Below are positions 1 to 64,000 of a stretch of DNA of 64,000 nucleotides, piece by piece. A program made the position numbers and the translations under genes. This DNA is from Escherichia phage S143_2: sequence record MZ189261.1; one strand, written 5' to 3'. A model generated the notes under the pieces. The model searched no databases. It worked only from the letters and a program-made list of their open reading frames with translations, and had not been told where the DNA came from. The number at the start of each line of letters is the position of its first letter. The first letter of the stretch is position 1.

Positions 1-154
1 TATCGAAATATTTCGTAGCCTGACTTTCCGGACAATGAGCAAACAGTGATGGTTTATATTCTACTTCACGAGTACGTTCACGGCCATTAGAATCGATGTA
101 ACGTTCAAAAATTGAATCACCAATCTGTTCAACCGTTAAGTAAAATTCTTTCAT
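1..154 (-). CDS. 43: DNA polymerase gp43, N-terminal fragment (gene continues past window start)
   Basis: ATG at 154 on minus strand; translation MKEFYLTVEQIGDSIFERYIDSNGRERTREVEYKPSLFAHCPESQATKYFD matches recalled RB69-type B-family polymerase N-terminus. Confidence 0.85.
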   Translation of the reverse strand, partial: MKEFYLTVEQIGDSIFERYIDSNGRERTREVEYKPSLFAHCPESQATKYFD

Positions 155-213
155 TTAATTTCCTTTAGACGAGTTATTGTCTTTTGTTTGTTGATGAACT
201 TATTATACTCCAA

Positions 214-231
214 ATGGGACCGAAGTCCCAT
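214..231 (-). other. stable stem-loop with UUCG tetraloop (AUGGGAC-UUCG-GUCCCAU) just 3' of regA
   Basis: perfect 7-bp inverted repeat around a cgaa/uucg loop, 5 nt after regA stop; no U-run. Confidence 0.4.
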
Positions 232-235
232 TGCT

Positions 236-604
236 TTAATTACCAATTGTATATTTTGCTTTCAAAGTCCAGTCATCTTTCTGTTTAAAAGAGATAACAC
301 GGAAGTTATTAGTCAGGCTAAATAGATCTTCACGAGCAGAGTCTTCAATAACAATCAATCCCCAGTCTTCAAGCAACTGGGCAATCGAATCACGTCGCTG
401 ATAGTCTTCACCATCAATATCAACCTGACGCCCGTCCATACGCAGCATTTCTTTAAAGTGGACGATATAGTACTTACCTTGCTTTTGGAGGATATGACAA
501 GACTGGTAAAGGACTTTATCCTTGTTATTAGCGATGCCCATACGGGTCAAAGTCTCTTTGACTTTCAGAAAATCTTCAGGGTTCTTCAATTTAATTTCAA
601 TCAT
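236..604 (-). CDS. regA: RegA translational repressor
   Basis: 122-aa product MIEIKLKNPEDFLKVKETLTRMGIANNKDKVLYQSCHILQK resembles T4 RegA; synteny 62-regA-43; track start at 613 is 3 codons upstream. Confidence 0.85.
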   Translation of the reverse strand: MIEIKLKNPEDFLKVKETLTRMGIANNKDKVLYQSCHILQKQGKYYIVHFKEMLRMDGRQVDIDGEDYQRRDSIAQLLEDWGLIVIEDSAREDLFSLTNNFRVISFKQKDDWTLKAKYTIGN

Positions 605-606
605 TT

Positions 607-1170
607 TTACCATTCCAATGCTAATTTTTTAAATTGTTTTTGTTCTTTCACATTTTTTGTAACTTCTTTGAGAAACTCATCAGTGACCATGGCCTTCAGT
701 TCTTTAAGGACTATTGGCAACTTGTTATTTTTTTCAAGGAGCCTCTTATACTCGGTAGCATCATTCATGTTGATTGTGTAATGTTTCATCAACAGTTTGA
801 TAACTAGTAACTCTGAAGTGTCTTCGACTAGTTTAGCCCATTTAGAGAATCGACGTCCACGCGGAATTGCAGCCATCATATAGTTGAAGTGCGCTTCATC
901 ACTTAATTCAGAACCGACTAAGTTCATCATGTAAACGGCTGGCATACATTCTGGGAACTGGGATAATGAGTTCTCAACCATAAATTTTGAGTAGTCGACC
1001 TGAGCAATTGACATAGATTTCTTTTCATTAATAGCATTAATGATTTTAAAGAATTCATTCTCAGGTTTTTCTTTAAACATATCAGCACATTTTTGAATCG
1101 CATCGGCGTCATTAGACTTCCATGCAATTTGGTGCTCGTTAAGCCGGACGTCATCATCGAATAAGTTCAT
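607..1170 (-). CDS. 62: clamp loader small subunit gp62
   Basis: 187 aa, same size as T4 gp62; located between gp44 and regA. Confidence 0.8.
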
Positions 1171-1171
1171 A

Positions 1172-2134
1172 TTATTTCCAAGTCAGTTCGCAGGTCAGTT
1201 GAAGAAGCATATACATAACATGTAATTCAATATTACTTGCTAATCCATGAAACTTATTGTTTTCGCCTGCAATTTCATAAAGCGAAATAATACTTTTACC
1301 AGGTGCAACTTGGTCATAACATTCTGAAACTAATTTATCGATGAACCATGAATAATCTGCGGCATATTTTGGAGCTAATGCACGAAGCTGTTTGATATCT
1401 TTGTTCTTCATTGCTTCGATAACATCAGAGACTGTGCCACGGTCATTAGTTACGATAGACAGAATACCTGCATCAAGAACACCTTTAGACGAGTACTGGT
1501 CTAATTGTCCAATTGTACGACGAAAGTCCGGGAAGTTCTTTTTAACCAGAGCTGCAACAACTTTCATATCAGCGATTTCGATATTTTCGTTCTTACAGAT
1601 TTCAACCATACGATGAATCATTTTCTTCATCATCGAGATTTTATCTTCTTCGGTTGGACGTCCGAATTCGATAACTCGACAACGACTACGTAATGGTTCA
1701 ATAATTCCATCGATGTTGTTAGCAGTAATAATAATAGAACAGTTACTAGAGAATTCTTCCATAAACGTACGAAGGTGACGTTGTGATTCGGCGAGGCCAC
1801 TACGGTCAAATTCATCAATAACAATAACTTTAGGCTTGCCTTCCATTGAGACTGAACGAGCGAATGCAGTTAACGGACCACGCACAAAATCAATCTTACA
1901 ATCAGAACCGTTGACGAACATCATTTCGGCATTGATATCATTACATAATGCTTTTGCTACGGTTGTTTTACCTGTACCAGGAGAAGGAGAGTGCAAAATA
2001 ATATGAGGAAGTTTTCCTTTAGATACTAAAGACTTGAATGTTTCATGGTCATACGCAGGCAGAATACATTCGTCAATGGAAGAAGGACGATATTTCTGTT
2101 CTAGAATGTGTTCTTTGGAATTGATAGTAATCAT
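1172..2134 (-). CDS. 44: clamp loader ATPase gp44
   Basis: 320 aa; Walker A GTGKTT; AAA+ clamp-loader architecture; synteny. Confidence 0.9.
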
Positions 2135-2209
2135 GTAATTTTCCTCATTATCATTAAACTGGAGGATTTCTCCTCCATAATCGTATCACAATAAACGTAA
2201 AGCTTTGAC

Positions 2210-2896
2210 TTAGAAGTCGTGAGTAGAATCGGCTTCCATCGCAATAACATAACTTACTTGAGAGCTTTCAAACTTGGCTGCAACTTTATCACCAGCTCCC
2301 CACAACATTACTTTATAGTTACCTGGCTGGATTTTCATATTAGCCATATTGATTACGAAGTTAAAGTTGTTAGAACCATCATAATCGGTAAGAGTCAAAG
2401 AATACTTAGGACGAGTTAGTCCAGAATCTTCAACTTTATTATAGCCGTTGATAACAATTTTACCATCTTTATTTGTAATAGCAATTGTATCAATCTGAAG
2501 ACCACGTGAAACTCGAAGCAATTGTTGAAGGTCTTCAGCTTTAATTTCAGTAATCACAGAAGCCACTGGGAATTGAATTGGCTTATTAGGAAAAACAATG
2601 GTGCTCTTGTCAGCGGCAGGCCAATAAACCGTGGAACGTGTATCTGCAATTTTAATATTGCCATCGGTGTGCATTGAAATTTCAGCATCATCAGACACTA
2701 GACTCAAAATGCTTAAGAAGCTATTCAAATCATAAAGTGCTACGTCAAAATCAATTTCATCAGAGATATTTGCTTCCGCATAAGTGGTGCCATTAACTGC
2801 ACGAGTCATAATAAATTTACCTTGACTCAGCAGAATGCCTGAGTTAATAGAGGCAAAGTTTTTCAGAATAGCGATAGTATCTTTAGACAGTTTCAT
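2210..2896 (-). CDS. 45: sliding clamp gp45
   Basis: 228 aa from ATG at 2896 (MKLSKDTIAILKNFASINSGI...); track start 2911 is a TTG; matches T4 gp45 sequence and length. Confidence 0.9.
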   Translation of the reverse strand: MKLSKDTIAILKNFASINSGILLSQGKFIMTRAVNGTTYAEANISDEIDFDVALYDLNSFLSILSLVSDDAEISMHTDGNIKIADTRSTVYWPAADKSTIVFPNKPIQFPVASVITEIKAEDLQQLLRVSRGLQIDTIAITNKDGKIVINGYNKVEDSGLTRPKYSLTLTDYDGSNNFNFVINMANMKIQPGNYKVMLWGAGDKVAAKFESSQVSYVIAMEADSTHDF

Positions 2897-2938
2897 TTTA
2901 TTTCCTTTCAAGACAATTCAAAGTTTATAACAAATTTA

Positions 2939-3355
2939 TTATGCAGCAACCATCTGCTTTTTAATAGCTTCAGGCAGTGATTCAATATATTCTGGAATTT
3001 TAGAAGCAACAATTTCGCCAGCTGCAATTAGTTGTTCGTCGGCATCAACACAGTAGAAATCTTCCAGACGCTCAGAACCGTCTTTATCAAGAACGATTTT
3101 TCCGCCAGCTTCAATAGAATCTTTATAGTGCTTACGCATCAGATGAATCCACATATCAGATACATCGTTATCAATAAAACCATAAATCATAAAACGAGTT
3201 TCTTGTGGCAAAGATTGGAGTTTTTTAGCACTTGCGTCATCACAATGCAGGACCCATGCTTTACGAACACGATTATGGTTATGTGGGTTAGCGTCAGTAC
3301 GGATAGAAGTAACTTTCAGATCAGCAGCAGTGAAACCTTTAGCAGTAGTAAACAT
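2939..3355 (-). CDS. rpbA: RNA polymerase binding protein RpbA-like
   Basis: 138-aa ORF immediately upstream of gene 45 as in T4; assignment by position and size only. Confidence 0.55.
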   Translation of the reverse strand: MFTTAKGFTAADLKVTSIRTDANPHNHNRVRKAWVLHCDDASAKKLQSLPQETRFMIYGFIDNDVSDMWIHLMRKHYKDSIEAGGKIVLDKDGSERLEDFYCVDADEQLIAAGEIVASKIPEYIESLPEAIKKQMVAA

Positions 3356-3367
3356 ATTATTTCTCTC

Positions 3368-3568
3368 TTATTCGTAGAAGTCGGTAACTGTCCATGCGGA
3401 ATTGCGATTAGACATTATTTTATTATACTCATCTTTAAAAGCAGATTTGAGCATTTGTTCAGTAACAATATGTTCTTCACCTGAAAACGTATTGGTCAAA
3501 ACATATTTTTTAATTTCAGGGACAACAAGAAGATGTTGTCCGGTTGAATACTCCATGTTGTTCTCCAT
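3368..3568 (-). CDS. hypothetical protein (T4 45.2 position)
   Basis: 66-aa ORF between gene 46 and rpbA. Confidence 0.45.
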   Translation of the reverse strand: MENNMEYSTGQHLLVVPEIKKYVLTNTFSGEEHIVTEQMLKSAFKDEYNKIMSNRNSAWTVTDFYE

Positions 3569-3610
3569 TTAATTTGATGTGGTCATTATAACCACATCGT
3601 GTTAAAGCGT

Positions 3611-5299
3611 TTATGAAACAGTCATTACCGTAAATCGTCCAACTTTGCTCATCTGAAGATGTTGTCCATAACGTTGAGGGTCATGGTCTCGATGAGAGAT
3701 AATGAACACATTAGTATTTTGTAAACTTCCAAGAATGGTATCTATAGCCTTAACAGCCTCAGAATCGACAGCACCATCAAAAACCTCATCAAGAATCAGA
3801 GTGTTGATTTTAACACCAGAGACCTTTTCAGCAATATCTCGCCATGTAAACAACAATGCGATATCGATACGTGCCTTTTCACCTTGACTAAATGAAGCAT
3901 AACTAAAATCTTCACGACCACGTGATTTTATAGATTCATTGAATTCTTCGTCAATAGAAAACACGTAATCAGCTTCCATGATTTTAAGATAATAGTTAAT
4001 CTGCTTGTTGAACAGAGGCACATATTTTTTAATGATAGCACCTTTAATACCAGAATCTTTTAACATATCTGTGATAATACCACGATGGTATTTTTCAAGA
4101 ACGATATCAGATTTTGTTTTAATGATTTTATCAAGTTCTTTTTGAAGCAAAGCTATCTCATCAGCATGGTCGATAAATTCCGCCGAGGCTTGTTCTATTG
4201 CAGCTTTAACTTTCTTAGCTTTATCAATAGTGGCAATCATTGCTTGTTTTTTGGTACGAATATCAGATGCAAGGTCCTGTTTAGTCTTAACATTAGCTCT
4301 ATATTCGTCCACTAGGACACTCAGATTATCTCTGTGGCAGGTAAGTTGCTCGAATGAGTGATTACATTCATGAAGCTTATCGGTAATCTTAGAGACAATA
4401 GGATCACCCTGGTGCAACTGTGATGCACAAGTAGGACATGTACCACCATCATGATACATCTTAATAACTTTGTTATATGAGTCAATTTTAGATTTAATCA
4501 AGAATGCTTCTTGTCCGATCTTGTTGAACGCCTCAGTAGGGTCTTCGTCAAGAACGATATTAAGTAGACGCTCGTTAGCTTCTTCGATTTCTGCTTTTAA
4601 TGAACGAGCTTCTTTGGCTAGGTCGTCATACATATTCTGTAGACGCGCTACATTATCACCAGATAATTTCTTTTGACGTTCGATATTCTCGTTATAAATC
4701 TTAATTTGTTGGATAATACCATCTTTCTTGGCATCGAGAACTTGTCCCTGGGAATTAAGTTCTCGAACTTGAGACTTATTGATTTTATCCATTTCAGCGA
4801 GTGTGCCGACTTCTAAAAGGTCTTCGACAAGTTTTCTACGAGCAGGGGTGCTAAGAGCCATGAAAGGGGTATACCCTGCCGTCCCAAGCACAACGATTTG
4901 TTTAAAAGACGCGTATGACATTCCGATGCTACGTTCAAATTCTTCTTGGAAGTCACGACTGCTGGCAGATTCATCAAGACGAACACCGTCAACGGAGATT
5001 TCGAAAATATTGGGCTTTTGGCCACGTTTAATGAAGTATTTTTTACCATCGAATTCCATCCAAAGCTCAACTAAGAGCTCTTTCTTGTTCGTGCTATTAA
5101 TGATTTGCCCTTTCTTAACATCACGAAATGGTTTACCGAAAAGTCCGAAAGTAATGGCTTCTAACATCGTAGATTTACCACCACCATTTTTACCGGTGAT
5201 TAATGTCTTTTGGACTTTATCTAATTGGATATCAATAGGATTCCCACCTACCGACATGATGTTTTGATAACGAACACGATTTAATTTAAATGATTTCAT
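3611..5299 (-). CDS. 46: recombination nuclease ATPase subunit gp46 (Rad50/SbcC-like)
   Basis: 562 aa; Walker A GKNGGGKST; long coiled-coil middle; CxxC hook (CPTC); T4 gp46 is 560 aa. Confidence 0.9.
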   Translation of the reverse strand: MKSFKLNRVRYQNIMSVGGNPIDIQLDKVQKTLITGKNGGGKSTMLEAITFGLFGKPFRDVKKGQIINSTNKKELLVELWMEFDGKKYFIKRGQKPNIFEISVDGVRLDESASSRDFQEEFERSIGMSYASFKQIVVLGTAGYTPFMALSTPARRKLVEDLLEVGTLAEMDKINKSQVRELNSQGQVLDAKKDGIIQQIKIYNENIERQKKLSGDNVARLQNMYDDLAKEARSLKAEIEEANERLLNIVLDEDPTEAFNKIGQEAFLIKSKIDSYNKVIKMYHDGGTCPTCASQLHQGDPIVSKITDKLHECNHSFEQLTCHRDNLSVLVDEYRANVKTKQDLASDIRTKKQAMIATIDKAKKVKAAIEQASAEFIDHADEIALLQKELDKIIKTKSDIVLEKYHRGIITDMLKDSGIKGAIIKKYVPLFNKQINYYLKIMEADYVFSIDEEFNESIKSRGREDFSYASFSQGEKARIDIALLFTWRDIAEKVSGVKINTLILDEVFDGAVDSEAVKAIDTILGSLQNTNVFIISHRDHDPQRYGQHLQMSKVGRFTVMTVS

Positions 5300-5550
5300 A
5301 TGTATTCTCTTCGAATGAAGTCCTCTACATATTTTAACATGTCATCCCTATCAGCAAAATATTCATCTAGTTCTGCATACATAACAACACCTGGTGCGTA
5401 CTCACAGGTAACATACATTGTTCCAAAGAAACGAGGAGTTGATTCCTCGTAATTCTCAGTCCATTCAACGATACCAATATAACCGTCACCAATACTAAAT
5501 TCATGACGATGGATTTCATAATCAGTCTTCGTCATTATACGCGTCCTCAA
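5296..5550 (-). CDS. hypothetical protein (between 47 and 46)
   Basis: 84-aa ORF with ATGA-type overlap to gp46. Confidence 0.5.
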   Translation of the reverse strand: MRTRIMTKTDYEIHRHEFSIGDGYIGIVEWTENYEESTPRFFGTMYVTCEYAPGVVMYAELDEYFADRDDMLKYVEDFIRREYI

Positions 5551-5779
5551 TACATGCTTCAGCCATTTTAAGAATAGAGCCAGGAGTATCGTTGTCCATT
5601 ATATTAAAGCTAAATTCGATAGCCCAGTCGGTGCAGACATGAACTGCTTTAACTTCATTGCCTTCAATGCGTAATGGCTCAATCCAATACTTGATAGTGT
5701 TCTCGAATCCATCATCATCTTTAATGTCCATTTCAACTTCAAGCCTGAGTCCAGCATTGTTAAATTCATCTAAAGTCAT
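5522..5779 (-). CDS. hypothetical acidic protein (between 47 and 46)
   Basis: 85-aa ORF; overlaps gp47 stop. Confidence 0.5.
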   Translation of the reverse strand: MTLDEFNNAGLRLEVEMDIKDDDGFENTIKYWIEPLRIEGNEVKAVHVCTDWAIEFSFNIMDNDTPGSILKMAEACIEDAYNDED

Positions 5780-6795
5780 TGTGTTGCCTCAATATAAAGT
5801 TCGTTGGAATATTTGACCAGCGCTTCTCTGTCTTCGTCTGAGATATCTGGAATCGCGTCAATATATTCTTTAATGATATCTTGAAGTGATTTAATCTCGA
5901 TTTCCTGGTCGTCATCAGATTCAACACTGTTATCAACTTTAGAAACCATACGAAGAGAGTGAACTACTTTTTCAAGTTCAGATTCAAACTTAGTCAACTC
6001 TGAATCAATTTCTGATACTATAACACGTAAGGCTAGATTAGTATAATCAGAATAATTGATTTTGCCTTTAAACGGATAAGTGATTCGTCGATGCCATGTT
6101 GTTTCATTAGGAATAAATTCCATACGTTCAACATCAGTGTCAAATACCCAGAATCCGCGCGGGTCGTTCTCATCGCCTGCAGTAAGGGTCCATGGTGTCC
6201 CAATATATTTGACGTTAGCAGCTTCAGAGATTGTGTGGAAGTGGCCGGACCAGACTTGTTTATAGGTCTTTAAGAAATCAGGTTCAAGCCCATGAGACTT
6301 CATTCCTTTATAGAAATAAAAGCCATTCAGTTCCCAGTGCCCAACACAATAAGCGGCAGAAGAAGTCTTGATGTGCTCTAAGATTTCACCTGTATTTTCT
6401 TCACACATCCATGGAACGATATCAATCAGACATCCGTCAAAATCTACAGTAGTTGGATGCTCGTAAATAGTAAAGTTTTCAAATTGAGTTAACAATTCAG
6501 AAACAGTGTTAGGTGTTATTGTATTCTTAAACGCCATGTCATGATTTCCTATCGTGACATGAACGTGAATGCCTGCTTTAGAAATCATATCAACGATTTC
6601 ACGATTGAATTCCATTGTACGATGTGTTATTGCTTTACGGACGTCAAACCAATCACCGTACTGAATCCAAGTTTTAATCCCGTGTTTCTTAGAGTATTCA
6701 ATTGCTTGACGAATACCATCACGTTGAATATCTTGAACCCATGGGTCATCTTGTTTGACTCCGATATGGAAGTCGCCTAAGTGCAAAATTTTCAT
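5776..6795 (-). CDS. 47: recombination nuclease subunit gp47 (Mre11/SbcD-like)
   Basis: 339 aa, same as T4 gp47; phosphoesterase motifs (LHLGDFH, GNHD). Confidence 0.9.
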   Translation of the reverse strand: MKILHLGDFHIGVKQDDPWVQDIQRDGIRQAIEYSKKHGIKTWIQYGDWFDVRKAITHRTMEFNREIVDMISKAGIHVHVTIGNHDMAFKNTITPNTVSELLTQFENFTIYEHPTTVDFDGCLIDIVPWMCEENTGEILEHIKTSSAAYCVGHWELNGFYFYKGMKSHGLEPDFLKTYKQVWSGHFHTISEAANVKYIGTPWTLTAGDENDPRGFWVFDTDVERMEFIPNETTWHRRITYPFKGKINYSDYTNLALRVIVSEIDSELTKFESELEKVVHSLRMVSKVDNSVESDDDQEIEIKSLQDIIKEYIDAIPDISDEDREALVKYSNELYIEATQ

Positions 6796-6841
6796 ATTAT
6801 TTCCTCATTAGTTAATTCATTCTATCATCCGTTTATAAAGC

Positions 6842-6873
6842 AAAAAAAAAAAAAGGAACTCCGAAGAGTTCCT
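6842..6873 (-). terminator. rho-independent terminator (minus strand)
   Basis: 8-bp stem GGAACUC/GAGUUCC type with 4-nt loop, followed on minus strand by a 13-nt U run (plus-strand A13 at 6842-6854). Confidence 0.7.
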
Positions 6874-7045
6874 ATCCACATAGTACACCGTACAGAGGCT
6901 CATTTGAACTTTTAAATCGAATGGGCTTGTATGTAATAGTTCCTTCGGCTTTAGCTTTATCATAAGACTCTTTAAAACGTCTCATTCTTTCTGCTTTGCC
7001 TTTACGGATTTTATCGAAATTTTCAGAGGTCAGGTCGTTCGTCAT
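6872..7045 (-). CDS. hypothetical small basic protein (57 aa)
   Basis: ATG at 7045; MTNDLTSENFDKIRKGKAERMRRFKESYDKAKAEG...; below track cutoff; stop overlaps terminator stem. Confidence 0.35.
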   Translation of the reverse strand: MTNDLTSENFDKIRKGKAERMRRFKESYDKAKAEGTITYKPIRFKSSNEPLYGVLCG

Positions 7046-7087
7046 GCATAATCACCTCTCAGAAAATACCTAAATCGATTTCTCTCA

Positions 7088-7306
7088 TCATTTCCACCAT
7101 TTCTTAACTTGAAATGAATCAACCCATACGAGTTGTTTTGGGTCTGCCTTTACAATAGGTGGACAAATTTCTGTAATAGAACCGTCGTGATATTCCTTTT
7201 CAGAGATTTTAACACAAAGAGGACCTCCCAATTTAAGGGTGAACCCTGCGTTCAGCTTCAGACGTTTAAACTTTGTTTGAACTAGCGCCATTAATGATGT
7301 CCTCAA
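7088..7306 (-). CDS. hypothetical protein
   Basis: 72-aa ORF in the interval where T4 carries alpha-glucosyltransferase. Confidence 0.4.
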   Translation of the reverse strand: MRTSLMALVQTKFKRLKLNAGFTLKLGGPLCVKISEKEYHDGSITEICPPIVKADPKQLVWVDSFQVKKWWK

Positions 7307-7589
7307 TAGCCTGACGAGTAGTAACCCACTGGATTTTAATTAACTTGTCATTATATGGTTGTCGTAGAATATCCCGAGATTTCTTAATAGCATATTCGTA
7401 AGCTTCGAAGTTGTTTTGAATTGCTGCTTCTTGAGCATGAGCATAAAGACGGTTTAGTTCAAAACGATTCTTTTTAAGAATCTTTTCGGATTTTTTACGT
7501 GCTTCAGCTTCATTTTTCTTTTGGATTTCTTGTAGCATTTTAGCTACTGCATCTTCTGCTTCTTTATTTTCAATAATCTCGGTAGTCAT
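7266..7589 (-). CDS. hypothetical protein
   Basis: 107-aa ORF downstream of gene 55. Confidence 0.45.
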   Translation of the reverse strand: MTTEIIENKEAEDAVAKMLQEIQKKNEAEARKKSEKILKKNRFELNRLYAHAQEAAIQNNFEAYEYAIKKSRDILRQPYNDKLIKIQWVTTRQAIEDIINGASSNKV

Positions 7590-7590
7590 A

Positions 7591-7806
7591 TTATCTCATT
7601 AAATTAAAATAAAAACGTCCATCCTCTTCAATACAGAACTCATACTCAACCGGAGTCCCATTTATTGAAAATGACACGTCATGTGGGTTCAAAGGGTCGA
7701 TGTCAAAATTAATTTTAAATTCACGACCCAACAGTTTTACCAAATAAGGGATTGCTTCGTCAAAAGGTTCTTCTAAGTAGTTAGAGATGTCAATTGTCAT
7801 CCTCAT
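7591..7806 (-). CDS. hypothetical protein (start uncertain)
   Basis: track ORF 7591..7884 overlaps gene 55 by 95 nt; internal Met ([10 protein letters not shown]) more plausible. Confidence 0.35.
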
Positions 7807-8347
7807 ATAAAAAATCCAAACTAGGCGAATCGCTAACAACTTCCTTCTTTTCAGCCCCAGGAGCTTTATAAGCGGATTCTTCATAATGCGTCATTTTATC
7901 GTAGATGTCTTGAATAAACGTTTCATCTACCAACGCTACCATATCATCGTCATGACTGTCGTAGACATTATGAACGAAGTAACTATATTTCTTTGCAACT
8001 TCCTTACGTTCTTTTTTGATACGTTGGACAAAAGCATTAAAACAAGCTCGAGTTATGTATGCATGTGGGTTATTGTACTTAGTTTCGTCGAAATTATGAA
8101 GTCCCTTAATAGAGGCTTCAATCCCATCTGCAATCATCTCCTGCTTCCAAGACTGGGTATATCCTGAAAAGTTGAAACGTTTGGACAGGCCTTCGGCGAT
8201 AAGCATAATTGCTAAACCGATGGTATCATTCTGACGAATAATTTTGTTTGGGTCTTTATTATTTAAGAGCTCCTTTTTCCACTCGATTATAGCGGCGAGA
8301 AGCTCTTTATTATTCACATAGTTATTTTTAGGTTTTTGTTCAGTCAT
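7790..8347 (-). CDS. 55: late-transcription sigma factor gp55
   Basis: 185 aa, same as T4 gp55; sequence NYVNNKELL...[40 protein letters not shown] matches T4 gp55. Confidence 0.9.
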
Positions 8348-8419
8348 AAGTACCTCTTAGCTCAATTCATAGGTCTATTATATCATAATATTTAGAGACC
8401 TATCTTAAAGCACGAGATA

Positions 8420-8689
8420 CTATCGGAGCAAACAATAAGCCTGAAACACTTTTTCCATTAAACGTTTGAACTCATGGATATCGATATAAAGCTCAGTAAG
8501 ACCGGCATTATAAAGAAAATCTAAAAAGTTCTCATGTGTTTCGTTATAGTCGCCTTCGTTTAATTGAGATACATGAGTTTCCCAAAAACCAACACCTTTA
8601 ACGAATGGAAAATACGTGACTTTCATGTATTCGTCAACATAAAATTCGCCCAGCTTTTCTTCAGTTATACTGATTCGAGTTAATTTCAT
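8420..8689 (-). CDS. hypothetical protein
   Basis: 89-aa ORF. Confidence 0.45.
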   Translation of the reverse strand: MKLTRISITEEKLGEFYVDEYMKVTYFPFVKGVGFWETHVSQLNEGDYNETHENFLDFLYNAGLTELYIDIHEFKRLMEKVFQAYCLLR

Positions 8690-8913
8690 TCTAGTTCCTT
8701 TGCTGCTTCAAGAGCAGCATCCAGCGAATCAAATTGGTCAACGAAATCAATATTCAACGCATCGTCAACCGTAGCATATAACCACCATTGTTTGAATTCG
8801 TATTCTAGAATAAATCCAGGACCTTCAATCTGAGGAAGACCTAGACTATTTGTACCAACTTCGTAACCAGCTAGACGCAGGTCATTAATCAAAGTTTCTG
8901 TTAATACGCTCAT
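8686..8913 (-). CDS. hypothetical acidic protein
   Basis: 75-aa ORF, ATGA overlap with downstream gene. Confidence 0.45.
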   Translation of the reverse strand: MSVLTETLINDLRLAGYEVGTNSLGLPQIEGPGFILEYEFKQWWLYATVDDALNIDFVDQFDSLDAALEAAKELE

Positions 8914-8937
8914 TTTACCGCCTTAACAATTTTAAGG

Positions 8938-9243
8938 TCAACGAATTTTTTTCTTACGTTGATTTTTCATACGACGGATAGTCTTTTCAGAGATTTCATG
9001 TTTCTGATAAGCTTTAGATTCAACACCAAATGCAGCAACGTCAAATTCAGAAAGAATATATTGTACTAGAATTTCACGAATAGAATTACGTCCAATTTTC
9101 TGGTCGTGTTTTTGCATGATTTCATAAAGACGGAATTCCCACGCGTCAAGAACTTGAGGAGTAACAATATTGCCGGATTCCAGAAGAGCAACAACTTTAT
9201 CGAAAGCGAAAGAATTAACTACGTTTTTGATTTTAGTAGACAT
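8938..9243 (-). CDS. hypothetical protein (start corrected to internal ATG)
   Basis: track start 9291 lies inside promoter element; ATG at 9243 preceded by GAGGA. Confidence 0.4.
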   Translation of the reverse strand: MSTKIKNVVNSFAFDKVVALLESGNIVTPQVLDAWEFRLYEIMQKHDQKIGRNSIREILVQYILSEFDVAAFGVESKAYQKHEISEKTIRRMKNQRKKKIR

Positions 9244-9274
9244 ATTATTTTCCTCGGTTATTTTATTATCCAAC

Positions 9275-9310
9275 GAGAGAATTATACTCATCTCTCAAGA
9301 GTTTGTATAT
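9275..9310 (-). promoter_or_regulatory. sigma70-type early promoter with palindrome flanking -10 (module family B)
   Basis: minus strand reads caaactcttGAGAGAtgagTATAATTCTCTCgttggataataaa; near-identical copy at 39872-39906. Confidence 0.5.
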
Positions 9311-9549
9311 TATTTTTTAAGCATGAAAAGTAAGTAATTTGTATCACGTGGAGTAATATCAACACCCATATCAAAGATGCCTTTATAGATTGGGTATTTG
9401 TTTTCGGTTGTATCGAAGCTGAAACTATTTCCATCACAACTAACAGTAATAGCATCTGTTAAAATGTCATACTCAATCCTAACAATTGAATCCCCAATTT
9501 TAACGTCGAGGTGTTTTTTGAATTTGATAAAATCTAATTCTTGGGCCAT
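9310..9549 (-). CDS. hypothetical protein
   Basis: 79-aa ORF. Confidence 0.45.
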   Translation of the reverse strand: MAQELDFIKFKKHLDVKIGDSIVRIEYDILTDAITVSCDGNSFSFDTTENKYPIYKGIFDMGVDITPRDTNYLLFMLKK

Positions 9550-9612
9550 GATATTTTACTCATTTTAAGACGATAGGAAGATAATAACATGTCTTCCTAT
9601 CGTTGTACATTA

Positions 9613-9825
9613 TTAACCGAACTTTTTAGCGCCTTTCCAGCCTTCGTACATAACTGCACAAGTCAATAGTACAGCGTGCTGGCATTCTTTGTATTTGTAA
9701 ACCCAGAACCAGCGTAAGAAGTCTTCATCCTCAACGCCGTTGAGTTTCATATTGGCAAAGAATTCTGCACGTTCTTCACGAAGCTTTTGCGATAACATAG
9801 ATTCAGGATTCATTTTGTGTTCCAC
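9613..9825 (-). CDS. hypothetical protein
   Basis: 70-aa ORF. Confidence 0.4.
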   Translation of the reverse strand: MEHKMNPESMLSQKLREERAEFFANMKLNGVEDEDFLRWFWVYKYKECQHAVLLTCAVMYEGWKGAKKFG

Positions 9826-10037
9826 GCCCCATTTTCATCGATGAACTTAATCCAGTCATTTACAGACCATTTAGTTGTATCACCCTTTGGATTAACATTT
9901 AAAGTGTATAATCCCTGCTTAAAAAGCATTCGTTTGATATTCATAATTTCCTCAACTGTAACGATAACATTCGTTAGCTTTACGTTTGGCTTCAGTATGA
10001 GAAGTATTATAATCATACTCTTCTTTACTGTAAACAT
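9810..10037 (-). CDS. hypothetical protein
   Basis: 75-aa ORF. Confidence 0.4.
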   Translation of the reverse strand: MFTVKKSMIIILLILKPNVKLTNVIVTVEEIMNIKRMLFKQGLYTLNVNPKGDTTKWSVNDWIKFIDENGAWNTK

Positions 10038-10272
10038 CTTTTTTCAACTTACGAACTTCTTTGCGGAGTTGTCGATTCATTTCGTTCTTGACTTCAGAAT
10101 CAACGCCTTTCATACGTTTCCATTTATCTGAGCGGAAGATGTTTTCAACCATGTCTTTGTGGCTAACACCGTCAGGAGCTTTACGCTTACCAAAATAGTC
10201 ATAATCACGAACTTTCAAATCTTTACGACGATATGTTTTACCCATAAGTACCTCAGAGGTTGATCGATACAA
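9952..10272 (-). CDS. hypothetical basic protein (start uncertain)
   Basis: 106-aa Lys/Arg-rich ORF; overlaps neighbour so start probably internal. Confidence 0.35.
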   Translation of the reverse strand: MYRSTSEVLMGKTYRRKDLKVRDYDYFGKRKAPDGVSHKDMVENIFRSDKWKRMKGVDSEVKNEMNRQLRKEVRKLKKDVYSKEEYDYNTSHTEAKRKANECYRYS

Positions 10273-10501
10273 CGCGTTTGATAAAATTCACTTCACTTAC
10301 TGAAAGGTCTTTAAGACCGATTGATTCTAAACGCTGAGTAAGCGTCAACATCGGGATATAATCCCAATGAGTTTTATTTGCTTGATAAGTACGAACGCCA
10401 TTAGCAATTTCAACATGCAAATCGGAAATGGTAATGAATACCGGATGCTCGTCATTAACTTTAAGGGTTAGAACAACCTTCTTTGAATCTAAACTAATCA
10501 T
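10253..10501 (-). CDS. hypothetical protein
   Basis: 82-aa ORF. Confidence 0.4.
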   Translation of the reverse strand: MISLDSKKVVLTLKVNDEHPVFITISDLHVEIANGVRTYQANKTHWDYIPMLTLTQRLESIGLKDLSVSEVNFIKRVVSINL

Positions 10502-10680
10502 GGCTTAATTTCCTTCGCAATTGAACAGAAGATACTACGGTCACAAAGCATTTCACCAATTTCTGGATATTTGATTGAACGGTACCAAACATCCAGGCTT
10601 GAAATTCTGGTTATCCGTACTGCATTACCATTGACAGAATAATACCGGTCAACCTTAATTTCTTTATCTTCAATTGTCAT
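10498..10680 (-). CDS. hypothetical protein (start corrected)
   Basis: ATG at 10680 (MTIEDKEIKV...); region 10681-10846 upstream is non-coding promoter/terminator sequence. Confidence 0.4.
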   Translation of the reverse strand: MTIEDKEIKVDRYYSVNGNAVRITRISSLDVWYRSIKYPEIGEMLCDRSIFCSIAKEIKP

Positions 10681-10809
10681 TTTGTTTTCCTCTATAGCAG
10701 ATGGTTTAATCTTAACATATCTATCGAGGATGTAAACTGTTTTATGAAAAATATTTTTGATTTGAGAGGGGCACAAGGAGATAGTGAAGTGAAGATTCCA
10801 ATGGTTTAT

Positions 10810-10847
10810 ATTAGAAATGAGATAAAGAAGACCAGGCGGCACCTGGT
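10810..10847 (-). terminator. rho-independent terminator after nrdH-like gene
   Basis: 6-bp stem ACCAGG/CCUGGU with 5-nt loop directly after stop codon, followed by U-rich tract on minus strand. Confidence 0.5.
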
Positions 10848-11170
10848 CAATCTTCTATGATATCAGAGTCGTATCCTAATGAAATCAAGGACTTTTTAAA
10901 CTCTGCAATATTCTTTTGTTTCTTATCATTTAAAAATATGACAGGATAACGAATATTAAGTGAAGTGAATCCTGCACGTTTAGCAAGAGATACGATTAAA
11001 GGACGGTCGTATTCAATCTTACCATTATTAGTGAGGACTTTATAAAATGTATAAGGAGCATTGAGCTCCTTTAAAAGTTTTGTAACAGCATAACATCCTG
11101 GACAACGTCCTACTTCTTCAGGGATGCCATAGATTTCAATCTTGTTCTTTAAGTTCGAGTTTTGTTCCAC
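10847..11170 (-). CDS. nrdH: NrdH-like glutaredoxin (start uncertain, possibly GTG at 11170)
   Basis: KIEIYGIPEEVGRCPGCYAVTKLL: beta-strand then CPGC redox motif typical of glutaredoxin fold; no in-frame ATG near domain start. Confidence 0.5.
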   Translation of the reverse strand: MEQNSNLKNKIEIYGIPEEVGRCPGCYAVTKLLKELNAPYTFYKVLTNNGKIEYDRPLIVSLAKRAGFTSLNIRYPVIFLNDKKQKNIAEFKKSLISLGYDSDIIED

Positions 11171-11453
11171 GAGAAATAATTCCTTGGTAAGCCCAATAAG
11201 GAGGATTAACAGAATCCTCACCAGAGTTTTCTTCAGGAAAATAAACCTGGATAACGAAGCCGGATTCATCAAATGTAAAATAAACTGTAGGCAGTTCACC
11301 TAACAATTCGACACGAGCATTAATTTCTTCGAGATCTCGTTCACGTCCAGCCCAAAAACTAGGATTTAGATTACATTCGTAAAAATAATAGTCATTACCG
11401 AACATATCAAACCCCTTCCAACTCTCTACCACGTACCGCTCAAAACTAATCAT
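11136..11453 (-). CDS. hypothetical protein
   Basis: 105-aa ORF immediately upstream of and overlapping the glutaredoxin-like frame. Confidence 0.4.
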   Translation of the reverse strand: MISFERYVVESWKGFDMFGNDYYFYECNLNPSFWAGRERDLEEINARVELLGELPTVYFTFDESGFVIQVYFPEENSGEDSVNPPYWAYQGIISRGTKLELKEQD

Positions 11454-11455
11454 AA

Positions 11456-11671
11456 TTAAGCCTTTTTATCAAGAACAGAATTCAGTTTGTTAGTAATTTT
11501 GTCCAGACGCTCATTGAACTCACTAGAAGATAAACCCTTTTCTGGAGAAATTAAACTAATCACGAAAAATACACCAGTAAAAGGAATAAGAAAAATAGCT
11601 CCAACTGCCATAAACAAAAAGAACGTTACAGTTGTAAGAAAATCAGCTAAACCTTTACGAAATTTGTACAT
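11456..11671 (-). CDS. small membrane protein
   Basis: 71 aa with two hydrophobic helices (FLTTVTFFLFMAVGAIFLIPFTGVFFVISLI). Confidence 0.45.
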   Translation of the reverse strand: MYKFRKGLADFLTTVTFFLFMAVGAIFLIPFTGVFFVISLISPEKGLSSSEFNERLDKITNKLNSVLDKKA

Positions 11672-11781
11672 ATTTACCCTTAATTAACTAAGCATTGATA
11701 ATCATTAAACTATATTGCGAATAAAATTCTGGACCAAAACGAAAAATCATATCATTTATAGTATCCATAATGTAATTCAAT

Positions 11782-12252
11782 TTAATCATGTTTCCACACC
11801 CCATCGGTATTTGACCAAAGTCGCTGATTATCTGATCCTCGCCACAGCTTTTTAGTCGGAAGATTTTTCTCATACTTCCCATCAATAATAACATCAACAT
11901 ATTTAAGCATTTCTAGTTGTTTAATATCTTCAAACTTATATCCTGTCCACAACCAAATGCTTTTATTGGGATAAAGATTTTTTACTGTTTGAGCAATGCG
12001 ATGAATAACATCTCGGTTATCAGGATAGAGAGGGTCTCCTCCGGTTATAGTTAATCCTTCTATATAATCATTATTCAAACATTCAATCAATTGTTCTAGT
12101 GTTTCACCAGTGAATGGAATACCATTTCTAGCATTCCATGTTGATTTATTATAACACCCTTCGCATTTATGCAAACAACCCGTAACGAAAAGAACGACCC
12201 TGCAACCAGGGCCATTCACAAAATCGCAAGGATAAAATCTATCATAATTCAT
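11782..12252 (-). CDS. nrdG: anaerobic ribonucleotide reductase activating protein NrdG
   Basis: 156 aa; radical-SAM CxxxCxxC (CLHKCEGC); directly downstream of nrdD. Confidence 0.9.
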   Translation of the reverse strand: MNYDRFYPCDFVNGPGCRVVLFVTGCLHKCEGCYNKSTWNARNGIPFTGETLEQLIECLNNDYIEGLTITGGDPLYPDNRDVIHRIAQTVKNLYPNKSIWLWTGYKFEDIKQLEMLKYVDVIIDGKYEKNLPTKKLWRGSDNQRLWSNTDGVWKHD

Positions 12253-14066
12253 TGGTGTTTAACCCTATGCATGATTTCTTTATTTTTGCCGAGATTAAAT
12301 CCGCGTTCGTTCGGATTTCCCAAATAACCACAAGTTCTTCTTATTGTGTTCATCTTTTTAGGGTCAGTTTCTCCGCAAACTGAACAAACAAATCCGTTTT
12401 CAGTAGGAGTCATTTCATGGGTACTTCCACATGTAAAACATTTATCTACTGGCATATTAACACCAAAATAATCTAAATGTTGTGCGGCATAATCCCATAC
12501 AGCCTCAAGACCTTTTAAGTTATTTTTCATATCAGGAAGTTCAACATAAGAAATGTGTCCGCCAGTCGCAATGAAATGATATGGGGCTTCGCGAGAAATC
12601 TTTTCAAACGGAGTGATATTTTCTTCTACTGAAACATGGAAACTATTAGTGTACCAGCCTTTATCAGTAACATCCTTTACACTTCCATATTTTTCAGTAT
12701 CAAGTTTACAGAAGCGATAACAAAGGTTTTCAGCAGGTGTAGAATACAAACTAAAAGCAAAACCGGTTCTTTCAGTCCACTGTTTAAGATGAGCATTCAT
12801 TTTAGTTAAAATTTCTTGTCCAATATCACGACCGACAAGAATATTCAATTCGTGAATACCAATGTATCCTAGGGACACTGAACTTCTACCGTTTTTAAAT
12901 AACTCAATTATATCGTCATCAGGTTTAAGACGAACCCCGAATGCACCTTCTTGGTAAAGAATAGGAGCAACAGTCGCTTTAACTCCTTTTAAGGAACTAA
13001 TTCTACACATCAAAGCTTCAAAACACAAATCCATTCGTTCATTGAACAATTCGGCAAATTTCTGTTCATTGAATTGTGTTCCAATATAAGAATCTAACGC
13101 AATGCGAGGAAGATTCAGTGTTACAACACCAAGATTATTGCGTCCATCAAGAATTTCATTACCAGTCGAATCTTTCCATACACTCAAGAAACTACGGCAA
13201 CCCATTGGAGAAACTGGAACTGAAGAACCAGTAATAGCTTTATTATTCTTAACCGAAATAATGTCAGGATACATTCTTTTGCTTGCACATTCTAACGCAA
13301 GTTGTTTAATATCATAGTTCGGATCATCTTTATAAAGATTAACACCTTCTTCAACGAACATAACAAGCTTAGGGAAAATAGGAGTTATTCCATCACGACC
13401 AAGGCCTTTAATGCGGTTTTTAAGAATTGCTTTCTGAATCATTCGTTCAGTCCAGTCGGTTCCTGTACCAAATGTAATTGTTACAAAAGGAGTCTGTCCG
13501 TTTGAACTAAAGAGAGTATTTACTTCATATTCATAAGCTTGGAATGCATCGTATACGTCTTTTTCTGTTTTAGATTGAGCATAATTCAACGCATCAGCGA
13601 TTTGCCATTTTTCTGCATCTTCAACATGTTTAGCGTATGTGCGTTTAACATAAGGAGAAAGAACTTTATCGACATTCGCAAATGTAGTTCCGCCATATTG
13701 GTGTGAAGCAACTTGTGCGGTAATTTGTGCCATAATTGCAGTAGCAACGCCAATAGATTTAGGCGTTTCAATTTGAGCATTGCCTAATTTAAATCCATTC
13801 TCAAGCATCCCCTTTAAATCGACTAAACAGCAATTAGTAAATGGAAGAGCAGGAGAATAATCAATATCATGCATGTGAATGATTCCGCTTTCATGCGCAT
13901 TCATAATAAAAGACGGGACCATATTTTTGGCAATGTGCTTAGACACAATACCAGCCATAAGGTCCCGTTGAGTTGGAAAAACACGAGAATCTTTATTAGC
14001 ATTCTCGTTTAAAAGGTCTTTATTAGTTTTATGAATTAATCCTTCAATTTCTTTTTCAATTTTCAT
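12249..14066 (-). CDS. nrdD: anaerobic ribonucleoside-triphosphate reductase NrdD
   Basis: 605 aa uninterrupted; C-terminal glycyl-radical motif RTCGYLG and Zn-ribbon CFTCG...CSVCG. Confidence 0.95.
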   Translation of the reverse strand: MKIEKEIEGLIHKTNKDLLNENANKDSRVFPTQRDLMAGIVSKHIAKNMVPSFIMNAHESGIIHMHDIDYSPALPFTNCCLVDLKGMLENGFKLGNAQIETPKSIGVATAIMAQITAQVASHQYGGTTFANVDKVLSPYVKRTYAKHVEDAEKWQIADALNYAQSKTEKDVYDAFQAYEYEVNTLFSSNGQTPFVTITFGTGTDWTERMIQKAILKNRIKGLGRDGITPIFPKLVMFVEEGVNLYKDDPNYDIKQLALECASKRMYPDIISVKNNKAITGSSVPVSPMGCRSFLSVWKDSTGNEILDGRNNLGVVTLNLPRIALDSYIGTQFNEQKFAELFNERMDLCFEALMCRISSLKGVKATVAPILYQEGAFGVRLKPDDDIIELFKNGRSSVSLGYIGIHELNILVGRDIGQEILTKMNAHLKQWTERTGFAFSLYSTPAENLCYRFCKLDTEKYGSVKDVTDKGWYTNSFHVSVEENITPFEKISREAPYHFIATGGHISYVELPDMKNNLKGLEAVWDYAAQHLDYFGVNMPVDKCFTCGSTHEMTPTENGFVCSVCGETDPKKMNTIRRTCGYLGNPNERGFNLGKNKEIMHRVKHQ

Positions 14067-14536
14067 TTTAAACTCTTTCTAAGCTGCTTTTTGAATGAAG
14101 CTATTAATTGTGTTTTAGTATCTGATTCATTATATTCAAATCCTCTTTGAAGCATCTCGGTCATCATTTCCTCTTTACCTAGTCTTGAGAACTCTTTAGT
14201 TTTGTCTGGAACAAAATTAGGATGGATATTATTATCAGAATAATCTTGTTTCAAATAAGCGAGAAGAGCTTCAAGCCATTCTAGGTAGTCGACATCACGG
14301 CCTTTAAGACCAGAACGGTTGAACTTATGCTTCATTTGACCTTCTGCTGCGTTGCACAGATTACAGAGTAATCCACGAACTCTACCGGCTTTTGGCCCGT
14401 TTAATTCATGGTCGTGGTCAAGATGGTTACCTTGAACATCAGGGTCTAATTCACGGTGGCAAATAGGACACTTACCGTTCTGTGCATCATAAAATTTTTG
14501 TTTTTCTTCTTTATATTTTGCGCCTGATAATAACAT
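14063..14536 (-). CDS. 49: endonuclease VII (Holliday junction resolvase) gp49
   Basis: 157 aa; near-identical to T4 endo VII (GKCPICHREL...HLDHDHELNGPKAG...CNLCNAAEG). Confidence 0.9.
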   Translation of the reverse strand: MLLSGAKYKEEKQKFYDAQNGKCPICHRELDPDVQGNHLDHDHELNGPKAGRVRGLLCNLCNAAEGQMKHKFNRSGLKGRDVDYLEWLEALLAYLKQDYSDNNIHPNFVPDKTKEFSRLGKEEMMTEMLQRGFEYNESDTKTQLIASFKKQLRKSLK

Positions 14537-14571
14537 GATAAACCCTTACCTTAAATAGATAAGGGTATTTA

Positions 14572-14985
14572 TTAACTTAAACGTCTTTCTAAATATTCAA
14601 TGTATTCTGCGGCTGCTTGCATCAGGTTACCTTCATAGCCGTCGTTATTTTCTTGTCCGGCTAATTTAGCTAAAGCATAAGAAATACGTTCACCTTCGAA
14701 TTCGCCAAGTCCACCATCACAAACTACTTGGTCAATTTCTTCGAGTTCATCTATTGAATGGGATTCCCAGAAGCACCAAAGAGAAGTATCACGGTCATAG
14801 ATGCAAAGTTTCTCACCTGTGTTCAACATCACTTCGATAATGCCATGGTCGCCATAACCATCTTCGGTAGTAGTACCAATTACCTTGATGATCGTATCTT
14901 TCTTTAATTCAGGAAACTTGACTTGTAGTTCTTCATCTTCTTTAACAATCTTGAACCATTTACCGCGAGTTTCAGAAATATTCAT
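14572..14985 (-). CDS. hypothetical acidic protein (start corrected to ATG 14985)
   Basis: 137 aa from MNISETRGKW...; track start 15123 lies in preceding frame. Confidence 0.4.
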   Translation of the reverse strand: MNISETRGKWFKIVKEDEELQVKFPELKKDTIIKVIGTTTEDGYGDHGIIEVMLNTGEKLCIYDRDTSLWCFWESHSIDELEEIDQVVCDGGLGEFEGERISYALAKLAGQENNDGYEGNLMQAAAEYIEYLERRLS

Positions 14986-15285
14986 ATCAATATTCTCTAT
15001 AAAAGTTACGATGAGAACGTTTAGCTTTGCGAAGCTGACGTTTAGTAGGACGAACTGTAAATGGTTGTCCAGAGAAAAAATTCGGATCGGTTTTAATAAG
15101 CAAATACCAATCATGTTTGCCATTTTTTAATAAACGGTACAATAATTTAACTTGCATAATAATCTCTTCCCATTTCCATATCAATTAATTCATTTATTGA
15201 AGGTTCATCATAACACGTTTCTTCGTCGTTGTAAACTGTTTCAACGTCTGGCTCGACAGTCTCCCAACGAGCAGAATACCACGGT

Positions 15286-15642
15286 TTAACCCCGGAGTTT
15301 ATTGAGCTCTTCATAATCAATCCAGGATTCTAGCCCTGACGGTAGGTCACATTCAATGTTCCACAGAAGCTCTTCAATGGCTTGCAGGCGATTATATTCT
15401 TCAACGGTAATGGTAACCATTGGTGCAACCGGTTCTGCCTTTTTAACCATCATATCGTTCATCAGGACGTAAAGGTCATCACGAACGACAGTGTCGTTCC
15501 AACCCCATGATTTGGCTTCGTAAGCTAATGATGAAGGGAGCACATTTAAAACTTCAATAATAGTTGGAGCATCAGGACCAAGTTCATTGGCACAAACTTC
15601 GTATACATCTTGGAAATCTTTAAGATTTAATGAATATGTCAT
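15286..15642 (-). CDS. hypothetical protein
   Basis: 118-aa ORF. Confidence 0.45.
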   Translation of the reverse strand: MTYSLNLKDFQDVYEVCANELGPDAPTIIEVLNVLPSSLAYEAKSWGWNDTVVRDDLYVLMNDMMVKKAEPVAPMVTITVEEYNRLQAIEELLWNIECDLPSGLESWIDYEELNKLRG

Positions 15643-15902
15643 TTAAAATATTCTCGCAGTTGGTCAAATCCACCAATGTGACTTCCATCAGGAGCAAACA
15701 CTTGAGGCATAGTCAATCCGACTTGTGATTCACGTCCAAGCTTAACCAGAAGCTCAGCAATTTTCTCATCATCGAACACACCTTTTTCTGGCATAACATT
15801 AATGAATTCAAATGGCTGTTTCTTAACAGTCAGCAATCGTTTCGCATTATCACAATAAATGCATTTATGAATAGTAGAGTCGTACCCGTACACTTTAAAC
15901 AT
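15639..15902 (-). CDS. nrdC: thioredoxin/glutaredoxin NrdC
   Basis: 87 aa from ATG 15902: MFKVYGYDSTIHKCIYCDNAKRLL... with CxxC; matches T4 NrdC. Confidence 0.85.
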   Translation of the reverse strand: MFKVYGYDSTIHKCIYCDNAKRLLTVKKQPFEFINVMPEKGVFDDEKIAELLVKLGRESQVGLTMPQVFAPDGSHIGGFDQLREYFK

Positions 15903-16308
15903 TATTTTTCCTTTCATCGATTAAATATGCAATGCCAAATACAATACATGTAATAAAACCTGTGATACAGATAGAAACCAACAACACTGTACCAAAGAAC
16001 CAAATAAGGTTATCTTTAGTAGTTTGTTTGATATCCATCTCACGAATTTCTATAGCTATCGTATCACCTTTATTCAGAAGCGTATAAAACGATGGCGATA
16101 CACGCCTGTCAAAAACTCGTCCTTGCTCATCTTTATAGACTGCAATAAATTCTAATTTAGAATATTTTCCTGTAGATTGGCCTGAGATTAATTCCACTAC
16201 CTCCACAGGAATTACTTTAGTTTCCATGTAAGTATTCTGGCTGTTCCAAATGAACGGAACGATGGCAAAAACTAAAGCTGCAATAAAACAACGAAGGCTG
16301 TATCTCAT
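15895..16308 (-). CDS. membrane protein
   Basis: 137 aa; N-terminal and C-terminal hydrophobic helices. Confidence 0.5.
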   Translation of the reverse strand: MRYSLRCFIAALVFAIVPFIWNSQNTYMETKVIPVEVVELISGQSTGKYSKLEFIAVYKDEQGRVFDRRVSPSFYTLLNKGDTIAIEIREMDIKQTTKDNLIWFFGTVLLVSICITGFITCIVFGIAYLIDERKNNV

Positions 16309-16613
16309 TATAATGTTCTCTCAAATTTGTGGAAGCATTTACGGCATTTCAATTTCAAGTTATCGGTGGTCCAGTTAACCAGTTGGACTTGGATAGTTCC
16401 ACATTCCGGACATGGATGTTTTGCTGCCGATTTGGCAGCATTTTCACGTCGTTCAACCATTTTCATTATTTCGTTCCATGCCGGAGGAACGAACTCTTCT
16501 TCACCGTGGATTTTATCTCGCTGAACAAATTCAATCTTTGAACTATCGTCAATAAACTTAACCAAGCCATGATTAGTGCTCATATCAATATCCTCTAAAA
16601 GACGTAGTTTCAT
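16308..16613 (-). CDS. small Zn-ribbon protein
   Basis: 101 aa; CPECG...CRKC four-cysteine motif. Confidence 0.5.
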   Translation of the reverse strand: MKLRLLEDIDMSTNHGLVKFIDDSSKIEFVQRDKIHGEEEFVPPAWNEIMKMVERRENAAKSAAKHPCPECGTIQVQLVNWTTDNLKLKCRKCFHKFERTL

Positions 16614-17563
16614 TATAACACCTCAATGGCATTTCGTAAGCCATCCGCTTTCGCATTCAGAGCTTTTAACGATTTAGTTTGTTCTGCAATCTGGGCTTCG
16701 ACTTCTTTCAGACGAGATTTGAGATATTCGCGTTCTTCTCTTAAGTTATCAACTTTTTCTGCTTTAGGCTCTTTAATAGGCTTAGGTTTATACGTATTAG
16801 GGTTCTTCAGCTTAATTTGAATACGAGAACTGAATAACATTGAACCATTATCTTCAGTTTCGCTGAACATTTCAACAACATCCATAGTCTGTAACATCAT
16901 ACGAAGTTTATAAGACAGCGAACGAACGGTTTTGTTGCGCTTATTAATTTCTTCGGCTTTCATGGTACCGAGATTACGTGAGTAGTAATAAGGAACCTGG
17001 ATATCAATTGACAATGATGCGTTACCATTACCAGTTGGTTTGAATACTGCAGTAACCCAATCTTTAACATGAACTTTATTTGTACGACCATCACCGCCTG
17101 TGAATAATTTACGTGAATGTTTAAAAAGCATATTCACTTGGTTATTGAATTCACAAGCAAATTTATCAGCAAATTTAGTTTCAGGAATGGTAGATAACCA
17201 ATCAGCCAAATGAGTCTTTTTAACATCGTTAATAATAGTAAATTCAACTAAATCAGTTTTAGATGTCACAGATTTAATAAAGCTCGGCTTCATAAAGTTT
17301 TTAATGTTATCACGAGCTACAGTAGAAGATAATAAACGAGAACGTTTGAACCATTGAAGCAGTGTCCCTAATGAATGAGAATACGCATTCTGAGTATCTT
17401 TACAGATATGATTTTCTTGGCCTGTGTATGTACCAAAATCGCGAAGAATACCACTTACTACAACTCGGTGTGGAACATCAAATCCTAATGAACCAGAAGC
17501 ACGTTGGGCATGAACGTTAGCGATAAGACCTGCAAAATAATCAATGTAATGTGAACGTGTCAT
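16613..17563 (-). CDS. hypothetical protein with C-terminal coiled coil (316 aa)
   Basis: first of three tandem ~320-aa ORFs each with own promoter; heptad-rich C-terminus. Confidence 0.55.
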   Translation of the reverse strand: MTRSHYIDYFAGLIANVHAQRASGSLGFDVPHRVVVSGILRDFGTYTGQENHICKDTQNAYSHSLGTLLQWFKRSRLLSSTVARDNIKNFMKPSFIKSVTSKTDLVEFTIINDVKKTHLADWLSTIPETKFADKFACEFNNQVNMLFKHSRKLFTGGDGRTNKVHVKDWVTAVFKPTGNGNASLSIDIQVPYYYSRNLGTMKAEEINKRNKTVRSLSYKLRMMLQTMDVVEMFSETEDNGSMLFSSRIQIKLKNPNTYKPKPIKEPKAEKVDNLREEREYLKSRLKEVEAQIAEQTKSLKALNAKADGLRNAIEVL

Positions 17564-17591
17564 AATATTTTCCTCTCGTTAAGATAGAAAG

Positions 17592-17621
17592 ATTATACTC
17601 CAACCATCCTTGGTTGTAAAC
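17592..17621 (-). promoter_or_regulatory. sigma70-type early promoter with palindromic spacer (module family A)
   Basis: minus strand GTTTACA-accaaggatggttggag-TATAAT; spacer contains perfect palindrome CAACCATCCTTGGTTG. Confidence 0.55.
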
Positions 17622-17625
17622 TGAT

Positions 17626-18585
17626 TTATGATTTTAATGCATTCATTGCGTTAAAAAGTTTAGAGTACTGCAACTGGAGCTTGGTAACTACTTGTTGAGC
17701 ATCACGAAGCTTAGCTTGTGCTTTGTCAAGTTCAACAGACAGTTGGTCCACAGTGGCTTTAATTTGATTATAATAGTAATCTTCGGCCGGAAGAAGGTCA
17801 TTAGAAACATTTAGTTTTACTGCAGACAGTTTGCACACATTTGGCAAACCTTTAAACATTGATTTACCCGAAGTAGAATAAGCACTTAGGACTTCGGCCT
17901 GTTCAATTGGGGTCCCAGTAAGCGATGCTTCAAACAATGCATTTTCCTTTTTAAGATTTTGATAGTATTCAGAGTCTTTGTGCCACCATGGCGCAGGAAC
18001 CTTTTTACCAATAGATACACGAGCCTGGATAGCGATATGGCCCTTATTCTTGATAGGGTCGATAATATTAAGCTCACGAGAATAAATTGCTTTAATCTGG
18101 TGAATATTATCACCTAACACTTCCAACGCTCGGTGGAATACACGAGCAACGTTATCATTCTTAGGTTTATACGTAAGAGTGAACTCGTTCTCACTGATAA
18201 CCATGATTTCCAACTTATCGTAAGTATATTTCAAATGTTTCATGTTAATTGCTTGAGGACGAATACGAGAAGCAATGGCCATCAGATTGTTAAGGTTATT
18301 CCGGAACTGCTTAGCGAAATATTGTCCTTCACCACCAATACAAAAATTACGAAGTTTCTGTTTGGCTAATAAACGGCTGAACTCACCATTTTTAATGAAC
18401 TCTTTAACGGGTGTGTTAGTAACGCATTCAAATTGAGTAAACTTACGAGAAGTAATCCCATAATACGAACAGATTTCCTCAATCTCTTCAGGAGTCTTTA
18501 CAGGCATACGGATAGGATTAGGACCTGGGGTATATGCGTTCGAGGTAAATTCTTTGATAAGTTCTCTACGTGTAATAAAAGCCAT
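17626..18585 (-). CDS. hypothetical protein with C-terminal coiled coil (319 aa)
   Basis: second of tandem trio. Confidence 0.55.
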   Translation of the reverse strand: MAFITRRELIKEFTSNAYTPGPNPIRMPVKTPEEIEEICSYYGITSRKFTQFECVTNTPVKEFIKNGEFSRLLAKQKLRNFCIGGEGQYFAKQFRNNLNNLMAIASRIRPQAINMKHLKYTYDKLEIMVISENEFTLTYKPKNDNVARVFHRALEVLGDNIHQIKAIYSRELNIIDPIKNKGHIAIQARVSIGKKVPAPWWHKDSEYYQNLKKENALFEASLTGTPIEQAEVLSAYSTSGKSMFKGLPNVCKLSAVKLNVSNDLLPAEDYYYNQIKATVDQLSVELDKAQAKLRDAQQVVTKLQLQYSKLFNAMNALKS

Positions 18586-18612
18586 TTTATATTCCTCATG
18601 TTGAAAAATTTA

Positions 18613-18640
18613 TTATACTCCAACCATCCTTGGTTGTACA
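18613..18640 (-). promoter_or_regulatory. sigma70-type early promoter with palindromic spacer (module family A)
   Basis: minus strand TGTACA-accaaggatggttggag-TATAAT; same palindrome as 17601-17616. Confidence 0.5.
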
Positions 18641-19636
18641 TCATTCCTTAAGAAGTTTTACTACCTGAATAAGATTAGCTCGTTCTGTTTTATTTTTACC
18701 GTTTAAGCCTGCTAATCGTGAGATTTCATCGTCAGTCTGTTGAATAGTTACATTAAGTTCGTTAATCAAAGCTTCAAAGTATTTGATTTGCTCAGCATGT
18801 TTTGATTCAAATTTCTGAACTGGAATAACGTCTTGGTTTAGTTCATCAATAAGGTCTTTAAGAGCATCTTCTTGGTTGATATCATATTCAACTTCTTTTA
18901 TTTCTTCAACGAGCTCGTCTTTATATCTAACGTCTTTTAGTCCTGGTGCTGGTCCTGAAATCTCTTCTTTAAGAGTACAAACATATCCAATACGATATCC
19001 AATGCCGTCTCGCTTGATATCAACTTCGTCAATAAATCCACAATGTTTAAGACCAGAGCCGATTAAGTCAAAATATCCTTGACGTCGTCCTTCAAACGTT
19101 ACACGAACTACTAAGACAGTTTTACCTGCAACCTTTTGAAGCTCACATTTATAAAAGTCTGTTGAACCTGAATAACGTGGATGAGTTTTAAAGTTCATCT
19201 GACGATCTAGGCCCATTTGTAAGCGTGCTGATACGGCCATAAAACGTGTTTGGTTCTCGTTAAGATGAGCAACAATCCATTTCAAAGGCATTTTACACTG
19301 TTCACGACCGAACAAATCAGTATATCCTAGATTACGCAGAATGTTGTTAGAGTTAATCATCGACAGAACGTTAAGTTTATTCAGCGCGCTGAAGATTCCA
19401 TCGGCCATTGATTTTCCGTAACCTTTACACGCTTTAATAAGCGCTCGCGGTAGATTAGTATAGATTTCAGACGGCATATGAAAATCAAATTTACTAGTCA
19501 GTAATTGATGAACTTGGATAGCAATTTGCTCATAATTAAGCGCTCTGCGATCATTATGGTCTTTAAACCACACTTTAATCTGTGAAGCACATAAACCGTT
19601 AATTTCATGTTTTACCGCATCAGATGTAATGCTCAT
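18641..19636 (-). CDS. hypothetical protein with C-terminal coiled coil (331 aa)
   Basis: third of tandem trio. Confidence 0.55.
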   Translation of the reverse strand: MSITSDAVKHEINGLCASQIKVWFKDHNDRRALNYEQIAIQVHQLLTSKFDFHMPSEIYTNLPRALIKACKGYGKSMADGIFSALNKLNVLSMINSNNILRNLGYTDLFGREQCKMPLKWIVAHLNENQTRFMAVSARLQMGLDRQMNFKTHPRYSGSTDFYKCELQKVAGKTVLVVRVTFEGRRQGYFDLIGSGLKHCGFIDEVDIKRDGIGYRIGYVCTLKEEISGPAPGLKDVRYKDELVEEIKEVEYDINQEDALKDLIDELNQDVIPVQKFESKHAEQIKYFEALINELNVTIQQTDDEISRLAGLNGKNKTERANLIQVVKLLKE

Positions 19637-19671
19637 AACTATTTCCTCAGATTGAATTGGAACTCAAAACC

Positions 19672-19695
19672 ATTATAACCCTTCCTTGGGTAAAG
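19672..19695 (-). promoter_or_regulatory. sigma70-type early promoter (related to family A)
   Basis: minus strand CTTTAC-ccaaggaagggt-TATAAT upstream of ORF starting 19636. Confidence 0.45.
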
Positions 19696-19698
19696 CGT

Positions 19699-20226
19699 TT
19701 ATGCGTGAACCGTCTTTAAACGTTCTTCAAATTTCCGAAGAGTACTAATACGTTCTGCTTTCTGTTTTGTATAGTTTGCAATACGTTCTGAAGTGAGAGC
19801 GTATCGTTCGTTTACTGTTTCTTTCATGAAGTCAGGGATTTCACGAGAAGCTTTAATTTCATCAAACTTATCGAGTACTGCCTGGTCTTCAGCGATTAAA
19901 TTTTCGTACATCTCGATATCTTTCTTGATAAACTCGATATCTTCCTGGGTTACTTTGGATAAACGAGATGCTTTATCCTTTTTGTACTGCTCGTTAGTTT
20001 CACGAGACCAGAATAATGTACGTTTTTTGTTAGTGTTTTTGTAGACTTCCACAATTCCAACTGAATCGATGATAGCAATCCAATTCCAGCGAGATTTGAA
20101 AATCTGACCTCCGTCCACGGTAATCTCGTTACCATAAGCAACGTCATTAAAGAACTTGCTTTGTGCTTCAGATTTAAATTTACCGTCGTTATAATTTACC
20201 AGGTTGAAAATATCTTTAGCGTTCAT
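19699..20226 (-). CDS. hypothetical protein
   Basis: 175-aa ORF. Confidence 0.5.
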   Translation of the reverse strand: MNAKDIFNLVNYNDGKFKSEAQSKFFNDVAYGNEITVDGGQIFKSRWNWIAIIDSVGIVEVYKNTNKKRTLFWSRETNEQYKKDKASRLSKVTQEDIEFIKKDIEMYENLIAEDQAVLDKFDEIKASREIPDFMKETVNERYALTSERIANYTKQKAERISTLRKFEERLKTVHA

Positions 20227-20239
20227 GTTTTACCTCCAG

Positions 20240-20282
20240 TAGTTGATAGGTCTATAATAACATAACCATAGACCTTGTAAAC
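20240..20282 (-). promoter_or_regulatory. early promoter plus stem-loop module (family C)
   Basis: minus strand GTTTACA-17nt-TATTAT-AGACCTATCAAC; inverted repeat AGGTCTAT/ATAGACCT flanks -10. Confidence 0.5.
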
Positions 20283-20284
20283 AA

Positions 20285-20572
20285 CTAAAAGAAACTTTTT
20301 TCGGTATTTTTTCCACTGAACCAAACAGACTTCGGGATTTTTTGTAATTTTTCAGATTTAAGTTTCTCTTCCTGTTCTTTCTTATATACACTCTTGTCGT
20401 ACTGGAGCATCTCTATGGCATTCTTTTGCAAATGATCTAAGGTAATTAAGGCTTTAGTTTTTCCTTTCAAGGAAGAGTCCTGGCGAACTTCCTCGCTATA
20501 TTGCATCGTAGAACTAACCATACGATGTGCATACAGTTCGACTGCGGCTTTGATTTTTTGCATAAAATCCAT
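20285..20572 (-). CDS. hypothetical protein
   Basis: 95-aa ORF. Confidence 0.4.
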   Translation of the reverse strand: MDFMQKIKAAVELYAHRMVSSTMQYSEEVRQDSSLKGKTKALITLDHLQKNAIEMLQYDKSVYKKEQEEKLKSEKLQKIPKSVWFSGKNTEKSFF

Positions 20573-20710
20573 AACATATCCTCTTTGATTTGTACATCAT
20601 TATTTTTAAATATTTCTATGCCCTCAGTAAGTTCCTAGTGTCCTTCTTTGAGGTAAGCCATATGATTATTCATCTTTATGGCTTTTGTTACCTCAGGACT
20701 TCCTGTAAGC

Positions 20711-21712
20711 TTATTTCAGTAAAGTTACTTCAGAGATTTCCTCCCAACCATCTTTATCAGTTGAAATAAAATCTGCCACATAAAGAGCCGTACGTAATGA
20801 TACATTGCGAAGACGAGATACGTTAGCCTTCATCCAGGACAATGCTTTGTACGTTTCAGCATCAGTCAGACCACGTTTCTGCATCATGTCAGTAGATAAT
20901 ATTACATCTTCAACTCGAACCATAATCTCTTCATTAGAGTGTACTCCAAGATCGAGATATACTGAACGAGATACTAAAGCTTGAAGGTGAGGAGCAAGTT
21001 TCGAACCACGTTCTAACTCTTTATCAATATCAACGTTTGTAATGAAAACGATAGTACCTTCAAACTCAAATTCTTTATCAATACCCTTATCATCGAGATA
21101 AGATGACGCAGTGCTCCAACAAACTTTGCGTTTATCACCGGTATCTAATGCTGCTTTAAGAAGGTTCAAGATGTCCATATCCGAGAATACGTCAACGTCG
21201 TCGATTAAGAGAACGCTGTCTGCATCACGGTTGAGCCAAAGTTGTTCGTAAAGGCCAATACCAGAGATTTTACCATTAATACTTTTGTATTTGATGAAAC
21301 CATTATCATTAGCATTATTAAGTGCTTTATCCAGAGAATACGTCTTACCAATACCTGCTGCACCTGAAATAATGAGTGAACGAATTTTGCCATCGATAAT
21401 ACCATTCGTCATCATGTTCATTACTTTAAAGCGTTTGTTGATACGAGTTTTCATATCTTCAGTGCTTTCAACAACTGCAACTGGTGACGTCTCAACTCCT
21501 TCCATTACGATGTCTGATTTGAAGACCCATACTCCACGTTCAGAACCGTCAATCATAACGAAAATTTTACCATCACCTAAGTGGGAACATTCAGGATTAA
21601 GCTTTGCCGGGAACCAGGTCTTTGTGGCAACATAAGAACCAGAGATTTCGTTATTACGATAGATACCTTTTTTGATTTGAACGTTGAACATTTTATTCTC
21701 CAATTTACTCAT
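20711..21712 (-). CDS. P-loop ATPase (AAA-like)
   Basis: 333 aa; Walker A GAAGIGKT and Walker B LLIDDVD. Confidence 0.6.
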   Translation of the reverse strand: MSKLENKMFNVQIKKGIYRNNEISGSYVATKTWFPAKLNPECSHLGDGKIFVMIDGSERGVWVFKSDIVMEGVETSPVAVVESTEDMKTRINKRFKVMNMMTNGIIDGKIRSLIISGAAGIGKTYSLDKALNNANDNGFIKYKSINGKISGIGLYEQLWLNRDADSVLLIDDVDVFSDMDILNLLKAALDTGDKRKVCWSTASSYLDDKGIDKEFEFEGTIVFITNVDIDKELERGSKLAPHLQALVSRSVYLDLGVHSNEEIMVRVEDVILSTDMMQKRGLTDAETYKALSWMKANVSRLRNVSLRTALYVADFISTDKDGWEEISEVTLLK

Positions 21713-21720
21713 TTCGTTTC

Positions 21721-21758
21721 GATAGGTCTATAATAACATGTTTAAAGCAAAAGTAAAC
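21721..21758 (-). promoter_or_regulatory. early promoter module (family C)
   Basis: minus strand GTTTAC-17nt-TATTAT-AGACCTATC directly upstream of ATPase gene. Confidence 0.45.
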
Positions 21759-21760
21759 AA

Positions 21761-21979
21761 TTATTTGCGACGAGATTTTTTGGTAAGAGGTTGAAAGAAC
21801 ACTGCTTTACCGGCTGGGGTTAAGGTGACTCGTAATGCATTACCGATTCCTAAGGATGCTTTAACTAGACCTTTAGCTTTCAGTTCACCGAATGCTTGAC
21901 GTTGGTCTGCGTCACGAGTGTTAACCATAAGACCTTTATCACCTGCTTCACGAATCATTTCTAACATTTTGGTTTTCAT
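21761..21979 (-). CDS. hypothetical protein (start corrected to ATG 21979)
   Basis: 72 aa MKTKMLEMIREAGDKG...; track start 22036 lies in promoter module. Confidence 0.4.
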   Translation of the reverse strand: MKTKMLEMIREAGDKGLMVNTRDADQRQAFGELKAKGLVKASLGIGNALRVTLTPAGKAVFFQPLTKKSRRK

Positions 21980-22066
21980 TTTGTTCTCCTCTTGTTTTGA
22001 TAGGTCTATAGTATCATATCCTAAAAGCATGTACACTACTTTTTAAAAATATTTTAACCCCCTAAA

Positions 22067-22082
22067 GGGACCCGAAGGTCCC
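22067..22082 (-). other. stable stem-loop with UUCG tetraloop (GGGACC-UUCG-GGUCCC)
   Basis: perfect 6-bp stem; located 5 nt after stop of gene 22088..22369. Confidence 0.45.
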
Positions 22083-22087
22083 CACAT

Positions 22088-22369
22088 TTACTTATCGCAC
22101 TTAGCAACATAATTAGGCATATCACAGAATACGGAGCGAGTAACTACTCGGCCCTTTGACCATGCTTCAGTTGCTTGTCCGGCCGTGCTATTAATATAGC
22201 TTGATCTAATGTTCTCAATACCCTGAGAATGTGATGCATTTACCGAACCATTAGAAGGCCCAGAAGACTGGTTACCACCAGCTCCTGCACTACCACCAGC
22301 AGCACCCGTGGTAGCACCAACAGAGAATGCCATCATTACTGCGAATAAACCAATTACTAATTTTTTCAT
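22088..22369 (-). CDS. secreted Gly/Ser-rich protein
   Basis: 93 aa; N-terminal signal peptide MKKLVIGLFAVMMAFSVGA; low-complexity G/S/A linker; two C-terminal Cys. Confidence 0.5.
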   Translation of the reverse strand: MKKLVIGLFAVMMAFSVGATTGAAGGSAGAGGNQSSGPSNGSVNASHSQGIENIRSSYINSTAGQATEAWSKGRVVTRSVFCDMPNYVAKCDK

Positions 22370-22400
22370 ATTTACCTCAAGTTAATGGTTATTTATCTAC

Positions 22401-23390
22401 TTATTTATAGTAAGAATTATGATTTTCGAGATAGACTTGTTCAAGGAAGTCATCCCAGAAACTCATATCTACTTTTTGTTGCATACCGTTCTTGGCAGCT
22501 TGTTCTGACGCATGTTCAACTTGGTCAACGATATCTTCTAGGAATTCTTGTACAGTTTTAAAAGTATGTTTACCAAGCTTAACATCGAGAATAAATGGAG
22601 CATCCTGAAGTGGGTAAACCAGGTCGCCTGTTTTGTAAATTTCCAATAATTGAAGTCCACCACGGCATGCATGACTCAATGCTTTCCAGTCAATACCTTC
22701 GTTAGCTTCTGCTTTACGAGCACGTTCGCCATAGTTCTCTTCTAGTTTAACAAGGATGGCATTGAACTCTTTATTGGTTAACGTGTCTTGGAATTTACGG
22801 TCTAACAGATTATAGAATGTTTGCTTACCTGTTTTCTCGTTTTCGGTTTCAACCCATGAAGCAAATTCACCTACAGGCAGAACATTCTTCATATGTGATA
22901 AACGAATTACTGCACCATTATCAAAGTATTGTCCCCATTCATTAGAACGTTTAAGGGCTTGACGAAGAACAGCCAGTCGAGAACCCTTGACACCGTATTT
23001 AGAAGCTTGCTTACGGACATACCCTAAATAAGATTTCATGTTAGTGGTATAGAAACGAGACCTGTTATCTTGAATATACTTCCATACATCAGGCAAATCA
23101 GATTTAACTACTAGACTTGGTGGAGTGTGAAGCATATCTAATGCGACGGTTTCACCATCCGCAGCTAGTTTAAAGAAATATTTGAGACTATACAACTCAT
23201 GGTCCACGTCGTCTTTTGTGTTCTTAGAAGATGTGTTATTCGTGTTCTTGCTCATATGTTCTTTAACGTTACCGGTCAAAATATCACGAGCATGAGGGAC
23301 ATAAATTTCTTTAAAATCGACGTCAGATTCAGGAGTAGACGTTCCATAAAGGTGGCTACCAAAGTAGCCTTTCATAATTGTTTTCATCAT
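22401..23390 (-). CDS. nucleotidyltransferase-fold protein (pol-beta-like NTase)
   Basis: 329 aa; N-terminal GSHLYGTSTPESDVDF (G[SG]-x9-13-DxD) followed by helical C-terminal region. Confidence 0.5.
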   Translation of the reverse strand: MMKTIMKGYFGSHLYGTSTPESDVDFKEIYVPHARDILTGNVKEHMSKNTNNTSSKNTKDDVDHELYSLKYFFKLAADGETVALDMLHTPPSLVVKSDLPDVWKYIQDNRSRFYTTNMKSYLGYVRKQASKYGVKGSRLAVLRQALKRSNEWGQYFDNGAVIRLSHMKNVLPVGEFASWVETENEKTGKQTFYNLLDRKFQDTLTNKEFNAILVKLEENYGERARKAEANEGIDWKALSHACRGGLQLLEIYKTGDLVYPLQDAPFILDVKLGKHTFKTVQEFLEDIVDQVEHASEQAAKNGMQQKVDMSFWDDFLEQVYLENHNSYYK

Positions 23391-23860
23391 TTAGCCTTAT
23401 ATTCAAGAGTAGGACAGACTTTTTCTTTACGAGCTTTAAGGTATTCACCTATTAATGATTTCTTACGTTCAATAGGCCCAAGTCCATTTTTAATTCGTTC
23501 TTGGTTTTGCGCAATGAGCTCAATTTCTTTATAATATTTTCTGTCGTTATATTTGTCTAACAGCCAAGACGGACCAATTATCAATCCGGCAGAAATAAAA
23601 GCCATGACTGCTACCATTAAAATGCCTACACCAATTGAGGCCGGAACTAATGTCCATAGACTGCTAAAAACAAAGAATTTAGTTAAAATTTCCTGGCCAA
23701 TGATTGTGACTGCTGCTAAAATCGCAAATACAATAATTGAAACAGCCAATACAGGGATTAACGTTTTCCAAAAATAAGCACACAACGTTTTCGGACGATT
23801 CCATGTACTATTGAACGCGGCATAAATTTTAAAGTGCCAAGAGTTTTCATTGATAATCAT
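23387..23860 (-). CDS. membrane protein
   Basis: 157 aa; three predicted TM helices. Confidence 0.5.
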   Translation of the reverse strand: MIINENSWHFKIYAAFNSTWNRPKTLCAYFWKTLIPVLAVSIIVFAILAAVTIIGQEILTKFFVFSSLWTLVPASIGVGILMVAVMAFISAGLIIGPSWLLDKYNDRKYYKEIELIAQNQERIKNGLGPIERKKSLIGEYLKARKEKVCPTLEYKAK

Positions 23861-23869
23861 AATAATTCC

Positions 23870-24400
23870 TTATTTCAAAGTTGGGATAATGGAATCGAGA
23901 TAAGCTTTAAGAGCTACAGCTTCGTCTTTGGTAAATGTAGTAACATGTGAACGTAAATCATCATTTTGGCGAATAGTTACGACATCACCATCTTCATAAG
24001 AATTCATGACTGCCAAAGTCGTGGTATAGTTTGGAGCTATTGGATTAATAATGTAAGCACCACGACTGATACCCCATTTAAGTTTAGCCTTTTCAGGTGG
24101 TTCGGATTCCAAGAATTCTTTCACCTTAGCAACGAATGTTTTCCAGTTATCGATAGAAAGGCATTTGTCTTCAGTTTCGATATTAGCACCGTTATAAAGC
24201 CCATGATAAAAACGAGCCTGAAGGTCTCCACCAATATTAATTGCCGATGCATGACCAGGCGGATTGAGTTTCAAAATCTCGTCTAGTTCCATAGGACAAA
24301 TAGTAATACCATCATCTTCCTGAGTCAGAACGTATACATTACCACGTTTTTCGATAGTCAAATCACCGAACAGTTCGGTTGTTTCAATTACAGTTTTCAT
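23870..24400 (-). CDS. hypothetical protein (start corrected to ATG 24400)
   Basis: 176 aa from MKTVIETTELF...; track start 24412 is TTG. Confidence 0.5.
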   Translation of the reverse strand: MKTVIETTELFGDLTIEKRGNVYVLTQEDDGITICPMELDEILKLNPPGHASAINIGGDLQARFYHGLYNGANIETEDKCLSIDNWKTFVAKVKEFLESEPPEKAKLKWGISRGAYIINPIAPNYTTTLAVMNSYEDGDVVTIRQNDDLRSHVTTFTKDEAVALKAYLDSIIPTLK

Positions 24401-24401
24401 A

Positions 24402-24581
24402 TTATTCACCAATTAAAGTTTCAACAAAATTCACCAAATCATTCTGACGAGAATCAACTTGTTTTTCATAAAAGTCTCCACAGTCATTTACTGCATGATA
24501 AGCTACATCATTTAAATCTGAATCAGCTTCACGTAAGTCATGGATAAGGTCCATCAATTTATTAGCTTGTTCACGGGTCAT
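24402..24581 (-). CDS. hypothetical small acidic protein (59 aa)
   Basis: ATG at 24581; MTREQANKLMDLIHDLREADSDLNDVAYHAVNDCGDFYEK...; below track cutoff. Confidence 0.3.
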   Translation of the reverse strand: MTREQANKLMDLIHDLREADSDLNDVAYHAVNDCGDFYEKQVDSRQNDLVNFVETLIGE

Positions 24582-24704
24582 TTTACCATACTCGTTTCAA
24601 TAAGATTCACTATGCCGTTTACCATGTTATAAGTAAACATCGGATAATTGTATTGTACTACAACATAAGCGATAAGCAAAAGTTTCATTTTGTTCTCCGT
24701 TTGT

Positions 24705-24736
24705 TTTGATAGGACTACTATAACATAGTCCTACCA
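24705..24736 (-). promoter_or_regulatory. early promoter plus stem-loop module (family C)
   Basis: minus strand GTTTAC-atcttggTAGGACTATgtTATAGTAGTCCTATCAAAAC. Confidence 0.5.
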
Positions 24737-24745
24737 AGATGTAAA

Positions 24746-24982
24746 CTACCGATTGTGTTTTAAATGTTGATAAAGTTCTTCAACTTGTTTAGGGTCCAAA
24801 ACAATTAGGTCATTTTCTTGGCGAAGATAAATCCATCCCTTATCCCCAGGACCATTTTTACAAAACATCACCGTCGTCATATCGTCATCTTCAGCGCTTT
24901 CAGGTAAAAGTTCAAGTACACCGTCTTCAGATTTTCCAGTATAATCGTAAAGCATAATATCCTCACATAATCTCGTTAACAT
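24746..24982 (-). CDS. hypothetical protein
   Basis: 78-aa ORF. Confidence 0.4.
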   Translation of the reverse strand: MLTRLCEDIMLYDYTGKSEDGVLELLPESAEDDDMTTVMFCKNGPGDKGWIYLRQENDLIVLDPKQVEELYQHLKHNR

Positions 24983-25142
24983 ACATTTGCAATTCGGAGT
25001 GGGCTTCGGCCATCTTTTTCATAGCTCTGTTAATGTCGATGTCTCCATCTTCGCAACCATGAGCATTTTCCCAATCAGATACCGCATTAGCGTACTCTTC
25101 AATCAAAAACATTAACTTAGAAATTTTTTCTTTACGTGACAT
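24963..25142 (-). CDS. hypothetical protein (start corrected to ATG 25142)
   Basis: 59 aa MSRKEKISKL...; preceded by GAGGAG. Confidence 0.4.
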   Translation of the reverse strand: MSRKEKISKLMFLIEEYANAVSDWENAHGCEDGDIDINRAMKKMAEAHSELQMYVNEIM

Positions 25143-25148
25143 AACGTT

Positions 25149-25198
25149 CTCCTCTAGTAAGTAAGGACTACTATAACACAACCTGAGGAGAAGTAAAC
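25149..25198 (-). promoter_or_regulatory. early promoter module with SD-complementary upstream arm
   Basis: minus strand GTTTAC-ttCTCCTCaggttgtgt-TATAGT-...-GAGGAG-aacgttATG; CTCCTC can pair with SD GAGGAG. Confidence 0.5.
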
Positions 25199-25243
25199 TG
25201 ATAGATGCCAAAAAGCCCCAACCATAAGGAAGGGGCTAGTAAA

Positions 25244-25546
25244 TTAGATAGATGTAGGCTCTAATTTTATTTTCATGAACTCGGCAAATTGTCTGGCAGT
25301 TTTTATGCCTTGTTCATGACATTCAAATGCATCATCACAGGGGCTATTTTTGTAATGCTTTGCCATATACTTATAGAATTTTTCAGAATTCTCTACATTT
25401 TGAATTTCAAACAAAGTATATACGTTTTTAATCCCTGATTCCATAAAGTTATCAAAATATGGGTCGGTGTACGCAGTACCAACGATAGGAGTTGTTGCTG
25501 CAAAAAACCCCAGCATCGCCATGACAGCTATCGCTCTTAAGGCCAT
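25244..25546 (-). CDS. rI: lysis inhibition regulator rI (periplasmic antiholin-binding)
   Basis: 100 aa; signal-anchor then DPYFDNFMESGIKNVYTLFE... closely resembles T4 RI. Confidence 0.8.
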   Translation of the reverse strand: MALRAIAVMAMLGFFAATTPIVGTAYTDPYFDNFMESGIKNVYTLFEIQNVENSEKFYKYMAKHYKNSPCDDAFECHEQGIKTARQFAEFMKIKLEPTSI

Positions 25547-25558
25547 ATAGGCCTCCTG

Positions 25559-25771
25559 TTAATTTTGGCCAGTATTTATTTTTCGCCTTTGGACGGCCTT
25601 AACATCTGTGAGGTATTTTTCCAGCTTGCGCTTGCGTGTATAATCAGCTTTAGAACCAGTTTGACGGATATCCTCGTTTAAATGAGAAATAGAATGTCCT
25701 AATTCTCTTCGGATTTCATCCAATTGGGCTACAGTAAGATTACGAAGTTGTCTTTCGTTTAATTGCTGCAT
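25559..25771 (-). CDS. hypothetical protein
   Basis: 70-aa ORF between tk and rI. Confidence 0.4.
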
Positions 25772-25798
25772 ATATACCTCTTGGTTAGATATTAGTAT

Positions 25799-26380
25799 TT
25801 ATAACAACCCTGTCAAATCATTCCAATGCTTCCGGCATAATGACACATATCTATCAGTATCACCAATTTCAATTTGACTGCCATCTGTAATTGGAAGTCC
25901 GTCTTCCGTGACTCTAGCTACCATTGTGGCCTTTTTACCACAATGACAGACACCTTTAAGTTCAACAAGCTTATCGGCAATAGCCATTAATGCTTGAGAA
26001 CCTTCAAATAGATTACCTTTAAAATCTGTTCGTAGTCCATATGCCATTACCGGCACATTGTATACGTCAACAATACGACTAAGTTGATACACCTTTTCAG
26101 TAGTTAAGAATTGAGCTTCGTCAACAAATACACAATGAATATCCTTTTGTGCTGCAGCCCATTTATAGAATTCAAAGATATCCATGTCTTTTGTAATTAT
26201 ATTGGCGTCCTGACGAATACCAATACGAGAGACTATTTCACCTTTTGAATCGCGAGTATCAATAGCCGGTTTAAGAACTAATACACCCATGCCACGTTCT
26301 TTATAGTTATGAGCGGCAGTAAGTAATGAAGCAGACTTACCAGCGTTCATAGCGGCATATGTAAAAATTAAACTAGCCAT
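25799..26380 (-). CDS. tk: thymidine kinase
   Basis: 193 aa; P-loop NAGKSASLL; C-terminal Zn cluster CHCG...C; T4 Tk same length. Confidence 0.9.
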   Translation of the reverse strand: MASLIFTYAAMNAGKSASLLTAAHNYKERGMGVLVLKPAIDTRDSKGEIVSRIGIRQDANIITKDMDIFEFYKWAAAQKDIHCVFVDEAQFLTTEKVYQLSRIVDVYNVPVMAYGLRTDFKGNLFEGSQALMAIADKLVELKGVCHCGKKATMVARVTEDGLPITDGSQIEIGDTDRYVSLCRKHWNDLTGLL

Positions 26381-26570
26381 AAGAGTCCTTAGTTAAATTT
26401 TCTAAATATGTTTCTAAATCATTTTCAGCTTTATCGATAGATTTTACTAATTCGTAGTATGTTTCAGCATCTCCATAATCCGAAGCCAATTCAAAAGATA
26501 AATCTCGTTCTAAACTAATAATTTCGCTGATTAAAAATCGTATTTCATTCTTTTGTTCGCGAGTAATCAT
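26373..26570 (-). CDS. hypothetical protein
   Basis: 65-aa ORF. Confidence 0.4.
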   Translation of the reverse strand: MITREQKNEIRFLISEIISLERDLSFELASDYGDAETYYELVKSIDKAENDLETYLENLTKDSYG

Positions 26571-26773
26571 AAGGAATTTATATAATCAATAAGTTCTTGT
26601 TCTTTATCGTCGAAATCTTTACACAGTTCTTCGTATTCGTCGGTATTAAAAGGACCGCATTCATCGCAAACTTTTTCCAATTCACTATTTTTATCCATAA
26701 CTTCGTGAATAAGAGAAAATAGTATGTCTTTTTGTTCTTTACTTAAACTCATAACCATGTAACCTTTAAGCAA
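26567..26773 (-). CDS. hypothetical acidic protein
   Basis: 68-aa ORF. Confidence 0.4.
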   Translation of the reverse strand: MLKGYMVMSLSKEQKDILFSLIHEVMDKNSELEKVCDECGPFNTDEYEELCKDFDDKEQELIDYINSL

Positions 26774-26976
26774 TATTCTTCTACATGTTGTTTACGACCT
26801 TTCTTATCAATAAAGGTATATTCAACGAATGTTCCGATGTAGTCTTTATCTACATCATGTGGACTATTAATTGGACATTTAGTACGACAAATGCGTTCCC
26901 ATTGACGAATAATTACTGCTTTATTTTTAGGATCAAACGGATGTGGGTAATGCACATTCATAATAATGGTTCCCAA
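26749..26976 (-). CDS. hypothetical protein
   Basis: 75-aa ORF. Confidence 0.4.
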   Translation of the reverse strand: MGTIIMNVHYPHPFDPKNKAVIIRQWERICRTKCPINSPHDVDKDYIGTFVEYTFIDKKGRKQHVEEYCLKVTWL

Positions 26977-27455
26977 TCAACAATCACAATTTCTAGTTTA
27001 GTGGAATATGTATCAAGAATTTCTTCAATGATATCCCAGTTTCCACCACCTATACCTGCACCAATTCTTGGCATATAAATTACAGGCTTTGTTATCTTAT
27101 TTTTTCCGAATTCATTTAATTCTATTATACAATTCGTTAAAGCATAGTACTCAAAATTAGGTCCCGGCTCAAACTGTGTATAAAGATTAAAGCAATAAGC
27201 TTTATGGGTCTTAAAATATTTTTCATAAACCGAATAAGTCCCGAGTTTAGACTCGTCTCCGAATTCGGTTTGAAGTTTATCGGCTTCTAGAATTTTTGGA
27301 TAAGCCTTTGCTAATTGTCCTGCCACACCGGCGCCCATTGTATGAAAACAATTACACCCATGAGCTATATTATTACCTTTAGAAAACAGGGCGACAATAT
27401 CGCCCTTGATATAGTTTTTAATCACTTGCTGCAAGTCCTCTAGTATAAGAGTCAA
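26958..27455 (-). CDS. macro-domain protein (ADP-ribose binding/hydrolase fold)
   Basis: 165 aa; GDIVALFSKGNNIAHGCNC...MGAGVAGQLAKA resembles macro-domain Gly-rich diphosphate-binding loop (compare viral X-domain GGGVAGAL). Confidence 0.55.
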   Translation of the reverse strand: MTLILEDLQQVIKNYIKGDIVALFSKGNNIAHGCNCFHTMGAGVAGQLAKAYPKILEADKLQTEFGDESKLGTYSVYEKYFKTHKAYCFNLYTQFEPGPNFEYYALTNCIIELNEFGKNKITKPVIYMPRIGAGIGGGNWDIIEEILDTYSTKLEIVIVDWEPLL

Positions 27456-27765
27456 CTAGACGGTCCACCATAGAATTGCATGCTGCCTTATCTTTAGGTT
27501 CCGCCACCGAGCATTCTAATATTTGCCATTTTTTATAGTATCTTTTAATTAAGGTAGACGCCTTGAACCTACTAGACGCCCCATCTTTTTCTCCGTCTTT
27601 ATACGCATATAACAATTTTTGTGAAAAATCTACTTTACACTCTTGACTTTTACCACAATAATCAGACGCCGTTCTGTTTGTATACTCCGTTACATCAGTA
27701 TATGTAGTATTAGCAAGAGCGCTAAATGAAACCAAGCCAACTATTAAAGCCAACATTTTGGTCAT
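27418..27765 (-). CDS. secreted Cys-containing protein (115 aa; occupies T4 vs position)
   Basis: N-terminal signal peptide MTKMLALIVGLVSFSALA; 5 Cys. Confidence 0.5.
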   Translation of the reverse strand: MTKMLALIVGLVSFSALANTTYTDVTEYTNRTASDYCGKSQECKVDFSQKLLYAYKDGEKDGASSRFKASTLIKRYYKKWQILECSVAEPKDKAACNSMVDRLVDSYTRGLAASD

Positions 27766-28304
27766 TCTTTTATTTCCAGTAGTTTATTTGATTTAAGGTA
27801 ATTAGCCTTTTCTAGGACTTCAGAAGCATATTTACTTCCAGCACTTGTCTTCCATCCCGCATTATATGAGGATATAGCTTTTCTTATATCCCCGTTATGT
27901 ATATTTAACCAATAAGAAAATTCGATATAAGCCCATCTGGCTGAATTAGACCGCTTAGATAGCATTTTCTTAATTTGGGCATCAGTCATATTATAACCAA
28001 GCTGGTTAATTCTTGCCCTCATTGTTGGTAGATAATTTTGGAACATTCCATACGCATGGTGACCTTTCTTATTTTTAAGATTAATACCGGCAGATGATTC
28101 CTGCCATAGTATTGCGGCCATTATGTATCCAAGTCCTTTCTTATGCATATTTTCATGCGTTTTAAATTTTCCATCCTTAGAAAACTGTTCCCCAAACTGA
28201 TAAGCATAATTCAAGTTATCGAGTTGGACATTACTAAAAGTATGCTCGGAGCTATGTGCTGATAACGAAAGAGCAAATAGACCAGCGAGTAGTGCTTTTC
28301 TCAT
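27762..28304 (-). CDS. secreted lytic transglycosylase (SLT domain)
   Basis: 180 aa; signal peptide; SLT family motifs ILWQESSAG (catalytic ES), GMFQ, SYNAGW. Confidence 0.6.
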   Translation of the reverse strand: MRKALLAGLFALSLSAHSSEHTFSNVQLDNLNYAYQFGEQFSKDGKFKTHENMHKKGLGYIMAAILWQESSAGINLKNKKGHHAYGMFQNYLPTMRARINQLGYNMTDAQIKKMLSKRSNSARWAYIEFSYWLNIHNGDIRKAISSYNAGWKTSAGSKYASEVLEKANYLKSNKLLEIKE

Positions 28305-28312
28305 GTTTACCT

Positions 28313-28771
28313 CTAGATTTTAATCACTGCTTTAGAAGCTTTTCCTGGTAGTCGTTTACTGTTAATAATAGCCATTCTGCATTGAAGAGTCTTCATTTTG
28401 AATGCTGGATTTTCGCGACAAACTGTAAGTCCTAACCAAAGATTTCCATCAGTTATTTCTAAACGGCCTGGACGATATTCGACACCTTCGACAAAATCTT
28501 CATCAACATCTGGACGTGCCGGCATTGATAAAAATTCTGCAACTTCTTTAACATGATTTTTTACTTTACGAAATAATTCAAAAACGTAGTTCTCATCTAT
28601 TTCTCTCTGGATAGCACGATCTAAGAGATGTTGAGAATACTTGATATGAAAGCCTGGTAGTCCAAGAGACTTTGCAGCATCTTTTATACCGGCATTTATT
28701 TTGCGGAACTCCGTTTCAAAGATTCGACGGAGTTTATTACGGCGGATAAAAACGTCAGAATTGATAGTCAT
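28313..28771 (-). CDS. regB: RegB endoribonuclease
   Basis: 152 aa; MTINSDVFIRRNKLRR...KYSQHLLDRAIQREIDENYVFELF...GRLEITDGNLWLG matches T4 RegB. Confidence 0.85.
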   Translation of the reverse strand: MTINSDVFIRRNKLRRIFETEFRKINAGIKDAAKSLGLPGFHIKYSQHLLDRAIQREIDENYVFELFRKVKNHVKEVAEFLSMPARPDVDEDFVEGVEYRPGRLEITDGNLWLGLTVCRENPAFKMKTLQCRMAIINSKRLPGKASKAVIKI

Positions 28772-28779
28772 TTTGATTT

Positions 28780-28828
28780 CTCCTCTAGTTGACAGGTCTA
28801 TAGTAACACAACTAGAGGAGAAGTAAAC
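28780..28828 (-). promoter_or_regulatory. early promoter with 12-bp perfect inverted repeat sequestering regB SD
   Basis: minus strand GTTTAC-ttCTCCTCTAGTTGtgttactatagacctgtCAACTAGAGGAGaaatcaaaATG; arms 28780-28791 and 28809-28820. Confidence 0.6.
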
Positions 28829-28832
28829 TACT

Positions 28833-29048
28833 TTATTGATAAAATGGAGTTAAAGCCCAAGATTCTTTAGATACCATATCGGCGAAATGCCTCATCTCTT
28901 CGATTTGGCGACGACGCTGGTCAGCATAGTCTTCTTCGCCTTCTTCCTTACAATCTTCAAGGTCTTCTTCAAGATACTTTAAGTATTCACTACAAATTTT
29001 GTTGACCTTTTCTTGAAAGTCCAATAACCCAGTAATAGTAGAAGCCAT
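28833..29048 (-). CDS. hypothetical acidic protein
   Basis: 71-aa ORF. Confidence 0.4.
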   Translation of the reverse strand: MASTITGLLDFQEKVNKICSEYLKYLEEDLEDCKEEGEEDYADQRRRQIEEMRHFADMVSKESWALTPFYQ

Positions 29049-29314
29049 TAGTATTTTTCCTCAGGTCGAAATACTGCACGACATGCCCACATGCTGGCTT
29101 CTTTTAGATGTTGCTTAGCATACTTAAGAGCCTGCACTGCATCCATATCTTCTTTGGTTTGTTGCTCTGATTCATTTTCTTTCAAGATATATGCTTCTTC
29201 AATCAGAGCATCAAACATCAATCCAAGACGGACTTCTGCGTCTTTAATAGCGTTCACTTTACTGATTTTATCATCGGTATGTGGCTTGTAGCCTTTGATG
29301 TCTTCAATCGACAT
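29048..29314 (-). CDS. hypothetical protein (89 aa, start at internal ATG)
   Basis: track ORF 29048..29482 overlaps neighbour; MSIEDIKGYKPHTDD... from ATG 29314. Confidence 0.35.
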   Translation of the reverse strand: MSIEDIKGYKPHTDDKISKVNAIKDAEVRLGLMFDALIEEAYILKENESEQQTKEDMDAVQALKYAKQHLKEASMWACRAVFRPEEKY

Positions 29315-29528
29315 AAGGAATTTCCTCATCGGTGGCAAGGTCATATTCGACCAATTGGATAGGCTCATTAATACCATATCCGCGTACAGTGATATCGGTT
29401 GACGGATATTTTCCAGTAATATCACCCGTTCTAAATGCTTCAATGAATGATTGCTCGCCTGAGCAACTAAACCAGGCGGCAAAACATTTTAAAACATCTT
29501 CAGACCCTTCTATAATCAATTTAGCCAT
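29304..29528 (-). CDS. hypothetical protein
   Basis: 74-aa ORF. Confidence 0.4.
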   Translation of the reverse strand: MAKLIIEGSEDVLKCFAAWFSCSGEQSFIEAFRTGDITGKYPSTDITVRGYGINEPIQLVEYDLATDEEIPYVD

Positions 29529-29890
29529 TATAGACTCTCAGTAAAGGTACGAGCTATAACGTCGCGCTGCTGTTCTGGAGTCAGAGAGTTAAAGCGAACT
29601 GCATAACCGGATACACGGATGGTCAGCTGCGGATATTTTTCTGGATGCTTAACTGCATCTTCCAGAATTTCACGACGCAGAACGTTAACGTTCAGGTGTT
29701 GACCACCTTCAATTTTAACTTTAGGTTGATGTTCAATTTCAATTTCACGGGCATTCAAACCGTAGAAAATTTCCGGGTCTACAATAGCGTCTTCTTTAAA
29801 AGTCTTAGAGACGATAATCCGGGCTTGAGTACCGTCTTCAAAATAAATAGTGCCTTTATGTGCACCTTCAAGAATTTGATATGCTTTCAT
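29528..29890 (-). CDS. autonomous glycyl radical cofactor (GrcA/YfiD-like)
   Basis: 120 aa; C-terminal ~60 aa ([60 protein letters not shown]) nearly identical to E. coli GrcA glycyl-radical domain. Confidence 0.85.
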
Positions 29891-29896
29891 ATAACC

Positions 29897-30253
29897 TCAA
29901 TTAGAAAATAAATTTATCCAAGATTTTTCTTTAATCAAAAATGGGTCGGAATTAAACGCCATTAAACTTTGAGTGATTAATCCCTTAAATGGCCCATCAA
30001 TAAATTCCATTTTGAAATGCGGAATACTAGTCATCAACCGTGCATTAGGAGCAGTACAAAGAACCTGCTGCCCTGCGAACGGACCTTTAGTCAAACGATA
30101 TCGTTTAGGTTTAAAATGGTAAATCTCATAATTTTCTACAAGAGCCCTTTTATTGCATACTGGGCTGTTATAACAATACTCAAAAACTTCAATAGTGGTC
30201 ATCATTGCATTCCAATCACAAAAAATTGAGGACGAGCAATACCGCCGATGCAA
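29897..30253 (-). CDS. hypothetical protein (start uncertain)
   Basis: 118-aa ORF, overlaps upstream gene. Confidence 0.4.
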   Translation of the reverse strand: MHRRYCSSSIFCDWNAMMTTIEVFEYCYNSPVCNKRALVENYEIYHFKPKRYRLTKGPFAGQQVLCTAPNARLMTSIPHFKMEFIDGPFKGLITQSLMAFNSDPFLIKEKSWINLFSN

Positions 30254-30741
30254 TATTTGCTTTTGCAGCAGTGCTGTACTGATTTAATATGGACATTGTA
30301 AATCTTATCCATATCAGGAGCTTTAATAGGCTCGTCAATTATATACAGAATACGAGAAAGCGTTAATCCACGGAATTTAGAACCTTCATTACCAATAAAA
30401 CTACGGACAGAATCAGTAAATAAACGGAATCGAATATCATCGCTAGAATAACGAGAAAATTCTTTTTTAATGTTGCCAGCAGAAATTTTAGCATAAGCTG
30501 AAGTATTAGAAAGAACAATAACTGTTCCACCATCGAGCAGCCAATTAGCGGCAAAATTAGTTACTGCAGTTGATTTACCAGATTGTCTGCCACCATCTAA
30601 ACGAAGTGTACAGTACTGCTTGAGTACGTCTTCAAATGGTGGGGCATAACCGTTCTTACAAATTTCTTCTACTCTAGCATCAGAATGGTGTGTAAAAGCA
30701 TTCATCAGGGATAGATAAGGTCCAGTTAAAAATGTTCTCAT
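30202..30741 (-). CDS. small P-loop NTPase
   Basis: 179 aa; Walker A GGRQSGKST, Walker B-like LYIIDEP. Confidence 0.45.
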   Translation of the reverse strand: MRTFLTGPYLSLMNAFTHHSDARVEEICKNGYAPPFEDVLKQYCTLRLDGGRQSGKSTAVTNFAANWLLDGGTVIVLSNTSAYAKISAGNIKKEFSRYSSDDIRFRLFTDSVRSFIGNEGSKFRGLTLSRILYIIDEPIKAPDMDKIYNVHIKSVQHCCKSKYCIGGIARPQFFVIGMQ

Positions 30742-30914
30742 TTAGTTTCTCTTAAGGTTGGGGCCATTCCGTGGCACATGTTAGGTCCTTCGACTCGCTA
30801 TGTAAACCCATTACCGCACTTGGGCTCGACCTTATTACAGGTTGGAAAAGGTACATCACTCAGAGGACTCGACGTTCATAAGGAGAGGTTGCGTTTCCCT
30901 TTATTAGGCAAGAA

Positions 30915-31244
30915 TTATACTCTAGGCTTTTGAGCTTGTTTGGTATTGGATTCCCATGCGGCTTTGGTAATTTTGTTAGCGGCATAACCAAAGGCACTAG
31001 ATAGAACACCTTTAGAGTTGAATACATCCAATCCAATAAGTACACCGGCTGTGTTAAATTTAGGAGCAAAGTACGCATTAGTTTTAGAAAGAGCTTTTTT
31101 CAATTCAGGGTCTTGAACCAAGCCATCAAAAACGCCTTTACTATTTACTTTATATGTTACTTTGGGATTTTTAGCTTCTTCGATAGCAGCTTTCTGTTCC
31201 GCAGATAATGTAACTTCAGTGATAAACTCTTGATATGTTTTCAT
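30915..31244 (-). CDS. internal protein (CTS-bearing), IPII-like position
   Basis: 109 aa; N-terminal MKTYQEFITE capsid targeting sequence. Confidence 0.6.
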   Translation of the reverse strand: MKTYQEFITEVTLSAEQKAAIEEAKNPKVTYKVNSKGVFDGLVQDPELKKALSKTNAYFAPKFNTAGVLIGLDVFNSKGVLSSAFGYAANKITKAAWESNTKQAQKPRV

Positions 31245-31282
31245 ATGTTTCCTTTAAATGTAAATAGGCCTAAGTATCGGCC

Positions 31283-31861
31283 TTAATTACCACGGGCTGC
31301 ATTAGCAACGGCATAAGCGTACTGAACATTAGCGTCTTTAAACGTACCTTTAGAGGTATCTATTTCTGCCTTAAAGCCGCCTTTAGCCATAACATCGGCA
31401 AATTCTTTACGGAAGGCCATTGCATCAAGACCTTTCCATGATGATTTATGCTTGGCAAATTCAAGACCTGCGAAGTTGACAGCTTTAGCCAATTTATTAT
31501 CAATGACCCATTTACCGGCTTTAGGCACAAACTTCGGTCCTTTTTGTTTAGAGAACAGTTTTAAATTCCAGCGACGAAGATCACTGTCGGCTTTAACAAA
31601 AGCTGCGTCTAAGTTACTAGCAACAACATCTTCAATATGAGCAAATTTAAGTCCGTCAACTTCAATATTTAGATCGTTACGCCAGCGAAGTCCTTCCCAA
31701 GCGAAGGCTTTAAAATCAGAAGCCTTTGTGGCTAGATATCGTTCAATTGGAGCAGTTTTAGGGTCAAAGCCGTTTCCACCACGATAAGTCCACTCGTCCT
31801 TATTAATGCCTTGAGCTTTTCCTGCAAAGGCCTCGGCGATAAATTCTTTATACGTTTTCAT
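31283..31861 (-). CDS. ipIII: internal protein III-like (CTS-bearing)
   Basis: 192 aa (T4 IPIII 194 aa); N-terminal MKTYKEFIAE. Confidence 0.6.
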   Translation of the reverse strand: MKTYKEFIAEAFAGKAQGINKDEWTYRGGNGFDPKTAPIERYLATKASDFKAFAWEGLRWRNDLNIEVDGLKFAHIEDVVASNLDAAFVKADSDLRRWNLKLFSKQKGPKFVPKAGKWVIDNKLAKAVNFAGLEFAKHKSSWKGLDAMAFRKEFADVMAKGGFKAEIDTSKGTFKDANVQYAYAVANAARGN

Positions 31862-31887
31862 TTTTGTTCCTATTGTTTTAATTTATG

Positions 31888-32202
31888 TTATTCTTTAGGG
31901 AAGTTTTTAGAGTATGCGTCGTAAAGTTTATTGCCGATGCGACGGAAGACTTTAGCTGCAAAACGGTTTTCAGGGTTTTTAATCATGATTTGCATCATGT
32001 AAGTTCCTGCGTCCGAAAGAGCTTCTTCATAGTACCCATTAATTTCTTTAAGAGTCCTACGTTTACCACCAGGACCATCAACAGTAATTTTCCATTTACC
32101 TGTAGAAGTGCGGCTCGGTGGCTCAACTTGTTCAATCCAAATATAACCACCTTCAACGCGTTGGTTGGCTGATTCTGCAATAAATTCTTTATACGTTTTC
32201 AT
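31888..32202 (-). CDS. internal protein (CTS-bearing)
   Basis: 104 aa; MKTYKEFIAE leader. Confidence 0.6.
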   Translation of the reverse strand: MKTYKEFIAESANQRVEGGYIWIEQVEPPSRTSTGKWKITVDGPGGKRRTLKEINGYYEEALSDAGTYMMQIMIKNPENRFAAKVFRRIGNKLYDAYSKNFPKE

Positions 32203-32214
32203 TTTTTGTTTCCT

Positions 32215-32263
32215 TGTTTGTTTTGATAGAGTAATTATACCATATTAATACTTAAGCGTAAAC
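32215..32263 (-). promoter_or_regulatory. early promoter module (family C variant)
   Basis: minus strand GTTTAC-gcttaagtattaatatgg-TATAAT-tactctatcaaaac upstream of IP gene. Confidence 0.45.
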
Positions 32264-32266
32264 TGT

Positions 32267-32527
32267 TTAAGCTTTACCGCCAGAAATAATTCCGAAGTTG
32301 TTAAAATCGTATCCAATATCGTCAACATCTACTTTAGGGCTTGCTACAACATAAGCAATTTCACTACGTTTTGCATAGGTGTTGATTTCTTTACCATCGC
32401 CACCTAAGAAAAAATACCCATTACGTTTTAATGAGCCAAAGTCTTCCGCATCACCAATGAAAGCTTTAACTTTAAATTTGGGGCTTTTGGCATCTGCTTC
32501 AGAGATAAATTCTTGGTACATTTTCAT
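32267..32527 (-). CDS. internal protein (CTS-bearing)
   Basis: 86 aa; MKMYQEFISE leader. Confidence 0.55.
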   Translation of the reverse strand: MKMYQEFISEADAKSPKFKVKAFIGDAEDFGSLKRNGYFFLGGDGKEINTYAKRSEIAYVVASPKVDVDDIGYDFNNFGIISGGKA

Positions 32528-32533
32528 TTTTCC

Positions 32534-32947
32534 TTAGTAAATTGATTTACCATAGTATTTGTACCAAGTAGGGCGCTGAGCAATTTTTTCATCTAAGCGT
32601 GCTTGACTTATCGCAATGGACGCTTCGGACGGGACATAATTATTACGAAATTCGGCAGGGATGTCGGAAATATCCTGGACAGTCGTGTCCTTGATTTTGA
32701 AACCACGTTTCAAGCATTCAGCGATTAGCTCGATTTGTCGTAAACGTAAAAATTCAAGTTTGTCGTAAAAGAATGTTACGTGACCTGTGCCTAAGATAAA
32801 TGTTGGAGAGATTTTAAAATCCTTTACACGTTTACCGTTTTGAACATGTTTACGGACTGCACCAAATACGCGTGGTAATTCACGATACTCAGCCATAAGA
32901 TGTTGGTCGGTCAGTTCAGAAACAAGTGTTAAATTGATACGAGTCAT
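32534..32947 (-). CDS. denV: endonuclease V (pyrimidine dimer DNA glycosylase) DenV
   Basis: 138 aa from ATG 32947: [35 protein letters not shown]... matches T4 DenV. Confidence 0.9.
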
Positions 32948-33005
32948 AAGTTCCTCCAAGTAGTTGATGAATGTATAGTATCAAAGTCCTTGGAGGAAGT
33001 AAACA

Positions 33006-33287
33006 CTATTTTTCTGAAGCGCCTGAAATATATTTTTCAAGACGTTGTTTCATCAGCGAGCCGTTCTTAGCGATTTCTTCCGGTTTATCGCACATACGCA
33101 ACAAGGCTTCAAGCTTAACGATATCGCTGGTACGTTCAAATTTGCGAGTATCTATCTTACTAGCAAGTTCAGAAATACGTGCTAATAGACTTTCAGCTTC
33201 AACCAAAGCTGCACCTAGCTTAGTTGCAAATGTGTCAGTAGCTTCGTTAAGAATAGATTCTGATAAAAATTCACTATATGTTTTCAT
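33006..33287 (-). CDS. internal protein (CTS-bearing)
   Basis: 93 aa from ATG 33287; [10 protein letters not shown] leader. Confidence 0.55.
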
Positions 33288-33772
33288 ATATACGCTTTCC
33301 AAGTTCCTGTTTTAAATGTTGAGATTACGCGTTTCGCGCGATTAGGTGTCTGACGATACCATTTAGATTGGGCTAGATTTACTGCCGCTTCGTCCCAACG
33401 TTTCTGTTGAAGCATACGAAGAGAATTAGTAAAACCAGCGACGCCTGCTACACCCATTTGGAAGACCATATTGACCAATGCACATCGACGAACTGCATCT
33501 AAAGAATCGTATACCGGTTTAAGTTTAGCATTACCCAAGATTCCGCGAACAGCTTTATCAACGTCTTCATTAAATAACTTTTCAGCCTCATCAAGGGTAA
33601 TTGTACCGTTGCATTTACGTCCGATCATTCTGTCAAGTTCAGCTTTAGCTACGGCTAAAGACGGGTTCTTTGTTACTAAATGACCTATGCCAATCGTCCA
33701 AAAGCCTTCAGTGTCTTTGTATAAAGTCAGTCTAAGACCTTCGTCATTACGAAGCATTTCAAATATATTCAT
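33284..33772 (-). CDS. e: lysozyme (endolysin), gene e
   Basis: 162 aa from ATG 33772: [32 protein letters not shown]...; matches T4 lysozyme incl. catalytic E11/D20/T26 context. Confidence 0.9.
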
Positions 33773-33806
33773 AATACCTCCCACGTTTATAGGAGGTATT
33801 TATTAC

Positions 33807-34280
33807 TTATAGGATGGTAGTGAGCACCTTATATAATGATTTGCCCATTACATATTCCCATTGAGAAGGTTTAATTAAAGCGAATGCATCAAATTCAGGA
33901 ATCTGTCGTCCGTCTGGGAATGTATGATAGGAATTACAAACACTGTTTCTGAATTGCTCGTGCTCTACAGGGATGGTATATAGGAACAGATGAATATTCT
34001 TATTGTCTGAGTAATGATGTTCACCTAGGTCTTTCAGGAAGGCAGGGTCATATTGTGTAAACCCAGTTTCTTCTTCGCATTCACGAATAGCGGCTTCGAT
34101 AGGAGATTCGCCGGGCTCGACACGACCTTTAGGAATATCCCACCGATGAGCTAAAGAACCTTTAGGACGAGAACCAGTTACACGCCCCATGAATAATTCT
34201 TTATCTTCGGTAAGGAAAATAATACCAGCTGATAGTTCTTTCACTTTATTTTTCTTACTCATCATCTCAAATTCCTGCAT
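33807..34280 (-). CDS. nudE: Nudix hydrolase NudE
   Basis: Nudix box GRVEPGESPIEAAIRECEEETGF; start probably at internal MMSKKNK. Confidence 0.85.
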   Translation of the reverse strand: MQEFEMMSKKNKVKELSAGIIFLTEDKELFMGRVTGSRPKGSLAHRWDIPKGRVEPGESPIEAAIRECEEETGFTQYDPAFLKDLGEHHYSDNKNIHLFLYTIPVEHEQFRNSVCNSYHTFPDGRQIPEFDAFALIKPSQWEYVMGKSLYKVLTTIL

Positions 34281-34753
34281 TCGGTAATAAAACGTTCAAC
34301 TTCATTATTCTTGGCCTTTATCTTGTCTTTATGTTCTTGTAAACTACTTTTAATAAGATTAATAATGATGGCGGTGGTGCCGCCGCCAATGATGCCACCA
34401 ACAACACTTATGATAATAGATGCTAATAAGATAGCAATAATATCAACAAAACCTAAAGAACTCACCTTAGTACTGAAAAACCATATAGACGGTACAAATA
34501 TAATCCATCCTGTTATCCATTGGCACTTATTGAAAAACTTTTCAAGCTCAGCTTGAGTTGTTTGTATTACTTCATCGATAGGTTGATATCCATTAATGTA
34601 TCTGTTCACGATAATACCTGCTGGCTGGTCGATTTTAAATTCTTGGCAAATACGTTTCACTAAGTAGGATGGACAGGATGTCCAATCTACTGAATAGTAT
34701 GAAATACCTTCATTGCCATCGTCTATATTAGACCAATATGTTTTGTTAATCAT
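34262..34753 (-). CDS. membrane protein with C-terminal ERFITECR motif
   Basis: 163 aa; TM helices; Gly-rich stretch; C-terminus ...EVERFITECRNLR. Confidence 0.5.
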   Translation of the reverse strand: MINKTYWSNIDDGNEGISYYSVDWTSCPSYLVKRICQEFKIDQPAGIIVNRYINGYQPIDEVIQTTQAELEKFFNKCQWITGWIIFVPSIWFFSTKVSSLGFVDIIAILLASIIISVVGGIIGGGTTAIIINLIKSSLQEHKDKIKAKNNEVERFITECRNLR

Positions 34754-35439
34754 TACCAGCCTTCCATAGGGAATTCCAGATAAACTTGAGCATTGACACG
34801 AATTTCATTGGTAATCTTTTTAACTCGGTCTGTATTACGAGATACACGTCCGAACCAACGCCATCCATTACTAATTGCACGAGAACCAGTGTGCCATGTT
34901 TGCCAATCAAACTGAAGAAGAGTACGATCTGGAGCTTCCCATTTCTCTAGTTCACCTTTTTCAATTTTTTCGAGGACTTCTTTGTGCCACTGGCGATAGA
35001 TAAGTTCGCCATCAGGAATCTGACTGAACTCTGCAGTTCCTGTTGCAAAATGAGTAGGACACACATCAGCGTTAACAAGACCAAGAATATGTTCAGACAA
35101 ATAGCGAGGATTGTCATAATCAGGTTGTCCTGCAGTAATAAAGTGTTGACCGACTGGAATATCTGGGCGAGGAACATCATCATGGTGATATCCAGGAATA
35201 GCAGGATACCAACCGGGCATCAGCATGTGAACTCGTGAATCAAATACTACATCCGAGTCTTTCCAATCGTCAGGAAGATTTTGGATAAAGCTACGAGTAA
35301 TCGGGCCACCATTATCAAAAGCAAAATTCAAATCGCAGTTAAAGAACATAGGCTCGTTTTTAATCTGGTCGTTTTTAATCGCATGAGCAAAACCACCTAC
35401 TGCACGAGCTTGGCTATTAAACACTTTAGAACTATTCAT
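34753..35439 (-). CDS. hypothetical His/Asp-rich protein
   Basis: 228 aa; possible metal-binding residues (YHHDD, CPTHF); no confident family. Confidence 0.5.
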   Translation of the reverse strand: MNSSKVFNSQARAVGGFAHAIKNDQIKNEPMFFNCDLNFAFDNGGPITRSFIQNLPDDWKDSDVVFDSRVHMLMPGWYPAIPGYHHDDVPRPDIPVGQHFITAGQPDYDNPRYLSEHILGLVNADVCPTHFATGTAEFSQIPDGELIYRQWHKEVLEKIEKGELEKWEAPDRTLLQFDWQTWHTGSRAISNGWRWFGRVSRNTDRVKKITNEIRVNAQVYLEFPMEGW

Positions 35440-35440
35440 A

Positions 35441-35746
35441 TTATTTTCCTCGACATTCTTTAATGAAATTTTCTAGATTGGTAGATTCAATAGCTTTTTT
35501 ACGAGCTTCTGCGTGTTCTTCTTCAGACAATTTACATTTATAATTGACCCAGACATTATGGTCGAAACTAGTCGTGGCATATAATAACAATGCTCCAACG
35601 AATAGCAAAAACGGTGATAAGAATACGAAACCAGGAACACCATCCATATCGTAGGCCTTTTGTAATACTGCAACAGAAAGAGCTGCGTAAAAAGGTGATG
35701 CAAATATTGTTAAAAGACCGATTCGGTTGGTTTCTGTTAATTTCAT
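35441..35746 (-). CDS. membrane protein with C-terminal ENFIKECR motif
   Basis: 101 aa; two TM helices; C-terminus ...NLENFIKECRGK. Confidence 0.5.
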   Translation of the reverse strand: MKLTETNRIGLLTIFASPFYAALSVAVLQKAYDMDGVPGFVFLSPFLLFVGALLLYATTSFDHNVWVNYKCKLSEEEHAEARKKAIESTNLENFIKECRGK

Positions 35747-35764
35747 AATATTCTCCTCATGTTT

Positions 35765-35804
35765 TAATAGGACTACTATATCATAGTCCTATAATTGTGT
35801 AAAC
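35765..35804 (-). promoter_or_regulatory. early promoter plus stem-loop module (family C)
   Basis: minus strand GTTTAC-acaattaTAGGACTATgaTATAGTAGTCCTATTAAAAC. Confidence 0.5.
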
Positions 35805-35816
35805 AGTTTTGTGAAG

Positions 35817-36773
35817 TTATTTGAAAGGTTTTACCATATGGAAATTTTGTTTGAAACGTTTGACGTAATCATCATGTCCTAAGCTTTGGTACATACTTAC
35901 TACTTTGCTGTAGTTTTCCCAGGCATACTCACGGAACCAACCAGAGGTGATGCTTGTACAGACTTTTTCCAATGCCATCATAAAACTGGCTTCAGGGTTA
36001 ATTTTAAAGTCATTAGGAATTTGAGAACGTTCTAATGCTAGTACACATGATTCTTCGTATACACCGGCCAATTTGACCATTTCTGGTAACGATTCAAACT
36101 TCTCGCGTGAGGTCATGACTTCAGAACCGTCTTTCATATAAAATGTATACGCTGGACGGTCTGTTAGTGCAATGGCTTCATGAATAGTATCATGGTCATA
36201 CGTATAGATGTCATCTTTAAAGAACGCACTTTTAGAAGTGTCAAGAACTGGGTGAGCATAGTTCAAGGTTTCTTTCTGGCGTTTCAGCATAATTTCAGTA
36301 AGTTCATCGTTCAGTGTAACACCTTTACCACGAAGATACTGAATATGGTTCATAGTCTTTAAAAAGAATGGATTATTTTTCTTGAAACGATGAGACAACT
36401 TAATTGCAAGACATATCTCAGGAGTTGCCCAGTAAAACCCGTTCAAACGGTCTTTAGTCAAATTTTTCTTGGCGTATTTTAAAAGGTCATAAGAAGACGT
36501 GAAATCTTCAGGAGTGAGTTCACCTACTAATTCACGGACATTAGTGATTGCCGGAACAATATATGCTTCAAAATGAGTTTCGCGTCCATTATGGAAGCAT
36601 TTGAAAACTTGGACATCAGGGTTATCTTGATGAACATATACACCCATCATTTGATTTTTGAATGCATTCCAAGAACCTTGGTCTGCAATAAAGTCCCAGT
36701 CACTATTTTTGATAGCGTTAGAATCAATAAGACCATGATAGTGAAGTGCACGAGAACCAATAACTAACATCAT
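35817..36773 (-). CDS. nucleotidyltransferase-fold protein (second copy)
   Basis: 318 aa; N-terminal GSRALHYHGLIDSNAIKNSDWDF (G[SG]...DxD). Confidence 0.45.
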   Translation of the reverse strand: MMLVIGSRALHYHGLIDSNAIKNSDWDFIADQGSWNAFKNQMMGVYVHQDNPDVQVFKCFHNGRETHFEAYIVPAITNVRELVGELTPEDFTSSYDLLKYAKKNLTKDRLNGFYWATPEICLAIKLSHRFKKNNPFFLKTMNHIQYLRGKGVTLNDELTEIMLKRQKETLNYAHPVLDTSKSAFFKDDIYTYDHDTIHEAIALTDRPAYTFYMKDGSEVMTSREKFESLPEMVKLAGVYEESCVLALERSQIPNDFKINPEASFMMALEKVCTSITSGWFREYAWENYSKVVSMYQSLGHDDYVKRFKQNFHMVKPFK

Positions 36774-36801
36774 AATATTTTCCTCGGATTAATTCATTAA
36801 C

Positions 36802-37053
36802 TTAAATTTCACGACATGCGATATCATATTCATCCCAGAGGTCATCGTGTGAAGCCTCTACCAATGGAACGATTGTACCATTTATGTCTTCATTATAAGG
36901 GCAAATTGTACAGTGCGCATCTTCGAATCGGATACCTTTGTGTTCAGATTTTTTATAACGCATATCGAATATCTTTGCAAATTTTTCACGAGTAATGGTT
37001 TTACCAACCACTTTGGTTCCGATACTTTCGTAATAAATCATTGTGGACTCCAT
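36802..37053 (-). CDS. hypothetical protein
   Basis: 83-aa ORF. Confidence 0.4.
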   Translation of the reverse strand: MESTMIYYESIGTKVVGKTITREKFAKIFDMRYKKSEHKGIRFEDAHCTICPYNEDINGTIVPLVEASHDDLWDEYDIACREI

Positions 37054-37057
37054 TTAA

Positions 37058-37099
37058 TTTGATAGGACTACTATAACATAGCCCTATCTTGTTGTAAAC
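37058..37099 (-). promoter_or_regulatory. early promoter plus stem-loop module (family C)
   Basis: minus strand GTTTAC-aacaagaTAGGGCTATgtTATAGTAGTCCTATCAAAT. Confidence 0.5.
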
Positions 37100-37103
37100 T
37101 GTT

Positions 37104-37301
37104 TTAGCAAGAATAACTAGACGATACCCAGCCTTGAACAGTGATACTATTGTGGGATAATGAGATCGCGTCCTGGAGATTCAGACCTGCGTTATCTTCA
37201 ATCCATAACGTAACTTCTTCGCGTTCTTCTGTTGCAATTTGGAACAGGTTTTCCAGAGCAGCTACTGCCGTACGTACAGCACAATCTAATTCACGAGACA
37301 T
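37104..37301 (-). CDS. small protein ending W-V-SSSYSC (paralog C)
   Basis: 65 aa; C-terminus QGWVSSSYSC. Confidence 0.5.
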   Translation of the reverse strand: MSRELDCAVRTAVAALENLFQIATEEREEVTLWIEDNAGLNLQDAISLSHNSITVQGWVSSSYSC

Positions 37302-37310
37302 ATGGTTTCC

Positions 37311-37583
37311 TTAGCAAGTGTGAGAAGATGCGATCCAACCACCAGTTTCGAGGCTTAGGTTGTAGTCGTATTGGTAAACGTCGGCCCATTCAGCATAGCC
37401 GTTTTTTGTACAACGTTCAAGGTCGGCTTTAAGCTGTCCGGGTGAATGATATGTTCCACCCATACCATAAGCTGGATACAAGTCGAATGTTGTGTTTTGT
37501 TTATCAGCAATTTCTTTGGCAGCCTCAATAGCTGCATAGATTTTTGCTACAGCTTCAGCCAATTCGGTTTGTTCTTTAGACAT
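37311..37583 (-). CDS. small protein ending W-I-ASSHTC (paralog B)
   Basis: 90 aa; shares N-terminal helix and YG.G.TY core with 37593..37898. Confidence 0.5.
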   Translation of the reverse strand: MSKEQTELAEAVAKIYAAIEAAKEIADKQNTTFDLYPAYGMGGTYHSPGQLKADLERCTKNGYAEWADVYQYDYNLSLETGGWIASSHTC

Positions 37584-37592
37584 AGTGATTCC

Positions 37593-37898
37593 TTAGCACA
37601 ACGCAGAAGACGAAACCCAAGCACCTTCAGTAATAACGTAACCGTTACCTTCACGCTTAACATCGCCACCATTATTTTCAATTTCATCTTTCATCCACTG
37701 GGATACGATTTCACCCTTAGGATAATAAGTACGACCGCTACCATAATCACCTACAGAAAATGATACGGCATATTGGTCTGCGATCTTTGTTGCTTCTTCT
37801 TCGATACGTTCAGCTTGATTCAGAAGTTTATAAATTGCGTCTGAAGCGGATTTGGCATCATTAAACTCTGGTACTTTAATTTCAATAATCTTACTCAT
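37593..37898 (-). CDS. small protein ending W-V-SSSALC (paralog A)
   Basis: 101 aa; C-terminus EGAWVSSSALC. Confidence 0.5.
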   Translation of the reverse strand: MSKIIEIKVPEFNDAKSASDAIYKLLNQAERIEEEATKIADQYAVSFSVGDYGSGRTYYPKGEIVSQWMKDEIENNGGDVKREGNGYVITEGAWVSSSALC

Positions 37899-38254
37899 TT
37901 TCTACATTCCTTAATAAAGTTTTCGATTGTTTCATTTTCACGTCTAGCTAGGAGTTCATTATAACTAATCATTTGAGAAGCGTAAACCTTTTTATTTTTC
38001 TTGTTATGGTTTATAAAGTCGTAGTAAAAATAGACTACAGTACAAAAGGATGCGATGGATGCAAAGGCTTGGGTATACCGTAAGTCCTGCCATTGGTCTG
38101 TGAATCCACCAGTGTTCCCTATAAATCCTAACACAACGCCGTCAATAAGAAATCCAACTAATCCAAAGGCAAATCCCATGCCAATACTCATAATAAAAAT
38201 TAGAATGTTCTCACCAAGAGAAGGCCATACGGTTAAGAGTTGAGGCTTTTGCAT
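37895..38254 (-). CDS. membrane protein with C-terminal ENFIKECR motif
   Basis: 119 aa; multiple TM helices; C-terminus ...TIENFIKECRK. Confidence 0.5.
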   Translation of the reverse strand: MQKPQLLTVWPSLGENILIFIMSIGMGFAFGLVGFLIDGVVLGFIGNTGGFTDQWQDLRYTQAFASIASFCTVVYFYYDFINHNKKNKKVYASQMISYNELLARRENETIENFIKECRK

Positions 38255-38658
38255 CTTATTTCCTTAACGAATTCCATAGCTTCTTCATATTCATACTTTT
38301 TAACAGCTTCATCATACTGAGCTTGGGCTTTTGCGCACTGAACTTTCCATTCTCTTAATCGGGCTCTGTGATGACGGCCTTGGTGCCAATATCCTGCCCA
38401 ATTAATAGGCATTAATAAAAACGGTACAATAAGTGGTGCGACGAACATTAATGAAAACGCTGCATCAGACGATATAACTTTATTGGAATCTAAAACAGCT
38501 CCTATAATCATAAAGATTAAAAACGCTAAAGCTAAAATAGGGCCAAATAGTACTTCATTTGGGATTAATTTACGCTTGTATTCATACGCCCAGGGCTTAC
38601 TTGGCATGTATAGGGTTGGCTTTGACATATTCTCTACATTCCATAATAAATTGCTCAA
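38233..38658 (-). CDS. membrane protein with variant C-terminal motif (EFVKEIRC)
   Basis: 141 aa; two TM helices. Confidence 0.5.
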   Translation of the reverse strand: MSNLLWNVENMSKPTLYMPSKPWAYEYKRKLIPNEVLFGPILALAFLIFMIIGAVLDSNKVISSDAAFSLMFVAPLIVPFLLMPINWAGYWHQGRHHRARLREWKVQCAKAQAQYDEAVKKYEYEEAMEFVKEIRCKSLNS

Positions 38659-39214
38659 GGATTAAATTGTTAGTGAAATTAGGACTAACAACCATGGTTT
38701 CATAAAGCGCATCAATAGCACTTAAAGCATCAACTCTTTTAAGCAAAGGCTTGCCTTCATACATAGTTTCAGAATCGACGATTAAAGTGAAGTAGTATTT
38801 TTTATTATTGACCAGAACTTCTGTATCAATATAAAACATGTTAGACCTTAAAAGCTTGTCTCTAAAGCCTATGTAATCATCTGAACGTTCACTGATATAG
38901 TCCCATTCAGTGTTTAAACAACAAACAGACCACGTAGGAGCAACGAAATCAGTGAATCTAATATCATGGTCTGCAACTAGTTTAGCAATAGCTCCGATAT
39001 CATGAATCATAATACCTGGGGCTAATAAAGATTTTCGGTTATTTGCATATTCAGTTGTCTCATAAGAAGACGACCAGTACCATTTACGTCCAGTTGCAAC
39101 ATATCGTAATGAATCAACTAAAGACGTAGGTGGATTTACCTTATCTCGGAACTCTTCGAACATTGAGTCAATATCATTATTTTGGTTTCGCATGTTAACT
39201 CCTTTATTATCCAA
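38597..39214 (-). CDS. hypothetical protein with EQFIMECR motif near C-terminus (start uncertain)
   Basis: track ORF overlaps upstream gene; probable start MRNQNNDIDS. Confidence 0.4.
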   Translation of the reverse strand: MDNKGVNMRNQNNDIDSMFEEFRDKVNPPTSLVDSLRYVATGRKWYWSSSYETTEYANNRKSLLAPGIMIHDIGAIAKLVADHDIRFTDFVAPTWSVCCLNTEWDYISERSDDYIGFRDKLLRSNMFYIDTEVLVNNKKYYFTLIVDSETMYEGKPLLKRVDALSAIDALYETMVVSPNFTNNLILEQFIMECREYVKANPIHAK

Positions 39215-39242
39215 AAGGAGGACCGGAGTCCTCCGTATTATT

Positions 39243-39836
39243 TTATTTCAAAGAGTTAATATATTCTTGTACATCAGCAGAAGTGGTTTCGACACCAGCT
39301 GGAGTACCATTGAACGTTTCAACACGAGTCAGAGTGTCTTCGATATCAACCTTAGTCAGTGCAGCGATTTCAATTACATCATCAGCCGTAGAGATACCAA
39401 GGGCATTAGCTGCTCGAGTTTCACGAATGTATTCGAGTTTGATTGCCAGATTCTGACGAGCATCGTCAAGTTCAACAACCTTACGAGCAATTTCAATTCG
39501 CATAGCGGCATACCCGTCAGCTTTTGTATTAAGTTGTTCGGCAGTTCGACGATACAGAAGACCAAGCTTGGCATGCATGGTAACATCTTGTCCTTCAGCC
39601 AGGAGCTTACGAATTTCACGTTCCTTAGAAGCGGCTTGCTTATTCTTTTCAATAACAAGTTCGCGAATACGTTTTTCTTCATTAATAGATTTAACAGAAG
39701 CCGTTTTTAGTTCTTTGATTTGGGTAATCAACTTATCTGCAGCTGCGTTATACTGTTCTTCGACAGTCAGATTTTTAGCCATAGCAGTACCCAGTTTAGT
39801 GCGGATGAATTCAACAAGTTTCTTCAGTGTGTTCAT
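39243..39836 (-). CDS. coiled-coil protein, possibly PspA/IM30-like (tentative)
   Basis: 197 aa from ATG 39836; long amphipathic coiled coil; weak resemblance to PspA family. Confidence 0.35.
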
Positions 39837-39871
39837 ATTATTACCTTTCAATTGGTGGTTTATTATCCAAC

Positions 39872-39906
39872 GAGAGCATTATACTCTGCTCTCAAGAGTT
39901 TGTAAA
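39872..39906 (-). promoter_or_regulatory. sigma70-type early promoter with palindrome flanking -10 (module family B)
   Basis: minus strand TTTACA-aactcttGAGAGCagag-TATAAT-GCTCTCgttggataataaa; paralog of 9275-9310. Confidence 0.55.
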
Positions 39907-40134
39907 TTATTTTTTAATCAAATTGACATAAAACTCGGCGTCTTCCGGGTGCATGCCTTCGCAGTATTCTTCAACCATGAACTTCTTAACAGCTTCATAA
40001 GGACCACTCAGATTAAGCTCAGTTGTCCAGAACTTGGAATCTTGGACTGAATCGATACGAACTTCAGGGTGTCGGTTGCGAATAACTTCTTCGGTGTATT
40101 CATAATCAACGACATCAATACTAACTTTAGCCAT
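39907..40134 (-). CDS. hypothetical acidic protein
   Basis: 75-aa ORF. Confidence 0.4.
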   Translation of the reverse strand: MAKVSIDVVDYEYTEEVIRNRHPEVRIDSVQDSKFWTTELNLSGPYEAVKKFMVEEYCEGMHPEDAEFYVNLIKK

Positions 40135-40180
40135 TTTATTTTCCTCTTGATTTGATGTGATTACTATAACATAAACTTAC

Positions 40181-40345
40181 TTAGATGTAAATTATTTCAA
40201 CGTCACCTTTAGCTGCTTTATAACCTTCAGCCCAAGATACAACAGAGTTTTTATCCGAGGATTCAAATTCAGGCATTGGACTTTCACCAATATTCACACA
40301 GTATGTTTCTTCATTTTCGTCAAACCAAATAATTAAAGTAGTCAT
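40181..40345 (-). CDS. hypothetical small protein (54 aa)
   Basis: ATG at 40345; MTTLIIWFDENEETYCVNIGESPMPEF...; below track cutoff. Confidence 0.3.
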   Translation of the reverse strand: MTTLIIWFDENEETYCVNIGESPMPEFESSDKNSVVSWAEGYKAAKGDVEIIYI

Positions 40346-40412
40346 TTTGTTTACTCCACTGTAGTTGATAAGTCTATAGTATCACCATCCTTGGTGCTTG
40401 TACATCATTATT

Positions 40413-40718
40413 TTATTTTTTCCAACTTAACAACTTGTAGTGTCCTTCATTCATACGTGGTTTATCCCAAGAAATACTAATATACGATTCACTGTCAATA
40501 GAAGTCGCCGGGTTTTTCTCTACCGTAAGACCTTCACTTTCCAGCCATTCAATAGTATTTGCGCATAAATCTGAAGAACACCTCATCGGAAACCGGCAAG
40601 ATTTTTCACCTTTAGCTGCAGTGTTATACATCTTTTCTAAAATACGCTTTTGCACGTTTTTAAAAATAGTTTCAGCAGATTCTTCAGATTTTTTATTCAG
40701 TTCGGTATAAAGACTCAT
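40413..40718 (-). CDS. hypothetical protein
   Basis: 101-aa ORF. Confidence 0.45.
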   Translation of the reverse strand: MSLYTELNKKSEESAETIFKNVQKRILEKMYNTAAKGEKSCRFPMRCSSDLCANTIEWLESEGLTVEKNPATSIDSESYISISWDKPRMNEGHYKLLSWKK

Positions 40719-40804
40719 AACATTTTCCTCATGTTTTTATAGGTCTATAGTAACACATCTAGGGAAGAAGTAAACAACTTTTTCAGTAAGTTATAGACCC
40801 CCTA

Positions 40805-40824
40805 ATGGGGACCGAAGTCCCCAT
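40805..40824 (-). other. stable stem-loop with UUCG tetraloop (AUGGGGAC-UUCG-GUCCCCAU)
   Basis: perfect 8-bp stem 4 nt after stop of 40828..41454. Confidence 0.45.
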
Positions 40825-40827
40825 TCT

Positions 40828-41454
40828 TTACTTACGAGTTTTTGCATACTGAGCAGCGTCAGCAGCCAAACGACCTGCCTGACGAAGTTTTTCTTTAATC
40901 GCATCGTGAAGTGGTTGAGTATACTTCAAACCTTCGATAGTCAAATAAAGACGATAAAGGTCTGGGGTGTCAAGGTTGTTGATATGTTGGCCATTACGAA
41001 GAATATTGAATTCACGAACGAGTGAAGATGTATCAGATTCAATATCACGAACAAGCGAAGATAGTTGTTTATATTTTTTTTCCAGGCTAGAAGTATCAAA
41101 CTTAAGAGCAGGAGCTTTAGGAGTTGCTTTTACTTCCGGCTTAGGCTCAGGTTTTGCTACTGCTTTAGGGGTCGCAGGTTTAGGAGTGGTAGGAGCAGGT
41201 TTCACTTTAGGCGAACCCGATTTAGCAGAAACACCACCACTAACAATATCTTTGAATGCTTTAGAAGCTCTGTAATATTCTTTTTGGCTGGAAGTGTCGA
41301 TACCGTACATGGCTTGAACGTTTTTGAAAAACTCTGTACTAGTTTTTGTACCAGAAATAGCATCGTAAGCAGCTTGCCATTTCTCTTTTGTCATACGTAC
41401 ACCGGCTTCGGTGATTACTTCCGTTTCGGCTAAAAATTCATTAAAAGTATACAT
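40828..41454 (-). CDS. Pro/Lys-rich protein with degenerate CTS-like leader
   Basis: 208 aa; N-terminus MYTFNEFLAE resembles CTS; central PKPATPKAVAKPEPKPEVKATPKAP low-complexity linker. Confidence 0.5.
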   Translation of the reverse strand: MYTFNEFLAETEVITEAGVRMTKEKWQAAYDAISGTKTSTEFFKNVQAMYGIDTSSQKEYYRASKAFKDIVSGGVSAKSGSPKVKPAPTTPKPATPKAVAKPEPKPEVKATPKAPALKFDTSSLEKKYKQLSSLVRDIESDTSSLVREFNILRNGQHINNLDTPDLYRLYLTIEGLKYTQPLHDAIKEKLRQAGRLAADAAQYAKTRK

Positions 41455-41498
41455 TGATGGTCCTTAGAAAGTAGGTTTATTGTTTACTATATTTATAC

Positions 41499-41526
41499 AA
41501 AAAAGCCCCAACCTTTCGGAAGGGGC
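41499..41526 (-). terminator. rho-independent terminator (minus strand)
   Basis: interrupted GC-rich hairpin (GCCCC..CC-uuuc-GG..GGGGC) followed by U6 on minus strand. Confidence 0.55.
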
Positions 41527-41829
41527 TATATACCTTGTCGGGGTTCCACCTACTAAGGCAAGTGTTTGTACGAAACGCCGGGGTTCGAACCCGGTTATTA
41601 AGCAGTTGACGCTACTCAATATTTTTAAAAGGCCATATCTCGACCATATCCGAACGTTCCGTCAAAAACGCTACTCGGCTTACGGCAAAGATATTTCCTC
41701 GAATCGATAATTCGGTGCGCCGTTTCTGCTGTGGTGTAAGGGGATATTAACAAATCGTAAAGATTTATTAAGACCAGTCCTTACTCAGGGAACATCAGTC
41801 CGACGACTTACCGGTAGCGACCCGGCTTC

Positions 41830-42174
41830 TTATTTTGGCATATCATCAATTTGCTCTCGACGCCGACGCCATAGATTAATCGCTTCATTAACACATTCGG
41901 CGTTTGGTATATGACGGCAATAATATAATGATTCGCGTTTCTGGAACCGATGTTGCAATGGGATTTCGTTTAAAAGGTCTTTACGGTCAAAGTATTCAAA
42001 ACTAGTTAACCCGGAACGGTTTTTAATGAACTTCCAATGACCGAATTCATTTTGAACATAGATGTAATCTGCGTGTTGGTATAACAAATTAATCAATCGG
42101 TCTGAAATAACTGTATCATGTTCGTTAAAATAAAACGTTAAATCATGAACTACTAAGTAAACATTACCTTTCAT
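41830..42174 (-). CDS. hypothetical protein (start corrected to ATG 42174)
   Basis: 115 aa from MKGNVYLVVHD...; track start 42222 would overlap tRNA-Arg. Confidence 0.45.
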   Translation of the reverse strand: MKGNVYLVVHDLTFYFNEHDTVISDRLINLLYQHADYIYVQNEFGHWKFIKNRSGLTSFEYFDRKDLLNEIPLQHRFQKRESLYYCRHIPNAECVNEAINLWRRRREQIDDMPK

Positions 42175-42192
42175 ATTTTCCTCACTTAAAGT

Positions 42193-42269
<77 letters not shown>

Positions 42270-42273
42270 TATT

Positions 42274-42348
42274 TGGCGGACGTGATAGGATTCGAACCTA
42301 TAACCAATCGCTTAACAGGCGATCGCTCTGCCATTGAGCTACACATCC
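42274..42348 (-). tRNA. tRNA-Asn (anticodon GUU)
   Basis: 75-nt cloverleaf; anticodon stem ATCGC/GCGAT, loop CUGUUAA; T-arm GGTTCGAATCC; encoded CCA. Confidence 0.8.
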
Positions 42349-42352
42349 AAAT

Positions 42353-42439
42353 TGGTGGGGAGTGATGGAGTCGAACCACCCGAGTCGCAATGACAATGGA
42401 TTTACAGTCCACACCGCTACCTCTACGGGATAACTCCCC
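42353..42439 (-). tRNA. tRNA-Tyr (anticodon GUA)
   Basis: 87 nt with long variable arm; anticodon loop CUGUAAA; acceptor GGGGAGT/ACTCCCC; encoded CCA. Confidence 0.75.
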
Positions 42440-42451
42440 TAATTCATAATT

Positions 42452-42526
42452 TGGTGGCCCTGGGTGGAATTGAACCACCATCTGGCGATTATGAGTCGCT
42501 TGCTTGAACCTTCCAGCTACAGGGCC
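42452..42526 (-). tRNA. tRNA with CAU anticodon (Met or Ile2)
   Basis: 75-nt cloverleaf; anticodon loop CUCAUAA; position after Thr corresponds to T4 tRNA-Ile. Confidence 0.75.
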
Positions 42527-42527
42527 T

Positions 42528-42604
42528 TGGTGCTGATTGACGGAATCGAACCGCCGACCTTCTCATTACAAGTGAGTTGCTCTACCTACTGAGCTAAATC
42601 AGCA
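42528..42604 (-). tRNA. tRNA-Thr (anticodon UGU)
   Basis: 77-nt cloverleaf; anticodon loop CUUGUAA; T-arm GGTTCGATTCC. Confidence 0.8.
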
Positions 42605-42608
42605 AAAC

Positions 42609-42698
42609 TGGCGGAGGCGATAGGATTTGAACCTATGAGTCGCCGGAGCGACTGCCGGTTTTCAAGACCGGTGCATTAAACCACTCTGCCACGCCTCC
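42609..42698 (-). tRNA. tRNA-Ser (anticodon UGA)
   Basis: 90 nt with long variable arm; anticodon loop CUUGAAA; acceptor GGAGGCG/CGCCTCC. Confidence 0.8.
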
Positions 42699-42700
42699 AG

Positions 42701-42774
42701 TCTCCATACAAGGATTTGAACCTTGGGCCTCCTGATCCCAAATCAGGCGCTCTACCAAACTGAGCTACACGGAG
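42701..42774 (-). tRNA. tRNA-Pro (anticodon UGG)
   Basis: 74 nt; anticodon loop UUUGGGA; T-arm GGTTCAAATCC; CCA not encoded. Confidence 0.75.
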
Positions 42775-42784
42775 TAAATTAAAT

Positions 42785-42858
<74 letters not shown>

Positions 42859-42863
42859 AAATT

Positions 42864-42950
42864 TGGTGCGAGAAGTGGGACTCGAACCCACAAGGAAATC
42901 ATTCCGCAGCATTTTAAGTGCTGTGCCTTTACCAATTTGGCCATTCTCGC
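42864..42950 (-). tRNA. tRNA-Leu (anticodon UAA)
   Basis: 87 nt with long variable arm; anticodon loop CUUAAAA. Confidence 0.8.
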
Positions 42951-42951
42951 G

Positions 42952-43024
42952 CTGGGAATAAAGGACTCGAACCTTTGCATCCTGGAATCAAAATCCAGTG
43001 CCTTACCAACTTGGCTAATTCCCA
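42952..43024 (-). tRNA. tRNA-Gln (anticodon UUG)
   Basis: 73 nt; anticodon loop UUUUGAU; T-arm GGTTCGAGTCC; CCA not encoded. Confidence 0.75.
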
Positions 43025-43121
43025 ATTATTAACAAAGGCTCTCTAACAAGAACCCTTGATGATAGAGGGTATTAATCAGTGCGATATGAGTTAATAATAA
43101 CAAATAATTCTTAAAGCATAT

Positions 43122-43415
43122 TTACCATTTATGATAATACATATTTACGATGCAGTCAAGACCCAAAGGATTCTTGAAAATATCATATTCAAGAGGACCT
43201 TTTTCCGTTTCAATAAAGAAATCAAAATTTACTGTATTAAATTTACGGTCTTCCTTCACTAATTTAACTTGAGAAGATGAACGGTCAATGTAAACCTTTT
43301 CAACTTCAAAACATGTTAAAATGCCATAATCATCAATCAAGGCTTTAGCCGCGTCTTGATCATATTTATATCCATTTTCAATAGACGATACTTTAGCATA
43401 AAGAATCATTATCAA
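43122..43415 (-). CDS. hypothetical protein
   Basis: 97-aa ORF upstream of tRNA cluster. Confidence 0.45.
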   Translation of the reverse strand: MIMILYAKVSSIENGYKYDQDAAKALIDDYGILTCFEVEKVYIDRSSSQVKLVKEDRKFNTVNFDFFIETEKGPLEYDIFKNPLGLDCIVNMYYHKW

Positions 43416-43810
43416 CCTTCATCAACAATAGTATGAGTATGAGCATTTACAATTTGCCACCAATCAAAGCGATTAGAACCATACATCAGGTTGTTCTCAT
43501 TTTCTTTGATAATGTCACGGAGTTCATCTTCAGTAGCGGCTTTCGCTATTAAATCAGCATATCCACCGCGAGGATAATAATTATCACCTGCAAAAAGTAA
43601 AAAGTTCGGTTTAATATTATTGAACTCTTCAAGAGTAATAACTTTTCCTGTCGGTTGAACAATCTCTACATATTTATATCCTAATTTTTGAGCAGCATCT
43701 ACTGCTTCAAGCAAAGTATCATGAGCCCATCCAATTTGACAACCTGGCTTTTCAGATGGATTAGCCTGATAATCCGCGTACACTTTATACATTCTATTCA
43801 CCTTTTGCAA
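43412..43810 (-). CDS. hypothetical protein
   Basis: 132-aa ORF. Confidence 0.45.
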   Translation of the reverse strand: MQKVNRMYKVYADYQANPSEKPGCQIGWAHDTLLEAVDAAQKLGYKYVEIVQPTGKVITLEEFNNIKPNFLLFAGDNYYPRGGYADLIAKAATEDELRDIIKENENNLMYGSNRFDWWQIVNAHTHTIVDEG

Positions 43811-43979
43811 TTTTATCCATAACGATAGCGATTAAGCCGATTAGAAATGCTACTACCAATGAGATAGAATTTTCGGTTGTTGTCAGTAGTCCACAAATGA
43901 ATCCTACAAACATCGAAAAACTAAAAGCCATTGAAGCAATTACTACAGCAACATTACGAATCAGTTCAGCGCGTTTCAT
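43794..43979 (-). CDS. small membrane protein
   Basis: 61 aa, two hydrophobic helices. Confidence 0.45.
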   Translation of the reverse strand: MKRAELIRNVAVVIASMAFSFSMFVGFICGLLTTTENSISLVVAFLIGLIAIVMDKIAKGE

Positions 43980-44048
43980 TTTATTCTCCTCGGTAGTTGA
44001 TAGGGTAATAGTATCACTACCCTATCTAAAAGTAAACGGTTTTATAAA

Positions 44049-44357
44049 CTATTTTATTCCGCGTGATGCAATCGTATTCTGCCGTTTAACGCCAGTTTGT
44101 TTAAAGTTATGATTGTCAAGTTGATCGGTACGAGCAACTCCGAATGATGATTTAATCTTAGCTTTAGATCCTTTAGTTATAGAAATAAACATCTCGGGAG
44201 CCCCTTTCTTAAAGTCCGAAGCAATTACTTCAACACCGTTCTTAGCAAGTGACCTCAGAATTGCTTCCGCGTACTCATCATCAAGACCCGCTTGAGTATG
44301 AATAACGAATGTCTTTGGTGCAGCCGCTTCATTGATAAATTCTTTATAGGTTTTCAT
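44049..44357 (-). CDS. internal protein (CTS-bearing), IPI-locus
   Basis: 102 aa; MKTYKEFINE leader; early promoter module upstream. Confidence 0.6.
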   Translation of the reverse strand: MKTYKEFINEAAAPKTFVIHTQAGLDDEYAEAILRSLAKNGVEVIASDFKKGAPEMFISITKGSKAKIKSSFGVARTDQLDNHNFKQTGVKRQNTIASRGIK

Positions 44358-44417
44358 TTTATTTTCCTAATTAATTTTGATGAGATAATAATACCACAAC
44401 CCTATTTAAAAGTAAAC

Positions 44418-44690
44418 TCATTTTAAATAAATTGCGTATTTTTTATAACCCGCCGACTCATGACGAAGACCCTTATCATTAGCAAAACGCTCAATGTTGT
44501 TAATTTGATTCTGGTCAAGTTCAGAGATGTCAAACACGAAAAAGTTACGTTTGTTACCAACTGTTACATAGTCAGTTAAATCAATATCATATAGGTAATT
44601 GATGTCAGCAATCAAAGTCTTGACAGCTTTGCTAATTTTTACTTTTTCGTTAAAAGTAGCTTCATTGATAAATTCTTTATAGGTTTTCAT
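44418..44690 (-). CDS. internal protein (CTS-bearing), IPI-locus
   Basis: 90 aa; MKTYKEFINE leader. Confidence 0.6.
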   Translation of the reverse strand: MKTYKEFINEATFNEKVKISKAVKTLIADINYLYDIDLTDYVTVGNKRNFFVFDISELDQNQINNIERFANDKGLRHESAGYKKYAIYLK

Positions 44691-44704
44691 TTTATTTACT
44701 TGAG

Positions 44705-44754
44705 GTCGTTTATTTGATAGGACTACTATAACATAGTCCTACAGGTGTGTAAAC
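44705..44754 (-). promoter_or_regulatory. early promoter plus stem-loop module (family C)
   Basis: minus strand GTTTAC-acacctgTAGGACTatgt-TATAGT-AGTCCTATCAAATAAAC. Confidence 0.5.
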
Positions 44755-44767
44755 TGTTTTGTAAAAA

Positions 44768-45453
<686 letters not shown>

Positions 45454-45457
45454 TTTA

Positions 45458-46192
45458 TTACCTTAAGATTGTTTCAATTTTAGAATAAAGCTCTTCTAAA
45501 GAGCCGTCGTTTGTAATAACTAAATCGCCTTCTTCAATAGGCAACCCAGCTTCTGTAATATGTTTATCGGTGGATTCCGTACCAGAGCGAACCACATGAA
45601 TAACTGTAGCACCCATCGCTCTAGCGGTTTCCATTTCATGGACTTGGCGGGTATCGGTCACAACGTAGTAATCGAAATCGCTTCCAATATAATCCATATA
45701 GTTTAATGCAAAAAGTTTAACCCAATACATACGGTCAAATAAATTAACGACAACATCCGTACCGAGGGCTTGCATAAGACGGCGGATTGACCATGTGTCG
45801 TTGATATTATTTATAGCTTCGCGCAGGGCTTCATATGGTTTAATATCTAGATACGAATATCCACCTTCTAACGATGATAATACTTTAACATTATTAATTG
45901 GTAAATATTGACTTTGCAAATAAATTAGCGCTTCTTCCAATAATTCAATAACATCCAACTTATTGAGATTTAATGGTGTTTCACGGTCGTATCCAATGCC
46001 TTCAAAGTATTCGTATTTCAACTCTGTGAATACATCAGGATTTTCAGCATGCCTACGTTCCCAGGCTATTGCTAGAGCGTCTTTAATCGGATATGCCAAT
46101 TGATATTTTACTGATTTAAAGTTTGAATTGATGTAATCAGCAGTAGTATCTTTGCCACTACGTTTGATGCCACTTAAAAAGATTAGCTCCAT
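45458..46192 (-). CDS. 1: deoxynucleoside monophosphate kinase gp1
   Basis: 244 aa; P-loop GIKRSGKDT; T4 gp1 is 241 aa. Confidence 0.9.
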   Translation of the reverse strand: MELIFLSGIKRSGKDTTADYINSNFKSVKYQLAYPIKDALAIAWERRHAENPDVFTELKYEYFEGIGYDRETPLNLNKLDVIELLEEALIYLQSQYLPINNVKVLSSLEGGYSYLDIKPYEALREAINNINDTWSIRRLMQALGTDVVVNLFDRMYWVKLFALNYMDYIGSDFDYYVVTDTRQVHEMETARAMGATVIHVVRSGTESTDKHITEAGLPIEEGDLVITNDGSLEELYSKIETILR

Positions 46193-46245
46193 AGGTTTTC
46201 CTCATATAATTTATGAGTGATTATAACATACGGAGCTAGAAGCGA

Positions 46246-46830
46246 TTAACGCAAGGAAGGGTGCCTAGAAATGGATTTAGATTCGACAGCTTGGAGTGGT
46301 TGTTGAGATACAATGACTTCGCCATCCTTTTCTATCGTCATATACGCGTAGTGAATAGTTGCTACGCACGTAACGGCAGGATCAGAATCTTCAGTGTAAC
46401 TAAATTCAATTTCGCTCAAATCAGAAATCCATGGTTTATAGAAATTTGCCGTCAAAACGACTTCAGTCTTATTGTTGTTTAAAATGTGCAAAGTAACAAA
46501 CTCAGGACCATCGGAGTGGGCCGTATTATGCCCGGTTATATAGTTATTAGTGCTGAGCATCCATTTATACATGTTCATCCAGGACGTCATGTCTTCATCA
46601 ACTATAAATCGTACAATAAAAGGGTCATATTCAAATGTAGTGCCTGCGCGCATTGCACGTCCTAACCCCATTGTGCCTGTCACAGTTTCAACAACAGGAA
46701 TTCTCACACCAGGTAGTGGAGCCGTTTGGGCATTGAGCACAAAACCTGAAGTTCGTGTACTATCCGGGATATCCACAACAAAGTTTGTTATATTTGTTTG
46801 GTTAAAAATCTGTCTCGCTGGACGAGTCAT
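46246..46830 (-). CDS. 3: tail completion/sheath stabiliser gp3 (start at ATG 46830)
   Basis: synteny 4-2-3-1; track start 46836 is GTG; longer than T4 gp3 (176 aa) so C-terminal extension or different start possible. Confidence 0.7.
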   Translation of the reverse strand: MTRPARQIFNQTNITNFVVDIPDSTRTSGFVLNAQTAPLPGVRIPVVETVTGTMGLGRAMRAGTTFEYDPFIVRFIVDEDMTSWMNMYKWMLSTNNYITGHNTAHSDGPEFVTLHILNNNKTEVVLTANFYKPWISDLSEIEFSYTEDSDPAVTCVATIHYAYMTIEKDGEVIVSQQPLQAVESKSISRHPSLR

Positions 46831-46932
46831 AAGCACCTCAAAAACGCTTTAATAAAAATGCAGTATAATGGTTTTAGGTCTCTTCCATTAATCCGGTTCA
46901 ACAGAATACCAGAAGAACGGAAGAGAATAGAA

Positions 46933-47754
46933 TTAAGATTTCCAAACAGTATTCGCAGAGAAACGTTTTCCTTTTGACATAAACTGCTGAGTAGGTAACA
47001 TGATTATGTTAGCCCAGTCTTTAGGAGCGATTTCTGTTATTGTTCCTCTAATGTGGCCTGGCAGGTATGCTTTAATCATTTTGTCAGCACCTTGAAATCC
47101 TTTCACCTTGCTCCAGTCTATCTTCAACTTTGTGTTATTAGTAATAGTAGTTGTGCTAGCATATTGCTTCAGCAATTCTTCAAGAAACTGTTGTCGTGCT
47201 TTAGGTGGGATATAGTGCAAGTTTAACCCGTACATCAAATTATGTTTACCTAATCCTAAATAAATAATCAAAGGATATCGGTCCCAGTACGGCAGAGTAT
47301 CTTTATGTTTAGCATCATAAACGTAAGTATAAATTTTGCCTGGCGTAGGCTTGACTACTTTATGACCTTTTACACTTTTCTTAATTGTTTCAACGAACCA
47401 CTTAGATGATTTGTTGTTTACTGCTGCGCCTTCATTTCTAATCTTTTCTCGTATTGAACTGCGAAACGAGTTTATCATCAGAAGTTGACGTTCTTGCTTA
47501 TTGAGTTTATTTTTAGGTTTAGATTCAAGCGTTTCAATTTTCTGTGCAGTCTTAATAGATGATGCATATCTAGACATTGCAGATGTAAACGACGAGTATT
47601 TTATTCCTTTTGATTCTGCAAATGCTTTTGCAGTGATTCCTTTCTCTTTAGCTTTCTTGTATTCTAATCCTATCTCAATCCATTTTCTTTCATTCATAGA
47701 CTGAGCAATCTTAGGGGCTTGTACGCCTTCAGATATAATTTGGAATATGCTCAT
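46933..47754 (-). CDS. 2: DNA end protector gp2
   Basis: 273 aa (T4 gp2 274 aa); synteny. Confidence 0.85.
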
Positions 47755-47756
47755 AA

Positions 47757-48206
47757 TTACCCCTTGTATCCGAGTTTCCTAAGTCCGTCTTCGGTTAGAA
47801 CTCGAAATTTTATATTTCTCTTTTCTGCGACAGCAGAAGCAGCTTTCCATTTGTCGCAGTTCACAGACCAGGTGTATATTTCATTCATATAACGTTTCTT
47901 TGCTGCGGTAGTAAGATTTGCAGGCTTAATAGGTGGCTGAGTTTCTTTCTTTGGTTTTATTTCTACAAAGAACTCTTGACCTGATGCATCTTTCATCCAT
48001 ATGTCCATATAGTATCGACGTTTCTTACCTTCAGCATTACAAAAATATGGAATTACTGCCGTTTCGCTGCCCCATGCAATAATTTCTGGATTTTTATCCA
48101 ACCATTCGAAAAAGAATTTTTCCCAGTTTGAACGATACGTTATTTTGGTATGGTCTCCACGGTATTTTTTTAAATTTTTCGGGACCCATTTACCAGAGTA
48201 GGCCAT
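47757..48206 (-). CDS. 4: head completion protein gp4
   Basis: 150 aa from ATG 48206 ([11 protein letters not shown]...), preceded by AAGGAGG; T4 gp4 is 150 aa. Confidence 0.85.
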
Positions 48207-48217
48207 GTTGTCCTCCT

Positions 48218-48225
48218 TATAAATA
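48218..48225 (+). promoter_or_regulatory. late promoter TATAAATA (for gene 53 operon)
   Basis: exact T4 late consensus TATAAATA 43 nt upstream of gene 53 start. Confidence 0.6.
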
Positions 48226-48232
48226 GTATTAT

Positions 48233-48240
48233 TATTTATA
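48233..48240 (-). promoter_or_regulatory. late promoter TATAAATA (for gene 4)
   Basis: exact TATAAATA on minus strand 27 nt upstream of gene 4 ATG. Confidence 0.6.
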
Positions 48241-48267
48241 CCAATTTCATATTGGAAGGAGACTATT

Positions 48268-48843
48268 TTGTTATTTACATTCTTCGACCCAATAGGATAT
48301 AGTGCTAAAACAGTTGATAAGAATGCACCTACTATTCCTATGACAGACATATTTCGTAACTATAAAGAGTACTTTAAACGTGTTGCTGCCAATTATAGAT
48401 TACGTTCTTATTATATTAAAGGCTCTCCACGTCCTGAAGAACTAGCAAACATAATTTATGGCAACCCTCAATTATACTGGGTCCTTTTGATGTGTAATGA
48501 TAACTATGATCCGTATTATGGTTGGATTACATCTCAGGAAGCAGCGTATCAAGCTTCTATTCAGAAATATGCTAATGCTGGCGGAGACCAAGTTCTTTAT
48601 CATATTAATGAAAATCGTGAGAAATTTTACAATTTGGTTTCATATCCGGATGAGCCATTAGTATGGTATGATAAAGGCGATAAAGCTCGTAAGTATCCAC
48701 AATATAAAGGACCTTTAGCTGCAGTAGATACTTATGAAGCGGCAGTATTAGATAATGAAAAACTTCGTAAAATAAAAATTGTTGCAAAAGAAGATATAAA
48801 CTCGTTTATCACAGATTTGATTCGTGAGATGGAGATTGCATAA
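48268..48843 (+). CDS. 53: baseplate wedge protein gp53
   Basis: 191 aa; LFTFFDPIGYSAKTVDKNAPTIPMTDIFRNYK matches T4 gp53; initiator is TTG with AAGGAG 7 nt upstream. Confidence 0.9.
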   Translation: MLFTFFDPIGYSAKTVDKNAPTIPMTDIFRNYKEYFKRVAANYRLRSYYIKGSPRPEELANIIYGNPQLYWVLLMCNDNYDPYYGWITSQEAAYQASIQKYANAGGDQVLYHINENREKFYNLVSYPDEPLVWYDKGDKARKYPQYKGPLAAVDTYEAAVLDNEKLRKIKIVAKEDINSFITDLIREMEIA

Positions 48844-50576
48844 TGGAAATGATTAGCAGTAGCCTTAATTGGTTCGTTGGTGTTGTCGAGGACAGAATGG
48901 ACCCATTAAAACAAGGGCGAGTTCGAGTTCGAGTCGTTGGTCTTCATCCGGCGCAGAGAACACAAGGTGATGTACAAGGTATTCCTACAGAAAAACTTCC
49001 ATGGATGACTGTTATTCAACCTATTACGTCTGCATCAATGTCAGGTATTGGTGGTTCTGTTACAGGTCCTGTTGAAGGAACTCGAGTATATGGTCATTTC
49101 TTAGACAAATGGAAAACAAACGGGATTGTACTTGGTACATATGGCGGAATAGTACGTGAAAAGCCTAATAGACTTGAAGGTTTTTCAGACCCGACAGGTC
49201 AGTATCCGCGACGTTTAGGTAATGATACGAACGTATTAAACCAAGGTGGTGAAGCTGGTTATTATTCGAACTCTAACGTAATTCAAGATAACAACTTGGA
49301 TTACGGTATAAACCCAGATGATACAGATTTAGCAAATATTCCAGAAGATGACGACCCTAATTTTACAATAACAGAAATGTTACGTCGTGATGAAGGTCTT
49401 CGTGATAAAGTGTATTGGGACCATCTCGGGTATCCTACAGTAGGTATTGGACACCTTATCGTAATGGAAAAGACCCGAGATATGTCTCGAATTAATAAAT
49501 TGTTATCTGATCAAGTAGGGCGTGAAGTAACAGGAAATCCTGGAACTATTACATTAGAAGAAGCAACAGCGTTATTTGAGAAGGACCTTGCTAAGATGCA
49601 GAAAGACATTCGTTCTAATTCTAAAGTAGGTCCTGTTTATGCTAAAATGAACAGATCTCGTCAAATGGCATTAGAAAACATGTGCTTCCAGATGGGCGTT
49701 GGTGGTGTAGCAAAATTCAATACTATGCTTAAAGCAATGGCCACAGGTGATTGGAAAACCGCATACAAATCTGGACGCGATTCGTTATGGTTCCAACAGA
49801 CTAAAGGGCGTGCTTCACGTGTAACAACAATTATTTTAACTGGTAACATGGAATCATATGGCGTTCCTGTTAAAACACCACCTTCACCAGGAGTTGGTGC
49901 TGATTTAGTTACTAGAAATACCGATCCAGAAGACCCGGCTGGTCCTCCTGTTCCGTTAGATTCACGTATCCTTTTTAAAGAACCTGAATCAAGTTATCGT
50001 GGTGAATATCCATACGTTCATGCTATGGAAACAGAAAGCGGTCATATCCAAGAATTTGACGATACTCCAGGTAATGAACGTTATCGCTTAGTTCATCCAA
50101 CAGGGTCATATGAGGAAGTTTCTCCGTCTGGGCGTCGTACTCGTAAAACTGTAGAAGACCTTTTTGACATCACTAATGGCGATGGGAACTTCTTGATTTC
50201 TGGTGATAAACTTGTTAACGTTGGTGCTAATGAAATATATTATAACATGGCAGACCGCCTCCATCAAATAGACGGCAATGACACAATCTTTATTCGTGGT
50301 AACCAATCTAAAACTGTTGAAGGCGATGGAACTCTTTACGTTAAGGGTAATATCAAAATAGTTGTTGACGGAAATGCAGATATTCTTGTTAAAGGTGATG
50401 CTAAAACTCAGGTCGAAGGGAATCATGATTACACAGTCAACGGAAACGTTAAATGGACTGTTAATGGTAATGTTGATATGACTGTTGCCGGTGATTGGGC
50501 AGAAACAATGTCTACAATGAGCTCAGTAGCTTCAGGACAATACACTGTTGACGGATCTCGTATTGATATTGGGTAA
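48843..50576 (+). CDS. 5: baseplate hub and tail lysozyme gp5
   Basis: 577 aa; OB-fold N-term, lysozyme domain (EMLRRDEGLRDKVYWDHLGYPTVGIGHL), C-terminal VxGxxxxx beta-helix repeats. Confidence 0.95.
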   Translation: MEMISSSLNWFVGVVEDRMDPLKQGRVRVRVVGLHPAQRTQGDVQGIPTEKLPWMTVIQPITSASMSGIGGSVTGPVEGTRVYGHFLDKWKTNGIVLGTYGGIVREKPNRLEGFSDPTGQYPRRLGNDTNVLNQGGEAGYYSNSNVIQDNNLDYGINPDDTDLANIPEDDDPNFTITEMLRRDEGLRDKVYWDHLGYPTVGIGHLIVMEKTRDMSRINKLLSDQVGREVTGNPGTITLEEATALFEKDLAKMQKDIRSNSKVGPVYAKMNRSRQMALENMCFQMGVGGVAKFNTMLKAMATGDWKTAYKSGRDSLWFQQTKGRASRVTTIILTGNMESYGVPVKTPPSPGVGADLVTRNTDPEDPAGPPVPLDSRILFKEPESSYRGEYPYVHAMETESGHIQEFDDTPGNERYRLVHPTGSYEEVSPSGRRTRKTVEDLFDITNGDGNFLISGDKLVNVGANEIYYNMADRLHQIDGNDTIFIRGNQSKTVEGDGTLYVKGNIKIVVDGNADILVKGDAKTQVEGNHDYTVNGNVKWTVNGNVDMTVAGDWAETMSTMSSVASGQYTVDGSRIDIG

Positions 50577-50579
50577 TAT

Positions 50580-51095
50580 ATGGCACAAATACTTCCTTTA
50601 AATACCGACTTAGGAGAAGACATGGAAGGGGCGTCTATTGACGTCCTTTTTACTCCACAGTTAGAAACAACCGAAACTTTAGTGTCAATAAATATAACAG
50701 ATTATGAACCGACACAAGGCATTACGGTGGATGGTAACCGTTTATATGGAACATATGAAAGTGTGTTTAGCTTTTCTTCAGATGCATTGAAATACCGATT
50801 AAATGATGATTTTGAAACCGCATCTTCATGGGATGATTTACCAAAAGATGAATCTACACAGTTATATTTGTGGAGAGCTCCTCAGAATCTTCGTAAAGTG
50901 TTTAGTTATACGGTTGAAATGATTTATAACTACCAAGAAGAAAGTTCATCAGGCGGTTCTAGAAGTGACTCTGGTACAGAACCTCCACCGGCTCCAGTAC
51001 AAAAAACTCTTACTAAGGTTTATACAAAAACTATAGTAGGAAATTGGAGCAAATGGGCTCATCAATTACGAAACTATGTTTATGTGAGGCCGTGA
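50580..51095 (+). CDS. hypothetical protein (gene 5.1 position)
   Basis: 171-aa ORF between 5 and 5.4. Confidence 0.5.
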
Positions 51096-51097
51096 AA

Positions 51098-51391
51098 ATG
51101 TCAGGCTTAAGTTACGACAAGTGCGTTACAACAGGTCATGAAGCATGGCCTCCTACTGTAATAAATGCTTCCCAATCTAAAGTATTCACCGGCGGTATTC
51201 CTGTTCTTGTGGCAGGAGACCAAATAACACCCCATACAGAAATTAAAAAACCATACGAGACTCATGGAGGTGTTACTGAACCTCGTACATCTAAAGTATA
51301 CGTCACCGGTAAAAAGGCTGTTCAAATGGCTGACCCAATTTCATGCGGGGATACTGTTTCTCAGGCCTCGTCAAAAGTCTTTATAAAATAG
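51098..51391 (+). CDS. 5.4: PAAR-repeat spike tip protein gp5.4
   Basis: 97 aa from ATG 51098 ([19 protein letters not shown]...); size equals T4 gp5.4; track start 51044 extends upstream. Confidence 0.7.
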
Positions 51392-51399
51392 GAATTAAA

Positions 51400-53373
51400 A
51401 TGGCAAACACTCCTGTAAATTATCAATTAACCCGAACAGCGAATGCTATTCCCGAGATTTTTATCGGGGGCACATTTGCCGAAATCAAACAGAACATTAT
51501 TGAATGGCTCAATGGGCAGAATGAATTTCTTGATTATGATTTTGAAGGTTCACGCTTAAACGTATTGTGCGACCTTTTAGCATATAACACTCTTTACATC
51601 CAACAGTTCAGTAATAGTGCAGTGTATGAAAGTTTTATGCGTACTGCAAACTTGCGTAGTTCTGTTGTACAAGCGGCTCAAGATAACGGATATCTGCCTT
51701 CATCTAAATCAGCAGCACAAACAGAAATTATGCTCACATGTACGGATGCATTAAATAGAAACTATATCACCATTCCGCGTGGCACTCGTTTCTTAGCATA
51801 CGCTAAAGATACTTCTGTTAACCCGTATAACTTTGTTTCTACTGAAGATGTCATTGTAGTTAAAGACAAAAATAACCAATATTTCCCACGTCTTCGATTA
51901 GCTCAGGGACGTATTGTTCGTACTGAATTAACATTTGATAAATTAAAACCTATCATTATTCGTGATAAGAACATTGACCGTAATTTAGTTAAGTTGTACG
52001 TTGATGGAGCAGAATGGATTAACTGGACACGTAAGTCGATGGTTCACGCTGGTTCTACGTCAACGATCTATTATATGCGTGAAACAGTTGATGGGAACAC
52101 CGAATTTTATTTTGGTGAAGGCGAAATCTCTATTAACACGTCAGAAGGTGCGTTAACGTCTAACTATATTGGTGGCCTTAAACCTGTTCAGGGTTCTAAA
52201 ATCGTAATTGAGTATATTTCTACTAATGGCGCAGATGCTAACGGTGCTGTAGGATTTTCTTATGCTGATACATTAGCTAATATCACGGTAATCGATATTA
52301 ACGAGAACCCTAGCAATAACCCAGACTTTGTTGGGGCCGACGGCGGTGGTGACCCTGAAGATATTGAACGTATCCGCGAATTAGGCACAATTAAACGCGA
52401 AACTCAACAACGTTGTGTAACCGCTTCCGACTATGACACATTCGTCTCTGAGCGGTTTGGTTCTATTATTCAAGCAGTTCAAACATTCACAGATTCGTCT
52501 AAACCTGGGTATGCATACATTGCTGCTAAGCCTAAATCTGGATTGTATTTGACTTCTGTCCAACGTGATGATATCAAAAACTATTTGAATGATTATAACT
52601 TAGGGACTATTACACCTGTTGTTATTTCGCCTGATTATTTGTTTATCAAAATGAATATCAAAGTTACATACGCGTTGAATAAACTCCAAGAATCAGAACA
52701 ATATCTTGAAGGGCAGATTATTAATAAAATTGACCGTTATTATATTGAAGATGTAGAAATTTTTAACTCATCGTTTGCAAAATCTAAAATGCTAACTTAT
52801 GTCGATGATGCAGATATTTCTATTATTGGTTCTTCAGCTACTATTCAAATGGTTCGCGAAGTACAAAACTTCTATAAAACGCCTGAGGCCGGTATTAAAT
52901 ACAATAATCAGATTAAAGATAGATCGATGGAATCTAATATATTCTCGTTTGATTCGCACAGACCTAATCCAGAAAATGCAAACGAAACTATTAAATACGG
53001 TGTTCGCATAGTATCTTCCGACCGTAATGACCGTGGCATAGGTCAAGTTATTATTGGTCCATTTGCAGACGGTGATGTTGTTGAAAACGAAAATATACAA
53101 CCTTATACAGGTAATGATTTTAATAAACTTACTGTTACTGACGGACGAAACAAATACTATTCAATTGGTGAAGTGAATTATCCTGCCGATTCGATTTATT
53201 GGAACATTGCTAAAATTGACCTCACTTCAGACCGTTTTGAAGTTCAAACAATTGAACTTTATTCCGACCCTGCAGATGATATTATTTTTACAAAGGATGG
53301 TTCTTTAATCGTATTCGAAAATGACTTACGTCCTCAGTACTTAACTATAGATTTGGAGCCTATTTCACAATGA
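51400..53373 (+). CDS. 6: baseplate wedge protein gp6
   Basis: 657 aa from ATG 51400: MANTPVNYQLTRTANAIPEIFIGG matches T4 gp6. Confidence 0.95.
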   Translation: MANTPVNYQLTRTANAIPEIFIGGTFAEIKQNIIEWLNGQNEFLDYDFEGSRLNVLCDLLAYNTLYIQQFSNSAVYESFMRTANLRSSVVQAAQDNGYLPSSKSAAQTEIMLTCTDALNRNYITIPRGTRFLAYAKDTSVNPYNFVSTEDVIVVKDKNNQYFPRLRLAQGRIVRTELTFDKLKPIIIRDKNIDRNLVKLYVDGAEWINWTRKSMVHAGSTSTIYYMRETVDGNTEFYFGEGEISINTSEGALTSNYIGGLKPVQGSKIVIEYISTNGADANGAVGFSYADTLANITVIDINENPSNNPDFVGADGGGDPEDIERIRELGTIKRETQQRCVTASDYDTFVSERFGSIIQAVQTFTDSSKPGYAYIAAKPKSGLYLTSVQRDDIKNYLNDYNLGTITPVVISPDYLFIKMNIKVTYALNKLQESEQYLEGQIINKIDRYYIEDVEIFNSSFAKSKMLTYVDDADISIIGSSATIQMVREVQNFYKTPEAGIKYNNQIKDRSMESNIFSFDSHRPNPENANETIKYGVRIVSSDRNDRGIGQVIIGPFADGDVVENENIQPYTGNDFNKLTVTDGRNKYYSIGEVNYPADSIYWNIAKIDLTSDRFEVQTIELYSDPADDIIFTKDGSLIVFENDLRPQYLTIDLEPISQ

Positions 53374-56300
53374 CAGTAAAAGCGCCAGCAGTCACAAGTC
53401 TCAGAATATCCAAGTTGTCCGCTAACCAAGTTCAAATACGCTGGGATGACGTTGGTGCTAATTTCTACTATTTCGTAGAAATCGCTGAGACTAAAACGGC
53501 GGATGGGGAAATAATTCCACCTGCCAGCTACAGATGGATAAATTTAGGATATACTCCTAATAGCAACTGGTTCGAAAGTAGCTTAGACCCATTAACTTCT
53601 TATATTATTCGTGTATCAACTGCCGCCGAAGGCTTCGAGAGATCTGATTGGGTATATACCGAAATATTTGAATCATTTCAGACTAACGCGTATACATTTC
53701 AACATATGATTGAAATGCAATTGGCTAACACTTTTATTAGAGAAAAATTTACAAATAACAACACGGCTTATGTCGATTTTAATAAAGACACTATAATGGC
53801 AGCTCTAATGAATGAATCATTCCAATTTAGCCCTGCTTATGCGGATATTTCATCTATTAAAAATTTCATTATTGGCGAAAATGAGTATCATGAAATTCAA
53901 GGTTCTATTCAACAGGTGTGTCATGATATAAACCGTGTTTATTTGATGGAATCCGAAGGAATTCTTTATTTGTTTGAACGGTATCAGCCTGTGGTTAAAG
54001 TCTCTAATGATAAGGGACAAACCTGGAAATCGGTTAAATTGTTTAATGACCGTGTAGGGTACCCTGTATCAAGAACAGTGTATTACCAGACAGATTATAC
54101 CACGTATGTTCTTGGGTATGATAAATTATTTTACGGCCGTAAATCAACTGACGTTCGTTGGTCTGCTGATGATGTGAGATTTAGTTCTCAAGATATAACA
54201 TTTGCTAAAATTGGTGACCAGTTAAATTTAGGATTTGATGTAGAAATATTTGGTAACTACGCATCATTACCTGCTAACGTATCACGTATTGCAGAAGCTA
54301 TCGTTTGCAATGACGATTACGTATATGTTGCTGCTCGAGATAAAGTTCGGTTTATTAAAACTAGTAATGCCCCTATTGATTCAGACCCGTTATCTCCGAC
54401 ATATTCCGAACGTTTGTTTGAACAAGAAACATTTAACATCACAGGTAACCCTAAGGCAGTTTGCTATAAAATGGATTCTGTCGGTGGTAAAATATTTGCA
54501 CTGATTATCGGTGAAGTTGTTAATCTTAACGATGACCCGAGGACCACTCCTATTGTTGATTCTGCTGATAAAGGTGTTTACGTTCTAGACCATGATGCTG
54601 GCACATTTAAACGTGTGTTTGGTAATACTGAAGAAGAACGTCGCCGTATTGAACCAGGGTACACCAGTATGTCTACTGATGGTGTTGAGTTATCTATTTC
54701 ATCTAGTAATTTTAAATTTCTAGAATCGGATATTGTTGGTGACCCAAAAACACAAGTCAAGTATGGTTTAATCGGTGCTGTTAAATATGAGTATCCTCGT
54801 GAATGGCTGGCTGATAAACATTATCATATGATGGCATTTATTTCAACTGAAGACTCTCAATGGGAATCGTTCACTCCCCAACCAATGGAATACTATGCTG
54901 AGCCATTCTTTAGTTATTCTAGAAAGTCTGGTACTCGTTGTTGGATTAATAACTCAGACAAGGCCGTTGTAATTTATTCTGATTTACTTTACACTAAAGT
55001 TATTGAGAATCGTCCGCTTAGTTCTTCAGATCGAGAAGTTCATGAATATTGGAAGGATGGCGACTGTACAATAGTGATGCCTAACGTAGATTTCACCGGA
55101 TTTAAAAAATATGCATCCGGCATGATTTTCTATAAAGCATCAGGTGAGATTATTTCTTATTATGATTTTAGTTATCGTGTTAGAGATAACGTTTCTATAA
55201 TTTGGAAGCCTACTAATATATTCTTAACAGCATCGTTACAAAACCAAGAAAAAGATACCACATGGACTCCTGTAGAAGAGAACGGTATTGCAGACCCAGA
55301 TTTACGTCCATTGCTCACTACAATGATGCCAGAGTCTTATCTTTTAGATAATACAAACTTCGAAGCATTCTGCGAGGCTTATATTCAGTATCTTTCTGAC
55401 GGTTATGGGACCCATTATAACAACCTTTTGAATCTTATTAAAAATCAATATCCGCGAGAAGAACATGCGTGGGAATACTTATGGTCTGAGATTTATAAAC
55501 GAAACATTTACTTAAACGCCGAAAAACGCGATTTAGTGTCTCGTTTCTTTGAATCAAGAAGTTATGACTTCTATTCAACTAAAGGAACTGAAGCATCATA
55601 TAAATTCTTGTTTAAAGTGCTTTATAACGAAGATGTTGAAATTGAAATTGAATCTAGTTCCGGGACTGAATATGATATCATCATTGAATCTGATTCGTTG
55701 ACAGAAGATTTGGTCGGACAGACCATATACACCGCGACAGGACGTTGTAATGTGACGTATATCGAGAGAAGTTACTCTAAAGGTAAATTACAATGGACCG
55801 TAACAATTCACAACCTATTAGGTCGTTTAATCCAAGGACAGGAAGTTAAAGCTGAAAGACTCCCTGGTTTTGAAGGTGAAATTGTTCGTGGTATTAAAGG
55901 TAAGGAGCTTTCTCAGAACAACATCGATTACATAAATCGTGGTAGAGCATACTACGTAATGAAGATTAAATCTAAACTTCCATCATCTCGTTGGAAATCA
56001 GACGTATTACGTTTTGTTCATCCAGTTGGATTTGGATTTATCGCAATTACCCTTCTCACAATGTTTATTAACACCGGATTAACACTTAAACATGTTGAAA
56101 CCATTATTAATAAATACAAAAACTATAAGTGGGATTCTGGATTACCAACTAAATATGCAGACCGAGTGGCTAAATTAGACCCACAAGGAAATGTTGAGTT
56201 TAACCCTATTACAGGTGAAGCGATATATGAAATAGGCCCTATGGCTGGTCAAGATTATCCATTGCCTGAAGATTATAACGCTGAAAACAATAACTCCATA

Positions 56301-56468
56301 TTTCAAGGTCAACTTCCATCGGAACGACGTAAACTGATGAGCCCATTATTTGATGCGTCTGGAACAACATTCTCTAGATTTAGAGATTTGGTTGAACAGC
56401 GGTTAATCGATAATGTAGGAAATCCAAGAGACCCCGTGAATCCACCACAGGTTAAATTAGATGAATGA
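53370..56468 (+). CDS. 7: baseplate wedge protein gp7
   Basis: 1032 aa, identical length to T4 gp7; synteny. Confidence 0.95.
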   Translation: MTVKAPAVTSLRISKLSANQVQIRWDDVGANFYYFVEIAETKTADGEIIPPASYRWINLGYTPNSNWFESSLDPLTSYIIRVSTAAEGFERSDWVYTEIFESFQTNAYTFQHMIEMQLANTFIREKFTNNNTAYVDFNKDTIMAALMNESFQFSPAYADISSIKNFIIGENEYHEIQGSIQQVCHDINRVYLMESEGILYLFERYQPVVKVSNDKGQTWKSVKLFNDRVGYPVSRTVYYQTDYTTYVLGYDKLFYGRKSTDVRWSADDVRFSSQDITFAKIGDQLNLGFDVEIFGNYASLPANVSRIAEAIVCNDDYVYVAARDKVRFIKTSNAPIDSDPLSPTYSERLFEQETFNITGNPKAVCYKMDSVGGKIFALIIGEVVNLNDDPRTTPIVDSADKGVYVLDHDAGTFKRVFGNTEEERRRIEPGYTSMSTDGVELSISSSNFKFLESDIVGDPKTQVKYGLIGAVKYEYPREWLADKHYHMMAFISTEDSQWESFTPQPMEYYAEPFFSYSRKSGTRCWINNSDKAVVIYSDLLYTKVIENRPLSSSDREVHEYWKDGDCTIVMPNVDFTGFKKYASGMIFYKASGEIISYYDFSYRVRDNVSIIWKPTNIFLTASLQNQEKDTTWTPVEENGIADPDLRPLLTTMMPESYLLDNTNFEAFCEAYIQYLSDGYGTHYNNLLNLIKNQYPREEHAWEYLWSEIYKRNIYLNAEKRDLVSRFFESRSYDFYSTKGTEASYKFLFKVLYNEDVEIEIESSSGTEYDIIIESDSLTEDLVGQTIYTATGRCNVTYIERSYSKGKLQWTVTIHNLLGRLIQGQEVKAERLPGFEGEIVRGIKGKELSQNNIDYINRGRAYYVMKIKSKLPSSRWKSDVLRFVHPVGFGFIAITLLTMFINTGLTLKHVETIINKYKNYKWDSGLPTKYADRVAKLDPQGNVEFNPITGEAIYEIGPMAGQDYPLPEDYNAENNNSIFQGQLPSERRKLMSPLFDASGTTFSRFRDLVEQRLIDNVGNPRDPVNPPQVKLDE

Positions 56469-57465
56469 TTCAAGTGTTATCTATCGTGCAATAGTTACAT
56501 CAAAATTTAGAACAGAGAAAATGCTGAATTTTTATAATTCAGTTGGGGATGGAGATGATAAGAACTCCATTTATATTACGTTTGGACGTTCAGAGCCTTG
56601 GGCGTCAAATGAAAATGAGGTGGGCTTCGCCCCACCTTATCCTACAGATTCTGTTCTTGGTGTTACTGATATGTGGACCCATATGATGGGCACCGTTAAA
56701 GTTTTACCTTCAATGTTAGATTCTGTTATTCCTAGACGTGATTGGGGAGATGTGCGATATCCAGACCCTTACACGTTTAGAATTAACGATATAGTCGCAT
56801 GTAATACTGCTCCGTACAACGCGACAGAAGTTGGAGCTGGTTGGTTAATTTACCGTTGTTTAGATGTCCCTGACGTAGGGCTCTGTTCAATAGAATCTTT
56901 AGATAATAAAGATGAATGTCTTAAATTGGGTGGTAAATGGACTCCGTCTGTTCGTTCTATGTCTCCTCCTGAAGGCAGAGGCGATGCTAATGGGGTTATC
57001 GAAACCGGTGATGGATATATTTGGGAATATCTTTATGAGATTCCTGCTGATGTGTCAATTAACCGTTGCACTAACGAATATCTTGTAGTTCCATGGCCGG
57101 AAGAAATTAAAGAAGACCCCACCCGTTGGGGATATGAAAATAACTTAACTTGGCAACAAGATGACTACGGTTTGATTTACCGTGTTAAAGCTAATACGAT
57201 GCGGTTTAAAGCATATTTTGATTCTGTTTATTTCCCTGAGGCAGCTTTGCCTGGTAACAAGGGTTTTAGACAGATATCAATTATCGCAAACCCGTTAGAA
57301 GCTAAGAAAAATCCAAATGACCCTAATGTTAAAGCAGAAAAGGATTATTACGACCCTAGAGACCTGCAACGTCATTCCGGTGAAATGATTTATATGGAAA
57401 ACCGACCACCTGTTATTATGGCAATGGACCAAACAGAAGAAATTAACATTTTGTTTATGTTTTAA
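56461..57465 (+). CDS. 8: baseplate wedge protein gp8
   Basis: 334 aa, same as T4 gp8; 8-nt overlap with gene 7. Confidence 0.95.
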   Translation: MNDSSVIYRAIVTSKFRTEKMLNFYNSVGDGDDKNSIYITFGRSEPWASNENEVGFAPPYPTDSVLGVTDMWTHMMGTVKVLPSMLDSVIPRRDWGDVRYPDPYTFRINDIVACNTAPYNATEVGAGWLIYRCLDVPDVGLCSIESLDNKDECLKLGGKWTPSVRSMSPPEGRGDANGVIETGDGYIWEYLYEIPADVSINRCTNEYLVVPWPEEIKEDPTRWGYENNLTWQQDDYGLIYRVKANTMRFKAYFDSVYFPEAALPGNKGFRQISIIANPLEAKKNPNDPNVKAEKDYYDPRDLQRHSGEMIYMENRPPVIMAMDQTEEINILFMF

Positions 57466-57468
57466 TTA

Positions 57469-57493
57469 GGGAGCCTTCGGGCTCCCATTTTTG
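57469..57493 (+). terminator. rho-independent terminator after gene 8
   Basis: GGGAGCC-UUCG-GGCUCCC hairpin followed by AUUUUUG. Confidence 0.75.
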
Positions 57494-57497
57494 TATC

Positions 57498-57505
57498 TAT
57501 AAATA
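57498..57505 (+). promoter_or_regulatory. late promoter TATAAATA (for gene 9)
   Basis: exact late consensus 32 nt upstream of gene 9 ATG. Confidence 0.65.
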
Positions 57506-57537
57506 GAATATAATATCGGACAACAAAAGGCAGAATT

Positions 57538-58410
57538 ATGGCATTTTTTAAGCAAACTCCTAAACAATTAATCGATACCGGCGAAATTGGTAATGCCTCA
57601 ACAGGTGATATCTTATTCGACGGTGGTAATAAAATAAATGACGATATCAACGCTATTTACAATGCATTTGGCGATCAACGTAAAATGGCCGTAGCAGATG
57701 GAACCGGACCTACAGGTCAAACTATTCATGCCACAGGTTATTATCAAAAAGGAAAGGCGGTCGATTATCAAACTCCTATTAAACCAGGCACTATGCATGA
57801 TATTGATGCTTCTGACGGTGGTGTGATTGTTATTATTGACCGTCCTGAATTAGGTGACTCTGTAGAATTCATAAACTCTAATGGGTCTATTTCTGTTAAC
57901 AATCCTTTAAGTATCCAAGTAACCGATGGTTCGATTAAAGGTGTTCTTAATAATCTTGTTATTTCCACCCCTTATACTCATGTTGTTCTTCGTTGTGTTG
58001 AACTTAATGGGCAGACTTCAGTATGGAATTATTCTACTGATAGCATGTTTGGGCAGAAAGAATCTCCTGTCGATGGGACTTGGAGTCTTACAGGAAACAC
58101 AGTTTCTATTCCTCTGTTTTATCGCACAGATTATAACATGGCTAAATTGCTTGTTACATGTCAATCCGCTGACGGTAGAAAAATAAAAACATGTGAAATA
58201 AATATTCTAATAGATACAATTAACTCAGAAGTTCTTTCTACCGAATTTGCAGTAATGCGAGTTGGTAATGTAGATGAAACCGACGAGATTGCTAATATTA
58301 GCTTTAGTATTATTAACAACTTTGCTACTATGACGATTACATCCGATATTATTGGATTACGTTCGGCAGTTAAAATTATCTCAACTCAGAAAATTGGGGT
58401 CGCTCAATAA
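57538..58410 (+). CDS. 9: baseplate wedge tail-fibre connector gp9
   Basis: 290 aa (T4 gp9 288 aa); synteny. Confidence 0.95.
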   Translation: MAFFKQTPKQLIDTGEIGNASTGDILFDGGNKINDDINAIYNAFGDQRKMAVADGTGPTGQTIHATGYYQKGKAVDYQTPIKPGTMHDIDASDGGVIVIIDRPELGDSVEFINSNGSISVNNPLSIQVTDGSIKGVLNNLVISTPYTHVVLRCVELNGQTSVWNYSTDSMFGQKESPVDGTWSLTGNTVSIPLFYRTDYNMAKLLVTCQSADGRKIKTCEINILIDTINSEVLSTEFAVMRVGNVDETDEIANISFSIINNFATMTITSDIIGLRSAVKIISTQKIGVAQ

Positions 58411-60215
58411 TGAAACAAAATATTAAAATTGGTAACGTCGTTGATGACGGACAAGGCGATTACCTTCGTCGAGGTGGCGAAAAAATAAATGAGAACTTTG
58501 ACGAAATCTATTATGAATTAGGTGATGGTGAAGTTCCTTATGCCGCTGGTGCATGGAAGACTTATGATGCGGCTGATGGTCTTAATCTTAAGGCTGCTTG
58601 GGGTAAATCTTATGCAATTAATACTACTTCTGGGCGAGTTTCGGTAAATCTTCCTAAAGGGACAATTGCAGACTATAATAAAGTTATTCGTGCCCGTGAC
58701 GTATTTGCAACTTGGAACATTAACCCTGTTACTTTAATTCCGGCAAACGGAGACACGATTAAAGGTTCTTCATCTCCGGTGGAAATTAACGTTCAGTTCT
58801 CTGATTTAGAATTAGTTTATTGTGCTCCTGGACGTTGGGAATACATCAAGAACAAACAAATTGACAAAATAGTTAGCTCTGACATTAGTAACGTTGCTCG
58901 TAGAGAATATCTGGTTGAAACCCAAGGTCAGACCGATTTCATGGATGTTTTTAACGGGACCTCTTATAACGTTAACAACATTCGCGTAAAACATCGTGGC
59001 AACGAATTGTACTATGGTGATGTATTCAGTGATAACAGTGATTTTGGTTCTCCAGGCGCTAATCCTGGTGAACTGGTTGCACTTGATGGATTTAATATTA
59101 GATTACGCCAACCATGTAATGTTGGCGACACTGTACAAATTGAGACATTCTTAGATGGTGTTTCTCAGTGGCGTAGTTCATATACTCGTCGCCAAGTTCG
59201 CATTTTAGATAGTAAATTGACTGCTAAAAAATCTATTGACGGAAGTATTTACGTCACTGATTTGAGTACGTTCCGGTCTATTCCATTTACAGCATTTGGT
59301 ATTAATCCTACGGAACCACCTAACCCTAATTCGTTAGAAGTTCGCTTCAATGGTATTCTCCAAGAATTAGCTGGTACTGTTGGAACTCCTATTTTCCGTT
59401 GTGAAGGTGTGGATGCTGATTCTGAAGAGTCATGCGCTAATCTCGGTGGGACATGGACTCAATCATATACAGATTATGCGATTGAATATACTGATAATAT
59501 CCCTAGCGCAATTCTGTTTGACCGTCAATTTGAAGACCAAGACATTATTACCATCACATGGTTTAATAACGATTTAGGAACTCTTCTTGAAATGGACGAA
59601 ATCCTTGATGTCGCTGATGAGAAATATGTTTCTCAAGGGTCTAACATTGAAATTACTGGTGACGTTGCATTAACCGATTTCGATAAAATTGGATGGCCTA
59701 ATGTAGAACCTGTTCCTAAGTATGAACGTGAATTCTCGACTATCTCAGCAATATTTGATACAATTTATCCTGTCGGGACTATTTACGAAAATGCGGTTAA
59801 CCCTAATAATCCGGCCACTTATTTAGGTTTTGGTTCGTGGAAAATTTGGGGACAAGGCAAAGTATTAGCAGGTTGGAATGACGACGAGTCGGATCCTAAT
59901 TTTGCATTAAATAATAATGACCTTGACGTCAATGGTAACCCTACTCATACCGCAGGTGGGACCGTTGGTGTAACAACCATCACATTAGAAAATGCTGATT
60001 TACCAGCTACACAAACCGATGAAAAGGTTCTTATTTCTGATGATAATGGTACAGTAATTATAGGCGGTTGTCAATATGACCCAGATGAAGAAGGTCCTAT
60101 TTACACTAAATATCGTGAAGACCATGCAAAGACTAATGGATCTCATGTTCCAGCGCGTTCTATAACTAATATTCAGCCATCTATAACTGTATACCGTTGG
60201 GTAAGGATTGCATAA
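58410..60215 (+). CDS. 10: baseplate wedge/short-fibre attachment gp10
   Basis: 601 aa (T4 gp10 602 aa). Confidence 0.95.
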
Positions 60216-60874
60216 TGACTGTACTTAATACAAAGGCGGGAGTTATTTCCCGTCATGCTGATTTTTTGAATTACAGAAAAAATCCAGCTCAAATTGATGT
60301 TTTAAACAACCAAGCTGTAGGTTCCGTGACTATTTCTCAGTTAGCTCGCGGTTTTTATGATGCTAACGTAGAATCTGCAATAAACGATGTCCATAATATG
60401 GCACGAGCTGATATTGGTACTGTTGTCACAAACACTTCAGGCGTATCGCCTGAAGGTACAGCACAAGTTGATTATTGGACTTTTTCTGGTGATGTTCTCG
60501 ACGATACTTTGGCCCCTGGAACGCCGGTCGTTATTAACGTATTTGGACTTGCTGTTAAAGCAACAATTGGTATGACTGATAACGAATTAACGGCACAAGT
60601 TCGTATAGCTTTACAAGAAGCCATTGCTAATCAAATCGCTATTTCTTCTTATAAAGACCATCCGACCGAAGGTAATAAACTTCAGGTGACATATTTAGAT
60701 AACCAACGTCATGTGTTGCCAACATATGCTTCGTTTGGTGTAACAATTTCGCAAGAAATTTTGTCTGAAGCAAAATCCGGATACGGAACATGGAATTTAT
60801 TGGGTGCCCAAACGGTTACTCTTGATAACCATAGCACTCCTACCGTTTTCTACCACTTTGTGAGAGCCTCATGA
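60215..60874 (+). CDS. 11: baseplate wedge protein gp11
   Basis: 219 aa from ATG 60215 ([18 protein letters not shown]...), matches T4 gp11; track start 60197 is TTG. Confidence 0.9.
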
Positions 60875-62454
60875 GTAATAACAATACATACCAACACGTT
60901 TCAAACGAATCCATTTACGTTGAATTCGACCCTACGGGGTCGAATTTTCCAGATACAGTCACTAATGTCCAAGCCGCATTAGCTGCTATTTCTCCTTCAG
61001 GTGTTAATGGTGTACCGGAAGCAACAACTACTACACCAGGAATTATTCAAATAGCTACTCCACAAGAAGTTATTGATGGATTAGATAATAGTAAAGCTGT
61101 TACTCCGGCAACACTGAATGCTCGTCTACAATATCCTAATGCAACCGAAACTCAATATGGCTTAACTCGTTATGCGACTGAAGATGAAGCAGTAACCGGA
61201 GCTATTGACGATGCATCAATTACTCCGCTTAAATTAAATCAAAAAATAGACAATGTATTTCAGACAAAAGTGTCGACAGAAGCAACAAATGGTGTAATTA
61301 AAATTTCAACTTCTGCCGCGGCATTAGCTGGTTCTGACGATACAACGGCAATGACTCCGTTAAAAACGCAACAATTAGCAATTAAACTTATTTCGCAAAT
61401 TGCTCCAAATAATAGTGACGCCACCGAATCTATTACAGGTGTTGTTCGTTTGGCTACAGTTGCTCAAGCACAACAAGGCACCCTGCGTGAAGGCTATGCA
61501 ATTTCACCTTATACCTTTATGAATTCAGTAGCATCAGAAACTAATAAAGGTGTCGTTAAACTAGGGACACAGACTGAAGTAAATAGTAACAACTCTTCAG
61601 TTGTAGTGACCGGCGCAACATTAAACGGACGTGGGGCTACAACTTCTTTACGTGGAGTTGTTCGTTTAACTACACAAGCCGGTAGCCAATCAGGTGGTGA
61701 TGGTTCTTCTGCCCTTGCTTGGAATGCTGATGTTATCCACCAACGAGGTGGACAAACTATTAATGGCACGCTTCGCATTAATAATACGTTGACGGTTGGT
61801 TCTGGTGGAGCTAATATAACTGGTAATGTCAATATGACCGGTGGTTATATTCAAGGCAATCGTATTGTGACTCAAAATGAATTAGACCGAATTCTTCCAG
61901 TTGGCGCTATTACAATGTGGGCTGCAGATAGTTTACCGAGTTCTGACTGGCGCTTCTGTCATGGTGGGACCGTTTCTGCTTCAGAATGCCCGGTATATGC
62001 TTCCAGAATTGGGACACGATATGGTGGTAGTTCTTCTAACCCAGGCTTGCCTGATATGCGTGGATTATTTGTTCGCGGCTCAGGTCGTGGTAACCATTTA
62101 ACTAACCCTAATGTTAATGGTAATGACCAATTCGGTAAGCCTCGTCTGGCGGTAGGTTGTACCGGTGGATATGTTGGTGAAGTGCAAAAACAACAGATGT
62201 CATATCATAAGCATGCTGGTGGTTTTGGTGAATATGACGATTCCGGTGCATTTGGTAATACTCGTCGTTCAAACTTTGTTGGTACTCGTAAAGGACTTGA
62301 CTGGGATAACCGTTCGTATTTTACTAACGAGGGATATGAAATTGATCCGGCGTCTCAGCGTAACTCTAGATATACCATGAATCGTCCAGAATTAATTGGA
62401 AATGAAACTCGCCCATGGAATATTTCTTTAAACTATATCATTAAGGTAAAATAA
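60871..62454 (+). CDS. 12: short tail fibre gp12
   Basis: 527 aa, same length as T4 gp12. Confidence 0.95.
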
Positions 62455-63902
62455 TGACTGATATAACTCTGGTAGATTTACCATATGTTGACGGCCCGCC
62501 AGACGCGGGTCAGAGCCGTATTGAATGGATTAAAAACGATGAAGAAATAACAGGTGCTGACACAAAATACGGTTCTGAAGGTGTAATGAACCGTCCTATT
62601 GTTGAAGTTCAACGTAACGTAGAAGCGTTAGATGTTAATATTAAAACTATAGCATCTTCTTTGAATACGGCCAATGAAGATATCAAAGTTATTCAAGGTA
62701 TTTTAGATGTTTCCGGGGATGTTGATGCTCTTGCACAGATAGGCCAGAACACCCAAGATATCGATGTCATTAAAGTCACAGTTCAAACCCATGCTAGTGA
62801 ATTGAATGATTTGAATAAACATATTGATGCGAATACTGATGATATTGGCGTTTATAATCAGGAAACAGATTCAGTTTATAGAACTGTTCGTAACGACCTG
62901 CTTTGGATTAAAAATGAATTAGGACAATATACCGGTCAAGATATTAATGGGGTTCCTACTCCAGGAAATGATAGCACTGGTATGAAACGCCGTATTATGA
63001 CTAATAGCTCCGTGATTGTTGACCACGGTGTTCGATTAACTGATTTAGAAACTAAATTTGCTGATTCTGACGTCGGCTCTTTAACTAATGAAGTCGAACA
63101 CTTACGCGAAGAAATGGGGCCTCGCACTTCTTTCACTACTCCAGTATTTAGTCGTCTTTCCGGTATTGATTTAACTTTGTCGCGTCAAAATGCTGACTTA
63201 GATGGCATTAAACAGTCTATTGGGTATCCTAATACGACTTCTATTATTACTACAACTAATGCGAATAGTTCAGCAATAAACGACATTAATCTTGAGCTCA
63301 ATCAATCGGGTGGTATTAAACCTCGTTTGACCACAGTAGAAACTGCCATTGGCGCCGATGATTTGCCTACTACAATCCAAGGACGTATTAAACTCAATAC
63401 TGATGCTATCGGAGCATTGAACACTGTTGTCGGCTCTGATTCTTCGTCAGGATTGCGTTTTAATGTGTCATGGTTAAATAACGTAGTCGGTGTTGACGCT
63501 TCAGGTGGGAAACCGGAACCAGAAGGCTCTTTGCTTTATCGTACTAGAGCGCTTGAAGGATCTATCGGTGAGATGAGTAACGACATTCAGAACATTCAAA
63601 CTGATGTTGGGACTAATACCACAGGGGTTAAGGGTTCTGTAAACACATTAAATACTCTTATAAACGGCACCAACCCAAATGGTTCGACTGTTGAAGAACG
63701 TGGTATATTGCCTACAGTTAAAAGTCATGATACGACAATTAATGGTTTAACTTCTAGAATTGCTACTCTTGAAACTGATTTGGCCGCTGCAGAAGCTGAA
63801 ATCCAAACTCTTAAGGACGCTGGATATATTGAAGATGCTCCTTCAGACGGTAAATTCTATGTTCGCAAAGACGGTGCATGGGTTGAACTTCCTACAGCTT
63901 AA
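62454..63902 (+). CDS. wac: fibritin (whisker antigen control)
   Basis: 482 aa; coiled-coil repeats and C-terminal foldon GYIEDAPSDGKFYVRKDGAWVELPTA. Confidence 0.9.
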   Translation: MTDITLVDLPYVDGPPDAGQSRIEWIKNDEEITGADTKYGSEGVMNRPIVEVQRNVEALDVNIKTIASSLNTANEDIKVIQGILDVSGDVDALAQIGQNTQDIDVIKVTVQTHASELNDLNKHIDANTDDIGVYNQETDSVYRTVRNDLLWIKNELGQYTGQDINGVPTPGNDSTGMKRRIMTNSSVIVDHGVRLTDLETKFADSDVGSLTNEVEHLREEMGPRTSFTTPVFSRLSGIDLTLSRQNADLDGIKQSIGYPNTTSIITTTNANSSAINDINLELNQSGGIKPRLTTVETAIGADDLPTTIQGRIKLNTDAIGALNTVVGSDSSSGLRFNVSWLNNVVGVDASGGKPEPEGSLLYRTRALEGSIGEMSNDIQNIQTDVGTNTTGVKGSVNTLNTLINGTNPNGSTVEERGILPTVKSHDTTINGLTSRIATLETDLAAAEAEIQTLKDAGYIEDAPSDGKFYVRKDGAWVELPTA

Positions 63903-63908
63903 TGAAAA

Positions 63909-63922
63909 GGGCCTTCGGGCCC
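63909..63922 (+). other. stem-loop with UUCG tetraloop after wac (weak terminator)
   Basis: GGGCC-UUCG-GGCCC 7 nt after wac stop; no strong U-run. Confidence 0.45.
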
Positions 63923-63934
63923 TAAAGGATTTAT

Positions 63935-64000
63935 ATGTCAGGTTATAATGCACAAAACCCTAAAGAATTAAAGGATGTAATATTACGTCGTTTAGGCGCT
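63935..64000 (+). CDS. 13: neck protein gp13, N-terminal fragment (continues past window end)
   Basis: MSGYNAQNPKELKDVILRRLGA matches T4 gp13 N-terminus. Confidence 0.85.
   Translation, partial: MSGYNAQNPKELKDVILRRLGA

Follow-up and report, generated by a model that had tools for sequence, protein, structure and literature searches.

A T-even phage homolog of grcA whose radical-domain codons were probably overwritten by the host gene

The gene considered here is an open reading frame of 120 codons plus TAA with an ATG start, on the minus strand at 29528..29890 of the window, by which we mean the whole 64,000-nucleotide (64-kb) stretch of Escherichia phage S143_2 that was analysed (MZ189261.1). 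The closest relative, Shigella phage phi25-307 (NC_055734), matches the region at 97% identity; it is a Mosigvirus, within the RB69-like Tevenvirinae, and its orthologous gene is annotated grcA. In T4 the ortholog is vs.6, and homologs of T4 genes flank it in the window: vs.7 (29900-30205), vs.5 (29360-29528) and regB (28319-28771). The gene order in the window, vs.8-vs.7-vs.6-vs.5 ... regB-vs.1-vs-tk, is that of T4 and RB14, and the order vs.8-vs.7-vs.6-vs.5 ... regB, on the early-gene strand, is kept in RB14, T4, phi25-307, Jiaodavirus and Karamvirus. A GAGG Shine-Dalgarno sequence, read from the sequence, lies 4 nt 5' of the vs.6 ATG (29895..29898, minus strand) and overlaps the stop codon of the vs.7 ORF (29897..30253) as TGAGG. 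At the other end the vs.6 stop overlaps the vs.5 start as TAATG, and codons 118-120 lie immediately 5' of the vs.5 start. A scan for promoters and terminators over 28700-31400 returned sites no commoner than in shuffled controls.

Tequatrovirus, Mosigvirus, Jiaodavirus, Karamvirus, Slopekvirus and Pseudotevenvirus all have this gene at a length of 120 codons, with the N-terminal type and the neighbours in common, and T4-like genomes have one single place that matches it. Earlier work counted it as one of a small number of ORFs without known function that every T4-like genome of the time shared, and reported a Pfam match and a speculated role in nucleotide metabolism (Nolan 2006). The gene itself is already known: its T4 ortholog has been characterised, and it is annotated as a matter of routine.

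The vs.6 product is a small standalone protein of 120 residues in which a C-terminal glycine-radical domain is the only recognised domain. Its sole Pfam match, Gly_radical (PF01228, E=1.8e-17), covers residues 60-101 and corresponds to the last 42 positions of the profile. The best sequence match in the PDB is the NMR structure of YfiD (GrcA) of E. coli, 6OWR (E=1.4e-41, residues 21-120), and the next is residues 696-759 of pyruvate formate-lyase (PFL). The PFL-type motif RVSGYAV occupies residues 92-98; the codon table and the alignments to 6OWR and PFL place G95 opposite YfiD G102 and PFL G734, and Gly95 (GGT, 29606..29608, minus strand) is the predicted radical glycine. A full-length match to phrog_1209 (E=3.3e-62) aligns residues 1-120 with positions 1-121 of the 121 in the profile. 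The NCBIfam model for GrcA, TIGR04365, aligns over residues 18-120 and gives 157.5 bits, which is below its equivalog cutoff of 170 bits; E. coli GrcA scores 233.9 bits and T4 vs.6 scores 151.1, likewise below the cutoff. Since the validated T4 protein also falls short, what the cutoff registers is a bacterial N-terminal half, not the function. Judged by sequence, the window protein is a phage-type GrcA homolog, not a TIGR04365 equivalog. The original prediction of a GrcA-like glycyl-radical protein, with a similar T4 gene (Y06I) that repairs oxygen-damaged PFL, agrees with these matches: the T4 ortholog vs.6 shares 111 of 120 residues, and the rescue is quoted in PMC8683613.

The gene divides into segments of different character. 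Codons 1-60 (29711..29890, minus strand) encode a phage-specific N-terminal half, the counterpart of the YfiD half that is disordered by NMR and binds cleaved PFL (cPFL). Codons 61-117 (29540..29710, minus strand) encode the glycyl-radical loop and the C-terminal helix and constitute the putative host-derived conversion tract, whose 3' edge is formed by codons 118-120 and the stop (GAG AGT CTA TAA, 29528..29539, minus strand). With E. coli GrcA and grcA taken from NZ_CP023386, a global alignment matches residues 60-120 at 60 of 61 positions, the sole change being T to I at residue 75; the near-identity predicted for the last ~60 residues, RVSGYAV included, is borne out. In nucleotides, the comparison with E. 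coli grcA gives 7 differences over the 183 positions of codons 61-121, six of them synonymous, and four over the 171 nt of codons 61-117 (97.7% identity). One of these four produces T75I (at 29667); the others turn a third position into A, in codons 83 and 105 (G to A, at 29642 and 29576) and 112 (C to A, at 29555). All four are absent from 5,426 E. coli genomes, among which the best identity is 96.2%, and they look like drift after conversion towards the AT-richness of the phage. Over the same 171 nt, the identity to E. coli grcA is 100% in RB14 and OES_C-2 (both Tequatrovirus) and RPN187 (Mosigvirus) and 99.4% in T4. Among bacteria it is 98.8% in Escherichia sp. MOD1, 92.4% in Citrobacter and 91.2% in Salmonella, the last two with an identical protein, and 86-87% in Klebsiella.

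The high protein identity had been read as a sign of recent acquisition. However, some 80 GrcAs of Enterobacterales and Pasteurellales have the same C-terminal 61 residues with few or no changes. Because the C-terminal protein sequence is near-invariant across Enterobacterales, protein identity is no evidence of recency, and only synonymous sites are informative. At the nucleotide level the expectation that identity to the host should exceed that of other phage genes does hold for the tract: in a megablast of the 64-kb window against the 5,426 complete E. coli genomes, 29520-29712 is the only chromosomal match among those listed, the other listed match being a tRNA-Tyr on a plasmid, and the window from 1 to 25000 and from 50001 to 64000 matched nothing. 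The suggested comparison of codon usage gives a divided answer. Total GC of the tract (47.4%) is in the top 0.4% of 57-codon windows of the phage, and all five of its Leu residues are encoded by CTG, a codon that serves only 9% of Leu in the phage; neither CAI (0.64 against a mean of 0.69) nor GC3 (85th percentile) sets the tract apart from phage genes.

The transition between the two halves is abrupt. A maximum chi-squared test against E. coli grcA divides the gene at a breakpoint, nt 178, before which identity is 46% and after which it is 96% (permutation p<=0.0005), and the codon table has a sharp boundary at codon 60/61; the control pairs, grcA of E. coli with that of Salmonella and of Klebsiella, have no breakpoint. 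Codons 1-60 are phage-like in composition (GC 35.6%, GC3 25%) and under purifying selection (dN/dS ~0.13). Their nucleotide identity to the window gene is 89% in T4, 74-76% in Jiaodavirus and Karamvirus and 57-60% in Slopekvirus and Pseudotevenvirus, and their dS between phage genera is 0.35-1.4. Between T4 and the Mosigvirus RPN187, dS is 0.35 in the N-terminal half (10.5 of 37.7 synonymous sites) and 0 in the tract (0 of 43; Fisher p=2.5e-4); between the window phage and T4 it is 0.44 and 0.074 (Fisher p=0.008). The corresponding values for bacterial grcA, between E. coli and Salmonella, are 0.53 and 0.46, and the equality of the two halves in bacteria means that no special constraint accounts for the phage pattern. 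The predicted recent acquisition thus applies to the tract, in which codons 61 to ~117-120 are host-like, but not to the whole gene, of which codons 1-60 are 46% identical to the host and conserved among phages.

The edges of the tract are also informative. Its 5' boundary is identical in every phage examined, and the tract lies wholly within the structured half of YfiD (residues 61-127). T4 and RPN187 begin to differ 12 nt upstream of the tract on one side and right after the vs.6 stop codon on the other, and that codon is also where resemblance to E. coli is lost. Of the seven differences between the window gene and E. coli grcA, three cluster in codons 118-120 and the stop, and phages have five mixtures of host and phage bases in codons 118-120, for example GAG AGT TTG in RB14, GAA AGT TTG in T4, GAG AGC CTG in OES_C-2 and GAG AGC CTA in RPN187. 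In a neighbor-joining tree of the tract, Tequatrovirus and Mosigvirus are nested inside Escherichia with 99.5% bootstrap support. The direction of transfer is from host to phage: E. coli grcA keeps the Escherichia-Citrobacter-Salmonella pattern in both halves. Transfer from phage to host was rejected on the same ground, E. coli grcA fitting the expected bacterial relationships throughout. The pflB gene was likewise considered as a donor and rejected, as the residues of the tract are of the grcA type.

A parallel case is found in phages of Klebsiella. Klebsiella-infecting Jiaodavirus combines a phage-type N-terminal half with the Klebsiella residues LLDAVEH and the GC-rich synonymous codons of Klebsiella in the tract, and its breakpoint is likewise at codon 60/61. 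The Jiaodavirus tract is 94-96.5% identical to one Klebsiella allele, vs 86-88% to E. coli; across the few Klebsiella alleles compared the range is 90.6-96.5%, none reaching 100%. Phage 15882-3 has one difference from a Klebsiella allele in the first 124 nt. Jiaodavirus groups with Klebsiella in the tree of the tract (81.5% bootstrap). Among close Jiaodavirus relatives dS is 0.46 in the tract and 0.20 in the N-terminal half; a higher divergence of the tract would be expected from separate donors, the contrast being non-significant (p=0.13). A search for the donor of the tract in Jiaodavirus PKO111, whose host is K. oxytoca, gave only 88-91% identity to the Klebsiella-like alleles compared (P0033, P0027 and P0034). 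An independent sample, from IMG/VR, gives the same picture: identity to E. coli is 98.2-100% for six contigs of the T4/Mosigvirus type, one Jiaodavirus contig matches Klebsiella at 95.3%, and other lineages are at most 85% identical to every bacterium sampled, save for one contig (L137) with a bacterial-type GrcA. No host-like tract was found in the copies from Karamvirus, Slopekvirus, Pseudotevenvirus, Krischvirus and T5-like phages, which are 72-85% identical to the sampled bacterial grcA genes and so are without sign of recent conversion. Host tracking was not seen in the pairs Karamvirus-Enterobacter, Pseudotevenvirus-Citrobacter/Cronobacter and Slopekvirus-Klebsiella (75-85%).

According to one account, E. 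coli YfiD and T4 Y06I, of ~14 kDa each, are the only two validated "spare part" proteins (PMC8683613). PFL-AE, the activase of PFL, installs a glycyl radical on each, and each restores the activity of O2-cleaved PFL (Wagner 2001, as quoted in PMC8683613). In YfiD, residues 1-60 are disordered by NMR and residues 61-127 are structured, and the N-terminal half is required for binding to cPFL and for efficient radical installation (PMC13450708). A protein that is 92.5% identical to Y06I would be expected to behave in the same way, and we infer by this analogy that the window protein is radicalised by PFL-AE and restores cleaved PFL. With an N-terminal half only ~25-30% identical to that of YfiD, its affinity, its regulation or even its target could differ. 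A further reservation is the T75I change within the radical domain.

An AlphaFold2 model of the window protein has a mean pLDDT of 68.7. The radical domain, modeled at a moderate pLDDT of 60-72, superposes on PFL (1CM5) with an rmsd of 0.8 A over 43 columns, and the model matches 6OWR with a TM score of 0.75 (E=4.8e-6). The predicted fold of the radical domain is that of PFL residues ~693-759, at moderate model confidence. Residues 1-53 are modeled as four beta-strands with pLDDT ~80; a Foldseek search with this N-terminal domain gave only non-significant KOW/SH3-like matches (E>=0.3) and no significant neighbour.

The following model is proposed to explain these observations. The window gene is the Mosigvirus ortholog of T4 vs.6/Y06I; with good probability it encodes a PFL spare part, an autonomous glycyl-radical cofactor of ~14 kDa, and is an old phage gene whose radical-domain codons were overwritten by host grcA through gene conversion. 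During infection in microaerobic surroundings, PflA (PFL-AE), the activase of the host, would install the radical on Gly95, and the radical domain (residues ~54-120) would replace the piece that PFL loses when O2 cleaves it at Gly734, restoring the production of acetyl-CoA and formate in the infected cell. The phage-specific N-terminal half would correspond to that half of YfiD which helps it bind cleaved PFL. As to its history, sequence comparison shows the gene to be a mosaic with defined edges and host-specific content, its tract being younger than the rest: a phage gene inherited vertically, in which codons 61 to ~117-120 have been replaced by the grcA sequence of the host. Homologous gene conversion with host grcA DNA during infection is the likely route, both crossovers being confined to the sole segment in which phage and host have usable homology. 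Gene conversion is the source of the tract that its sequence points to, and the conversion could be neutral. Such a route fits the biology of T4, which has a very active UvsX-dependent recombination system and shows marker rescue from cytosine-containing plasmids with short homologies. On this model at least two independent events took place, one from E. coli into Tequatrovirus/Mosigvirus and one from Klebsiella into Jiaodavirus. The broader proposal, that the radical half of vs.6 is a standing hot spot repeatedly overwritten by the grcA of the current host in strictly lytic T-even phages, we regard as evenly balanced.

Several other readings of the mosaic have to be weighed. That host reads were mis-assembled into the phage contig has a negligible probability. 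The high identity itself, and nothing further, would speak for such an artefact. Against it, the reading frame runs on through the junctions, the T4 reference and ~486 independent phage records (>=95% identity) also contain the tract, and the window copy has its four phage-specific substitutions, none of which is seen in the 5,426 E. coli genomes. A recent capture of the whole E. coli grcA gene, the N-terminal part having simply diverged, would account for the 96% identity of the C-terminal 183 nt, and the reach of TIGR04365 over residues 18-120 suggests that the N-terminal half is distantly GrcA-like. Such a capture is nevertheless highly improbable, given the step at codon 60/61 down to 46% nucleotide identity, the presence of the same N-terminal type and neighbours across six genera of Tevenvirinae, the N-terminal dS of 0.35-1.4 between phage genera, and the equal synonymous rates of the two halves in bacterial grcA. 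The opposite reading, in which the acquisition is ancient and the nucleotide identity results from purifying selection on the protein, codon bias or an RNA element, is scarcely credible. It draws on the near-invariance of the protein tract in Enterobacterales and Pasteurellales and on the high expression and codon bias of grcA. However, bacteria whose protein is identical differ at 8-14% of the nucleotides of the tract (dS 0.38-0.60), other phage lineages under the same protein constraint reach only 72-85% identity to any bacterial grcA, the codons of the tract are host-type and not phage-type, and the phages of Klebsiella have synonymous codons of the Klebsiella type.

Two further alternatives leave the mosaic itself in place and concern its spread and its function. 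Host sequence may have entered the T-even phages of E. coli by a single conversion, with subsequent spread between Tequatrovirus and Mosigvirus through recombination in co-infected cells, in which case conversion by the host would not recur. In its favour, mixed infections allow free recombination among T-even phages, all phages examined share one 5' boundary, and E. coli grcA is too uniform to separate donors (best identity 96.2% in 5,426 genomes). We consider this possible but doubtful. What T4 and RPN187 share stops exactly where their homology to E. coli runs out, which is unexpected for exchange between phages; the last three codons occur in five mixtures of host and phage; the tract of Jiaodavirus has the higher dS (0.46 vs 0.20, non-significant at p=0.13); and a second, independent event of the Klebsiella type exists in any case. 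Repeated conversion of E. coli phages is favoured by these sequences over one event followed by spread, because the shared block ends precisely at the limits of host homology. As for function, the protein may have a different job, acting as a decoy or modulator that titrates PFL-AE, inserting into intact or inactive PFL or TdcE and so redirecting the fermentation of the host, or serving the phage NrdD. The N-terminal half, which in YfiD is concerned with partner recognition, is phage-specific and under selection (dN/dS ~0.13), the homolog in phage ZPAH1 lies right after nrdG, the Krischvirus homolog lies beside a glutaredoxin gene, and a role in nucleotide metabolism was the early speculation (Nolan 2006). 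A different job is nonetheless unlikely, since the radical domain is PFL-type (78-79% identity to PFL 696-759) and not NrdD-type, and T4 Y06I rescued cleaved PFL in vitro according to PMC8683613. The position of the nrd genes is also relevant here. The window contains nrdG (11782..12252) and an uninterrupted nrdD (12249..14066), with which the vs.6 gene had been thought to pair for anaerobic growth, but they are 15.5 kb away with many genes between, and the link is thematic only; in T4 the distance from vs.6 to nrdD/nrdG is 17-21 kb. The known activase of GrcA-type proteins is host PflA, not NrdG.

The noteworthy part of these findings is a tract of 171 nt that is 98-100% identical to the host within a gene otherwise 46% identical, carried by phages that are never lysogenic and that destroy the DNA of the host, together with the parallel Klebsiella-type tract in phages of Klebsiella. 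The literature searched contained no prior description of the nucleotide-level mosaic or of a host-tracking tract, and vs.6 goes unmentioned by Petrov (2010); an earlier remark elsewhere is possible. The host-tracking conversion tract is apparently an undescribed, if modest, evolutionary pattern. If conversion is recurrent, vs.6 would offer a natural and easily assayed system for the frequency with which virulent phages recombine with their hosts across short homologies, a caution against dating transfers from protein identity, and possibly a short marker of the recent host genus in T-even phages. If the hot spot is real, vs.6 would evolve in concert with the host gene, in its E. coli form in Tequatrovirus and Mosigvirus and in its Klebsiella form in Jiaodavirus. 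Also of interest is the conserved N-terminal half that is specific to the phages: in YfiD the role of the corresponding part is still described as enigmatic, and the phage half provides a ready-made natural domain swap for the biochemistry of PFL repair.

Of the known systems, the nearest is T4 vs.6/Y06I (NP_049730), likewise of 120 amino acids and identical to the window protein at 111 of 120 residues (92.5%). The T4 gene has the same placement between vs.7 and vs.5, upstream of regB, and the same combination of a phage-type N-terminal half with an E. coli-like tract of identical 5' boundary. Seven of the nine substitutions fall in the N-terminal half; in the radical domain, residues 73 and 75 are H and T in T4 and R and I in the window protein. 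The tract has four changes from E. coli per 171 nt in the window phage, a Mosigvirus, and one in T4, a Tequatrovirus. E. coli GrcA/YfiD (P68066; 6OWR; TIGR04365) is also a standalone protein of ~14 kDa with a PFL-type glycyl-radical domain, and has the same radical-glycine motif and C-terminal helix. It differs in its N-terminal half, which in the window protein is 7 residues shorter and only ~25-30% identical, and in its genomic setting, the chromosomal ung-grcA locus as opposed to an array in the early region of the phage. The C-terminal glycyl-radical domain of PflB (residues 696-759; 1H16, 2PFL), which is the segment that the spare part replaces, has the same fold and is 78-79% identical over residues 57-120 of the window protein. 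Unlike that of PflB, the radical domain of the window protein is not fused to a catalytic barrel, and it is of the grcA type and not of the pflB type, for which the sequence is LTKEQQQDVITRTFTQSM. Other phages, namely Jiaodavirus, Karamvirus, Slopekvirus, Pseudotevenvirus, Krischvirus, the T5-like Demerecviridae and Aeromonas Ishigurovirus, encode GrcA-like proteins that are also small, begin in the MKAYQ manner and have a radical domain of the PFL type. The copies in Tevenvirinae have length and gene order in common with the window gene, whereas the gene is near the tRNA region in one T5-like phage and directly downstream of nrdG in Aeromonas phage ZPAH1.

The radical-domain tracts of the Klebsiella-infecting Jiaodavirus phages may not all share one history. 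Among the close relatives 15882-3, Ra_O-1 and PKO111 (loci L097-L099), the tract is 91-96% identical and the phage-specific N-terminal half 96-98%, whereas the E. coli phages show the reverse pattern. The greater divergence of the tract suggests that these three phages acquired it from different Klebsiella or Raoultella donors. T5-like Demerecviridae also carry a GrcA-like gene (L089, 420-788; L093, 415-783; IMG/VR loci L151-L188), which encodes a 122-aa protein with the MKAYQ start of the T4-type proteins. Their radical-domain DNA is at best 72-77% identical to any bacterial grcA sampled, and by this comparison these genes show no trace of recent conversion by the host.

Two GrcA sequences from Logan/ENA assemblies, P0015 and P0038, join an E. 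coli-type GrcA body to a PflB-type end of about 17 residues (LTKEQQQDVITRTFTQSM). One cluster of such PflB-tailed proteins has 900 members, every one of them on a contig of about 1 kb. Either short-read assembly has produced chimeras across the repeat shared by grcA and pflB, or the two genes have undergone real conversion in bacteria. A 19-kb IMG/VR contig classed as viral (L137, IMGVR_UViG_2706794630_000006) encodes a bacterial-type GrcA (MITGIQITKASNEALLN...), whose tract is 91% identical to Yersinia grcA; the contig is probably bacterial DNA, or the flank of a prophage, within a viral collection.

The N-terminal half of vs.6, the GrcA-like gene of the window, is predicted to form a four-stranded beta unit (residues 1-60, window 29711-29890; AlphaFold2 model mb172697b5a17, pLDDT ~80). 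The equivalent half of E. coli YfiD, in contrast, has been reported to be disordered by NMR. A Foldseek search for structural neighbours of the predicted unit returned only KOW/SH3-like matches, none of them significant.

Among the matches listed in a megablast of the window, the only E. coli match besides the grcA tract is the tRNA-Tyr region (~42350-42442). This region shares 91.5% identity with an annotated tRNA-Tyr of a 102-kb E. coli O111:H8 plasmid, and 264 plasmid places matched in total. It lies in a cluster of ten tRNA genes (Arg, Asn, Tyr, Met, Thr, Ser, Pro, Gly, Leu, and Gln) on the minus strand at 42193-43024. The window also carries two homologs of the T4 lysozyme gene e: the e ortholog (33290-33772) and a divergent second homolog with 40% amino acid identity (49368-49859, plus strand).

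In other Straboviridae the GrcA-like gene lies within the nrd neighbourhood. In Aeromonas phage ZPAH1 (L088, 428-814) it is directly downstream of nrdG, which it overlaps, with genes for thioredoxin and glutaredoxin after it; its neighbour in Krischvirus (L090 and L091, 367-783) is a glutaredoxin gene. Such a location might point to a functional connection with the anaerobic RNR in those phages. In the window, nrdD and nrdG occupy 11782-14066 on the minus strand. The T4 nrdD is split by a group I intron containing I-TevII, and the homing endonuclease gene mobC separates it from nrdG; nrdD of the window, by comparison, is an uninterrupted ORF of 605 aa that abuts nrdG.

Follow-up and report, generated by a model that had tools for sequence, protein, structure and literature searches.

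An expanded internal-protein cassette enclosing denV in a T4-like Mosigvirus, a putative source of injected restriction inhibitors

The DNA analysed here, a 64,000-nucleotide stretch of Escherichia phage S143_2 (MZ189261.1; the window), belongs to a Mosigvirus, a T4-like phage of the RB69 group. Our analysis showed that positions 30915-33287 hold an internal-protein (IP) locus of the ipII/ipIII type, one of the two hypervariable IP loci of T-even-type phages, which is placed between e and vs.8. Every feature open to a sequence test, from leader and protease motif to locus, composition and the presence of one IPIII orthologue, supports its reading as an expanded cassette of internal proteins led by a capsid-targeting sequence (CTS). 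Taken together, it is likely that this T-even IP locus encodes injected, target-specific restriction inhibitors and is shuffled through repeats. The genes concerned are as follows.

33284..33772, minus strand: e, T4-type lysozyme, the conserved upstream anchor of the cassette (Pfam Phage_lysozyme, E=7.5e-14)
33006..33287, minus strand: CTS5, Ip5-type internal protein, 93 aa (phrog_3499 'internal head protein', E=1e-46)
32534..32947, minus strand: denV, pyrimidine-dimer glycosylase / endonuclease V (Pfam PF03013, Pyr_excise, E=3e-14; phrog_1183, E=1.5e-62)
32267..32527, minus strand: CTS4, unnamed internal-protein family, 86 aa (phrog_2667 'internal head protein', E=3e-20)
31888..32202, minus strand: CTS3, Ip10, 104 aa (90%-identity cluster shared with 'Ip10 [Enterobacteria phage Pol]', CAA84455)
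31283..31861, minus strand: CTS2, IPIII / Ip3 orthologue by sequence, 192 aa (phrog_5341, E=9e-118)
30915..31244, minus strand: CTS1, unnamed CTS-led protein, 109 aa (90 phage records; public annotation 'hypothetical' only)

The original prediction of five CTS-led ORFs was borne out. All five lie on the minus strand, with the numbers first given for them (30915, 31283, 31888, 32267 and 33006) marking their stop-codon ends, and all five begin with MK(T/M)YxEF(I/L)xE. The leader reads MKTYQEFITE in CTS1, MKTYKEFIAE in both CTS2 and CTS3, and MKMYQEFISE in CTS4. A six-frame scan of the 64 kb window with MK.Y.EF[IL].E returned exactly seven matches, each of them at the start of an ORF on the gene strand: five in the cassette, plus 44418-44690 and 44049-44357. 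There were no matches in 300 shuffles, and the chance expectation from amino-acid frequencies is about 6e-5. Tyr4 and Phe7, the residues reported to be important for targeting (PMC9026906), are kept in all seven leaders. A gp21 protease motif of the form (I/L)-x-E, for which a check had been proposed, was found at the end of every cassette leader (ITE, IAE, IAE, ISE and LSE, plus LNE at 13-15 in the Ip5-type protein); T4 Alt is cut by gp21 at ITE and LTE (PMC5694885). The window does not reach genes 21 and 22; between RB69, a Mosigvirus, and T4, gp21 has 88% and gp22 76% identity. CTS5 has two candidate protease sites, LSE (8-10) and LNE|A (13-15). For this protein, the suggested cut behind Glu10 is probably incorrect, because LNE|A is invariant in Ip5-type leaders across genera while residues 8-10 vary (LSE, LTV, YQN).

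The two leader matches outside the cassette mark the second IP locus, which is flanked by 57B and tRNA.4.

44418..44690, minus strand: sixth CTS gene, 90 aa, 'internal head protein' in several phages
44049..44357, minus strand: seventh CTS gene, Ip7-type, 102 aa

The body of the latter has 64% identity to RB69 ORF156 and 46% to VR20 'ip7'. The ipI slot is occupied in the window by other CTS genes, and no BLASTP match to IPI or IPII at E<0.2 was found among the window's CTS bodies.

The predicted contrast with T4 also held. In T4 the order is e-ipIII-ipII-denV-vs.8, with denV after the run of internal-protein genes, whereas here denV, whose product is not a CTS protein, is embedded in the run, with four CTS genes on one side of it and the fifth on the other. 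The T4 IPI-III loci resemble those of the window in leader, protease motif, genomic slots (e...vs.8; 57B...tRNA.4) and small, cysteine-poor products. However, the e-vs.8 slot holds two IP genes in T4 and five here, the window lacks ipI and ipII, and the four cassette bodies other than IPIII are unrelated to those of T4.

The e-ip5-denV-ip... layout is not new, as RB69 (2003), VR20 and WG01 already have it, with denV in the same position. RB69 (ORF123c-ORF127c, NC_004928) and phi25-307 (NC_055734, gp082-gp088) share with the window the order e-Ip5-denV-CTS4-Ip10-...-CTS1-vs.8, and the genes in common have 93-100% protein identity; for the anchor gene, the phi25-307, RB69 and T4 records give e / glycoside hydrolase. 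RB69 differs in lacking ipIII and in three genes with altered leaders or C-termini. Its Ip5 homologue begins MKTYMNFYQN..., without the EF motif, its CTS1 homologue has IAA instead of ITE and so no Glu10, and its Ip10 homologue has a changed and shorter C-terminus. Such damaged leaders suggest that decay may be under way in some members of the CTS families, or that these may be cleaved elsewhere. The Gaprivervirus VR20 (KP007360), annotated ip5-denV-ip10-(ORF119)-ip7, has denV embedded at the same place and carries Ip5, Ip10 and CTS4 homologues in the same order (92%, 71% and 74% identity), but it lacks ipIII and CTS1, and its ip7 lies in the e-vs.8 locus while the Ip7-type gene of the window lies in the other. 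In Tequatrovirus G8 an internally deleted denV remnant still lies between Ip5 and CTS4.

The bodies behind the leaders had been described as unrelated to one another, and a leaderless all-vs-all BLASTP agreed, with E>0.2 throughout. The five do not all match one T4 internal protein: only one is IPIII, while another two can be assigned to the named families Ip10 and Ip5. CTS2 is by its sequence a full-length IPIII orthologue, 178 of its 182 mature residues aligning with the T4 IPIII body at 95% identity, and the exact protein carries the name 'internal protein III' in phage S143_2. The name Ip10, given to the phage Pol protein in 1994, fits CTS3, which has 71-72% identity to 'Ip10' of VR20 (71%) and SP18 and occurs in 189 phage records of several genera. 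The CTS5 gene starts at an ATG (33287) that overlaps the lysozyme stop codon as ATGA, and its ORF is open further, to a TTG at 33302. Its body, found in 496 phage records, has 92% identity to VR20 'ip5', 100% to G8 and phi25-307, and only 47% to 'ipV' of phage GiZh. The name Ip5 rests on depositors' annotation, the VR20 record being noted as 'similar to bacteriophage T6 Ip5'.

The two other members, CTS4 and CTS1, are unnamed families. The CTS4 gene begins 6 nt past the denV stop codon, and its product occurs in 217 phage records (74% identity to VR20_119). CTS1, never before annotated as an internal protein, has a mature pI of 9.7 and a second I-E-E motif at residues 21-23. An exhaustive HMMER search for it over 1.84 billion proteins gave one real distant cluster, with 39% identity, which is CTS-led too. 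PHROGs places CTS1 and Ip10 in one family (phrog_3966). This grouping was not accepted as real homology, because BLASTP gave E=0.55 and hhalign a probability of 0.09%, both with the leaders removed.

No Pfam domain was found in any CTS body, the sole match being a sub-threshold CsgH for Ip10 (E=0.07), and a PDB sequence search with four of the bodies gave nothing below E=0.09. The Pfam, PDB and HMMER searches found no relatives outside T4-like phages, and no likeness of the CTS bodies to IPI* was found in sequence or fold. Word-indexed searches for homologues yielded too little sequence diversity to build deep alignments for the structure models. The Ip10 model (pLDDT 48, from 3 sequences) was unusable, and for CTS4 one of five AF2 models reached pLDDT 81 while the other four stayed at about 45. 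The pLDDT-81 model has a predicted beta-alpha-beta-beta-alpha-beta fold, for which Foldseek gave a best E of 0.38 against the PDB and only its own family in BFVD. Structure prediction yielded nothing usable on mechanism.

Early promoter and stem-loop motifs were found to flank the modules.

32975..33004, minus strand: predicted early-type promoter GTTTAC-N17-TACTAT (pattern scan)
32234..32263, minus strand: predicted early-type promoter TTTACG-N17-TATAAT with TG extension, ahead of the Ip10 gene; 10 of 12 consensus matches
31266..31283, minus strand: short G+C hairpin AGGCC-N8-GGCCT followed by ATTTACATTT, directly past the ipIII stop codon (terminator-like scan)

After the first promoter comes an inverted repeat (TTCCTCCAAG...CTTGGAGGAA), which extends over the Shine-Dalgarno sequence of denV, and this region is homologous to the T4 ipII-denV spacer. 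The second is the best promoter site of the region in the pattern scan. The 5′ UTR after the hairpin is identical to the ipII 5′ UTR of T4 and phi25-307.

A conserved RNA-like motif, absent from Rfam, lies just downstream of the cassette at 30797-30855. A coding reading of the 173-nt spacer, which the annotated vs.8 N-terminal extension spans in T4, was rejected because the frame is broken in the window. Considered as a known RNA, it had no match in Rfam and none in E. coli genomes; a literature search with the core sequence gave no match.

Cassette content differed in each of the eight phages compared. Between the window and its closest relative, phi25-307, the difference is exactly one module, ipII, present in the latter between ipIII and CTS1. 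The indel junction lies within a direct repeat, ATGAAAACATATCAAGA, in the leader-coding sequence, and thus shows how the cassette shuffles. A module consists of an early-type promoter, or tight coupling to the preceding gene, with a ribosome-binding site, a leader of 10-15 residues and an unrelated small body. Homologous recombination between repeated leader-coding and promoter sequences leads to whole modules being gained, lost or reordered, with denV as a passenger trapped between them. The PeSL (promoter-early stem-loop) cassettes, through which modules of T4-type phages are shuffled (PMC2839356), are similar in having GTTTAC...TATAAT-type promoters and stem-loops around modules and in whole modules passing in and out between close relatives. 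However, in the single indel resolved here the crossover is in the leader-coding repeat and not in a promoter element.

As to function, the leader would dock each protein on the scaffolding core of the prohead, and the gp21 prohead protease would cut it off after (I/L)-x-E. The mature protein of 8-20 kDa would stay among the packaged DNA, enter the host with it and inhibit a first-line defence there, acting stoichiometrically and on a specific target. The likeliest targets would be particular modification-dependent (type IV, GmrSD-family) enzymes that attack the sugar-modified cytosines of these phages. Experiments on T4 have shown that Ip1, Ip2 and Ip3 are inhibitors of type IV restriction enzymes of the GmrSD kind, no two of them acting on the same one (PMC12373910; PMC9391042). 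IPIII, which inhibits the GmrSD of E. coli ECOR17, is required for infection of that strain, and expression of the leaderless protein in the host rescued the host-range defect of the deletion (PMC9391042). By analogy with T4 Ip1-3, inhibition of GmrSD-type restriction would be the most likely activity of the cassette proteins. Mosigvirus DNA, which carries arabinosylated 5-hydroxycytosine, is cut by the GmrSD-family enzyme BrxU (PMC13390438, PMC13326640). Since this modification is not glucosyl-hmC, the inhibitors may be tuned to nucleases recognising arabinosylated DNA. We propose only tentatively, as a possible but doubtful assignment, that the Ip5-type protein, CTS4, Ip10, CTS1 and the two second-locus proteins are injected inhibitors tuned to such nucleases or to other first-response defences. 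Besides the damaged RB69 leaders, a further result counts against the explanation: a pattern scan found no perfect late promoter (TATAAATA) inside the cassette, although entry into proheads requires late synthesis. A literature search for Mosigvirus virion proteomics found none.

It is unlikely, although the strongest of the alternatives, that the extra proteins are injected effectors against targets other than type IV restriction, that is, other immediate-early defences or host processes. A model exists in the Alt ADP-ribosyltransferase, which acts on RNA polymerase and is likewise packaged and processed by gp21 (PMC5694885). The bodies resemble IPI-III neither in fold nor in sequence, and the leader accepts any cargo, GFP and a nuclease among others (PMC3012670). 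However, every internal protein whose target is known, three in all, inhibits a GmrSD-family enzyme (PMC12373910), and the proteins in question, of 8-11 kDa, poorly conserved and without a Pfam domain, are unlike enzymes.

The composition of the proteins bears on another alternative, in which the extra CTS proteins serve a generic purpose in the head, structural or charge-neutralising; being basic and lysine-rich, they would help to condense or eject DNA and have no specific host target. Four of the seven mature CTS proteins have a pI of 9.6-9.9 and 10-14% lysine, and six are cysteine-free, like T4 IPI-III (CTS5 has one cysteine). NMR work has placed lysines of internal proteins in contact with DNA phosphates (summarised in PMC3012670). 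But CTS4 (mature pI about 6.4) and the Ip5-type protein are near-neutral, at 6.3-6.4, and a generic role leaves unexplained the unrelated folds, the fast turnover of modules between close relatives and the strict one-inhibitor-one-enzyme specificity of T4 Ip1-3 (PMC12373910). We consider it quite improbable. That some of the five are non-functional recombination debris, with the leader kept but no longer packaged or useful, is very improbable: the three altered RB69 genes and fragmentary CTS4 homologues in public data would fit it, but all five genes of the window are intact with canonical leaders, and every one of them recurs, with 92-100% conservation, in tens to hundreds of phage genomes from different genera, which argues for selection.

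A variable internal-protein cluster is a long-known feature of T4-like phages, and polymorphic IP loci have been known since Repoila et al. 1994 (as cited in PMC12373910, PMC3012670); our literature search for Ip10, Ip7 and Ip5 gave only unrelated papers. The value of the cassette is that of a shortlist for experiments and not of a new concept. It is a clean example of a module swap through a leader-coding repeat, and it supplies four intact, widely conserved candidates from a genus whose DNA is modified differently. Injected internal proteins are the earliest phage counter-defence and help to set which strains are open to a therapeutic T4-like phage. If the cassette proteins are indeed tuned inhibitors, each of them would lead to a new inhibitor-defence pair.

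Our analysis showed that every gene in the 28-36 kb part of the window is carried on the minus strand, and that five ORFs of the cassette between e and vs.8 begin with a capsid-targeting sequence (CTS), exactly as originally observed. A six-frame scan with the pattern MK.Y.EF[IL].E found seven matches in the 64 kb, each of them opening an ORF on the coding strand, namely the five cassette genes and the two genes at 44418-44690 and 44049-44357. Shuffling 300 times gave none, and composition alone predicts about 6e-5.

33284-33772, minus strand: e lysozyme
33006-33287, minus strand: CTS5 (Ip5-type), ATG overlapping the e stop codon (ATGA)
32534-32947, minus strand: denV (endonuclease V), between CTS5 and CTS4
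32267-32527, minus strand: CTS4, start 6 nt past denV
31888-32202, minus strand: CTS3 (Ip10)
31283-31861, minus strand: CTS2 (IPIII)
30915-31244, minus strand: CTS1, leader MKTYQEFITE
30742-30914, in the minus-strand gene run: spacer of 173 nt between CTS1 and vs.8
30202-30741, minus strand: vs.8-like P-loop gene
44418-44690, minus strand: CTS gene for a 90-aa 'internal head protein', second internal-protein locus
44049-44357, minus strand: Ip7-type CTS gene, second locus, which lies between 57B and tRNA.4

CTS5 is translationally coupled to e through the ATGA overlap. The placement of denV among the CTS genes also held, as did the contrast with T4, whose order is e-ipIII-ipII-denV, with denV after both ip genes. 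This T4 order is one variant among many, and the denV-embedded layout is not unusual but common to many sequenced phages. The region is 97.8% identical to that of Shigella phage phi25-307 (Mosigvirus, RB69 group). Of the named records, Escherichia phage S143_2 alone has exact copies of three of the seven CTS proteins, and the IPIII sequence is named there as well; the window almost certainly belongs to this phage or to one nearly identical. RB69, sequenced in 2003, has e-ORF127(Ip5)-denV-ORF125(CTS4)-ORF124(Ip10)-ORF123(CTS1)-vs.8, and VR20 has, by the names in its record, e-ip5-denV-ip10-ORF119-ip7-vs.8. In Dhakavirus WG01, denV lies between two CTS genes and two further ones. Tequatrovirus SH7 has e-Ip10-157-aa CTS protein-vs.8, without denV. 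Tequatrovirus G8 has e-Ip5, a denV remnant reduced to 110 nt by internal deletion, CTS4 and ipIII. The G8 locus (NC_054915, 3753-3921) keeps the denV promoter and the first three and last ~20 codons, the middle being gone. This natural deletion demonstrates both the dispensability of denV and the descent of the G8 cassette from a denV-embedded layout.

Three RB69 genes differ from those of the window in ways that may affect function (coordinates of the RB69 sequence compared, L003):

7450-7779: ORF123, CTS1 homologue, residues 8-10 IAA, not ITE
7848-8120: ORF124 (Ip10), C-terminus different from and shorter than the window's
8923-9204: ORF127 (Ip5), starting MKTYMNFYQN, without the E-F pair

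Work reviewed in PMC9026906 shows the first 10 residues of IPIII to be enough for head targeting, with residues 4 and 7 weighing most; Tyr4 and Phe7 are retained in all seven CTS proteins. T4 Alt is cut by the prohead protease gp21 after ITE and LTE (PMC5694885), and every CTS leader in the window closes with (I/L)-x-E. The expected cleavage after Glu10 fits the motif at residue 10, but the Ip5-type protein is probably cut after Glu15, giving a 15-residue leader, since LNE|ATD at residues 13-15 and beyond is invariant in this family while residues 8-10 differ by genus (LSE in the window, LTV in VR20, YQN in RB69). The leader of T4 IPI is likewise longer, at 19 residues (PMC9026906). Genes 21 and 22 lie outside the window; the RB69 versions share 88% and 76% identity with their T4 counterparts, so it is reasonable to infer that the T4 rules of targeting and cleavage would apply here.

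PMC3012670 and PMC12373910 (citing Repoila et al. 1994) describe T-even internal proteins as a diverse set with the CTS alone in common, at least 10 being reported. The bodies in the cassette were likewise found to be mutually unrelated, as had been supposed: leaderless proteins showed no similarity to one another or to T4 IPI or IPII (BLASTP E>0.2), and only CTS2 matched a T4 internal protein, its mature part sharing 95% identity with IPIII (phrog_5341, E=9e-118). CTS3 falls in the same 90%-identity cluster as 'Ip10 [Enterobacteria phage Pol]' (CAA84455) and shares 71% identity with the VR20 gene annotated ip10; by tblastn, 189 phage records contain it, among them Tequatrovirus, Gaprivervirus and Enterobacter phages. 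For CTS5, identity is 92% to VR20 'ip5' (record note 'similar to bacteriophage T6 Ip5') but only 47% to 'ipV' of phage GiZh; 496 records contain it. CTS4 occurs in 217 records as 'internal head protein' or 'hypothetical', and CTS1 in 90, 'hypothetical' in all annotations inspected. An exhaustive HMMER search of 1.84 billion representative proteins gave CTS1 one real cluster of distant relatives (39% identity), from Dhakavirus-type phages and likewise leader-led (MKTYQQFITE). PHROGs assigns CTS1 and Ip10 to one family, but the two families without their leaders, compared profile to profile, gave 0.09% probability; this kinship was rejected and the grouping is taken as leader-driven.

CTS1, CTS3, CTS4 and CTS5 had no Pfam domain and no PDB relative by sequence. 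The Ip10 structure model was unusable (pLDDT 48). That of CTS4 reached pLDDT 81 in one of five models, with a beta-alpha-beta-beta-alpha-beta topology; Foldseek found no PDB match for it below E=0.38, and its BFVD matches were all members of the same family. No mechanism follows from these predictions.

At the second locus, 44049-44690, ipI is absent and the two CTS genes stand instead. The phage has seven CTS genes, yet neither IPI nor IPII. Nearby, ten tRNA genes (Arg, Asn, Tyr, Met, Thr, Ser, Pro, Gly, Leu, Gln) are clustered at 42193-43024 on the minus strand, whereas only two are annotated in the matching region of RB69.

Phage phi25-307 has one extra gene, ipII, which lies between ipIII and CTS1 and shares 93% identity with its T4 counterpart. 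In the alignment, the two genomes stay identical through the ipII 5′ UTR and for 17 nt into the leader, ATGAAAACATATCAAGA, beyond which the window goes straight into the CTS1 leader and body. The indel is exactly one module, with the 31-nt direct repeat that encodes the leader at its borders, a hallmark of homologous recombination between leaders. Early promoters stand before modules of the cassette (first two entries) and, as recurring units, before small ORFs (third entry):

33004-32975: T4 early-type promoter GTTTAC-N17-TAnnnT, before denV
32263-32234: T4 early-type promoter GTTTAC-N17-TAnnnT, before Ip10
35775-35804, 37070-37099 and 44725-44754, minus strand: near-identical early promoter and stem-loop units AAACAGTTTAC...TAGGACTATGTTATAGTAGTCCTATCAAA, before small ORFs

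The GTTTAC-N17-TAnnnT type also precedes both second-locus genes, and stem-loops occur on several. Such modules resemble the 'promoter-early stem-loop' (PeSL) cassettes shown to drive modular shuffling in RB49/phi1 (PMC2839356); the AAACAGTTTAC...TAGGACTATGTTATAGTAGTCCTATCAAA units look like PeSL-type repeats and could be recombination sites. A pattern scan found no perfect late promoter (TATAAATA) within the cassette. On the minus strand at 32948-33005, the denV Shine-Dalgarno would be masked by a 10-bp inverted repeat, TTCCTCCAAG...CTTGGAGGAA, whose loop holds the −10 element of the early-type promoter, which suggests that denV translation is governed by which transcript is produced. T4 denV has an equivalent arrangement, CTCCTGTAG...CTACAGGAG.

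The 173-nt spacer has 47% G+C versus 37.5% for the window and is conserved, mostly unannotated, in 1030 phage records from all enterobacterial T4-like genera. The N-terminus of T4 vs.8 as annotated reads through its equivalent, but this frame is broken in the window; a coding spacer was therefore rejected, and it is probably non-coding. The annotated T4 protein has 219 aa against 179 aa here, with 40 extra N-terminal residues (NC_000866, 64807-64912; window, 30742-30800). Its start codon is probably mis-annotated, the true start being MRTFLTGPY.

The spacer core is a near-invariant 31 nt at about 30811-30841, CCTGTNNNAAGGNCNNGCNNAAGNGCGGTAA, found also in Vequintavirus (rV5-like), in ~45 kb phages, and in IMG/VR contigs of ~46, 70 and 117-148 kb. 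A single occurrence turned up among 100,044 species genomes of bacteria and archaea, and none in 5,426 complete E. coli genomes. The helix enclosing it covaries strongly among 28 distinct variants (columns 11-49: CG 18, GC 9, GU 1; columns 12-48: CG 14, GC 8, UA 4), scoring 0.37 versus 0.11 in shuffles and collapsing when partner columns are slid. A covariance model found one copy in the window (30797-30855, minus strand, 74 bits); no Rfam 15 family matched. The motif is oriented as the flanking genes in the inspected T4-like, Vequintavirus (inoa) and ~45-kb (EcoPhCCP1) records. It looks like, and probably is, a genuine undescribed structured RNA common to unrelated coliphages. The U-G-U of its hairpin loop is invariant and might recall U33-G34-U35 in the tRNA anticodon loop.

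T4 Ip1, Ip2 and Ip3 block, with strict specificity, the GmrSD of strain CT596, of ECOR21 and of ECOR17, respectively (PMC12373910). Plating on ECOR17 requires IPIII, and expressed leaderless IPIII works (PMC9391042). In Mosigvirus DNA, 5-hydroxycytosine occurs in mono- and di-arabinosylated form, and GmrSD-family BrxU cuts this DNA (PMC13326640, PMC13390438); some GmrSD enzymes restrict RB69 (PMC6024577). On the best-supported reading, each protein of the cassette would be injected and would inhibit one particular variant of the GmrSD-type nucleases. The mature CTS1, IPIII, Ip10 and second-locus Ip7 are basic (pI 9.6-9.9), as are T4 internal proteins, whereas CTS4 and Ip5 are near-neutral, which speaks against DNA coating as the only role of these two. 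We consider it very likely that the CTS genes encode packaged internal proteins. By analogy with T4, anti-defence inhibition by the cassette proteins is somewhat favoured, and action on type IV restriction specifically is less likely than that. The original observation is real and was correctly interpreted, though an internal-protein cassette is a textbook feature; its modest value lies in a shortlist of candidate injected proteins.

Follow-up and report, generated by a model that had tools for sequence, protein, structure and literature searches.

The capsid-targeting sequence (CTS) of phage T4, a terminal peptide of about ten residues that is common to the unrelated proteins IPI, IPII, IPIII and Alt and assigns them to one destination, is N-terminal, belongs to virion proteins and is cleaved off by the gp21 protease after [IL]-x-E. 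In T4 gp43, gp33, gp55 and others, a short hydrophobic C-terminal peptide docks on the hub protein gp45. An arrangement at the inner membrane that may be comparable is that of PspB and PspC, small membrane proteins with cytoplasmic amphipathic helices, which are encoded beside the gene of the long-hairpin protein PspA. At the DNA level, PeSLs (promoter-early stem-loops) are recurrent short conserved boundary sequences in the plastic regions of T4-type phages (PMC2839356, PMC4122927).

The locus compared here with these systems lies in a T4-like Mosigvirus, Escherichia phage S143_2, of which a stretch of 64 kb (the window) was analysed. Five ORFs on its minus strand, homologues of T4 e.2, e.3, e.4 and e.5 together with a 101-aa Mosigvirus protein, share a motif in their C-terminal region. 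An earlier note on this DNA had reported these ORFs, and their ends and tails are as it described them; the e.4 copy is degenerate. The e.2-type gene (34262..34753, 163 aa) encodes a soluble N-terminal domain homologous to that of T4 e.2, two transmembrane (TM) helices and a cytoplasmic tail that ends, like all tails given here, at the stop codon, with the sequence ERFITECRNLR (motif codons 34274-34291); it belongs to PHROG 2203, 'membrane protein'. The 101-aa two-TM protein (35441..35746; PHROG 9798), seen only in Mosigvirus within this analysis, ends in ENFIKECRGK (motif codons 35450-35467), with 36 aa between its second TM helix and the motif. The e.3 homologue, a membrane protein of 119 aa (37895..38254), ends in ENFIKECRK (motif codons 37901-37918); similarity to T4 e.3, whose tail is KEFVIDCRKIK, is annotated in phage ATK48. 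In the e.4 homologue (38233..38628; 131 aa from the ATG at 38628, two TM helices; motif codons 38254-38271) the tail is EFVKEIRCKSLNS, where I replaces C and a Cys lies two residues further on, and the corresponding e.4 tails are KFVKESRCKSQS in T4 and EEFIKEVRNGTA in VR26. The soluble e.5 homologue (38597..39193; 198 aa from the ATG at 39193; motif codons 38633-38650) belongs to PHROG 2607, with homologues that have a precomputed assignment to PF26876 'Phage_T4_Y06P'; its motif stands 11 residues short of the C-terminus in the tail EQFIMECREYVKANPIHAK, that of T4 e.5 being EKFVKECREYVKAITIPSK. Downstream, the motif-bearing interval is bounded by nudE (Nudix hydrolase; 33807..34265, minus strand), whose ATG overlaps the e.2-type stop codon, and the conserved gene directly upstream of the series is the e.6 homologue (39243..39836, minus strand; 197 aa), separated from e.5 by a GC-rich terminator-like hairpin (39217..39234, minus strand) that is an annotated terminator in ATK48. 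The gene content between these limits is fluid: e.3 adjoins e.2 directly in T4 and 8 genes intervene in Mosigvirus, and a 78-aa gene of mogra and VR26 is missing from the window, where the junction is an ATGAGTA microhomology.

The motif can be written φ(-3)-[N/E/D]-x-F(0)-[I/V](+1)-x-x-[C>V](+4)-R(+5), often followed by K/R. The form ENFIKECR proposed in the earlier note survives as the conserved core F-[IV]-x-x-C-R, the E and K being variable outside this lineage. The Cys at +4 is replaced elsewhere by V, I, L or M, which suits a hydrophobic contact and not catalysis or metal binding. Across the six frames of the window, the pattern F[IV].[ED]CR has four matches, all at these gene ends, whereas 200 shuffles averaged 0.065 matches and never yielded more than 1, and the whole T4 genome has only three motif matches, namely e.5, e.3 and the tail of a split e.2. 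When the motif was required within the last 31 residues of an ORF, it was found at 29 loci in 94 of 345 ORFs between e.6 and nudE and in 7 of 1017 outside; the seven are misclassified e.2-type genes, which brings the count to 101 of about 350 ORFs inside and none of about 1000 flanking ORFs. A search of other T4-like genomes, which the earlier note had suggested, recovered motif tails in at least seven genera (Mosigvirus, Tequatrovirus, Gaprivervirus, Kanagawavirus, Winklervirus, Tegunavirus and Marfavirus), and in these genera the motif characterises the entire interval from e.6 to nudE. It belongs to the C-terminal region, although not always to the extreme end: 79 of 92 matches lie at most 25 residues from a C-terminus, and 0 to 22 residues separate it from the end. 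For none of the five proteins did Pfam or NCBIfam give more than sub-threshold matches, far short of the curated cut-offs, and a full-text literature search for FIKECR returned nothing relevant; the motif, which the earlier note did not recognise as a described one, seems not to have been described previously.

The resemblance to the CTS is limited to an 'E-F-[IL]-x-E' flavour, visible in the examples present in the window (MKMYQEFISE, MYTFNEFLAE and one further ten-residue start). Unlike the CTS, the motif is C-terminal, on the cytoplasmic tails of membrane proteins and on soluble early proteins, and the Glu required by gp21 is not conserved, being found at +3 in only 24 of 69 unique tails, with G, Q, N, M, Y, L, S and H also occurring; a capsid-targeting sequence was therefore rejected. 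A further likeness is to the gp45 clamp-binding peptides, which are likewise short, C-terminal and borne by unrelated proteins, all of which can dock on one hub. However, these have another sequence and belong to soluble replication and transcription proteins scattered over the genome, whereas the motif carriers are clustered and mostly membrane proteins.

Purifying selection maintains the motif at the amino-acid level, as had been argued from synonymous codon differences that are all present. The 73 unique instances use every synonymous codon (F TTT/TTC; I ATT/ATC/ATA; C TGT/TGC), Arg being encoded by AGA (23), CGT (23), AGG (9), CGC (9), CGA (8) and CGG (1), and the x positions vary freely. 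In the window, the e.3 and 101-aa tails, identical over ENFIKECR, show 4 synonymous differences and no non-synonymous one, and even the most similar motif pair has only 20 of 24 nt in common. A scan of the window with the DNA consensus, allowing up to 3 mismatches, returned the same five sites only, with no out-of-frame or intergenic copy, and T4 has no out-of-frame or intergenic-leader copy. On this evidence a repeated DNA element or PeSL cassette was rejected, since the motif is coding, conserved in amino acids with synonymous drift and devoid of a hairpin, whereas PeSLs are intergenic and conserved in nucleotides, with a promoter and a hairpin. A related proposition, that the motif DNA and the next start form a recombination linker copied along with cassettes, the peptide being a passenger, would fit the constant position of the motif at gene junctions, the richness of the region in cassette indels (the variable e.3-e.2 spacing and the missing 78-aa gene at ATGAGTA among them) and the existence of PeSL boundary elements in T4-type phages. 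We nevertheless consider it improbable, because the peptide is constant over seven genera while nucleotides and x positions vary, and because tails are not significantly more similar within than between genomes (p = 0.08), a result that likewise provides no indication that the tails co-evolve with a partner lineage by lineage. More remote still is the idea that F-I-K-E-C-R is an accidental reading of a signal in the RNA that serves the following gene, be it a Shine-Dalgarno sequence, an A/U-rich enhancer or a coupling element. The motif is separated by -1 to 10 nt from the next ATG in the window, adjoins the downstream start and not the extreme protein end in e.4 and e.5, contains AAG-GAA (K-E) or AGG-AA (R-N/K) usable as Shine-Dalgarno, and has AGA and AGG codons at about twice their background frequency, so that some pressure from ribosome binding at the RNA level is superimposed. 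As a full explanation, however, it is largely refuted: nucleotide conservation coincides exactly with the coding requirements of F, I/V, C and R, the purine-rich K-E codons give way to KG, DQ, KN, QM, NL, KY and others, and the Shine-Dalgarno sequence of the next gene falls inconsistently in K-E, in C-R-N/K, in R-G-K or some 20-30 nt further downstream (VR26 e.5 and the Q7622 234-aa protein). Moreover, hundreds of other tight T4 junctions lack the motif, and the five junctions, when folded, gave no RNA structure (z = +0.23, -1.51, +1.76, +1.01 and +0.77). The absence of out-of-frame copies and the shifting Shine-Dalgarno position equally dispose of the regulatory-site frame artefact that the earlier note had raised against itself.

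In enterobacterial Tevenvirinae, the interval from e.6 to nudE codes for fast-evolving early proteins, a changing assortment whose only detectable commonality is the C-terminal peptide. By Kyte-Doolittle scan, four of the five window proteins have two predicted TM helices, in agreement with the four membrane proteins predicted in the earlier note, and e.5 is soluble. The membrane carriers follow one layout, in which two TM helices are followed by a linker of 27-45 aa and then the motif, predicted by the positive-inside rule to be cytoplasmic. A 'family of small early membrane proteins', in the words of the earlier note, is an apt description of most carriers but not of all, since the motif is also borne by several soluble families of 73-273 aa (small 'WPDMVW' proteins and proteins at the e.5 position), whose bodies are unrelated. 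That the proteins are otherwise unrelated is borne out by the five different PHROGs of the window proteins, by the 24 BLAST-unlinked clusters formed by the carriers, and by hhalign, which aligns only the last 10-17 residues between carriers (probability up to 95%) and, with the tails removed, finds nothing for any of the ten pairs (probability at most 14%); a single paralogous family was rejected on these grounds. It is rather unlikely, though less so than the nucleotide-level explanations, that the carriers descend by tandem duplication from one small two-TM ancestor and have diverged everywhere except in a tail kept for self-association or hetero-oligomerisation, with no external partner. 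The uniform layout of the membrane carriers would follow from such a history, as would the tandem genes with near-identical neighbouring tails (FVKGCRNGRRS/FVKGCRNGRN in Q7622, NWIKGCRK/NWVKGCRK in PWKp16) and the alignment of e.3 with e.4 over 53 columns with the tail (88%), weak without it (13.9%). The unrelated bodies of the soluble carriers and the blank hhalign results for most pairs would not, and duplication accounts for the origin of the motif but not for its retention. Finally, the tail might mark early proteins for removal later in infection by a host or phage protease such as FtsH, ClpXP, Lon or Tsp, being C-terminal, cytoplasmic and exposed; FtsH initiates at the cytoplasmic tails of membrane proteins. 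The chance of such a turnover signal appears slim, given the range of distances between motif and C-terminus and the polar or basic ends; ssrA-type degrons have non-polar ends, and an ssrA-like degron was rejected for both reasons.

We propose instead that the tail is a cytoplasmic amphipathic docking helix for one common partner, a reading to which we assign about an even chance. On an alpha-helix, positions -3, 0, +1 and +4 would share a 100-degree arc, flanked by the invariant Arg, which makes a short amphipathic docking helix, a type of short linear motif, the most likely form; the helical state is suggested by the residue spacing and by a low-confidence e.5 model (pLDDT 38). The hallmarks of such motifs are found here, namely short, position-specific conservation under purifying selection in unrelated, fast-diverging proteins. 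Through this helix, membrane-anchored and soluble proteins of the cluster alike would bind the same cytoplasmic partner, which could be encoded by the host or be a conserved protein of the phage; the docking peptide would be held fixed and the rest of each protein left to diverge. Among the roles that had been suggested for the tail (sorting, protease recognition or partner binding), partner binding is the most plausible. The T4 e.2-e.8 region has had no assigned function for decades, its proteins outrunning homology methods by their fast evolution, and one conserved docking peptide would offer an experimental handle on the whole cluster and a bait for the hub, with mutation of three motif residues expected to disconnect every carrier. 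Two TM helices, about 35 aa and F-[IV]-x-x-C-R also make a rule for spotting functionally linked ORFans in new T4-like genomes.

It is by synteny that e.6 stands out, if weakly, as the one candidate partner of the docking tails. Its model comprises an alpha0 helix (residues 2-22), a hairpin (25-145) and a C-terminal helix, with boundaries matching those of Vipp1 (alpha0 1-22, hairpin 24-142; PMC8281802), and e.6 may tentatively be regarded as a long helical hairpin of PspA/Vipp1-like layout. In the PspA/Vipp1/ESCRT-III superfamily, the C-terminal helix docks on the hairpin tip of a neighbour. The e.6 tail ADVxEY[IL]xSLK has the same hydrophobic spacing as the motif; the C-terminal helix of e.6 scored no higher than the null against the motif profile, and e.6 homologues in more distant phages had no motif-bearing neighbours. 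It can be imagined, as a scenario that is quite unlikely to hold as a whole, that e.6 is a membrane remodeller of this superfamily and the tail an alpha5-like docker, by means of which e.2-e.5 and their many replacements, acting as exchangeable, rapidly evolving two-TM adaptors or soluble regulators, would in early infection recruit, anchor or cap an e.6 polymer, or PspA of the host, at the inner membrane, as a modular phage system of membrane remodelling or membrane protection. If e.6 were the hub, and truly PspA/ESCRT-III-like, the interval would encode a phage membrane-remodelling system with swappable adaptors. As to expression, a consensus scan places a T4 early-type promoter-like site (TTTACA-17-TATAGT; 35775..35803, minus strand) upstream of the 101-aa gene, and further early-type promoter-like sites at 37070-37098 and 39878-39906.

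Five minus-strand genes of the window, coding for homologues of T4 e.2 (163 aa), e.3 (119 aa), e.4 (131 aa) and e.5 (198 aa) and for a 101-aa Mosigvirus protein, share an F-I-x-x-C-R-type C-terminal motif that is real and statistically overwhelming and is conserved at the protein level. It is a shared terminal peptide with a putative docking or targeting role. All five tails end exactly as the earlier note had given them, the e.4 copy being degenerate and the e.5 copy lying 11 residues before the C-terminus. In the six-frame translation of the 64 kb, F[IV].[ED]CR gives four matches, every one at the end of these genes, and e.4 is also matched when C is widened to [CSI]; the shuffled window (n=200) yields a mean of 0.065 matches and a maximum of 1. 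A DNA consensus allowing up to three mismatches recovers the same five sites and no out-of-frame or intergenic copy in the window. The synonymous codon differences reported from the first inspection are confirmed: ENFIKECR is encoded by GAAAACTTTATTAAGGAATGTAGA in e.3 and GAAAATTTCATTAAAGAATGTCGA in the 101-aa gene, these tails differing by 4 synonymous and 0 non-synonymous changes. The count of four membrane proteins also stands, with two transmembrane (TM) helices predicted in four of the five and e.5 soluble.

The region is that of a Mosigvirus (T4-like, Straboviridae), with 97.8% identity to phage HX01 (Megablast), and its gene order was taken from annotated relatives and T4. On the minus strand, e.6 (39243-39836) is directly followed by e.5 (38597-39193), e.4 (38233-38628), e.3 (37895-38254), three small paralogues, an 83-aa gene, a 318-aa DUF7275/7277 gene, the 101-aa gene (35441-35746), a 228-aa gene (34753-35439) and the e.2-type gene (34262-34753), and then by nudE and e (lysozyme). 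The 228-aa protein, with 49-99% identity over 80 viral contigs and the C-terminus ...VYLEFPMEGW, has no family assignment, and the 318-aa protein (35817-36773, minus strand) is DUF7277+DUF7275; both genes lie amid the motif genes in most genera, yet are missing from the T4 e region. In mogra, VR26 and others, a 78-aa gene (L001 1956-2192) separates the e.2-type gene from nudE; it is absent from the window, where the junction (34260-34265) falls within the ATGAGTA common to both gene starts, a microhomology-type cassette indel. Ten tRNA genes are clustered at 42196-43024 (minus strand), the counterpart of the tRNA region located upstream of the e.x genes in T4, and this cluster is the only Rfam match in the window.

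The motif could be a by-product of translation initiation, arising from the start region of the downstream gene. The next ATG lies -1 to 10 nt beyond the motif end in all five cases, and AAG-GAA (K-E) or AGG-AA (R-N) could serve as its Shine-Dalgarno sequence. However, this explanation fails on the position of the Shine-Dalgarno, which shifts from K-E (start codons following e.3 and e.4) to C-R-N (nudE) and, beyond the motif, to R-G-K (228-aa gene), and which in VR26 e.5 and the Q7622 234-aa protein lies 20-30 nt further downstream. The K-E codons vary among relatives (KG, DQ, KN, QM, KY, NL, NS, AM and others), and the nucleotides that are kept are exactly those coding F, I/V, C and R. Every synonymous Arg codon is used (AGA 23, CGT 23, AGG 9, CGC 9, CGA 8, CGG 1), the Cys codons divide into TGC 38 and TGT 28 and the Phe codons into TTT 53 and TTC 20, and folding of the five motif junction RNAs found no structure. 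The frame artefact of an overlapping regulatory site, which the earlier note had named as a refutation, is argued against by this Shine-Dalgarno placement, codon use and unstructured RNA. At the motif Arg, AGA and AGG together are about two-fold over background, which suggests that the adjacent ribosome-binding site exerts a slight additional pressure without creating the motif. The nudE ORF as annotated, or the longest one (33807-34280 in the window; also in T4), begins at an ATG formed by the E-C codons of the preceding motif (GA-ATG-C, giving MQEFEMMSK... or MQEIKMK...); its true start is probably the downstream ATG with an AGGAA Shine-Dalgarno.

Among the loci sampled, 80 fetched with the conserved 228-aa neighbour as anchor and others reached via e.6, the motif is present in Mosigvirus, Tequatrovirus, Gaprivervirus, Kanagawavirus, Winklervirus, Tegunavirus and Marfavirus, which is the outcome of the search of other T4-like genomes proposed in the earlier note. 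Each genome has 3-6 carriers, and loci with the 228-aa anchor in another genomic context hold no motif. F[IVL]..[CV]R matches 92 times in 2797 ORFs, and 79 of these matches lie at most 25 residues from a C-terminus. Over 29 loci, 94/345 ORFs of the e.6-to-nudE interval bear the motif vs 7/1017 outside it (Fisher p = 7e-52, phylogeny-uncorrected), all seven outside matches being e.2-type genes put on the wrong side by the boundary rule. In the anchored alignment of 69 tails, numbered from F(0), position +1 is I in 51, V in 13 and L in 5, and +4 is C in 60 and V in 9, but since the search expression had imposed F and R and the permitted residues at +1 and +4, just the within-set proportions are informative there; the preferences at -3 (L/F/V/I in 54/69) and -2 (N/E/D) are independent of it, and R is often followed by K/E/N/R. 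The same interval also holds variants in which F is replaced by W, R by K, or C by I/L/M/A.

In the six frames of T4 (NC_000866), the three strict matches are in e.5, in e.3 and in a 45-codon ORF (67484-67636, minus strand) that is unannotated, ends ...NNFITECRKLK and lies in the 'intergenic' gap between 'e.2' and nudE. In RB51 and phage sutha e.2 is intact (162 aa, C-terminus ...NLNNFITECRKLK), so the T4 reference e.2 (102 aa) is a truncated, split gene whose C-terminal part survives as the unannotated ORF. In a 231.7-kb phage genome from IMG/VR (L019, 11644-12917), two proteins encoded after e.6 have the C-termini ...SFVNYCIVNVRGSV and ...SFVDYCVAMCKLTQEK, and L020 has near-identical genes; these tails, F-V-x-Y-C without Arg, represent a more distant lineage's degenerate version of the motif. 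A tail profile searched against a 5.8-billion-protein database recovered e.2-type protein fragments alone, which is uninformative on breadth outside the T4-likes or in hosts. Tail similarity within vs between genomes, compared for gene conversion or co-evolution, did not differ significantly (0.188 vs 0.163, p = 0.08).

A C-terminal peptide is under purifying selection in many unrelated, fast-diverging, co-located early proteins. The 94 motif instances fall into 24 clusters without a BLASTP link between bodies; each of the five window proteins is in a different PHROG of no known function, and their Pfam and NCBIfam matches are all sub-threshold, far under the curated cut-offs. When small family alignments are compared with hhalign, the last 10-17 residues alone align (e.2-e.3 94.7%, e.3-101aa 86%), e.3-e.4 being the exception (53 columns, 88%), and after tail removal every pair drops to <=14%. 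Diverged paralogy, with the tail kept for an intrinsic role, was considered and, as an explanation of how the motif arose, agrees with the docking idea. We also considered a recombination junction module at gene boundaries and a C-terminal degron. PeSL boundary cassettes, a known system compared with the motif, are intergenic, nucleotide-level elements (PMC2839356, PMC4122927). A gp21 cleavage site (I-K-E|C) was rejected as the meaning of the motif because its Glu is not conserved.

The membrane carriers share a layout of two TM helices, 27-45 residues and the motif, and their tail is predicted to be cytoplasmic by the positive-inside rule, since basic residues come after TM2. Among the soluble carriers are the e.5-position proteins, which span 93-273 aa and several unlinked families, and small proteins of 73-102 aa; the AF2 model of e.5, from a 4-sequence alignment, has a pLDDT of 38 and is therefore unusable. 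On a helix, positions -3, 0, +1 and +4 fall at 60, 0, 100 and 40 degrees, and would form a hydrophobic face edged by the invariant Arg, a pattern typical of short docking helices. As the +4 Cys is replaceable by V, I, L or M, it would have a small hydrophobic role and not that of a ligand. From this pattern, we propose that all carriers bind one cytoplasmic partner, or hub, through their tails. The FtsZ C-terminal peptide is I-x-x-F-L, and the resemblance of the motif to it may serve as a lead only.

Synteny is the sole lead to the hub, and names e.6 as candidate: this protein (51-99% identity) is always encoded directly before the motif-bearing series. In its AF2 model (pLDDT 75.9), residues 2-22 form an N-terminal helix, 25-80/86-145 a hairpin and 186-196 a confidently modelled C-terminal helix, and Foldseek ranks Vipp1, PspA-superfamily and CdvB2 structures at the top (probability ~1, E-values 2e-3 to 7e-2). 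The predicted boundaries match alpha0 (1-22) and the hairpin (24-142) of Vipp1, in whose superfamily helix alpha5 docks onto the hairpin tip of a neighbour (PMC8281802). Pfam, phmmer and profile searches of PDB and a profile search over 1.84 billion representatives revealed no sequence link between e.6 and PspA; the search of representatives retrieved only a narrow family of ~200-aa proteins. The e.6 C-terminal helix, scored with the motif profile, does not rise above the null distribution, and distant e.6 homologues have no motif-bearing neighbours. We consider it unlikely that e.6 is the hub.

A literature search on 'FIKECR' and the gene names returned no relevant description of the motif, which is provisionally undescribed, as the classic T4 literature lay outside the search scope. 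The closest T4 analogue is the capsid-targeting sequence of internal proteins, a known case of a terminal peptide common to unrelated proteins, but that sequence is N-terminal and cleaved, and the motif differs from it in terminus, cleavage and destination. The capsid-targeting sequence occurs in the window too, where internal-protein-like genes open with it at 32267-32527, 33006-33302 and 40828-41454 (minus strand). T4 replication and transcription proteins carry C-terminal clamp-binding peptides with the same mode of action, and these are unrelated to the motif. Three tandem paralogues of PHROG 899 (37104-37301, 37311-37583 and 37593-37898, minus strand; 65, 90 and 101 aa) have the C-terminal pattern G-x-W-[VI]-[SA]-S-S-x-x-C, whose Cys is the final residue, and two to five copies of this type are interleaved with F-I-x-x-C-R genes in VR26, Q7622, X20, fHe-Yen9-01 and PWKp16. 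The pattern forms a second C-terminal signature conserved within the motif gene cluster.

What the first reader, a model, noticed from the sequence alone, without database searches (positions are those of the whole stretch)
35817..36773. Second NTase-fold protein, possible paralogue, in the nudE-tRNA block
GSRALHYHGLIDSNAIKNSDWDF is again a G[SG]...DxD signature in a ~320-aa protein, 13 kb from the first. Two NTase-like genes in separate hyperplastic regions suggests a duplicated enzyme family with distinct substrates.
Basis: partly seen in the sequence, partly recalled or inferred. Interest (0 to 1): 0.55.

Follow-up and report, generated by a model that had tools for sequence, protein, structure and literature searches.

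The report
Phage nucleotidyltransferase with tagged small-protein partners
The gene does encode a nucleotide-transferring enzyme, but it is not a copy of the other one in the window; in many unrelated phages it sits just after one to five small proteins ending in the same tryptophan/serine-serine/cysteine tail, a pairing I found described nowhere and whose chemistry is untested.

Summary

It is not a detectable paralogue of 22401..23390, which is nrdC.11 (RlaP family). BLASTP finds nothing. Profile comparison aligns only the 23-column catalytic motif (probability 0.35%).

The C-terminal 200 residues are the best-conserved part and have no solved structural relative.

The main new result is a conserved cassette. 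In 88 of 94 loci (35 enzyme lineages), one to five small acidic ORFs lie upstream on the same strand and end in W-x(1,2)-S-S-x(0,2)-C-stop. A stricter pattern counted 181 upstream, 0 downstream and 1 on the opposite strand. The window has three (37104..37898). T4 has no homologue annotated or found in 80 kb scanned, and no such ORF there.

Best guess (inferred, untested): the enzyme nucleotidylylates this tail. Rivals: a MenT-like RNA-end transferase regulated by the small proteins, or a small-molecule transferase.

The parts
35817..36773 (-). ORF of 318 aa (stop codon included). It corresponds to RB69ORF134c: a Pol-beta-superfamily nucleotidyltransferase with a family-specific helical C-terminal domain.
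   Evidence: ORF. 98% nucleotide identity to RB69ORF134c. Pfam DUF7277 and DUF7275. phrog_2141. AF2 model with pLDDT 91.8.
36471..36770 (-). NTase catalytic core (aa 2-101, Pfam DUF7277). G6-S7 sit at the strand-to-helix turn, D25-W-D27 on the next strand, and E69 on strand 64-73.
35859..36416 (-). All-alpha domain (aa 120-305, Pfam DUF7275), the most conserved part of the protein. The first helices carry invariant K125 and H128 and resemble the helical lobe of MenT-type enzymes. The rest holds the YDHDxIHE, GVYEExCVLALER and KVCTSITSGWFRE motifs and has no solved relative.
36781..36785 (-). Shine-Dalgarno sequence GAGGA, 7 nt before the ATG at 36773.
   Evidence: Read directly from the sequence.
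36802..37053 (-). Small ORF of 83 aa (RB69ORF135c, phrog_3723) lying between the tail-motif ORFs and the enzyme gene. It is lineage-specific, not a conserved part of the cassette.
   Evidence: It does not fall in any family shared by 4 or more enzyme lineages.
37070..37098 (-). T4-early-type sigma-70 promoter-like site (TTTACA, 17-nt spacer, TG-TATAGT) upstream of ORF135c and the enzyme gene.
   Evidence: Consensus scan, 10 of 12 matches with a TG extension. Sequence. This is a consensus match only; function is not shown.
37104..37301 (-). Tail-motif small protein 1: 65 aa, RB69ORF136c, phrog_4882. It ends in ...QGWVSSSYSC followed by the stop codon.
37311..37583 (-). Tail-motif small protein 2: 90 aa, RB69ORF137c, phrog_899. 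It has an internal AYGMGGTYH motif and ends in ...GGWIASSHTC followed by the stop codon. Its TGC-TAA-GGA end supplies the ribosome-binding site of the next ORF.
37593..37898 (-). Tail-motif small protein 3: 101 aa, split into ORF138c and ORF139c in the RB69 record, phrog_899. It has an internal DYGSGRTYYP motif and ends in ...GAWVSSSALC followed by the stop codon.
37958..37986 (-). Second promoter-like site (TTTACG, 17-nt spacer, TATAAT), inside the end of e.3 and upstream of the three tail-motif ORFs.
   Evidence: Consensus scan. Function is not shown.

Best explanation
The gene encodes an apparently active Pol-beta-superfamily nucleotidyltransferase, probably expressed early. It has a minimal catalytic core (DUF7277) and a large helical domain found so far only in phage and phage-like contigs (DUF7275). 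It is the enzyme half of a two-part phage cassette. The other half is one to five small acidic proteins encoded just upstream. Their bodies differ, but all end in the tail W-x(1,2)-S-S-x(0,2)-C-COOH.

Most likely the helical domain docks this tail next to the two-metal active site, and the enzyme transfers a nucleoside monophosphate from an NTP onto a tail nucleophile. One of the two invariant serines is the best candidate. This would mark or activate a set of different small effector proteins.

Shown here: the fold, the conserved catalytic residues, and the gene linkage. Inferred: that the small proteins are substrates, which residue is modified, and which nucleotide is used.
For: Fold and active site:
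- AF2 model pLDDT 91.8.
- G6, S7, D25, D27, K125, H128, H194, D195, H198, E240, E241, E248, R249 and S274 are essentially invariant in 98 sequences. E69 is E or D in 90, with the other 8 gapped.

Linkage with the small proteins:
- In 80 IMG/VR loci the stricter pattern found 181 tail-motif ORFs upstream on the same strand, 0 downstream and 1 on the opposite strand, among 9809 ORFs. 73 of 80 loci have at least one. The nearest ends a median 374 bp before the enzyme gene.
- With a looser pattern, 88 of 94 loci are positive.
- Unbiased clustering of all same-strand ORFs shows the small proteins are the only family shared widely: 28 of 35 enzyme lineages, against 8 for the next family.
- In the 80 kb of T4 scanned, e.2 abuts e.3, no homologue of the enzyme is annotated, and none of 630 ORFs carries the tail. 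The window has exactly three such ORFs among 541, all beside the enzyme gene.

Why substrate rather than inhibitor:
- The tail is invariant (W, S-S and C in 159 of 159 proteins in the main register). The bodies fall into 21 BLAST clusters and are present in 1-5 copies.
- This is the pattern of one modifying enzyme acting on many tagged proteins.
- The enzyme's most conserved domain is the one with no other assigned role.
- Four short-form relatives without tail ORFs nearby have lost R129, H174, C272, S277 and R281, all invariant or nearly so in the long forms.

Precedent (established knowledge, not tested here): NTase-fold enzymes that nucleotidylylate proteins exist, such as GlnE, GlnD, DrrA and the MntA antitoxin.
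Against:
- Gene linkage does not distinguish substrate from regulator.
- The closest solved structures act on tRNA 3' ends (MenT1/3/4) or on small molecules (ANT(2''), LnuA), not on proteins.
- MenT1's antitoxin is also a small protein encoded upstream (PMC10435456).
- About 5 of 94 loci, for example the locus from a 165,540-bp contig (L050), have the enzyme without a recognisable tail ORF within 3 kb.
- The short forms keep the catalytic motifs without partners, so the enzyme may have a substrate that is not the tail.
- The loss of five residues in the short forms may be a single evolutionary event.
Confidence: 0.42

Rival explanations
1. A MenT-like RNA transferase regulated by the small proteins. 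The enzyme adds nucleotides to the 3' ends of tRNA or other RNA, either to block host translation or to repair ends. The upstream small acidic proteins are antitoxin-like inhibitors or specificity factors that insert their conserved tail into the active site.
For: - MenT1 is neutralised by a 68-aa protein encoded upstream that blocks its active site (PMC10435456).
- Region 106-170 of the enzyme is basic, at about +4 to +6.
- Some loci have a ligase or PNKP gene within a few kb.
Against: - None of 40 family members matched any AbiEii/DUF1814 family model, even at E up to 5.
- The protein as a whole is acidic (mean pI 6.4, net charge about -4), so a large RNA-binding surface is not obvious.
- An inhibitor would not need 1-5 divergent copies with unrelated bodies and a chemically invariant S-S...C tail.
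- There is no consistent tRNA linkage: 1 of 16 loci.
- Close relatives were found only in phage-like contigs, with none in ordinary bacterial genomes where toxin-antitoxin pairs usually live.
Confidence: 0.22
2. A small-molecule nucleotidyltransferase of the ANT(2'')/LnuA type. The acidic helical domain binds a cationic or hydroxyl-bearing metabolite, such as an antibiotic-like anti-phage compound or a nucleotide or NAD-derived signal. The small proteins are merely co-regulated neighbours.
For: - The C-terminal domain is acidic, with invariant E240, E241, E248, D193 and D195, as in aminoglycoside transferases.
- NAD or ADP-ribose-related genes lie within a few kb in several lineages: nudE, SIR2, macro, an ADP-ribosyltransferase, and NAD-salvage genes.
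Against: - It does not explain the strict, oriented linkage with tail-motif ORFs in 28 of 35 lineages while every other neighbour changes.
- The NAD-related neighbours are different genes at varying distances, and such genes are common in large phages, so the association is not clearly above chance. This was not tested statistically.
- No Pfam match to antibiotic NTase families.
Confidence: 0.12
3. One reading: a paralogue of the NTase at 22401..23390, arising from duplication within the phage lineage and later diverging in substrate.
For: Both proteins are about 320 aa and carry an N-terminal GS...DxD motif. Both belong to the Pol-beta NTase superfamily.
Against: - No BLASTP similarity.
- hhalign probability 0.35% over 23 motif columns only.
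- Different Pfam and PHROG families and different C-terminal domains.
- Different phyletic distributions and different partners.
Confidence: 0.03

Closest known systems
MenT1/MenT3/MenT4 toxins (DUF1814/AbiEii nucleotidyltransferases of Mycobacterium tuberculosis; PDB 8an4, 6j7n, 6y56)
   Different: No sequence or Pfam relationship. The phage protein has about 150 extra, highly conserved C-terminal residues with no solved relative. Its relatives were found only in phage and phage-like contigs. It has 1-5 partners with an invariant C-terminal tail. Activity on tRNA has not been tested.
Antibiotic nucleotidyltransferases ANT(2'')-Ia (4xje) and LnuA (4wh5), and the uncharacterised NTases TM1012, JHP933 and 5uvd
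   Different: Those enzymes are 155-225 aa and act on small molecules or have no known substrate. There is no sequence similarity to them, and none has a tagged-protein partner.
NTase-fold protein nucleotidylyltransferases (GlnE, GlnD, Legionella DrrA, and the MntA antitoxin of HEPN-MNT type VII toxin-antitoxin systems)
   Same: This is a functional analogy only: a Pol-beta-fold enzyme that transfers NMP onto a side chain of a specific protein. In MntA/HepT the target is the product of the adjacent gene. This rests on established knowledge and was not tested here.
   Different: No detected homology beyond the superfamily. The partners here are not HEPN proteins (no Pfam hits). The modification itself is hypothetical.
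RlaP family (PF10127; T4 nrdC.11), the other NTase in this window at 22401..23390
   Same: The same superfamily, the same N-terminal GS...DxD motif and a similar length.
   Different: A different family: hhalign probability 0.35%. RlaP adds 1-2 nucleotides to damaged RNA 3' ends and associates with RNA ligases (PMC12776372, PMC7824862). It occurs in the Tequatrovirus relatives of T4 (for example RB14), whereas no homologue of the target is annotated or found in T4.
Multi-precursor RiPP clusters (for example one lanthipeptide synthetase serving many precursor genes)
   Same: Several paralogous small ORFs with a Ser/Cys motif lie directly upstream of a single enzyme gene.

Membership tests
Pol-beta-like nucleotidyltransferase superfamily | An hG[GS] motif at the turn between the first strand and the following helix | tested here: met
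   I5-G6-S7. The model has a strand at 2-5 and a helix at 6-12. G6 and S7 are present in 97 of 98 relatives.
Pol-beta-like nucleotidyltransferase superfamily | [DE]h[DE]h on the next beta-strand (the two metal-binding carboxylates) | tested here: met
   D25-W-D27-F at the start of strand 26-31. D25 is present in 95 of 98 (E in 2) and D27 in 97 of 98.
Pol-beta-like nucleotidyltransferase superfamily | A third carboxylate (h[DE]h) on a later strand | tested here: met
   F68-E69-A70 on strand 64-73. The position is E in 84 and D in 6 of 98; the remainder are alignment gaps.
Pol-beta-like nucleotidyltransferase superfamily | Fold similarity to solved members | tested here: met
Pol-beta-like nucleotidyltransferase superfamily | NMP-transfer activity | not testable with these tools
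   Requires an enzyme assay.
Pfam DUF7277 + DUF7275 (phrog_2141) | Scores above the curated thresholds for both domains | tested here: met
   96.9 and 263.7 bits against a cut-off of 27 for each. phrog_2141 E = 8e-150.
DUF1814 / AbiEii / MenT toxins | Sequence-profile membership | tested here: not met
   None of 40 family members matched any AbiEii/DUF1814 family model, even at E up to 5.
DUF1814 / AbiEii / MenT toxins | Structural similarity of the core and helical lobe | tested here: met
DUF1814 / AbiEii / MenT toxins | C-terminal catalytic motifs III and IV (Lys and Asp, for example MenT1 K137 and D152) | tested here: inconclusive
   K125 is invariant on the first helix of the helical lobe. 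No residue-level superposition was available to show that it is equivalent.
DUF1814 / AbiEii / MenT toxins | tRNA 3'-end extension and toxicity neutralised by a cognate antitoxin | not testable with these tools
   Small upstream ORFs exist, but their role is unknown.
RlaP (PF10127; nrdC.11), i.e. paralogy with 22401..23390 | Detectable homology beyond the catalytic motif | tested here: not met
   BLASTP best E = 4. hhalign aligns 23 columns with probability 0.35%. Only the other protein hits the RlaP Pfam model.
HD-domain phosphohydrolase (considered for the C-terminal domain because of the invariant H...HD...H pattern) | The HD fold | tested here: not met
RiPP / lanthipeptide-type pathway | Several precursor genes next to the modifying enzyme | tested here: met
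   1-5 tail ORFs upstream in 88 of 94 loci.
RiPP / lanthipeptide-type pathway | A known dehydratase or cyclase domain (LanB/LanC/LanM/LanKC), and a conserved leader with a variable core | tested here: not met
HEPN-MNT type VII toxin-antitoxin system | A HEPN-domain partner of the NTase | tested here: not met
   The three window small proteins have no credible Pfam hit at E up to 0.01. The single weak, sub-threshold hit is unrelated to HEPN. They fall in PHROGs of unknown function.

The most novel reading that the evidence does not exclude
A previously undescribed phage protein-tagging system. A dedicated Pol-beta nucleotidyltransferase, using a new helical recognition domain, installs a nucleotide-derived modification on the invariant C-terminal W-SS-C tag of a diversifying set of small acidic early proteins. 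The modification might be further processed, for example by elimination to dehydroalanine and capture by the terminal cysteine. This would create a family of modified effectors used in host takeover or counter-defence across many unrelated large phages.
Probability: 0.3. Interest if true: 0.85.

Novelty: new variant of a known kind. Interest (0 to 1): 0.68.

Why it matters
The enzyme family is large: about 1600 clusters at 50% identity, and 733 phage records. Hosts range from enterobacteria to Myxococcus. Relatives were found only in phage and phage-like contigs, and the family is annotated only as two domains of unknown function.

Its sole conserved neighbour is a set of small proteins with an invariant Ser-Ser/Cys tail. 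That turns an anonymous "hypothetical protein" into a two-component system with a concrete hypothesis. Co-expression plus mass spectrometry would test it directly.

If the tail is nucleotidylylated or further processed, this would be a new kind of post-translational modification in phage early biology. It could also provide a portable tag-and-enzyme pair. If the small proteins instead regulate a MenT-like RNA transferase, it would be the first such module carried by virulent phages. Either result would explain part of the unannotated early-gene content of T4-like, rV5-like and jumbo phages.

Tried and rejected
1. Sugar-nucleotide synthesis for RB69's arabinosylated cytosine. Rejected: that pathway is assigned to RB69 gp45-55 and has its own sugar nucleotidyltransferase (PMC13326640). 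The family also occurs in phages without that modification.

2. A functional link to the tRNA cluster. Rejected: tRNA genes lie within about 3-7 kb in only 1 of 16 other loci.

4. A conserved downstream partner (ORF132c, ORF133c). No similarity to the downstream genes of other lineages, and neither appears in any widely shared cluster.

5. ORF135c as part of the cassette. It is lineage-specific.

6. C243 as a partner of the tail cysteine. It is replaced by Y or M in 20 long-form relatives, nearly all with tail ORFs nearby.

7. Sequence searches against solved structures, with the single sequence and with a profile. Nothing found.

8. NCBIfam and PADLOC scans. Nothing meaningful.

9. Literature searches for the DUF names, RB69 ORF names, PHROG numbers, the YGMGG motif, and phage NTase/RiPP combinations. 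Nothing relevant in the held library.

10. A profile search for the small proteins in the large protein collection. It returned only 7 unnamed hits without Pfam domains. The sequences are too short for that database's E-values.

11. A scan of bacterial and archaeal genomes. It gave only 5 loci, all in metagenome-assembled bins; of the two examined, one is clearly phage-like and the other ambiguous. The scan relies on exact peptide patterns, so distant relatives would be missed.

Full report
**Context.** The window comes from an RB69-like T4-type phage (genus Mosigvirus). The 957-nt region is 98-99% identical to RB69 and its relatives and corresponds to RB69ORF134c, annotated "hypothetical protein". 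It lies between e.2 and e.3. In T4, e.2 abuts e.3 directly. The block RB69ORF132c-139c, which holds this gene, is therefore an insertion or deletion relative to T4.

**Checking the observation.** The ORF at 35817..36773 (-) encodes 318 aa. It has a GAGGA ribosome-binding site 7 nt before the ATG. The quoted peptide is residues 6-28.

The loose G[SG]...DxD pattern is weak evidence on its own: 7 of 84 long ORFs contain it. Only this ORF and 22401..23390 have it at the N-terminus. The classical stricter pattern hits 3 ORFs, against 0.28 expected by chance.

Conservation settles the matter. In 98 relatives G6 and S7 are kept in 97, D25 in 95 (E in 2), D27 in 97, and E69 is E or D in 90, with the other 8 gapped.

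**What the protein is.**
- Pfam assigns DUF7277 (aa 2-101) and DUF7275 (aa 120-305). PHROGs assigns phrog_2141, function unknown. NCBIfam, PADLOC and sequence searches of the PDB gave nothing useful.
- An AlphaFold2 model built from a 40-sequence alignment is confident (pLDDT 91.8, pTM 0.86). G6-S7 sit at a strand-to-helix turn, D25-x-D27 on the next strand, and E69 on a later strand. This is the canonical Pol-beta nucleotidyltransferase arrangement.
- About the first 150 residues are therefore an NTase of the MenT/ANT(2'')/Lnu structural group.
- That domain is nevertheless the most conserved part of the protein. It carries invariant K125, H128, H194, D195, H198, E240, E241, E248, R249 and S274.

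**Is it a paralogue of 22401..23390?** No relationship beyond the superfamily can be detected.
- The other gene is nrdC.11, a member of the RlaP family (PF10127, phrog_388). RlaP enzymes add one or two nucleotides to damaged RNA 3' ends (PMC12776372; PMC7824862).
- BLASTP between the two finds nothing.
- hhalign between family alignments aligns only the 23 columns of the GS...DxD motif (probability 0.35%, E = 0.17).
- Domain content, distribution and neighbours all differ.

**Distribution.**
- The family has about 2100 hits in the 90%-identity collection and 1598 clusters at 50% identity, almost all about 300 aa with the same architecture.
- tblastn finds it in 733 phage records. These include T4-like phages of many hosts, Phapecoctavirus, Otagovirus, Myxococcus phage Mx1 and jumbo phages.
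- Shorter forms of 251-266 aa occur in actinophages and one Vibrio phage. They keep GS and DxD but have a reduced N-terminal domain.
- A pattern scan of one genome per bacterial and archaeal species found only five loci, all in metagenome bins. Two were examined: one carries a phage-type replication module and the other is ambiguous.
- Consensus promoter matches of the T4-early type lie upstream, which suggests early expression.

**Neighbourhood: the main new result.** Most neighbours differ from lineage to lineage. tRNA genes are near in only 1 of 16 other loci.

Aligning the ORFs immediately upstream showed that they share a C-terminal ending. A pattern scan then found small same-strand ORFs ending in W-x-[SA]-S-S-x-x-C-stop upstream of the enzyme gene in almost every lineage, including three in the window: 37104..37301, 37311..37583 and 37593..37898.

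In 80 further IMG/VR loci:
- The stricter pattern found 181 such ORFs upstream on the same strand, none downstream and one on the opposite strand, among 9809 ORFs.
- 73 of 80 loci have one to five copies.
- The nearest copy ends a median 374 bp before the enzyme gene.

With a slightly looser pattern, 88 of 94 loci are positive. Several apparent negatives carry variants such as W-V-Q-S-S-C or W-D-G-S-S-C directly upstream.

An unbiased all-against-all clustering of same-strand ORFs shows this is the only family shared broadly. It occurs in 28 of 35 enzyme lineages, against 8 for the next family.

The first 80 kb of T4 holds the syntenic region. No homologue of the enzyme is annotated there, and none of its 630 ORFs carries the tail. 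The 64-kb window has exactly three such ORFs, all adjacent to the enzyme gene.

**The small proteins.**
- They are 52-172 aa (median 90) and acidic (median pI 4.4).
- Their bodies are heterogeneous: 21 BLAST clusters, including phrog_899, 4882 and 23943. Many have an N-terminal helix and a YGMGG-x-Y motif.
- The tail is invariant. W, S-S and the terminal C are present in 159 of 159 proteins in the main register. The consensus is G-[GA]-W-[VLIM]-S-S-S-x-x-C-COOH.
- Some carry the motif twice. A related subfamily has an internal W-x-x-S-G-G-C motif.
- In the window they are translationally coupled: TGC-TAA-GGA provides the next ribosome-binding site.
- They have no Pfam family, and no description was found in the held literature.

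**Interpretation.** Established here: an NTase fold with a complete, conserved catalytic set; a novel conserved helical domain; and tight, oriented linkage to tail-tagged small proteins.

The inference rests on three points.
- Many different protein bodies share one chemically invariant tail, next to a single enzyme whose best-conserved domain has no other assigned role. That is the signature of an enzyme and its tagged substrates.
- The most economical mechanism is transfer of an NMP onto a tail serine, or less likely the cysteine.
- Four short-form relatives without tail ORFs nearby have lost R129, H174, C272, S277 and R281. This fits, but it may reflect a single evolutionary event.

The main rival follows the MenT1/MenA1 precedent (PMC10435456): an RNA-end transferase with the small proteins as inhibitors. 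Three things count against it: the multiplicity and diversity of the partners, the enzyme's overall acidity, and the absence of close relatives in ordinary bacterial genomes. A small-molecule acceptor, as in ANT and Lnu enzymes, cannot be excluded but leaves the linkage unexplained. The variable spacing between S-S and C (0-2 residues) argues against a lanthionine-like ring of fixed size, although further processing after nucleotidylylation remains possible.

**Verdict.** The gene belongs to a large, uncharacterised family seen so far only in phage and phage-like contigs. Its real interest is the conserved cassette with W-SS-C-tailed small proteins, which I could not find described anywhere. 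The chemistry is untested and the mechanism is a hypothesis (confidence about 0.4).

Noticed in passing
window 34262..34753, 35441..35746, 37895..38254, 38233..38658, 38597..39214 (all on the minus strand): Five neighbouring ORFs (e.2, ORF133c, e.3, e.4, e.5), at least three with clearly hydrophobic stretches, end in a shared motif: ...ERFITECRNLR, ...ENFIKECRGK, ...ENFIKECRK, ...MEFVKEIRCKSLNS and ...EQFIMECREY... This is a second recurring C-terminal motif in the same block, distinct from the W-SS-C tail.
   Followed up: no
window 37060..37098 and 35765..35803 (minus strand): The two promoter-like sites flanking ORF135c and the enzyme gene share a nearly identical element of about 40 nt, GTTTACA-n-ATAGG(A/G)CTATG(A/T)TATAGTAGTCCTAT. 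It includes an inverted repeat that overlaps the -10 hexamer.
   Followed up: no
window 42193..43024 (minus strand): Ten tRNA genes in one cluster (Arg, Asn, Tyr, Met, Thr, Ser, Pro, Gly, Leu, Gln). In the syntenic RB69 stretch I fetched, only tRNA-Arg and tRNA-Met appear, tagged RB69t001 and RB69t002, at the edge of the stretch. This phage may therefore carry a larger tRNA set than RB69.
   Followed up: partly
window 34753..35439 (minus strand): ORF132c encodes 228 aa and belongs to the same insertion relative to T4. It has no Pfam hit and no similarity to the genes downstream of the enzyme in other lineages. It contains a His-rich stretch, PGWYPAIPGYHHDD.
   Followed up: partly
L007 5556-5921, L019 6250-6666, and L065, L078, L083, L087, L089, L090, L092, L093, L095 (upstream of the enzyme gene): A subfamily related to the tail proteins does not end in Cys. 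It carries an internal W-E-x-S-G-G-C-E-W motif followed by ...ESAxYGYDYGW(N/D)(V/I/L)-stop. It often sits beside ordinary tail-motif ORFs.
   Followed up: no
Neighbourhoods of the enzyme gene: window 33807..34280 (nudE); L002/L018 (SIR2); L020 (macro domain); L017 (NAD-salvage genes); L028 (ADP-ribosyltransferase): Genes of NAD or ADP-ribose metabolism lie within a few kb of the enzyme gene in about 6 of 14 independent lineages. They are different genes at different distances, and this may be chance in large phages.
   Followed up: partly
window 51343..53373 (plus strand): A 676-aa structural (baseplate-type) protein also matches the strict N-terminal NTase pattern. This looks like chance and shows how weak the motif is without conservation or fold evidence.
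   Followed up: no
RB69 record NC_004928, ORF138c/ORF139c (L001 4875-5181): The third tail-motif gene is a single 101-aa ORF in this window but is split into two ORFs in the RB69 reference. That is probably a frameshift or sequencing error in the reference.
   Followed up: partly
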